The notes: generated from the letters alone by a model not told the origin. A DNA stretch of 32,000 nt from Dickeya solani IPO 2222 (GCF_001644705.1 NZ_CP015137.1:3120001-3152000); one strand, 5' to 3'. Shown: positions 1 through 32,000, counted from the stretch's first letter. Numbers and translations: made by a program.

Positions 1-378
1 CTGGCCCGTCAGCCGATCGCCACATTGGCGGCGGTGGCGAACCACACGTTGCTCGACACCGAAACCCGCCCTGGCTTCTGGCCGCAGTTGTTCGATCTGG
101 GCGGGGTGGTCGATCCCGGTACGCTCAACTGGCTGCGTTTTGATCACTTTTACGTCACTTACGCCGCTTTGATCGACGGGCTGGGCGTCGGGCCGGGACC
201 ACTGCCGCTGCTGGCGCGCGACGTGGCGCTAGGCCGGCTGACGGCACCGTTGCCGGATCTGCGCATCGCCGAGCGTACCTACTATTTGCTGACGCCTGCC
301 GGGCTGGCGAAAACCCGGCTGCATTACCGTTTTGAACGCTGGCTGCTGGAAGAAGGGGCCAAACCCGATGAGGCCTGA
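1..378 (+). CDS. LysR-type transcriptional regulator, C-terminal effector-binding fragment (5' end outside the window)
   Basis: Frame 1 is open from base 1 (LARQPIATLAAVANHT...) to the TGA at 376-378. The tail ...GLGVGPGPLPLLARDVALGRLTAPLPDLRIAERTYYLLTPAG...RFERWLLEE resembles the C-terminal lobe of GcvA-like LysR regulators. The HTH is not visible because the N-terminus is missing. Confidence 0.55.
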   Translation: MARQPIATLAAVANHTLLDTETRPGFWPQLFDLGGVVDPGTLNWLRFDHFYVTYAALIDGLGVGPGPLPLLARDVALGRLTAPLPDLRIAERTYYLLTPAGLAKTRLHYRFERWLLEEGAKPDEA

Positions 379-380
379 CC

Positions 381-465
381 TATATTGATCCCTGATCCAC
401 ATTGATACCTAACCCACATTGATACCTGATCCACACCGGTATCTGGCTCACATTATTGTCATGCA
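381..465. repeat. Degenerate 17-bp tandem direct repeat (about 4-5 copies) in the intergenic region upstream of the NUDIX gene
   Basis: Copies: tatattgatccctgatc / cacattgatacctaacc / cacattgatacctgatc / cacaccggtatctggct / cacattattgtcatgca. Copies 2 and 3 differ at 2 positions. The period is 17 bp. Confidence 0.7.
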
Positions 466-511
466 TCAGGGGTAGCGTGGGGCGAAATAACCGAATAAGG
501 AGGTGCTAGCC

Positions 512-967
512 ATGAATTATGTGCAGGAAATGCGTCAGTTGATCGGGCATCGCCCGCTACTGCTGGCTGGGTCTAACGTGATTGTGCTCAATGCGCGCCG
601 GCAGGTGCTGTTGCAGCATCGGCTGGAGGGCGTCTGGGGATTGCCCGGCGGTCTGCTGGAATTGGGGGAGTCGCTGGAAGAGGCGGCGATTCGGGAAGTG
701 CGTGAAGAAACCGGATTGCAACTGAACTCGCTCGATTTTCTGAAGGTGTTCTCCGGTCCCGATCATTTTTTTACCTTGCCTAATCAGGATCAGATCTACG
801 TGATTACCGCCCTGTATGTCTCCTATAGCTGGCAGGGCGATATCGTGGTGGATAAAACCGAATCGCGGGACGTGCGTTTCTTTGATCTTCAGGCACTGCC
901 GCCGCTGGGCGATGAGTACCGCGAATACCTTGATTATTTTCTGTCATTGCCGTCATTGCCGCGCTAA
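512..967 (+). CDS. NUDIX hydrolase
   Basis: Nudix box GLPGGLLELGESLEEAAIREVREETGL (Gx5Ex7REUxEExGU). AAGGAGG at 497-503 lies 8 nt upstream of the ATG at 512, so 512 is preferred over the GTG at 503 given by the ORF track. Confidence 0.85.
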   Translation: MNYVQEMRQLIGHRPLLLAGSNVIVLNARRQVLLQHRLEGVWGLPGGLLELGESLEEAAIREVREETGLQLNSLDFLKVFSGPDHFFTLPNQDQIYVITALYVSYSWQGDIVVDKTESRDVRFFDLQALPPLGDEYREYLDYFLSLPSLPR

Positions 968-1734
968 TGCGCAGGCAGCGTTTCCCACAGCAACGACAGA
1001 CCGGCGATCAGCATCATGCTGTCCACCAGCCGGTTGAACAGGGTGTCGGACAGACGCAGTACGAAGCGTTTGCCGATATACACCCCGGCCACCTGCGTCA
1101 GTCCGACCATCAGCCCGGCCCACAATACCGACAGCGGCAGCGCGCCGACCACGCCGAAGGTAGAGGCTTTGGTCAGATAGATCACCAGCGACGCGGCGGA
1201 TTCGGTCGCCAGTAACGCGCCTTTCAGCAGACCGTAACCGGCAAACAGCGGCAGCGTCAGCGGGCCGGTGGAAAACACCACGCCGGTGAGGAAGCCGACC
1301 ACGCCGCCCGCCACCGCCAGTTGGCTATCGTTCAGGCTGAAGGCGCGCTGCCGGGCCAGATGGCGCAGCGGGATCAGCAGCAGAAAAAACAGACCGATGC
1401 ACAGGCTGGACAAGCGTACCGGCATCGCCCACAGCAGACTGGCGCCGATTATCGACGCCGGGATGCCGGGCAGGCAATAGCAACCCAGCGCCCGCAGGTT
1501 GATGGCGTTACGCCACAGGATAACTTTGGAAATGTTGCTCATGGTGGCGGCGATCGCCATGATCGGCACCGCCGCCTGCGGGCTGAATGCCCAGGCCAGC
1601 GCGGGCAGCAGAATGATGGAGCCGCCGGTGCCGACGATGCCGCTGACGCTGCCGGCGAACAGGCCGAGAAGAAGAATCAGGATATAGCTCACTGGTGACC
1701 TCGCTGAGCGGATTGATTTGTCTGAGGCGAGCAT
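964..1734 (-). CDS. TauE/SafE (DUF81) family anion-export membrane protein
   Basis: Very hydrophobic polytopic protein with the paired G-rich motifs typical of the family (GIVGTGGSIILLPAL ... GFLTGVVFSTGPLTLPLF). An alternative GTG start at 1692 (VSYILILLLG...) is possible. It converges on the NUDIX gene with a 4-nt overlap. Confidence 0.75.
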   Translation of the reverse strand: MLASDKSIRSARSPVSYILILLLGLFAGSVSGIVGTGGSIILLPALAWAFSPQAAVPIMAIAATMSNISKVILWRNAINLRALGCYCLPGIPASIIGASLLWAMPVRLSSLCIGLFFLLLIPLRHLARQRAFSLNDSQLAVAGGVVGFLTGVVFSTGPLTLPLFAGYGLLKGALLATESAASLVIYLTKASTFGVVGALPLSVLWAGLMVGLTQVAGVYIGKRFVLRLSDTLFNRLVDSMMLIAGLSLLWETLPAH

Positions 1735-1968
1735 ACCTGTGTGTCAGGTGAATATCTCTGGCGAAAAAATCACGAATACGTGAGTTAAATTCACATATAT
1801 AACGACGCGGAGATAACGGCCGTAAACGCCTTGACAGCCAATCTTCCGCTCGCATAGGGTGGAAACGGCAGGCGTGATGGACGGGCAAAGTCCGGCCTGC
1901 CGACGCCAGTGGCGTTTTACACAGCCTGACGTATCCGGTAACGAGAATAATAAACAAGGTGTTGCAAC

Positions 1969-2793
1969 ATGAGTCTGACGACGTATCTTGGCAAACAGGT
2001 GCTGGGGGTGCTGGCCTGTTACCAACAAGGAAATGTGGTAATTCATATCTGTGGGGTCTATCCGCGCGCCGACAACAGTCTGCGGGTGTTTTTCCCCAAA
2101 GGGCATGACCTGACGGTGGGTGATCTGGCGACGGTGCACCTCGATAATCGCACCGGCGTTGATGAGTTCGACGCCAATATTTCAGTGTACCGCGCCTCAT
2201 ATAAGGGGCGGGTGGTCAGCGTGGATGACGACTGGGTGATTCTGGCGCCGCGCGAGTGCCAGTTGTTGCATGGTTTTACGCCGGTGGTGGATATCCGCGA
2301 GCCGGGTTATGCGTTCCCGACCGATCTCCGGCCGGAACGACCGGTGCCGTTTACCTCCATGACCGCGCTGCCGGATATTGAGCGCAAAGACTTCACCAAT
2401 AAGGTCGGCGTACTGGTGACGATGGCGGAAGAGCAACCGCACACTACGGTGCTGGCGTTCCTCTCCTCGGTGGAGGACGATATTTTCCTGATTACTTTCC
2501 CGGAAACGTTCAAATCCAAACTGCTCAAACGCAACCCGCACTGCTTTTTCGCCATGGATGAACGCTCGCACTACACTTTTGAACGTTCAATCGAATGGAA
2601 CTATACCCTGATCGAAGGCGATGCCCACCTGATCGAACCGGCAACGCCGCTGTTTGAGGATGTCCGTCACGCGTTTATCAATAAGAACCCGTGGGAAATG
2701 GCGTTTTTCCTGCGGCCCAATCTGGAAATGTATCATATCAAGAGCAGGCAGCTGGTTTGTCCCGGTTCCCGCCAGCCTATCGGCGATGCATGA
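1969..2793 (+). CDS. Hypothetical protein. The C-terminal half is reminiscent of a PNPOx-like/general-stress-26 split-barrel fold (weak call).
   Basis: 274-aa ORF followed by a strong intrinsic terminator. The segment VGVLVTMAEEQPHTTVLAFLSSVEDDIFLITFPETFKSKLLKRNPHCFFAMDE resembles pyridoxamine-5'-phosphate-oxidase-like proteins. The N-terminal half was not recognised. Confidence 0.55.
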   Translation: MSLTTYLGKQVLGVLACYQQGNVVIHICGVYPRADNSLRVFFPKGHDLTVGDLATVHLDNRTGVDEFDANISVYRASYKGRVVSVDDDWVILAPRECQLLHGFTPVVDIREPGYAFPTDLRPERPVPFTSMTALPDIERKDFTNKVGVLVTMAEEQPHTTVLAFLSSVEDDIFLITFPETFKSKLLKRNPHCFFAMDERSHYTFERSIEWNYTLIEGDAHLIEPATPLFEDVRHAFINKNPWEMAFFLRPNLEMYHIKSRQLVCPGSRQPIGDA

Positions 2794-2821
2794 AATAATA
2801 CAGCCTGATAATATTGATTGG

Positions 2822-2848
2822 CGCCCTGCAAATTGCGGGGCGTTTTTT
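2822..2848 (+). terminator. Rho-independent terminator
   Basis: Nine-pair stem cgccctgca / tgcggggcg (one G-U pair) with a 3-nt loop, followed by TTTTTT at 2843-2848. It lies 29 nt after the stop at 2793. Confidence 0.75.
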
Positions 2849-3177
2849 ATTTTCCGGTGAAAATAGAAATCATTAAAACGTTATTTCTATTTTGTGACTG
2901 TTTTTGATAACTGCTTTGCAAGCAGTGTGTTATCTATTTTTAATTTGCTTATTGAGAATGTTCTTGGTTGGTGTTGCTCGTTATGTGGTTTTTTATATCA
3001 ACGGTATTTGTTTTTATTATTAATCGGCGCTGCGTTAATTATTCTCAGGAGGGTATTTTTTTATTGATGGACAGTAAAACGAGTGGTGGACAGTAAAATA
3101 CCAGGGCACCGCCTGGCGTCATCGTTATTTGCCCCGCCATCTTCGATAGCGATAGCAGGGCGGAGCGGTAAACGATG

Positions 3178-4287
3178 TTATTTGAAATCCACCGTCATCA
3201 GTTCCGGCACGCTGAACTGACGGGTGGTTTCGACGCACTTACCCACATATTCGGTAAAGCGCGGCGGGGTTTTCATGCCCAGTTGCAACAGCTTGCGGTT
3301 GCTGAATTTGACATTCAACTGGGCGAACGAACCGTACAGACGCATGGCGCGCAGCATCAGGCGCTCGTTGCAGGGGCCGTACAGCTCGCTGAAGCTGCTG
3401 CGCAGTTTGATCAGGTCGTGGTAGCTCACCTGACGGTAGTCCTCACCCATCGGTGGGCGTGACGCCGCTTGCGCCATCGCCATATCTACTTCGCTGAAAC
3501 TCACGCTGGAGGCTTCGCCAGCGGAAATATGGTAGATATCATCAACCGCCTGCTCGTTGTGCAACAGCATCAGGATGGCTTCGGCGCAGAAATCCACCGG
3601 GATGACATCGATTTTATCGTCAAGCGAGCACATGAATCTCTGGAGTTTCATTGCCATCTCGAACACCCAATAGATGCTGCTGGACGGCTTACAACCCAGA
3701 CGCGAATGACCGACGATGATCGACGGGCGCACAATCAGCAGCGGCATGGTCGGGCAGTGCTCACGCATCAGGTTTTCGATGGTGGCTTTGGACAGGGTGT
3801 ATTCGACGATGTGCGATTTTTCCGTATCCAGCAGGTTGGATTCCTCCACCACCTCGTCCTGATCCGGTACGCAGGACATCGCGGTGCCGATCTGGATGAA
3901 TTTTTGCAGCGATTTAACCTGGCTCATCCGTTTGGCAAAGGCCAGCGTGCCTTCCACATTCACTTTCCAGATCAGCGGATTGTTGCCAAAAGAGGCGATT
4001 GCCGCGCTGTTGATAACGTGGGTGACGCTGTCCAGCGCTGGATGTTGAAGGAAAGATTCCGGTTCAGCTAAATCGCCGACAATAATATTGTCTTCCGTCA
4101 GACGCGATAGTAATGATTCAGAAATATCAAATTTACGCAGGTTATTTATGATTCGTTTAAGTCCGGCCTGTTTATTGTCGGCTCTGACCAACATAAACAG
4201 ATTTTCAGTTTTCCTGTCCTGTAACGCTTTTTCCATGACAGCACCGCCCAGAAAGCCTGTTGCTCCGGTGATGAGTATTGTTTTCAT
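3178..4287 (-). CDS. SDR-family NAD(P)-dependent reductase, thioester-reductase / fatty-acyl reductase-like (NAD_binding_4-like)
   Basis: N-terminal Rossmann motif MKTILITGATGFLGG, catalytic YxxxK (YTLSK), and the layout LVRA...(GD)...VTHVINSAA...NVEGT typical of terminal reductase domains. The ATG at 4287 puts the glycine motif at the N-terminus. The ORF-track start at 4344 is a GTG with no SD. Confidence 0.7.
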   Translation of the reverse strand: MKTILITGATGFLGGAVMEKALQDRKTENLFMLVRADNKQAGLKRIINNLRKFDISESLLSRLTEDNIIVGDLAEPESFLQHPALDSVTHVINSAAIASFGNNPLIWKVNVEGTLAFAKRMSQVKSLQKFIQIGTAMSCVPDQDEVVEESNLLDTEKSHIVEYTLSKATIENLMREHCPTMPLLIVRPSIIVGHSRLGCKPSSSIYWVFEMAMKLQRFMCSLDDKIDVIPVDFCAEAILMLLHNEQAVDDIYHISAGEASSVSFSEVDMAMAQAASRPPMGEDYRQVSYHDLIKLRSSFSELYGPCNERLMLRAMRLYGSFAQLNVKFSNRKLLQLGMKTPPRFTEYVGKCVETTRQFSVPELMTVDFK

Positions 4288-4681
4288 GATGTTAAGACCA
4301 TTTTTATGTAATAGGAAGGTGCTGTCTGAATTGTGCTCAGACACAACGGCAACATTCTATTTCAGTAGGTTTTCGGTTTTCAATTTACCGGCTGGGCTTT
4401 TCTTATCTTGTTGTCGTTTCGTTTAGCTTTTTGTGCGCTCATTAATTTTTTAATTAACGTTTCTGATTGTTTTTTCTTGTCATGATTCATTCATGAGTGG
4501 AAAAGTCACTGGGTTAATTATTAAGTTTTGTATCAGTATTAAGGCGAGGAGATGGAAAATAACTGCGTTGTCATAAAAATAAAACAGGGAATGGCAAGCG
4601 CCATGATTTCACTATTTGCATTGATGCGTTGGCATTGGTGTAGGCTAGATTTCTGGCTGGTGGGGTGGTTGGGGATTTCCG

Positions 4682-4720
4682 GCAGCTACCGGCGTAACTC
4701 ATCTGATCGCCGATAGCTGC
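4682..4720 (-). terminator. Strong hairpin immediately downstream of the MipA-family gene (possible terminator; no U-tract)
   Basis: 13-bp inverted repeat gcagctaccggcg (4682-4694) / cgccgatagctgc (4708-4720) with one mismatch and a 13-nt loop. It lies 8 nt beyond the stop. No T-run follows on the minus strand. Confidence 0.35.
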
Positions 4721-4727
4721 AGGACGG

Positions 4728-5513
4728 TTAGAACGTATAGGTAACGGCAAATGTGCCTTCGCCCTGGTCGGCGCGAAACACGATGGGGCTGTTCGAGGCT
4801 TTATCGTTCAGGCGGGTATAGCTGCCGCTGAGTGTGGCGGCCCAGTGCGGATCAAACTGATGGGTCCAGAACAGCGAGGCCGACTGGCCGTACAGACCGC
4901 TGCCGGCCTGATAGGCGCGATAGCCGGAGTTCTGGCTCTGCTGTTGGCTGACGCCGTAAAACAGGTTGTTATAGCGGGCGTCGCCGAACAGCAAGGTGCC
5001 CTGAGCGCCCAGCGTATCCGATTTGTCCTGGAACAGGATGCCGGTCAGCGATGTCTGGTATTGCACGCCCTGACTGTCGGTCAGCGGCAGAATCGCCTTC
5101 GCTTCCACCGACAACTGGTCGGTAAATTGCCAGCCCATCGCCACGGCGGTGTTCAGTACGCTGTCAATGTCGCCCATGCCGCGCAGTTTGTCGGAACCGG
5201 AGCGGAAAGAGGATTTCTTGTCGGTCCGCCCGATGGCGTAGCCCAGCGTGTGCTCAAGATAGAACTGGCCGAACTGCAGGTCATAACCCGCGCCTTTGGC
5301 GGTATCGAAAAAGAAAGCGCCCTGACGAGCCTGAATCACCGGCAGCATATCCCAACGGCGTTCATCCGAGCCGCTGTAGCGCGGCGCATTGTGGGCGGCG
5401 AGGCCGAGGGTGACGCCGTCTTGCTGACCGGGCGCACCATCGTCGGCCCAACTGATGTTGCTGCCGGCGAAGAAAAGAGTAGCTATATAAAAAGGAATAT
5501 GTCGCACTATCAT
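4728..5513 (-). CDS. MipA/OmpV-family outer-membrane protein
   Basis: Signal-peptide-like start MIVRHIPFYIATLFFAGSNISWA. The family-like segment is APRYSGSDERRWDMLPVI. Alternating beta-strand pattern ends in the aromatic terminus ...FAVTYTF. AAGGAG SD lies 8-9 nt upstream of the ATG at 5513, so the ORF-track start at 5612 was rejected. Confidence 0.8.
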   Translation of the reverse strand: MIVRHIPFYIATLFFAGSNISWADDGAPGQQDGVTLGLAAHNAPRYSGSDERRWDMLPVIQARQGAFFFDTAKGAGYDLQFGQFYLEHTLGYAIGRTDKKSSFRSGSDKLRGMGDIDSVLNTAVAMGWQFTDQLSVEAKAILPLTDSQGVQYQTSLTGILFQDKSDTLGAQGTLLFGDARYNNLFYGVSQQQSQNSGYRAYQAGSGLYGQSASLFWTHQFDPHWAATLSGSYTRLNDKASNSPIVFRADQGEGTFAVTYTF

Positions 5514-5655
5514 CCTGACTTGACTCCTTAGACGGGTAAATGATGTTGCCTGTAACAGGTGTTTTCGTGCATCCCTGTACGAGATGCTGGTTAGTATACG
5601 CATCAGCGTCAATGTACTGTCAGCAAATCATAAAGAAATTATCAAGAGAACCACG

Positions 5656-6345
5656 ATGAGTCCGAAACGCATTCTGATAATCGAAGATGACACGGATGCT
5701 GCCAGCGTGCTGGAAGCTTACCTGAAACGCGACAATTTTCAGGTGTTGCTGGCGGGTGATGGGCTGAACGGGCTGGATATGGCTCAGCGCCTGAAACCGG
5801 ATCTGATCCTGCTGGATGTGATGCTACCGGGCATGAACGGCACCGAAGTGCTGGCCGCCCTGCGCCGCAAAAGCGATGTGCCGGTGATCATGGTCACCGC
5901 TATGGGGGACGATACCGATAAGATCGGCGCGCTGCGGTACGGCGCGGACGATTACGTGACGAAGCCCTACCATCCCGGCGAGGTGGTGGCGCGCGTGCAG
6001 GCGGTGTTGCGGCGTACCTGCGGCGCGATGACGCCCGGCCGATCGTTGACCTTCGGGGCGCTGGAGGTAGATCAGGATGCGATGGTCGCTACCGTGGCCG
6101 ATGCGCAGAGCCAGCGCCAGCCACTGGATCTGACGCCGACGGAATTCAGCCTGTTGGCCACTCTGCTACGCGCTCAGACCCGCGCCTTTTCCCGTCAGGA
6201 ATTGCTGGAGGCGTGCCTGCCGGACAGCGATGCGCTGGAGCGGGTGGTGGATACCCATATTTATAATCTGCGCAAAAAGCTGGAGGCGGTCGGCATTGGC
6301 GGGGTGCTGCTGACGGTGCGCGCGGTTGGTTACAGGTTCCGTTAG
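5656..6345 (+). CDS. OmpR/PhoB-family response regulator
   Basis: Receiver domain (RILIIEDD...LILLDVMLPGMNG...VIMVTA...DDYVTKP) plus winged-helix output (LTPTEFSLLATLL...VDTHIYNLRKKL...VRAVGYRF). The start was moved to the ATG at 5656 (MSPKRILIIEDD). Confidence 0.9.
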   Translation: MSPKRILIIEDDTDAASVLEAYLKRDNFQVLLAGDGLNGLDMAQRLKPDLILLDVMLPGMNGTEVLAALRRKSDVPVIMVTAMGDDTDKIGALRYGADDYVTKPYHPGEVVARVQAVLRRTCGAMTPGRSLTFGALEVDQDAMVATVADAQSQRQPLDLTPTEFSLLATLLRAQTRAFSRQELLEACLPDSDALERVVDTHIYNLRKKLEAVGIGGVLLTVRAVGYRFR

Positions 6346-6347
6346 CC

Positions 6348-7517
6348 ATGAATAACCTGCCTCATCTTTCGCTGTGGCGCTGGCTTTGCCTGCGTATTTT
6401 TTCACTGGCGATTGGCTCAATGGTGCTGATCGCTATCTGTATGTGGTTGCGGTACGCCATTTGGAATCTGTGGGTTATCCACAGCATGCCGGAAGCGGTC
6501 CGTCATGAGTTCGCCGCATTACAGAGCAACCCTGATCTGAACCGCATCCGTTACTACGAGATTCTGGATACCTGGTATGGTCCTAAATCTTTCGACCTGT
6601 CTATTGCCTCCGAAGACTGGATGACTCTGGGAATATTGGTGTTGGTCGCTATCCCGCTGATCGTGATGCTGGGAATGTGGGCCACCCGGCCGTTGTCGGT
6701 GCAGTTCAGTCAACTGGCGGTAGCAGCGCGCGCGGTGGCGCGCGGGCAGTTCGCCACCCGCGCTCGCATGGTGCCGGGCGCGCCGGCGGAGCTGACGCTG
6801 CTGACCCGTGATTTCAACGTCATGACCGCTCAACTGGAGCGGTACGAGCGGGAACTGCACGCGTCGCATGTGGCGATGGCGCACGAGCTGCGTTCACCGC
6901 TAACCGCCGCGATGGGCCGGCTACAAGGGATGCTGGACGGTGTGTTCGAGCCTGATGCCCAACAACTGCAGATGGTGATGAACCAGATGCTCAATCTCAA
7001 CCGTCTGATTGAGGATCTTCATCTGTTATCGATGGCCAGCGCCGGTCAACTGGTTATCGATAAAACCCGGCTGAACCCGGTGGAACTGCTGCGCGACCGT
7101 ATTGCCTGGCTGAAACCGAATGCCGAAGCGGCGGGTTTTGCCATTACGCTGCACGCCGATGAGGAGGGGGATTGTCTGGCGGACCCGCTCCGGCTGGGGC
7201 AGGTATTCACCATCCTGATGGACAATGCACTGCGCTACGCGGTCGAGGGTAAGGCGCAGCACATTGACGTGGTGCGGCGGCAGAATCGCTGGCGGATCCG
7301 CTTTCGTGACTACGGCCCCGGCGTGAGCGAGGTCTTCCTGCCGTATATTTTCGAGCGCTTTTCCCGCGCCGATACGTCGCGGGCGCGCCATTCCGGCGGT
7401 AGCGGGCTGGGATTGTCGATCGCCCTGGCGATTTGCGAGGCGCTCGGCGGCAGCCTGACGGCGGAAAATCACCTGGAGGGCGGCATGTGTTTTATTCTCG
7501 AACTACCGACGGCATGA
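6348..7517 (+). CDS. Sensor histidine kinase (2 TM, HAMP, HisKA, HATPase_c)
   Basis: H-box HELRSPLTA, N-box LMDNALRYA, G1 FRDYGPGV, G2 GGSGLGLSIA. Two N-terminal hydrophobic segments flank a short periplasmic loop. It starts 2 nt after the response-regulator stop. Confidence 0.9.
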   Translation: MNNLPHLSLWRWLCLRIFSLAIGSMVLIAICMWLRYAIWNLWVIHSMPEAVRHEFAALQSNPDLNRIRYYEILDTWYGPKSFDLSIASEDWMTLGILVLVAIPLIVMLGMWATRPLSVQFSQLAVAARAVARGQFATRARMVPGAPAELTLLTRDFNVMTAQLERYERELHASHVAMAHELRSPLTAAMGRLQGMLDGVFEPDAQQLQMVMNQMLNLNRLIEDLHLLSMASAGQLVIDKTRLNPVELLRDRIAWLKPNAEAAGFAITLHADEEGDCLADPLRLGQVFTILMDNALRYAVEGKAQHIDVVRRQNRWRIRFRDYGPGVSEVFLPYIFERFSRADTSRARHSGGSGLGLSIALAICEALGGSLTAENHLEGGMCFILELPTA

Positions 7518-7563
7518 GCTTACTCAAGAGATGACGGCTGGGATAAAACTGATTTTTCAGCAC

Positions 7564-7581
7564 TCTTGATGGTTTCTTGAT
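7564..7581 (+). promoter_or_regulatory. Candidate response-regulator binding site: direct repeat TCTTGAT-N4-TCTTGAT (11-bp register) upstream of the RND operon
   Basis: tcttgat occurs at 7564-7570 and 7575-7581, about 70 bp upstream of the adaptor start (7649). The complementary tcaagag at 7524-7530 matches 6 of the 7 positions (tcttga). A full copy occurs in reverse orientation at 5641-5647 just upstream of the regulator gene. OmpR-family proteins typically bind direct repeats one helical turn apart. Confidence 0.35.
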
Positions 7582-7648
7582 AAAGCGTGGAAACAATCTG
7601 GAAATGTTTGCGGTGTAATAGTTACTAGTCGGTAACAGGAAGCCCATC

Positions 7649-8791
7649 ATGATAAATGCAGAGTCCACCTTTTGTACCCTTAATCACGTAGCCTGTCGCG
7701 GAGGCAACGCGTTTTTACGCGTCGGTGGGCTGGGAGCCTTGCTACTGGCCGCAAGCCTGCTGTCCGGTTGCAACGACGCCAGCAGCGAGCAGGCTTCCGA
7801 GCCGCCGCGCCCGGTTCGCACGGTTACCGTCGAGCCGTCCGCCACCGGTGAGGTGTTATCGCAGATCGGGGAAATCCGCCCGACCGAAGAGACCGCGCTG
7901 GGGTTCCGTCTGGATGGGCGGGTGGTTTCGCGTGCGGTGGATGTGGGCGCAATCGTAAAGGAAGGCGATGTGATCGCCACGCTGGATGCCCGCGACAGCG
8001 AAAACCAACTACAGAGCGCCAGAGCGGACCTGACCCGCGCGACGGCGGCGGAACGGCTGGCGGAGCAGAACCTTAGCCGTATGAAACAGCTGGCTCCCAA
8101 CGGCGCCATTTCCCGTTCGCAACTGGATGAGGCACAGTCGAACTGGGCCTCGGCGGTATCCGTGCGTGAAAGCGCCCAGGCCAGCGTCAAAAGCGCGCAG
8201 GATCGTCTGGGTTATACCCGGTTGTTAGCCCCGGTCGCCGGCGTGATCACCGCGGTCAGCGCCAACCCCGGTCAGGTGGTGAACGCCGGGCAGGAAGTGG
8301 TACGGCTGGCGACCTTCGCCGGCCGCGACGCGGTGTTCAATGTCTCCGAACGTCTCATCACCAGCGGCCTGAAAGATCCGCTGGTGATGGTTTCCCTGCT
8401 GTCCAACCCGGCGATCAAAACCCAAGGGCATGTGCGTGACGTCAGCCCGCTGGCCGATGCCGAAACCCGCACCTGGCGAGTACGCGTCTCGCTGATTGAA
8501 CCGCCGAAAGAGATGGTGCTAGGCGCCACCGTACAGGGTGAGGTAACGCTGCCCGGTGGTAATGCCATTGCGCTGCCGGCGTCGGCGCTGACCCGTCAGG
8601 GCGATAATCCTGCGGTGTTTGTGGTCGACCCGCAGACGCAGACGCTGCGGCTGCAACCGATCACTCTGCGTCATTACAGCGATTCGCAGATCGTTGTCGC
8701 CGACGGCCTGTCCACCGGTGACAAGGTGGTCACGGCCGGCGTCAGCAAACTGCGGGCGGGCGAGAAGGTTACGCTGGCGGAGGCGAAATAA
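7649..8791 (+). CDS. RND efflux periplasmic adaptor (MFP) lipoprotein
   Basis: Lipobox LLSG|C, then a lipoyl/hairpin/beta-barrel layout (VRTVTV...GEIRP...GRVVSRAVDVGAIVKEGDVIATLD...QLQSARADL...LGYTRLLAPVAGVIT). Its stop overlaps the pump start (TAATG). Confidence 0.85.
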   Translation: MINAESTFCTLNHVACRGGNAFLRVGGLGALLLAASLLSGCNDASSEQASEPPRPVRTVTVEPSATGEVLSQIGEIRPTEETALGFRLDGRVVSRAVDVGAIVKEGDVIATLDARDSENQLQSARADLTRATAAERLAEQNLSRMKQLAPNGAISRSQLDEAQSNWASAVSVRESAQASVKSAQDRLGYTRLLAPVAGVITAVSANPGQVVNAGQEVVRLATFAGRDAVFNVSERLITSGLKDPLVMVSLLSNPAIKTQGHVRDVSPLADAETRTWRVRVSLIEPPKEMVLGATVQGEVTLPGGNAIALPASALTRQGDNPAVFVVDPQTQTLRLQPITLRHYSDSQIVVADGLSTGDKVVTAGVSKLRAGEKVTLAEAK

Positions 8792-11700
8792 TGTCATCCG
8801 GACTGAAACAGAAGTGGAACCTCTCCGCCTGGGCACTGGCCCATCAGCAACTGGTGGCTTTTTTTATGCTGGTGATTGTGGCGGCGGGCGTCATGAGCTA
8901 CGAACGTCTGCCGCGCAACGAAGACCCGGCATTTACCATCAAAACTGCGGTGGTGTCCGCCAGTTGGCCGGGCGCCACGGTGCAGGACACCGTCAGTTTC
9001 GTGACCGATGTGCTGGAAAAGAAACTGCAGGAAACCCCTTACCTTGATTTTATTGAGAGTTACAGCCGCCCCGGCGAAGCGGTGATTTTCGTCAACCTGC
9101 GCGACAGCACGCCGCCGTCCGAGGTAAAGGGCATTTGGTACACCATCCGCAAAAAGATGAAGGACATTACCCCCAGTCTGCCCGACGGGGTGGGCGAGCC
9201 GGCGGTCAACGACGAGTTCGACGATACCTTCGGCACGATTTATGGCTTTACCGCCGACGGTTACTCGCCGCGTGAGCTGCGCGACAAGGTGGATGATATC
9301 CGTACTGAACTGCTCGCCACGCCGAATGTCGGCAAAATTGATGTGCTGGGCGTGCAGGAAGAGCAAATCGTGGTCGCGTTTTCCCCGCGGCAACTGGCTG
9401 GCATGGGGTTGGACCTGCAACAGGTGACGGCGGCGTTACAGGCGCAAAACGCCGTCAGTCCGACCGGGACTATTCGTACTGCGAGCGACAAGGTGGAACT
9501 GCGCGTCAGCGGTGCGTTTGTTTCCGAAGAGAGCCTGCGTCAGGTGACGCTGCGCATCGGCGGGCGCTTTATCCCGCTGACCGATATCGCCACGGTTCAC
9601 CGTCAGGCGGCGGAGCCGCCGTCGCCGGCGTTTCGCGTCAATGGGCAGCCGGCTATCGGACTGGCGATCTCAATGGCGCCGACCGGCAACATGCTGGATT
9701 TCGGTCAGGCGTTGCGCAGCAAAATGGCGACGATTAGCGCATCGCTGCCGCACGGCATCGAGGTCACCAACGTGGCGGACCAGTCATCGGTGGTGAAATC
9801 CTCGGTTAACGGTTTCGTCAAGGTGTTGCTGGAAGCGGTGGTGATCGTGCTGGCGGTGTCGTTCGTCTCGCTGGGTAGCCGCGCCGGGCTGGTGGTGGCC
9901 GCGTCGATTCCGATTGTGCTGGCGATGACGTTCACCGGCATGGAGATAGCCGGTATCGGCTTGCAGCGCATTTCGCTGGGCGCTCTGATTATCGCGCTCG
10001 GGCTGCTGGTGGACGACGCCATGATCACGGTAGAGGCGATGGTGTCCAGCCTGGAAAAGGGCGAGGCCCGCGAGCAGGCCGCCACCCGCGCCTACGAAAC
10101 CACCGCGTTTCCGATGCTGACCGGTACGCTGGTGATGGTGGCGGGTTTCATTCCGGTCGGATTTGCCGCCTCCAGCGCCGGCGAGTACTGCTACTCGCTG
10201 TTTATTGTGGTGCTGATTTCGCTTCTCAGCTCCTGGGTAGTGGCGGTTTTGTTCTCGCCGCTGATTGGCGTCTGGCTGCTGCCGAAGGTGATGAAAGCCC
10301 ATGATCACAACGCCGGCCGCCTGTCGCGGGCGTATGACCGTTTGTTGTCGACGGCGCTGCGCTATCGCGGCCGCACGCTGTGGTTATCGTTGGCGCTGCT
10401 GGCGCTGGCGGTATGGGCCGCCGGTCGGCTGGAAGGTGAGTTTTTCCCAGCGTCGGACCGGCCGGAACTGCTGGTCAGCCTGACGCTGCCGCGCAACGCA
10501 TCGCAGGAAGCTACCGAACGGGAAGTCGTGCGGCTGGAGCAGTCGCTGAAGAACGATCCGGATCTGGATCATTTCTCCACCTATGTCGGGTCCGGCGCGG
10601 TGCGTTTCTATTTACCGATGGACGTGTTGTTGCAGAATGAAAACATCGCGCAGCTGGTAGTGGTGGCGAAAGGGCTAAAAGAACGGGATGCGCTGCGCGC
10701 CCGGCTGGAAAAACGCCTGCAGCAGGATTTCAGCCACCTGGTGACCCGCGTGTCGCCGCTGGAACTGGGGCCGCCGGTCGGCTGGCCGCTTAAGTACCGG
10801 CTCGCCGGGCCGGATATCGACAAGGTGCGCGAGTACGCTACCGGACTGGCGACGTTGATCGGCAACAACCCTGATGCACGTGAGGTTAACCTGACCGCCG
10901 GTGAACCGGAGCGCGCCATCCGCATCGACGTCAACCAGACTGAAGCGCGGGCGGTGGGCATCAGCTCACAGGATGTGGCCAGCGCGCTGGCGACTATTTT
11001 CTCCGGTTCGGCCGTGACCAGCGTACGCGATCGCAACCGGATGGTGGCGGTGGTGGTGCGCGCCCGGGATGAGGAACGTCAGAATCTGGATACCGTCGCC
11101 AGCCTGCAACTGCGCGCCGCTAACGGCCAGCGGGTGCCGCTGGGGCAGATTGCTTCCGTCGGGTATGGTGTGGATGAGCCGATCATCTGGCGCCGGCAGC
11201 GTTTGCCGTTTATCACTGTGCAGACCAACCTGGCGCCGGGCGTGAGCGCTCAGACCTTATCGACCACGCTGGCGCCGCAGGTGGCGGCCTATCAGGCGGC
11301 GTTGCCGGCCGGTTATCACATTGAAGAAGGCGGGTCGGTGGCGGAGTCCAACAAGGGTAACAATTCGGTGTATCAGGTGTTGCCGGTGACGCTGCTGGTG
11401 ATGCTGATTTTGCTGATGGTGCAGTTGCAGCGCTTCTCGCGCATGATGCTGGCGCTGCTGATGGCGCCGTTTGGGCTGATTGGCGTGGTGGCGGCGATGT
11501 TGCCGACCGGTACGCCGATGGGCTTCGTCGCCTTGCTGGGGGTGATCGCGCTGGCGGGGATGATCATCCGTAACGCGGTGATCCTGATCAGCGAAGTGGA
11601 CACCAACACGGCGGCGGGCATGCCGATCAACGAGGCGATTATCCATGCAGCCCGCCACCGTTCCCGTCCGATTCTGTTGACCGCGCTGGCGGCGATTTTG

Positions 11701-11856
11701 GGGATGATCCCGATCGCTACCCAGGTATTCTGGGGGCCGATGGCCTACGCCATCATCGGTGGGTTGATCGTCGCCACGCTGCTGACGCTGACGGTGTTGC
11801 CAGCGGCGATCAGCCTGGTGATGCAGTGGGAAACGCGCCGAAAAACGCAGGGGTAA
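8791..11856 (+). CDS. RND efflux permease, HAE1-like (AcrB/MdtB class), 1021 aa
   Basis: Twelve-TM pattern with two large periplasmic loops. The conserved TM4 region is ALGLLVDDAMITVEAMV. The N-terminus NLSAWALAHQQLVAFFMLVIVAAGVMSY is typical of the family. No cognate outer-membrane factor gene is adjacent. Confidence 0.93.
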   Translation: MSSGLKQKWNLSAWALAHQQLVAFFMLVIVAAGVMSYERLPRNEDPAFTIKTAVVSASWPGATVQDTVSFVTDVLEKKLQETPYLDFIESYSRPGEAVIFVNLRDSTPPSEVKGIWYTIRKKMKDITPSLPDGVGEPAVNDEFDDTFGTIYGFTADGYSPRELRDKVDDIRTELLATPNVGKIDVLGVQEEQIVVAFSPRQLAGMGLDLQQVTAALQAQNAVSPTGTIRTASDKVELRVSGAFVSEESLRQVTLRIGGRFIPLTDIATVHRQAAEPPSPAFRVNGQPAIGLAISMAPTGNMLDFGQALRSKMATISASLPHGIEVTNVADQSSVVKSSVNGFVKVLLEAVVIVLAVSFVSLGSRAGLVVAASIPIVLAMTFTGMEIAGIGLQRISLGALIIALGLLVDDAMITVEAMVSSLEKGEAREQAATRAYETTAFPMLTGTLVMVAGFIPVGFAASSAGEYCYSLFIVVLISLLSSWVVAVLFSPLIGVWLLPKVMKAHDHNAGRLSRAYDRLLSTALRYRGRTLWLSLALLALAVWAAGRLEGEFFPASDRPELLVSLTLPRNASQEATEREVVRLEQSLKNDPDLDHFSTYVGSGAVRFYLPMDVLLQNENIAQLVVVAKGLKERDALRARLEKRLQQDFSHLVTRVSPLELGPPVGWPLKYRLAGPDIDKVREYATGLATLIGNNPDAREVNLTAGEPERAIRIDVNQTEARAVGISSQDVASALATIFSGSAVTSVRDRNRMVAVVVRARDEERQNLDTVASLQLRAANGQRVPLGQIASVGYGVDEPIIWRRQRLPFITVQTNLAPGVSAQTLSTTLAPQVAAYQAALPAGYHIEEGGSVAESNKGNNSVYQVLPVTLLVMLILLMVQLQRFSRMMLALLMAPFGLIGVVAAMLPTGTPMGFVALLGVIALAGMIIRNAVILISEVDTNTAAGMPINEAIIHAARHRSRPILLTALAAILGMIPIATQVFWGPMAYAIIGGLIVATLLTLTVLPAAISLVMQWETRRKTQG

Positions 11857-11881
11857 AGCGGGTGATGAAACATCCTAACAG

Positions 11882-11912
11882 GGCCCCGACATCGGTTACG
11901 ATGCCGGGGGCC
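11882..11912. terminator. Weak GC hairpin between convergent genes (possible bidirectional terminator)
   Basis: ggcccc (11882-11887) pairs with ggggcc (11907-11912) across a roughly 19-nt loop. No clear T-tract on either strand. Confidence 0.3.
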
Positions 11913-11916
11913 GGGA

Positions 11917-13164
11917 TCAGAAGGTAAAGCTCAGTTTGGCGGCGGCACCGTAGGTGTGTTTGCTTTCGGTGCCGACCATGCCGGTCAGGTCAAGGTGTAC
12001 GCCAAACGGCGACAGGCCGAGACCGGCGGTGACCAGATTCTTGTCGCTGTCGCGCATATTGGCGCGGTAACCGACGCGCAGTTGCGCCCAGGACAGCACG
12101 CGGTATTCCGCACCTACCCCGGCGTACTGGTTTTTCTTCTCGGAATCAAAACCGCTGGCGGGCGTCAGGTCGATATCGGTGGCCAGCGTCAGCGTTTCCG
12201 TGCTCCAGGCGGTGCCCGCGGTGACCTGCGGCCGAAGGTGGAAGGTTCTCTGTATGCCTTGCACCTCTTTGGTGTCGATGCGGCGGTCAATCAGGTTCTG
12301 CGCCACCAACCCGGCGCTCCAGCGCGATGTCAGATCGGTACTGAAACCGAGATCCAGGTTGGCGCCGGAGCTGGATTTCTTGAATTCCGAATTGCGGAAA
12401 TCGGAGGTGCTGTAGTTATTGATCGACGCAATATAGTTATAGGTGTCGATCCGTTGCAGTTTGGGGGTGATACCCACGGAGACTGGCTGACCGGCGATGC
12501 TGAACGCTTTCGCCATCGCTACGCCGTATTCGGTCACCAGCGCGCCTGCGCCTTCGGCCCGGGAGGTGAAATTGTTCAGGTCGGCCGAGGTCGGAATGGT
12601 GGTGCCGGCCGCCACGCTATCCAGATAGGCCAGATCGCGGTCGGTCACCACGGCCTTGGCATTCGCCACGCCCCAACCTTTGACGACGACGGCGAAAGGC
12701 AACGTTTCGTTGGGAACCGCCACCACGGTAGCGGCGGCGGCATCGCCGTAAGCGCGATCGTCATTGATGCTATGCAAATCGCTTCTCAGCGACTGGAAGG
12801 AGGAGATGCCCTGTTGCAGCGCCAGCCGACGCAATAGCGGATTGGTGATACCGCTGCTGGAATTCAGCACGTCTTTGATACTATCCCAACTGTTTTTGAT
12901 GCGGTCGAACTTATCTTCCACTTTGTCGGGGTCGGACACCACCACGCCTACCGAAGGCAGGATCAGGCTGACGTTGTCGCTGGCTTGCGCTTTGGTCAGC
13001 AGCGCCGGGTTGGCCAGCGCGGCGGAGCCGTAGTGCGACGAGGCGACCCCGGTTCCGCCCATGGCGTCATTCCTGGCATCTGACCAGGTTCCGGCGGCAA
13101 AGGTTATGGCAGGAGAAAACAGACCCGCTACCGTCATGGCGCGGACAAGTGATTTTTTATGCAT
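11917..13164 (-). CDS. Outer-membrane beta-barrel protein, TraF_2 / FadL-like family (often auto-annotated 'conjugal transfer protein TraF')
   Basis: Signal peptide MHKKSLVRAMTVAGLFSPAITFA|A. The mature N-terminus ARNDAMGGTGVASSHYGSAALANPALL recalls the TraF_2 family. Amphipathic strand pattern with C-terminal ...AAKLSFTF. Confidence 0.6.
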   Translation of the reverse strand: MHKKSLVRAMTVAGLFSPAITFAAGTWSDARNDAMGGTGVASSHYGSAALANPALLTKAQASDNVSLILPSVGVVVSDPDKVEDKFDRIKNSWDSIKDVLNSSSGITNPLLRRLALQQGISSFQSLRSDLHSINDDRAYGDAAAATVVAVPNETLPFAVVVKGWGVANAKAVVTDRDLAYLDSVAAGTTIPTSADLNNFTSRAEGAGALVTEYGVAMAKAFSIAGQPVSVGITPKLQRIDTYNYIASINNYSTSDFRNSEFKKSSSGANLDLGFSTDLTSRWSAGLVAQNLIDRRIDTKEVQGIQRTFHLRPQVTAGTAWSTETLTLATDIDLTPASGFDSEKKNQYAGVGAEYRVLSWAQLRVGYRANMRDSDKNLVTAGLGLSPFGVHLDLTGMVGTESKHTYGAAAKLSFTF

Positions 13165-13834
13165 ACGAGCATTCCTTGATCATCGAAGGTATTGAGGAAA
13201 AAATTCCTTTTTGCTGTGTGCTCGTAATTTTTTTATAGATATAAATGCGGTAACTAAAATAAATAAAACCAGAGGACACCCTTGTGCAGGCGGAGCAAAA
13301 ACAGACCTTGGTTGAAAGGAATGAATATCTCGCGTCAAACTGAGACTGCTTTTCGGTGTGTCATTGCGACAATAGTGGCACAGCCTAGCATTTTCATTTC
13401 TGGCGGCGATAGCCCTTTACCCGGGTTCAGGTGTGATGGGGCGTAATGATTTCCTAATTCATTGAATTTATTTAATTTATCTATTGATTGAATAAAGGGG
13501 TTTAATTCATCTTATTTGAGGGAATGAATTCCTTGAATTGCTGAAGGCCTTATGTCTATTTTTAAACCATAGCCCTCTTCAGATAAAGAAAATATTCGTT
13601 CTGCGGTGGTCTGAATTCTTGCAATGTTTTTTTCCACGTCCGCATTCGGCGTCATTTAATCACTCGTCATTCCATCGGATTCTTTTAGGCTGATGTAGCC
13701 TGTCGGTGCCTGATGCAGCTGAAGAGGACTGCCATACGAAAGCGATTGCTTATTTTGGGAGGCCTCCTTACCCTGAAATGCACAGGCGCAATGCGATTCA
13801 ATTAGCGGCAATGAGCGAACGGCAAAGGGCAAGT

Positions 13835-14230
13835 ATGCGGACAATCGAAAAATTTCAGCGCGGTGACTTGCTGGTGGCAGCCTGCCCGTCACGCGGAGTG
13901 CTACAGCACATCACCAGCCGTTGGGGCATCCTGATTCTGATTGTGCTGGAATCGAAAACGCTCCGTTTCAGCGAATTGCGCCGCCTGATCAATGGCGTCA
14001 GCGAACGCATGCTGGCCCAGACATTACAGTGTCTGGAAGGCGACGGCCTGATCAACCGGGTGGCTTATGACGTGGTGCCGCCGCACGTGGAATACAGCCT
14101 GACCCCGCTGGGGAAAGAAGCCGCGGAGAAGGTGCGGGTGCTGGTGGACTGGATTGAAGAAAGCATGCCGCGTATCGCTGAACATTGGCGCGAGTCAGGG
14201 ACGGCGCGATCGCGGAAAACGTCTGCCTGA
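13835..14230 (+). CDS. HxlR-family (YtfH-like) winged-helix transcriptional regulator
   Basis: CPSRGVLQHITSRWGILILIVLESKTLRFSELRRLINGVSERMLAQTLQCLEGDGLINRVAYDVVPPHVEYSLTPLG is the HxlR-type HTH signature. The ATG at 13835 gives a family-typical length of 132 aa. Starts at 13706 and 13811 are possible but would add an atypical extension. Confidence 0.8.
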   Translation: MRTIEKFQRGDLLVAACPSRGVLQHITSRWGILILIVLESKTLRFSELRRLINGVSERMLAQTLQCLEGDGLINRVAYDVVPPHVEYSLTPLGKEAAEKVRVLVDWIEESMPRIAEHWRESGTARSRKTSA

Positions 14231-14277
14231 AACGCGGCGGGAATCATGCCGCATTTCCGCCTTTAGTCCGCGTTTTT
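14230..14277 (+). terminator. Possible terminator after the HxlR gene
   Basis: aaacgcgg (14230-14237) pairs with ccgcgttt (14268-14275), followed by extra T residues. The 30-nt loop is non-canonical. Confidence 0.3.
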
Positions 14278-14444
14278 CAATCGTTAGTGAATGATCTCAG
14301 CCTAATGATTTCTACCGGTTTTATTGTTGATAAAACCAGAAAGCTGTGTTTAATTTTAAGTTAATGCTTTCGCATTTTTTCTATTTTAGCGTTATCGATT
14401 TTTACACCAGGTTTGATTTTTTAAATTAATAACAGATTCTTGCC

Positions 14445-17400
14445 ATGGATATCCTGCCGGTTGGTGCAGGGGCGGTTGCCTGTTTTTCAAACCTGTCAAT
14501 ATCGGTGATGCTTATGGCCCAGCAACGAACTCTGTATAACGCAACCCGCATGGTGCTTGAGCGCCGTTTGATGTTTGATGCCGCCGCTGTCGCCACGGCG
14601 GATCAGGTTGCCAATGACCAGCCAGATGGCGCCAGTCATGACGGTAGTGCCGATTCGGCAACGCCGGAACATACCAATACCGATTTAATTCAGGCCATTA
14701 GCCAGATCGAAACGCCGCCCGCCCGCGTTGAGGTATTCTTTATTGACGGCGCGTTGCCAAATAAAGACGCGCTGGTCTCGCAATTACCGGCCAATGCATC
14801 GGTGTATATTCTGGATAGTAATCAGGATGGGTTAAATCAAATCGCTGATATTCTTTCTAATTATAAAAATGTCGATGCGATTCATATTATTTCACACGGT
14901 GATAGTGGGCAGATTGAATTAGGCAATAGCCTCGTCTCGGCGGAAAATATAGATAGCTATCAAACTATATTAGAGCAAATAAATTTATCTCTAAACAGTT
15001 CTGCCGATGTTTTAATTTATGGCTGTAATGTTGGGGATGAGGCCGGGCAACAGTTATTGAGCGCGCTGTCGTCGTCGCTGGATTCGGACGTAGCGGCGTC
15101 ATCCGATATTACCGGGGTTGATGGCAACTGGGTGCTGGAAAGCCATGTCGGCAGTATCGAAACCGAATCCATCAATCCGACAGGCTGGCATGCCAATCTG
15201 TTGCTGGGAATAAACACCGCGCCTACTGCTGTGGTTGATGTGGCGCTGGTGAGCCAAAATAGTTCGACCATCATTAATGTGACCGCGAACGATATCGATC
15301 TGGAAGGCGATGCCATCAAGGTGACCGGGGCCAGCGCGCTATTTGGCAAGGTAACGATCAATACCGACAATACGCTGACCTATACCCCCAATAACGGCTA
15401 TTTCGGCGTTGATACCATCACTTATACCATTGCTGACAGTAAAGGACTGTCGGCGTTGCTGCCGGGTACGGTGGCGGTAACGGTCAATAGCTTGCCTACC
15501 TTGTCGTTACCGGTGCTGGTTAATCTGTTCAATGAAGATACGCCGATAGTCTTCGCCAATATTCTGGGCACCAAAATCAGCATTGGCGACCTCGACGGCA
15601 GCATCGCCAGGATCTCGTTATCGGTGCCGCTGGGTTCGCTGACGCTATCCCAGACCGCTAATCTGTCGTTTAGCCAGGGCGACGGCATCAACGACAGCAA
15701 CATCACCATGCAGGGTAATATTGCGGATATCAATGCCGCGCTGAATGGCCTGATTTATACCCCGGATGCAGACTATAACGGTCCGGTGACCATCACTATC
15801 GGCTTAACCGACACCTTGCTGGCGATACCGATTACCGCCTCGCTGCCAATTGGCATTGCGCCGGTGGCGGATATTGTCAGTGATTCCGTCATTACTAATG
15901 TCAGTTCGCCGGTCAGTTTCAATGTGATGGCGAACGATACTTTTGAAAACATCAACGCTCGGGTGACGTCTTACAGCACGCCATCACACGGTACGGTGGT
16001 GATTGATAGCACCGGCAACGCGGTCTACACCCCTAATAGCGGTTACCTGGGGAATGACTCGTTTACCTATACCGTTACCAGTAATGGCACCACGGAAACC
16101 ACCACCGTCACCATCCATATCAATACGCCGCCGGTCGCCAACCCGGACAGCGCTACCACGCCGGAAGATACGTCGGTGACGGTGAACGTGCTGGCCAATG
16201 ATACCGATGCCGATGGTAATACGCTGACCGTGACATCGGCCAGCGCCGGGCACGGCACAGTGGTGATCAACGCCAACGGTACGCTGACCTATACGCCGGC
16301 CGCCAACTACAACGGCAGCGACACCATTACCTATAAGATCAGTGACGGATTGGGCGCCAGCGCGACGGGTACGGTAACGGTGACCATCACGCCGGTGAAC
16401 GATGCACCGGTGGCGGTCAACGACACGGCGACCACCGCAGAAGACACGCCGGTGACGGTGAATGTGCTGGCGAACGACAGCGATGTGGACGGCGATACGC
16501 TGACGGTGACTGCCGCCAGCGCCGGACACGGCACGGTAGTCATTAACGCCAACGGCACGCTGACCTATACGCCGGCGGCCAACTACAACGGCAGCGACAC
16601 CATCAGCTACACCGTCAGCGACGGTCAGGGCGGCACGTCCACCGCTATTGTGGCGGTCACGGTGACGCCGGTGAACGATGCACCGGTGGCGGCCAATGAT
16701 ACGGCCACCACGCTGGAAGACACGCCGGTGACGGTCAATGTGCTGGCGAATGACAGCGATGTGGACGGCGACAGCCTGACGGTGACCGCCGCGACGGCCG
16801 GACACGGCACGGTGGTGATCAACGCCAACGGTACGCTGACCTATACGCCGGCCGCCAACTACAACGGCAGCGACACCATCAGCTACACCGTCAGCGACGG
16901 CCACGGCGGCACCGCCACCGCGACCGTGACGGTGAGCATCACGCCGGTCAATGACGCGCCGGTGGCGGTGAACGACACGGCCACCACGCTGGAAGACACG
17001 CCGGTGACCGTCAATGTGCTGGCGAACGACAGCGATGTGGACGGCGACAGCCTGACGGTGACCGCCGCCAGCGCCGGGCATGGCACGGTAGTCATTAACG
17101 CCAACGGCACGCTGACCTACACGCCGGCCGCCAACTACAACGGCAGCGACACCATCAGCTATACCGTCAGCGACGGTCAGGGCAGCACCGCCACTGCGAC
17201 CGTGACGATGAGCATCACGCCGGTCAATGACGCGCCGGTGGCGGCCAACGACACGGCCACCACCGCGGAAGATACGCCGGTGACGGTGAATGTGCTGGCG
17301 AATGATACTGATGTGGACGGCGACAGCCTGACGGTGACCGCCGCCAGCGCCGGGCACGGCACGGTAGTCATTAACGCCAACGGCACGCTGACCTATACCC

Positions 17401-20400
17401 CGGCCGCCAACTACAACGGCAGCGACACCATCAGCTATACCGTCAGCGACGGCCACGGCGGCACCGCGACGGCCACGGTGGCGGTGACTATCACGCCGGT
17501 CAATGACGAGCCGGTGGCGGCTAATGATACGGCGACCACCGCGGAAGACACGCCGGTGACGGTGAATGTGCTGGCTAACGACAGCGACGTGGACGGCGAC
17601 AGCCTGACGGTGACCGCCGCCAGCGCCGGGCATGGCACGGTAGTCATTAACGCCAACGGCACGCTGACCTATACCCCGGCCGCCAACTACAACGGCAGCG
17701 ACACCATCAGCTATACCGTCAGCGACGGTGCCGGCGGCGTGGCGACAGGAATGCTGACCATCACGGTTACCGCTGTGAATGATGCACCGGTAACCGGGGC
17801 GGATATGGCAGCGACCAGTCAAAATACCCCAGTGACGGTCAATGTGCTGGCGAATGACAGCGATGTGGACGGCGATACGCTGACGGTGACCGCCGCCAGC
17901 GCCGGACATGGCACGGTGGTGATCAATGCTGACGGTACCCTGACCTATACGCCCAACACGAATTACAGCGGTAGCGATACGGTAACTTATACCGTCAGCG
18001 ATGGCGCTGGCGGTATAGCCCAGGGGACATTAACGGTGACAATCGCGCCGGTGAATAGTGCTCCTTCGGCAAACCCAGACAGCGCAAGTACATTGGAAGA
18101 TACGCCGGTGACGGTGGATGTGTTGGCAAATGATACCAGTGCAAACGGCTCGCCTTTGACAATACAAGGGGCTGTTGCAGGTAACGGGACTGTAGTCATC
18201 AATTCAGACGGTACGCTGACCTATACCCCCAACGCCAATTTTAACGGCACCGACACGGTAACCTATACCGTCAGCAATAGTCAGGGAGGATTGGCTACGG
18301 GGACGCTGACCATCACGGTGACCGCCGTCAATGATGCCCCAGTGGCGGGCGCTGATAGCGCCACCACAGCGGAAGACACCCCGGTGACGGTGGACGTGCT
18401 GGCCAACGATACCGATGTGGACGGCAACCCGCTGACGGTGACTGCCGCGACGGCCGGACACGGCACGGTGGTGATCAACCCGGACGGCACGCTTACCTAT
18501 ACCCCCAATGCCGACTTTAACGGCACCGACACCGTGACCTACACCGTCAGCGACGGCGCCGGCGGGGTGGCAACCGGCACGCTGACCATTACCGTGACCG
18601 CCGTCAATGACGCACCGGTGGCCGGTAATGACAGCGCCACTACCGCGGAAGACACCCCGGTGACGGTGGACGTGCTGGCGAACGACAGCGATGTGGACGG
18701 CAATCCGCTGACCGTCACCGCGGCGACGGCCGGCAACGGCTCGGTGGTGATTAACCCGGACGGCACACTCACCTACACCCCCAATGCCAATTTTAACGGC
18801 ACCGACACCGTGACCTACACCGTCAGTGACGGCGCGGGCGGGGTAGCGACCGGGACGCTGACTATCACGGTGACCGCCGTCAATGACGCACCGGTGGCGG
18901 GCGCGGATACCGCCACTACCGCGGAAGACACCCCGGTGACGGTGGACGTGCTGGCGAACGACAGCGATGTGGATGGCAATCCGTTAATCGTGACCGCGGC
19001 GACGGCGGGTAATGGCACGGTGGTGATTAACCTGGATGGCACGCTGACTTACACGCCCAACGCCAACTTTAACGGCACCGATACCGTGACCTATACGGTC
19101 AGCGACGGTGCGGGTGGGGTGGCAACCGGCACGCTGACCATTACCGTCACTGCGGTGAATGACGCGCCGGTCACCGGTAACGACAGCGCCACCACCGCGG
19201 AAGACACCCCGGTCACCGTCGACGTGCTGGCGAATGATTCTGATGTGGACGGCAATCCGCTGACGGTGACTGCCGCGACGGCCGGACACGGCACGGTGGT
19301 GATCAACCCGGACGGCACACTCACCTATACCCCCAATGCCAATTTTAACGGTACCGACACCGTGACCTACACCGTCAGTGACGGCGCCGGCGGGGTGGCG
19401 ACTGGTACCCTGACCATTACCGTGACGGCAGTGAACGATGCACCGGTCAACGGTAACGACAGCGCCACTACCGCCGAGGACACGCCGGTAACGGTGGATG
19501 TGCTGGCCAACGATACCGATGTGGACGGCAATCCGCTGACGGTGACTGCCGCGACGGCCGGACACGGCACGGTGGTGATCAACCCGGACGGCACGCTGAC
19601 CTACACGCCCAACGCCAACTTTAACGGTACCGATACGGTGACCTATACGGTCAGCGACGGCGCCGGCGGGGTGGCAACCGGCACCCTGACCATTACCGTG
19701 ACCGCCGTCAATGACGCGCCGGTCACCGGTAACGACAGCGCCACCACCGCGGAAGACACCCCGGTCACCGTCGACGTGCTGGCGAATGATTCTGATGTGG
19801 ACGGCAATCCGCTGACGGTGACTGCCGCGACGGCCGGACACGGCACGGTGGTGATTAACCCGGACGGCACACTCACCTACACCCCCAATGCCGACTTTAA
19901 CGGCACCGACACCGTGACCTACACCGTCAGCGACGGCGCTGGCGGGGTAGTGACCGGGACGCTGACTATCACGGTGACCGCGGTCAATGACACGCCGGTG
20001 GCCGGTAACGATAGCGCCACTACCGCCGAGGACACCCCGGTGACGGTGGACGTGCTGGCGAACGACAGCGATGTGGACGGCAATCCGCTGACCGTCACCG
20101 CGGCGACGGCCGGCAACGGCTCGGTGGTGATCAATGCCGACGGCACACTCACCTATACCCCCAACGCCAACTTTAACGGTACCGATACGGTGACCTACAC
20201 TGTCAGTGACGGCGCCGGCGGGGTGGCGACCGGGACGCTGACTATCACGGTGACCGCCGTCAATGATGCACCGGTGGCCGGTAACGACAGCGCCACCACC
20301 GCCGAGGACACGCCGGTAACGGTGGATGTGCTGGCCAACGATACCGATGTGGACGGCAACCCGCTGACGGTGACTGCCGCGACGGCCGGCAACGGCTCGG

Positions 20401-23400
20401 TGGTGATCAACGCCGACGGCACACTCACCTACACCCCCAACGCCAACTTTAACGGTACCGACACCGTGACCTACACCGTCAGCGACGGCGCCGGCGGGGT
20501 GGCAACCGGTACGCTGACCATCACGGTGACCGCGGTGAATGATGCACCGGTGGCCGGCGCGGATACCGCCACCACCGCGGAAGATACGCCGGTGACGGTG
20601 GATGTGCTGGCCAACGATACCGATGTGGACGGCAATCCGCTGACGGTGACTGCCGCGACGGCCGGACACGGCTCGGTGGTGATCAACCCGGACGGCACAC
20701 TCACCTATACCCCCAATGCCAATTTTAACGGTACCGACACCGTGACCTACACCGTCAGTGACGGTGCGGGTGGGGTGGCAACCGGTACCCTGACCATTAC
20801 CGTGACGGCAGTGAACGATGCACCGGTCACCGGTAACGACAGCGCCACTACCGCCGAGGACACGCCGGTAACGGTGGATGTGCTGGCCAACGATACCGAT
20901 GTGGACGGCAATCCGCTGACGGTGACTGCCGCGACGGCCGGACACGGCACGGTGGTGATCAACCCGGACGGCACGCTGATCTACTCGCCCAACGCCAACT
21001 TTAACGGTACCGACACCGTGACCTATACCGTCAGCGACGGTGCGGGTGGGATGGCAACCGGCACGCTGACCATTACCGTGACCGCCGTCAATGACGCACC
21101 GGTGGCGGGCAGCGACTCGGCGACCACGGCGGAAGACACGCCGGTCACCGTCGACGTGCTGGCAAATGATTCTGATGTGGACGGCAATCCGCTGACGGTG
21201 ACCGCCGCGACGGCGGGTAATGGCTCGGTGGTGATCAACGCCGACGGCACGCTGACTTACACGCCCAACGCCAACTTTAACGGCACCGATACCGTGACCT
21301 ATACGGTCAGCGACGGTGCGGGTGGGGTGGCAACGGGCACGCTGACCATTACCGTCACGGCGGTGAATGACGCGCCGGTCACCGGTAACGACAGCGCCAC
21401 CACCGCGGAAGATACGCCGGTCACCGTTGATGTTCTGGCGAACGACAGCGATGTGGACGGCAATCCGCTGACCGTCACCGCCGCGACGGCGGGTAACGGA
21501 TCGGTGGTGATCAACGCCGACGGCACGCTGACCTATATCCCCAATGCCAACTTTAACGGCACCGACACCGTGACCTACACCGTCAGTGACGGCGCGGGTG
21601 GGGTGGCGACCGGTACCCTGACCATTACCGTCACGGCAGTGAACGATGCACCGGTCACCGGTAACGACAGCGCCACTACGGCCGAAGATACCCCGGTCAC
21701 CGTCGATGTGCTGGCGAATGATGCTGATGTGGACGGCAACCCGCTGACGGTCACCGCCGCGACGGCCGGCAACGGCACGGTGGTGATCAATGCCGACGGC
21801 ACACTCACCTACACCCCCAATGCCGACTTTAACGGCACCGACACCGTGACCTACACCGTCAGTGACGGCGCGGGCGGGGTGGCAACCGGTACGCTGACCA
21901 TTACCGTGACGGCCGTCAATGACGCACCGGTGGCCGGCGCGGATACCGCCACTACCGCGGAAGATACACCAGTGACGGTGGACGTGCTGGCGAACGACAG
22001 CGATGTGGACGGCAATCCGCTGACGGTGACTGCCGCGACGGCCGGCAACGGCTCGGTGGTGATTAACCCGGACGGCACGCTGACCTACTCGCCCAACGCT
22101 AACTTTAACGGCACCGACACCGTGACCTACACCGTCAGCGACGGTGCCGGCGGGGTGGCTACGGGCACGCTGACCATTACCGTGACGGCAGTCAATGACG
22201 CACCGGTGGCCGGTGCGGATAGCGCCACTACGGCCGAAGATACGCCGGTCACCGTCGACGTGCTGGCCAACGACAGCGATGTGGACGGCAACCCGCTGAC
22301 GGTGACCGCGGCGACGGCCGGCAACGGGTCGGTGGTAATTAACCCGGACGGCACGCTGACCTATACCCCCAATGCCGACTTTAACGGCACCGACACCGTG
22401 ACCTACACCGTCAGCGACGGCACCGGCGGAGTGGCAACCGGGACGCTGACCATTACCGTGACCGCCGTCAATGACGCGCCCGTCACCGGTAACGACAGCG
22501 CCACTACCGCCGAGGACACGCCGGTCACTGTCGATGTGCTGGCCAACGATACGGATGTGGACGGCAACCCGCTGACCGTCACCGCGGCCACCGCCGGTAA
22601 CGGCACGGTGGTGATTAACCCGGACGGCACGCTGACCTACACCCCCAACGCCAACTTTAACGGCACCGACACCGTGACCTATACGGTCAGCGACGGTTCG
22701 GGTGGGGTGGCAACCGGCACGCTGACCATTACCGTGACCGCCGTCAATGACGCACCGGTGGCGGGCAGCGACTCGGCGACCACGGCGGAAGACACGCCGG
22801 TCACCGTCGATGTGCTGGCCAACGACAGCGATGTGGACGGCAATCCGTTAATCGTGACCGCCGCGACGGCCGGCAACGGGTCGGTGGTGATCAACGCCGA
22901 CGGCACGCTGACCTACACCCCCAATGCCAACTTTAACGGCACCGACACCGTGACCTACACCGTCAGTGACGGCGCCGGCGGGGTGGCAACGGGCACGCTG
23001 ACCATTACCGTGACGGCAGTGAACGATGCACCGGTCACCGGTAACGACAGCGCCACTACGGCCGAAGATACGCCGGTCACCGTCGATGTGCTGGCGAACG
23101 ATACCGATGTGGACGGCAACCCGCTGACCGTCACCGCGGCGACGGCCGGCAACGGGTCGGTGGTAATTAACCCGGACGGCACGCTGACCTACACCCCCAA
23201 CGCCAACTTTAACGGCACCGATACGGTGACCTACACCGTCAGCGACGGCGCGGGCGGGGTGGCAACCGGCACGCTGACCATCACGGTGACGGCGGTGAAT
23301 GATGCGCCGGTGTCCGGTAATGATAGCGCCACCACACTGGAAGATACCCCGGTCACCGTCGATGTACTGGCGAATGATACTGATGTGGACGGCAACCCGC

Positions 23401-24371
23401 TGACTATTACCGCCGCTACCGCCGGCAATGGCTCGGTGGTGATCAACGTCGATGGCACCCTGACCTATACCCCCAACGCCAACTTTAACGGCACCGACAC
23501 CGTGACCTATACCGTCAGCGACGGCGCGGGCGGTGTGGCGACCGGTACCCTGACCATTACCGTGACGGCGGTCAACGACGCGCCTGAGGTGATCGGTGAG
23601 ATAACGTTAAATACGTCAATGAATACCCCGGTATCGGTCAATGTGCTGGATAACAGCCGCGATGTGGACGGCGATCCGCTGACGGTTACGTCGATATCGG
23701 TCACCAACGGCAGAGTGCTGTTTAACGCCGGCGGCATGATGACCTACATACCCAACCCCGGTTTTAGCGGGACGGATGTGGTCAGTTACACCCTCAGCGA
23801 CCCACAGGGCAGTACGGTGCGTGGCACGCTGACGGTAGTGGTCAGCGCGTTACCGGGAACGGACGGTAATACGGCAGGCGGCGGGACCGGGCAGATGAAC
23901 CCTGTGTCGTCGCCGGATAATGCCGGCTTGCCGCTCACACCAGGACGCATGAGCGTGGAAATGGAGGCTAAGGAGTATGACCCGATATTGCTGGACGCCG
24001 TGAATGCGATCAAAGGATTGGGCGGCAGTGCGCAACTGCTCGGCAATCAGCCGGGCAACGAGGCTATCGCTGGCGTGAAGTCGCTGGGTACCAGCAGCGG
24101 GCTTGATCCGTCAAAGGGGAGCATTAATCAGATCGTCCGTGATTTTGAGCCAACCAGGACATTTGAGTTTTTGAATGATGCGCAGAATCAGCCCGTAACC
24201 AACCCGGCAGCACTCGCTGAAGGTGTACCCATCGGGCCTGAAACCGCACAAAACAATAACACGACGATACCCGCGCAGGATGAACCCGCTGTCACTGTTG
24301 AACAGCAATTGCAGACCATTGCGATGCGTGAGCAGCAAGCATTGAGGGATCTTATCCGTGCGTTGAGTTAA
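14445..24371 (+). CDS. Giant (3308 aa) DUF4347-like N-domain / tandem cadherin- or Ig-like repeat surface protein (putative adhesin)
   Basis: Single uninterrupted 9927-nt ORF. The N-terminus has ...MVLERRLMFDAAAVATADQ, then a DUF4347-like block (VFFIDGALPN...VYILDSNQDGLNQIADIL...VDAIHIISHGDSGQIELG...LIYGCNVG). About 30 modules of roughly 90 aa follow, carrying VNDAPVA..DTPVTV.VLAND.DVDG..LTV......G.V.IN.DGTLTYTP...(Y/F)NG.DT..YTVSDG. A 172-aa non-repeat tail closes the protein. The start is uncertain: 14445, or the ATGs at 14508/14514. Confidence 0.9.
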   Translation: MDILPVGAGAVACFSNLSISVMLMAQQRTLYNATRMVLERRLMFDAAAVATADQVANDQPDGASHDGSADSATPEHTNTDLIQAISQIETPPARVEVFFIDGALPNKDALVSQLPANASVYILDSNQDGLNQIADILSNYKNVDAIHIISHGDSGQIELGNSLVSAENIDSYQTILEQINLSLNSSADVLIYGCNVGDEAGQQLLSALSSSLDSDVAASSDITGVDGNWVLESHVGSIETESINPTGWHANLLLGINTAPTAVVDVALVSQNSSTIINVTANDIDLEGDAIKVTGASALFGKVTINTDNTLTYTPNNGYFGVDTITYTIADSKGLSALLPGTVAVTVNSLPTLSLPVLVNLFNEDTPIVFANILGTKISIGDLDGSIARISLSVPLGSLTLSQTANLSFSQGDGINDSNITMQGNIADINAALNGLIYTPDADYNGPVTITIGLTDTLLAIPITASLPIGIAPVADIVSDSVITNVSSPVSFNVMANDTFENINARVTSYSTPSHGTVVIDSTGNAVYTPNSGYLGNDSFTYTVTSNGTTETTTVTIHINTPPVANPDSATTPEDTSVTVNVLANDTDADGNTLTVTSASAGHGTVVINANGTLTYTPAANYNGSDTITYKISDGLGASATGTVTVTITPVNDAPVAVNDTATTAEDTPVTVNVLANDSDVDGDTLTVTAASAGHGTVVINANGTLTYTPAANYNGSDTISYTVSDGQGGTSTAIVAVTVTPVNDAPVAANDTATTLEDTPVTVNVLANDSDVDGDSLTVTAATAGHGTVVINANGTLTYTPAANYNGSDTISYTVSDGHGGTATATVTVSITPVNDAPVAVNDTATTLEDTPVTVNVLANDSDVDGDSLTVTAASAGHGTVVINANGTLTYTPAANYNGSDTISYTVSDGQGSTATATVTMSITPVNDAPVAANDTATTAEDTPVTVNVLANDTDVDGDSLTVTAASAGHGTVVINANGTLTYTPAANYNGSDTISYTVSDGHGGTATATVAVTITPVNDEPVAANDTATTAEDTPVTVNVLANDSDVDGDSLTVTAASAGHGTVVINANGTLTYTPAANYNGSDTISYTVSDGAGGVATGMLTITVTAVNDAPVTGADMAATSQNTPVTVNVLANDSDVDGDTLTVTAASAGHGTVVINADGTLTYTPNTNYSGSDTVTYTVSDGAGGIAQGTLTVTIAPVNSAPSANPDSASTLEDTPVTVDVLANDTSANGSPLTIQGAVAGNGTVVINSDGTLTYTPNANFNGTDTVTYTVSNSQGGLATGTLTITVTAVNDAPVAGADSATTAEDTPVTVDVLANDTDVDGNPLTVTAATAGHGTVVINPDGTLTYTPNADFNGTDTVTYTVSDGAGGVATGTLTITVTAVNDAPVAGNDSATTAEDTPVTVDVLANDSDVDGNPLTVTAATAGNGSVVINPDGTLTYTPNANFNGTDTVTYTVSDGAGGVATGTLTITVTAVNDAPVAGADTATTAEDTPVTVDVLANDSDVDGNPLIVTAATAGNGTVVINLDGTLTYTPNANFNGTDTVTYTVSDGAGGVATGTLTITVTAVNDAPVTGNDSATTAEDTPVTVDVLANDSDVDGNPLTVTAATAGHGTVVINPDGTLTYTPNANFNGTDTVTYTVSDGAGGVATGTLTITVTAVNDAPVNGNDSATTAEDTPVTVDVLANDTDVDGNPLTVTAATAGHGTVVINPDGTLTYTPNANFNGTDTVTYTVSDGAGGVATGTLTITVTAVNDAPVTGNDSATTAEDTPVTVDVLANDSDVDGNPLTVTAATAGHGTVVINPDGTLTYTPNADFNGTDTVTYTVSDGAGGVVTGTLTITVTAVNDTPVAGNDSATTAEDTPVTVDVLANDSDVDGNPLTVTAATAGNGSVVINADGTLTYTPNANFNGTDTVTYTVSDGAGGVATGTLTITVTAVNDAPVAGNDSATTAEDTPVTVDVLANDTDVDGNPLTVTAATAGNGSVVINADGTLTYTPNANFNGTDTVTYTVSDGAGGVATGTLTITVTAVNDAPVAGADTATTAEDTPVTVDVLANDTDVDGNPLTVTAATAGHGSVVINPDGTLTYTPNANFNGTDTVTYTVSDGAGGVATGTLTITVTAVNDAPVTGNDSATTAEDTPVTVDVLANDTDVDGNPLTVTAATAGHGTVVINPDGTLIYSPNANFNGTDTVTYTVSDGAGGMATGTLTITVTAVNDAPVAGSDSATTAEDTPVTVDVLANDSDVDGNPLTVTAATAGNGSVVINADGTLTYTPNANFNGTDTVTYTVSDGAGGVATGTLTITVTAVNDAPVTGNDSATTAEDTPVTVDVLANDSDVDGNPLTVTAATAGNGSVVINADGTLTYIPNANFNGTDTVTYTVSDGAGGVATGTLTITVTAVNDAPVTGNDSATTAEDTPVTVDVLANDADVDGNPLTVTAATAGNGTVVINADGTLTYTPNADFNGTDTVTYTVSDGAGGVATGTLTITVTAVNDAPVAGADTATTAEDTPVTVDVLANDSDVDGNPLTVTAATAGNGSVVINPDGTLTYSPNANFNGTDTVTYTVSDGAGGVATGTLTITVTAVNDAPVAGADSATTAEDTPVTVDVLANDSDVDGNPLTVTAATAGNGSVVINPDGTLTYTPNADFNGTDTVTYTVSDGTGGVATGTLTITVTAVNDAPVTGNDSATTAEDTPVTVDVLANDTDVDGNPLTVTAATAGNGTVVINPDGTLTYTPNANFNGTDTVTYTVSDGSGGVATGTLTITVTAVNDAPVAGSDSATTAEDTPVTVDVLANDSDVDGNPLIVTAATAGNGSVVINADGTLTYTPNANFNGTDTVTYTVSDGAGGVATGTLTITVTAVNDAPVTGNDSATTAEDTPVTVDVLANDTDVDGNPLTVTAATAGNGSVVINPDGTLTYTPNANFNGTDTVTYTVSDGAGGVATGTLTITVTAVNDAPVSGNDSATTLEDTPVTVDVLANDTDVDGNPLTITAATAGNGSVVINVDGTLTYTPNANFNGTDTVTYTVSDGAGGVATGTLTITVTAVNDAPEVIGEITLNTSMNTPVSVNVLDNSRDVDGDPLTVTSISVTNGRVLFNAGGMMTYIPNPGFSGTDVVSYTLSDPQGSTVRGTLTVVVSALPGTDGNTAGGGTGQMNPVSSPDNAGLPLTPGRMSVEMEAKEYDPILLDAVNAIKGLGGSAQLLGNQPGNEAIAGVKSLGTSSGLDPSKGSINQIVRDFEPTRTFEFLNDAQNQPVTNPAALAEGVPIGPETAQNNNTTIPAQDEPAVTVEQQLQTIAMREQQALRDLIRALS
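14727..15155 (+). other. DUF4347-like N-terminal domain of the giant protein (domain-level annotation)
   Basis: aa 95-237: VEVFFIDGALPNKDALVSQLPANASVYILDSNQDGLNQIADILSNYKNVDAIHIISHGDSGQIELGNS...SADVLIYGCNVGDEAGQQLLSALSSSLDSDVAASSDITG. This matches my recollection of the domain that heads many giant repeat proteins. The coding DNA here is visibly more AT-rich than the repeats. Confidence 0.6.
16128..18335 (+). repeat. Tandem 276-bp (92-aa) coding repeats, units 1-8 (type A plus transitional units)
   Basis: Units start at 16128+276(n-1). Units 2-6 are type A (..VNVLANDSDVDGDSLTVTAASAGHGTVVINANGTLTYTPAANYNGSDTISYTVSDG..). Unit 6 ends with the type-B tail AGGVATGMLTITVTAVND. Units 1, 7 and 8 are divergent or chimeric. 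Degenerate related modules lie upstream at 15219-15491 and 15858-16127. Confidence 0.9.
18336..23579 (+). repeat. Tandem 276-bp (92-aa) coding repeats, units 9-27 (19 near-identical type-B units)
   Basis: Consensus APV(A/T)G(N/A)DSATTAEDTPVTVDVLAND(S/T)DVDGNPLTVTAATAG(N/H)G(S/T)VVIN(P/A)DGTLTYTPNA(N/D)FNGTDTVTYTVSDGAGGVATGTLTITVTAVND. The exact 276-nt register is also visible as periodic 75-77-aa antisense ORFs every 276 nt in the ORF track. A divergent 28th unit lies at 23580-23846. Confidence 0.92.
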
Positions 24372-24383
24372 TGGAATGTCACA

Positions 24384-25910
24384 ATGCCTGATTTTATCAA
24401 ACAGTCTGTTTTGGCGTCTTTTGCTGTCTGGGGAGTGGTGATGATGACCGGGTGTGCGGTGACGTCACCACCGATTGATACCGATAAACAAACCTGGGGC
24501 GCGTATGACCGCATCAATGAGATCGTATCCCGGGATGAAGCGGTTGCAGGGCCGATTTCGTTGTATGAGGCGATGGCGCGGGCGCTGAAATACAACCTCG
24601 ACCAAAAAATCGAACTGATGGATGAGGAGTACAAAAGCAAACTCAGCGAGCTGGGAAGGCTTGGCATGTTTCCGTCGGTGGTGGCATCGGTGGGCGGTAG
24701 TCAGCGCAACAATGACTCCGGCTCCAGCAGCCGTTCATTGATCGACGGTAGCCAGTCGTTGCAGTCTTCGACATCGTCGGAACGGCGTACCTATACCGCT
24801 CAGCTGGCGGCCAGTTGGGATATTCTGGATTTTGGCCTGTCCTATATTCAGAACAAACAGAATGTGGACGAGCAATATATCTCCCAGGAGCGGCGGCGCA
24901 AGGTCATCAGCCGTATTCTGGAGGATGTGCGTACGGCTTACTGGCGGGCGGTCAGCGCCGACCGTACCCATGAAAAACTGATCAAGCTGGAGGCGCTGGC
25001 GCAGAAAACCCTGTTCCAGTCCGAACAACTGGCGAAACGGCGCAACGTGTCGCCGCTAAAGGTGCTGAATTATCAGCATGACCTGCTGGAAATTCAGGCG
25101 AATGTGCAGCGCATGCAGCGCGAATTGTTTTTTGCCAAAAAGCAGCTGGCGGCGCTGATTAACCTGAAACCTGAAACACCATTCAAACTGGTTCTGCCGG
25201 ACCGGACCGCCGTCGTGCCGGAATTGCCCGGTTCGGCGGAACAGATGATATTGATCGGGTTGAAATATCGCTCCGAATTGCGTGAATCCAGTTATCGAAA
25301 ACGAATCAATGACAATGAATTGACGAAACAATGGGTTCGCAATTTGCCGTCATTTAAAACGTTATTGGGCATGAATTACGACACCAATAAATATCTCTAT
25401 AACAATGAATGGACGAATCTCTCCGGCACGGTCAGCTGGAATCTGATGAATGTGTTCAGTTATCCGATGCAGCATAAAGTGGTGCAGGCCGAGGCTAAAG
25501 TGATTCAGGCGCGTGAGGATGCGCTGATAATGGCTATTCTTACGCAAATCTATGTTGCCAGGGCGCGTTTTATCCGTCTTTCTCAGGAATTAAATACGGT
25601 GCGCCAGAGTCATGAGGTTCAGGACAATATATTGGAACTGACCCGTGCCGGCTTTCAGGGAAAAATCATTAGTCAGATGGATCTGGTACAGGTTGAGATG
25701 AAAACCATTCTGGACGAGGTGCGTTATGACACCGCCTATGCCGATTTGCAAAATGCTTATGCCAATCTGTATGCCTCAATGGGGATCGATAATTTTGATT
25801 CTGACATTACTGAAAAGGATTCCGTCTCCAGTATCGCGAAAAAACTCCAGTTTTATTGGACGGAAGAAATTACCACCTTACCGGAAGTATCAAGGCGGGA
25901 AAATCCATGA
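24384..25910 (+). CDS. TolC/OEP-family outer-membrane factor, probable lipoprotein
   Basis: Lipobox-like VVMMTG|C. The OEP-type start is ISLYEAMARALKYNLDQKIE. Two long coiled-coil/beta repeats are present (..VRTAYWRAVSA..., ..ILTQIYVARARFIRLSQEL...YDTAYADLQNAYANLYASMG). It starts 12 nt after the giant gene's stop. Confidence 0.85.
   Translation: MPDFIKQSVLASFAVWGVVMMTGCAVTSPPIDTDKQTWGAYDRINEIVSRDEAVAGPISLYEAMARALKYNLDQKIELMDEEYKSKLSELGRLGMFPSVVASVGGSQRNNDSGSSSRSLIDGSQSLQSSTSSERRTYTAQLAASWDILDFGLSYIQNKQNVDEQYISQERRRKVISRILEDVRTAYWRAVSADRTHEKLIKLEALAQKTLFQSEQLAKRRNVSPLKVLNYQHDLLEIQANVQRMQRELFFAKKQLAALINLKPETPFKLVLPDRTAVVPELPGSAEQMILIGLKYRSELRESSYRKRINDNELTKQWVRNLPSFKTLLGMNYDTNKYLYNNEWTNLSGTVSWNLMNVFSYPMQHKVVQAEAKVIQAREDALIMAILTQIYVARARFIRLSQELNTVRQSHEVQDNILELTRAGFQGKIISQMDLVQVEMKTILDEVRYDTAYADLQNAYANLYASMGIDNFDSDITEKDSVSSIAKKLQFYWTEEITTLPEVSRRENP

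Positions 25911-32000: not shown

Follow-up and report, generated by a model that had tools for sequence, protein, structure and literature searches.

The giant gene and its downstream neighbours

The window analysed in this study is a stretch of 32,000 nucleotides from Dickeya solani IPO 2222 (GCF_001644705.1, NZ_CP015137.1:3120001-3152000). It contains the gene for a 3308-aa exoprotein, referred to here as the giant, followed on the same strand by four genes referred to as the module. Their features, by position in the window, are as follows.

14445..24371, + strand: giant exoprotein gene, 3308 aa, ATG start, with a leader, DUF4347, ~31 repeats predicted to bind Ca and a C-terminal tail
14556..14606, + strand: LEPR-XLL-like leader, aa 38-54, LERRLMFDAAAVATADQ, a degenerate match to the family consensus
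14733..15170, + strand: DUF4347 domain, aa 97-242 (Pfam PF14252, E 1.5e-43, 148.8 bits against a cut-off of 24.6)
14895-14897 and 15024-15026, + strand: putative catalytic dyad, His151 and Cys194, chosen for invariance in the DUF4347 alignment
15207..23846, + strand: repeat region, 3-4 divergent units and then ~27 near-identical 92-aa tandem-95/Big_9/Cadherin_5 units
23847..24368, + strand: C-terminal region outside the repeats, aa 3135-3308, a candidate element for recognition or secretion
23973-24020, + strand: EYDPILLDAVNAIKGL motif, also found in distant homologues
within 24273-24368, + strand: terminal amphipathic tail VEQQLQTIAMREQQALRDLIRALS, also found in distant homologues
24384..25910, + strand: TolC-family outer-membrane factor (OMF), 508 aa, with a lipoprotein-type signal (…MMTGC)
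25907..26857, + strand: membrane-fusion protein 1 (MFP1), 316 aa, with a signal peptide, periplasmic, RND_mfp/HlyD_3 type
26850..28214, + strand: membrane-fusion protein 2 (MFP2), 454 aa, with a ~190-aa cytoplasmic domain, a TM segment at aa 192-210 and an HlyD-type periplasmic domain
28217..30298, + strand: 693-aa fusion protein forming the module's inner-membrane core, in which a PqqD/RRE-like domain precedes an M50 metalloprotease and a membrane-fusion domain
28217-28486, + strand: PqqD/RRE-like cytoplasmic domain of the fusion, aa ~1-90, predicted from fold and profile
28781-28795, + strand: HEMGH (aa 189-193) of the polytopic M50 metalloprotease of the fusion, which spans aa ~136-430 and carries NPFSRFDG at aa 285-292
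29522-30295, + strand: MacA/HlyD-like membrane-fusion domain of the fusion, aa ~436-693

The giant gene is the orthologue of D. dadantii Dda3937_01477. The ORF is intact and free of the frameshift or assembly artefact that the initial annotation named as a possible refutation: the frame runs without a break, and the complete D. solani genome CP051457.1 has a called gene with 100% identical DNA. The neighbourhood is conserved in 19 further assemblies, the gene is broken only in older scaffold assemblies, at N-gaps within the repeats, and intact homologues occur widely, with lengths of 1,000 to 6,100 aa. Residues 6-24 of the annotated protein are mildly hydrophobic (KD 1.71) and preceded by an acidic residue; because this stretch within the annotated first 24 residues is missing from the homologues, the true start (M1, M22, M24 or M36) is uncertain. 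A 95%-identical metagenome copy could not be used to choose among these start codons, since the sequences are too alike and the upstream DNA is equally conserved. A promoter and terminator scan of positions 13100-32000 returned counts no higher than shuffle expectation and nothing usable.

The initial annotation described about 30 cadherin/Ig-like Ca-binding modules, and the HMM scan that it suggested bears this out, with matches to DUF4347, to 30 Big_9/Cadherin_5/Cadherin_4 units in Pfam (30 stretches each of PF17963 and PF17892) and to 30 tandem-95 repeats in NCBIfam (NF012211). Repeat boundaries fall every 92 aa, with ~31 repeats in all, and Tandem Repeats Finder reports 26.9 copies of a 276-bp unit at 84% identity between 16146 and 23581. 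The tandem ~95-aa Ig-like units with an acidic loop place the giant among the tandem-95/Big_9/Cadherin_5 proteins. Each near-identical 92-aa unit carries a DxDxDG site, predicted to bind Ca, and there are 27 such motifs in the giant, most commonly in the forms LANDSDVDGNPL and LANDTDVDGNPL. No GGxGxD motif occurs in the giant, so the reported lack of RTX nonapeptides stands. In the protein, 375 residues are acidic and 27 basic; Cys occurs twice, and the family median is ~1 Cys per 1000 aa. This Cys-poor, acidic composition, together with the 27 predicted Ca sites, is typical of proteins secreted unfolded. The gene product is a genuine giant, acidic, Cys-poor repeat exoprotein with predicted Ca binding, and that of D. 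solani is probably an adhesin.

The N-terminus of the giant holds a degenerate LEPR-XLL leader (LERRLMFDAAAV), for which the family consensus is P-x-[LIM]-[LM]-A-L-E-P-R-[IMV]-[ML]-F-D-[GA]-A-[AV]-[AV]-A-T. LEPR-XLL (NF012209) is the only NCBIfam match of the head, at 11.9-14.4 bits and below the cut-off of 17; the Dickeya leader is a sub-threshold variant (LERR), and alignment identifies it as the same element with a P→R change. Seven of nine tested leaders of module-linked relatives pass the cut-off (17.4-23.4 bits). Among 21,268 ORFs there are 100 occurrences of the strict LEPR pattern, of which 97 lie in DUF4347 ORFs, and the reversed sequences contain none. Heads of the homologues appear to lack a Sec-type signal and begin with a hydrophilic basic N-region followed by the charged LEPR motif. 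The earlier description of an N-terminus without a classical signal had missed a leader of LEPR-XLL type shared by the whole family.

DUF4347 follows the leader. An AF2 model places most of the domain (aa ~91-240) at pLDDT ~90 or higher, and Foldseek searches with this model return Tce1 (9qpe_G, E 3e-5) and then legumain, caspase-3/-7/-8 and CED-3 (~1e-3). His151 and Cys194 are invariant in 16 sequences. The model thus predicts a clan-CD (caspase/legumain/CPD-like) fold in which His and then Cys follow consecutive β-strands, with putative activity. The initial annotation gave DUF4347 no assigned function, and this needs revision: the structure of a family member, Tce1/PA0256 of P. aeruginosa, dates from 2026 (PDB 9qpe), and the protein is presented there as a putative cysteine protease of the CPD-like kind.

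At the other end of the giant, the extreme C-terminal tail is conserved in many giants across phyla; an HMM detects 24 of 67 tails, with more recognisable by eye, and a universal C-terminal signal was rejected on that count. Relatives in Nitrospira and Nitrosomonas have a TM-like motif at the C-terminus instead. The extreme C-terminus is the position of classical T1SS signals, and because many homologues share this element a T1SS-like C-terminal signal remains a candidate.

The four downstream genes are translationally coupled to the giant: the first gap, from the giant's stop to the OMF start, is 12 bp, and the three later junctions abut or overlap, the MFP1 start overlapping the OMF stop codon. 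The OMF matches Pfam OEP (E 4.6e-27) and scores well under the NCBIfam TolC/NodT subfamily cut-offs. Three module genes match HlyD_3/HlyD_D23 in Pfam, and the profile of the MFP part matches the MacA, HlyD and LipC structures. A GAF assignment considered for the ~190-aa cytoplasmic domain of MFP2 was dropped, as this domain matches neither Pfam nor PDB profiles. Also set aside were a TraF_2/PorV-like barrel encoded upstream (11917-13164, − strand) as an outer-membrane partner, since it is kept in D. dianthicola without the cluster and missing elsewhere, and the TctC genes as part of the system, found in only 5 of 84 loci, all nearest relatives.

The fusion protein is annotated with 693 aa from an ATG at 28217, and a 713-aa version starting at GTG has no record. 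It belongs to the M50/site-2 proteases by virtue of its motifs in a polytopic membrane core (at least five hydrophobic segments; Pfam M50 27.3 bits against a cut-off of 27.2), and around the HExxH helix it aligns weakly with RseP and MjS2P. Selection on the protease is indicated by 23 diverse homologues of the fusion, in all of which HExxH and NPxxRFDGY are unchanged. The closest curated family to the M50 region is a RiPP leader peptidase, the daptide HExxH intramembrane metalloprotease (NF041824, E 1.6e-34); at 119.6 bits against an equivalog cut-off of 300, the fusion is related to this family and not a member of it. The N-terminal domain appears RRE-like from fold and profile evidence with weak scores, and leader binding by it is putative. 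Its AF2 model (pLDDT 80) has a β-β-β-α-α-α (β3-α3) topology, Foldseek ranks the leader-bound lasso-peptide RRE TbiB1 first (probability 0.93, weak E of 0.17), and the top PDB profile match is PqqD, aligned over its full length (weak hmmsearch E of 0.18). A pairwise hhalign comparison with PqqD gave E 7e-4 at a probability of only 26%, and Pfam PqqD matched neither the single sequence nor 15 members. The family of the fusion comprises 1,918 representatives of 50%-identity clusters (E ≤ 1e-30), of which the top 150 are all colinear proteins of ~700 aa.

Association of the giant with the module

The initial annotation had singled out the adjacent module as the obvious partner, and comparative genomics supports this: pairing of giant and module recurs in more than 100 genomes and metagenome contigs. 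A forward survey covered 84 loci fetched through homologues of the M50-MFP fusion (28-48% identity). An adjacent giant was present in 67 of these, comprising 44 loci with a visible DUF4347 head and 23 in which the head was out of reach; 15 loci were cut by a contig end, and only 2 had both flanks visible and no giant. Every visible giant head in this set carries the LEPR leader. The reverse survey started from 71 LEPR+DUF4347 heads in metagenome contigs, of which 23 had M50 or MFP2 in the visible flank and 17 others had an OMF homologue; among heads with fully visible flanks, none lacked the module. The association holds in both directions across the Alpha-, Beta-, Gamma- and Zetaproteobacteria and Nitrospirota, and the partnership is kept while gene order varies, with the giant upstream, downstream or divergent. 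It is thus very likely that giant and module are functionally coupled.

DUF4347 proteins without the LEPR leader present a different picture. Their sequences contain RTX arrays, with 22 and 7 GGxGxD motifs, and have C-termini of the 'DFxx' type; an ABC gene adjoins one of them, and the M50 module is missing beside two whose flanks are fully visible.

No ABC_tran match or ORF with both Walker A and LSGGQ was found in the window, and no ABC gene occurs in the 84 module loci or in 24 metagenome loci showing the module (±10 kb inspected). Clustering of accessory genes over the loci yielded no universal extra component and no ATPase, and the clusters contain no conserved small precursor gene and no RND, MFS or ABC pump. 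The giant and its neighbouring genes encode no TpsB/POTRA partner or autotransporter β-barrel, in agreement with the initial annotation. LapG (DUF920) and LapD genes are likewise absent among the window ORFs scanned, and the head of the giant is DUF4347, not a Lap retention module. The earlier statement that T1SS hallmarks are lacking is only partly right: RTX repeats and an ABC gene are indeed absent, but two of three hallmarks, a TolC-family OMF and MFPs of apparent HlyD type, lie in the operon. The module is not described in the literature searched on DUF4347, LEPR-XLL, M50+HlyD, K16922/yydH, tandem-95 or Dda3937_01477.

A possible export route and its alternatives

Gene content, domain assignments, invariant catalytic motifs, two-way synteny and the absence of ABC genes from the examined clusters are direct observations. 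They are best read as a TolC/MFP machine dedicated to export and processing and addressed by the LEPR leader. It is fairly likely that the giant's export runs through the module, and we lean modestly towards the explanation as a whole, in which the giant is exported and processed by the four coupled genes. Whether export is independent of any ABC ATPase is evenly balanced.

The module would be an envelope-spanning conduit of type I or tripartite-like build, with a leader-recognising protease in place of the ABC ATPase. The cytoplasmic RRE-like domain would bind the N-terminal LEPR-XLL-type leader of the substrate, and the M50 active site would then clip the leader at the membrane; these two roles are suggested with considerable doubt. 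The unfolded, Ca-free polypeptide would pass through the MFP/TolC duct, and outside the cell each 92-aa unit would fold on binding Ca2+, forming a folding ratchet possibly aided by the proton-motive force. The N-terminal caspase/CPD-like DUF4347 domain could act as a retention plug, a self-release protease, or both. We infer the energy source and the roles of M50 and DUF4347. Points on the other side include the following: no energy-coupling component was identified for the module; M50/S2P proteases are not known to translocate anything; and a Vibrio giant whose head is of LEPR-XLL type reportedly has RTX/serralysin-type regions at its C-terminus, for which reason the leader may serve retention or processing and not export.

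There are several potential alternatives to this reading. An unlikely one is that the giant is a canonical T1SS substrate, in which the C-terminal tail is an uncleaved signal, a distant ABC exporter works with the local MFPs and TolC-like channel, and the M50 fusion only trims or regulates. TolC-family and HlyD/MacA-like parts are present, the C-terminal motif is common to several phyla, the composition of the giant is T1SS-like, and the ABC survey covered flanks to 10 kb. Published annotation points the same way, Dda3937_01477 being called a 'multi-repeat adhesin associated to a T1SS' in the Dickeya literature. However, the C-terminal HMM leaves most tails unmatched, and the module MFPs score far under the T1SS HlyD model (TIGR01843 type_I_hlyD, 19-31 bits against a cut-off of 208). 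The DUF4347 proteins that do look T1SS-like, with RTX and a DFxx tail, are those without the LEPR leader and, where both flanks are visible, without the module, and one of them lies beside an ABC gene. An ABC ATPase is the defining component of type I secretion, and in T1SS adhesin systems the ABC and MFP genes are normally adjacent, which counts against this alternative given 0 of 84 module loci and 0 of 24 metagenome loci with an ABC gene.

Decidedly unlikely is a second alternative, that the module is an anchoring, processing or release device (LapD/LapG-like, or regulated proteolysis of the RseP kind) that holds or clips the head of a giant which crosses the envelope otherwise. In its favour, the system contains two proteases, the module contributing M50 and the substrate the putative Cys-His DUF4347; the module has no energy source; the cytoplasmic domain of MFP2 could be a sensor; and the element universal in homologues is N-terminal, the end by which T1SS adhesins are held back. 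Nevertheless, a dedicated OMF together with three paralogous MFPs makes up a duct and is not what a protease complex would be built from, none of the loci has another exporter linked to it, and the homologues' heads appear to lack a Sec-type signal.

It is very improbable that adjacency is coincidental and that the module has nothing to do with the giant, serving instead for efflux or for the export of small (RiPP) peptides. Existing annotations suggest as much, with the label 'efflux RND transporter periplasmic adaptor' on the adaptors and 'biotin/lipoyl-binding protein' on the M50 fusion, and the relationship of M50 to RiPP leader peptidases and the two fully flanked loci without a giant fit the idea; against it are the two-way synteny over five classes or phyla despite rearranged gene order and the clusters' lack of a precursor gene or pump. 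The chance that misassembly produced the ORF, that it is a pseudogene or that its product is cytoplasmic is negligible. The 276-bp array, at 84% identity, poses difficulties for assembly, and the gene is interrupted in older D. solani drafts, but the frame is open, a complete genome and 19 more assemblies agree, intact homologues are widespread, and the product is extremely acidic and Cys-poor with repeats predicted to be Ca-binding Ig/cadherin modules.

The module thus looks like an undescribed way of exporting giant surface proteins, one that Dickeya papers have loosely labelled "T1SS". Every characterised inner-membrane protein route has, to our knowledge, an identified motor or energy source, and in the tripartite TolC systems known to us the inner-membrane transporter is always of the ABC, RND, MFS or PET type. 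In the present case, what accompanies the TolC/MFP duct as its conserved partner in the inner membrane is a metalloprotease with putative leader recognition, and the cargo can exceed 6,000 residues. We tentatively suggest that OMF-MFP-MFP-(RRE/M50/MFP) constitutes an unrecognised and widespread secretion pathway that is addressed by LEPR-XLL, coupled to intramembrane proteolysis and free of an ATPase, driven by Ca2+-dependent folding and/or the proton-motive force. Read in this way, the pathway would reach ~1,900 clusters at 50% identity in several proteobacterial classes and Nitrospirota. If export is truly ABC-independent, a new mechanism would be added to bacterial protein secretion, the curated but unexplained LEPR-XLL motif would gain a purpose, and DUF4347, recently shown to have a cysteine-protease fold, would gain a cellular context. 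The current 'T1SS' and 'efflux adaptor / biotin-lipoyl-binding protein' annotations would also be corrected. The system probably matters for attachment of soft-rot pathogens to plant surfaces, and it occurs in tractable organisms, among them Pseudomonas from the fluorescens and stutzeri groups as well as Dickeya dadantii 3937 and D. solani.

Comparison with known systems

The closest parallels are the T1SS giant adhesins (LapA/LapEBC, SiiE/SiiCDF, MpIBP, BapA), whose substrates are likewise giant, acidic and Cys-poor, with Ca-binding Ig/cadherin-like repeats and apparently no Sec signal. As in Dickeya, genes for a TolC-family OMF and an HlyD/MacA-type MFP adjoin the substrate gene, and a non-repetitive N-terminal head and a C-terminal tail are conserved. 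The Dickeya module differs in having no ABC ATPase, three MFP paralogues instead of one, and an RRE-like/M50-protease/MFP fusion as inner-membrane partner, while its giant has a conserved N-terminal LEPR-XLL leader, no RTX nonapeptides and no LapG/LapD.

RiPP and bacteriocin leader systems (PCAT C39-ABC, TbiB1/PqqD RREs, YydH, daptide HExxH) resemble the present one in combining an N-terminal leader, an RRE-like fold and a protease. In contrast to their peptide substrates, the Dickeya-type substrate has 1,000 to 6,000 aa, no ABC domain is involved, and the M50 protease shares a polypeptide with an MFP and is accompanied by a TolC homologue. In GlyGly-CTERM/rhombosortase and PEP-CTERM/exosortase, too, large surface proteins bear a short, curated motif at one terminus and co-occur with a polytopic membrane protease devoted to it; however, the LEPR-XLL motif is N-terminal and not a TM anchor, its protease is an M50-MFP fusion with its own OMF, and nothing points to a Sec export step beforehand. 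For DUF4347, the C80 CPDs of TcdA/TcdB and MARTX also lie inside a large secreted protein, although they are internal whereas DUF4347 of the giant is N-terminal. The best structural match, ahead of legumain and the caspases and with the invariant His...Cys pair, is the T6SS effector Tce1 (PA0256), which, unlike the giant, is a small T6SS cargo without LEPR leader or repeats.

The giant exoprotein and its downstream genes

The giant exoprotein ORF is not an artefact of frameshift or assembly, a possibility raised in the initial annotation, since its DNA is identical to a gene call in the complete D. solani genome CP051457.1 (locus L084) and its neighbourhood is common to 19 more assemblies. The gene is broken only in older scaffold assemblies with N-gaps in the repeats. 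Pfam places DUF4347 at aa 97-242 (E 1.5e-43) and recognizes 30 Big_9/Cadherin_5/Cadherin_4 units, matched by NCBIfam as tandem-95 repeats, with a boundary each 92 aa; the DNA array comprises 26.9 copies of 276 bp at 84% identity. The protein contains 27 DxDxDG motifs, two Cys, 375 acidic versus 27 basic residues and no GGxGxD motifs. These domain matches and counts bear out the initial description of an intact ORF combining DUF4347, about 30 cadherin/Ig units and DxDxDG motifs without GGxGxD. Four same-strand genes follow, the first beginning 12 bp past the giant's stop codon and the later three junctions abutting or overlapping.

Features of the giant and adjacent module
14445-24371, + strand: giant exoprotein, 3308 aa
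24384-25910, + strand: TolC-family lipoprotein (OMF), 508 aa, OEP match at E 4.6e-27
25907-26857, + strand: periplasmic membrane-fusion protein MFP1, 316 aa
26850-28214, + strand: MFP2, 454 aa, with a ~190-aa cytoplasmic domain and one TM segment
28217-30298, + strand: fusion of Peptidase_M50 and HlyD-type domains, 693 aa

No ABC ATPase was found across the whole window. Besides the giant and its module, the window encodes TctC binding proteins, a TraF_2/PorV-like barrel, an HxlR regulator, and an RND pump accompanied by a two-component system. Six of its proteins (the AcrB-type pump, TctC, OMF, MFP2, M50 fusion and TraF-like barrel) match D. solani entries exactly. The HxlR ORF (13706-14230, +) spans 174 aa from a GTG start but 131 aa in the D. 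solani annotation, and a consensus scan of the 214-bp AT-rich gap between it and the giant gene gave no convincing promoter. The outer-membrane β-barrel (11917-13164, −), annotated as 'conjugal transfer protein TraF', is chromosomal, with the RND pump on one side and the adhesin cluster on the other; because D. dianthicola retains the barrel despite having no such cluster, it is probably misnamed and unrelated to the cluster. The module is immediately followed by one to four TctC (Bug-family) paralogues in Dickeya, Pseudomonas sp. HR96 and a betaproteobacterial MAG (window 30331-32000; L002:12157-16279; L001:6765-8782; L004:4347-5438; L-numbers denote fetched genome or metagenome loci), but not at more distant loci. 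MFP1 carries low-complexity repeats: four PENSG/PENSR units behind the signal peptide and five (S/P)(V/I)ISK units at the C-terminal end.

Composition changes sharply along the cluster: the repeats (16001-23000) have a GC of 0.63-0.66 and an AT skew between +0.19 and +0.28, against a GC of 0.47-0.54 over the leader/DUF4347 head (14001-16000) and the OMF/MFP1 genes (24001-26000). Two antisense ORFs inside the repeat array, 15984-17909 (−, 641 aa) and 18984-20945 (−, 653 aa), are shadow ORFs of the GC-rich repeats; the former appears among the gene calls of older D. solani assemblies (L085, L086).

Leader, DUF4347 head and C-terminus

Aligned heads share one order of elements: 'LEPRxxFDAAxVAT' 20-60 residues from the start, an acidic linker and the DUF4347 domain. 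The Dickeya motif, LERRLMFDAAAV, is the head's only NCBIfam match, to LEPR-XLL (NF012209) at 11.9-14.4 bits, below the cut-off of 17; leaders of seven of nine relatives reach or exceed that cut-off. In the leader logo (n=93), an N-region with a median length of 35 aa and a net charge of +4 precedes the core P-x-[LIM]-[LM]-A-L-E-P-R-[IMV]-[ML]-F-D-[GA]-A-[AV]-[AV]-A-T-[AV]-A-[ED], which is followed by an Ala-rich acidic linker. The giant's first ~21 annotated residues (MDILPVGAGAVACFSNLSISV; window 14445-14555) form a mildly hydrophobic stretch that homologues lack, their own N-regions being hydrophilic and basic; translation may instead begin at Met22, Met24 or Met36.

The initial annotation gave no assigned function for DUF4347, which is out of date, as Tce1/PA0256 was described in 2026 as a putative cysteine protease, its His/Cys pair being superposable on the dyad of the TcdB CPD. 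His147, Ser150, His151, Gly152, Asp188, Tyr192, Gly193 and Cys194 are invariant in the aligned domains. An AF2 head model (pLDDT around 90 or higher across most of the domain) matched Tce1 (PDB 9qpe_G, E 3e-5), then legumain, caspase-3/-7/-8 and CED-3. Together with the Tce1 superposition, these matches identify DUF4347 as a clan-CD-like fold with a conserved, putatively catalytic dyad.

Two elements of the Dickeya tail, EYDPILLDAVNAIKGL and an amphipathic 'QQLQ…L..AL' at the very end, recur in the giant of Pseudomonas HR96. Of 67 visible tails, 24 are recovered by an HMM of the final ~40 residues and many others are similar by eye, while in Nitrospira/Nitrosomonas relatives (L034, L064, L078, L123) a conserved hydrophobic, TM-like motif, W..R.G.LL..L...P.W...DP, precedes a basic/acidic tail. 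The candidate C-terminal recognition element is thus common but, unlike the leader, not universal. The TM-like end replaces the QQL…L..AL tail and may represent a different anchoring mode.

Association of the module with leader-bearing giants

Forward synteny, starting from M50 fusion homologues, covered 84 loci (the window, three look-ups and 80 genome loci) mapped with HMMs built in this study. MFP2 was present in 83, MFP1 in 74 and an OMF homologue in 50. A DUF4347 head was visible in 44 loci, and 23 had an adjoining giant whose head lay past the 10-kb flank or that lacked DUF4347; 15 were cut by a contig end, and two had no giant despite at least 6 kb visible on either side. The giant lies upstream of the module in Dickeya and Pseudomonas sp. 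HR96 (a 6,109-aa protein) and downstream in Pseudomonas and Nitrospira, and divergent arrangements also occur. Near-identical clusters were found in D. dadantii 3937, D. fangzhongdai and D. undicola. No ORF with Walker A and LSGGQ lay inside any of the 84 clusters, and clustering all other neighbouring ORFs revealed no further universal component. Every DUF4347 giant with a visible N-terminus carried the LEPR motif, as did the adjoining giant without DUF4347 at L029.

About 19 Pseudomonas loci (e.g., L003:12112-15579) have extra genes between module and giant (Asp/Arg β-hydroxylase, sulfotransferase, GNAT acetyltransferase, DUF6916 and a phage-tail-collar-domain gene), which hint at post-translational modification of the cargo. 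The Terasakiella locus L083 has two module copies (6566-8683, +; 12371-14632, −). At the Nitrospirales locus L078, two different LEPR+DUF4347 giants (52-5817, −; 13376-21412, +) flank a single module, so one module can apparently serve several cargos.

The reverse search used 80 DUF4347 heads from metagenome contigs, of which 71 had the leader. M50/MFP2 lay in the visible flank of 23 of these and an OMF homologue in that of 17 more; none of the 71 had fully visible flanks but no module. The strict leader pattern occurred 100 times in 21,268 ORFs, 97 times within DUF4347 ORFs (two of the other three were frame-split heads), and never in reversed sequences. Leaderless DUF4347 proteins behave differently: L148 and L162 contain 22 and seven RTX nonapeptide (GGxGxD) cores and end in 'DFSL' and 'DFIVT', of the classical 'DFxx' T1SS type; an ABC gene lies directly downstream of the L162 giant (L162:9688-11193); and the M50 module accompanies none of L121, L148 and L162, with full flanks visible at L121 and L148. 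The leader, and not DUF4347, therefore tracks the module, and DUF4347 heads are used on at least three export systems (the M50 module, classical RTX T1SS and, for Tce1, T6SS).

These results establish a conserved five-gene system of giant, OMF, MFP1, MFP2 and RRE-like/M50/MFP fusion, with no linked ATPase and a cargo marked by the LEPR-XLL leader. The main thrust of the initial annotation, that the adjacent module is the obvious candidate for the giant's export, was right as to a conserved partnership, because the module adjoins leader-bearing heads in both directions of search; four corrections were needed to its interpretation.

The inner-membrane fusion protein and proposed export

The M50-MFP family comprises 1,918 representatives of 50%-identity clusters (E ≤ 1e-30) and is present in at least 383 species genomes; the best 150 representatives are all colinear over ~700 aa, N-domain included. 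Across 23 homologues of 28-48% identity, HEMGH and NPFSRFDG do not vary, so the M50 protease is under selection. Among curated families, the daptide RiPP leader peptidase comes closest (E 1.6e-34), with a score far short of the equivalog cut-off, and the HExxH helix shows weak similarity to RseP and MjS2P. Matches to the periplasmic part are MacA, HlyD (TM-proximal segment included), ZneB, LipC and EmrA.

The sequence pattern of the first ~90 residues suggested a PqqD-like RiPP recognition element (RRE); this stretch has no Pfam match, and no family member's N-domain matches Pfam PqqD. With a profile of 15 N-domains, PqqD (3g2b) was the sole PDB match at E below 1, weak at E 0.18 but aligned over the whole PqqD chain; the pairwise hhalign E was 7e-4. 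An AF2 model (pLDDT 80) has the β3-α3 topology of an RRE, and its top Foldseek match was the lasso-peptide RRE TbiB1 with leader (probability 0.93, TM 0.61, weak E 0.17), followed by the RRE-bearing CteB. Two independent methods thus agree on one small superfamily as the top match, each with a weak score, which makes a PqqD-like RRE probable rather than proven.

Beyond the conserved five-gene system, we infer each step of the mechanism. The most economical is a T1SS-like duct whose inner-membrane subunit would recognize the leader via the RRE and clip it with M50, after which the Cys-poor polypeptide, until then unfolded and free of Ca, would fold outside the cell, with DUF4347 acting as a plug, a self-release protease or both. 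The main rivals are that an unlinked ABC exporter acts through the conserved C-terminal tail, or that the module retains or processes a giant exported by another route. Both stay alive because a Vibrio LEPR-XLL giant is reported with RTX/serralysin-type C-terminal regions.

Literature on DUF4347, LEPR-XLL, M50+HlyD, K16922/yydH, tandem-95 and the locus tags was covered. A Dickeya comparative-genomics preprint describes the D. dadantii orthologue Dda3937_01477 as a cadherin-like multi-repeat adhesin 'associated to a T1SS' and states that the cluster II ancestor gained the system and D. dianthicola lost it; the species membership found here agrees with that gain and loss. In a 2025 mBio paper the D. 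dadantii gene is drawn as one of several T1SS adhesin loci, each said to adjoin an MFP and an ABC transporter; in contrast, no ABC gene was found at the D. solani locus (window and L084). No published account of the module, or of its pairing with the leader, was found in a literature set containing few subscription journals, so an earlier description may exist. Compared with known systems, we rate the locus as a tripartite secretion system of the TolC/MFP kind whose inner-membrane partner and addressing signal are both without precedent, and there is a substantial chance that it represents a mechanistically new, ATPase-less secretion route.
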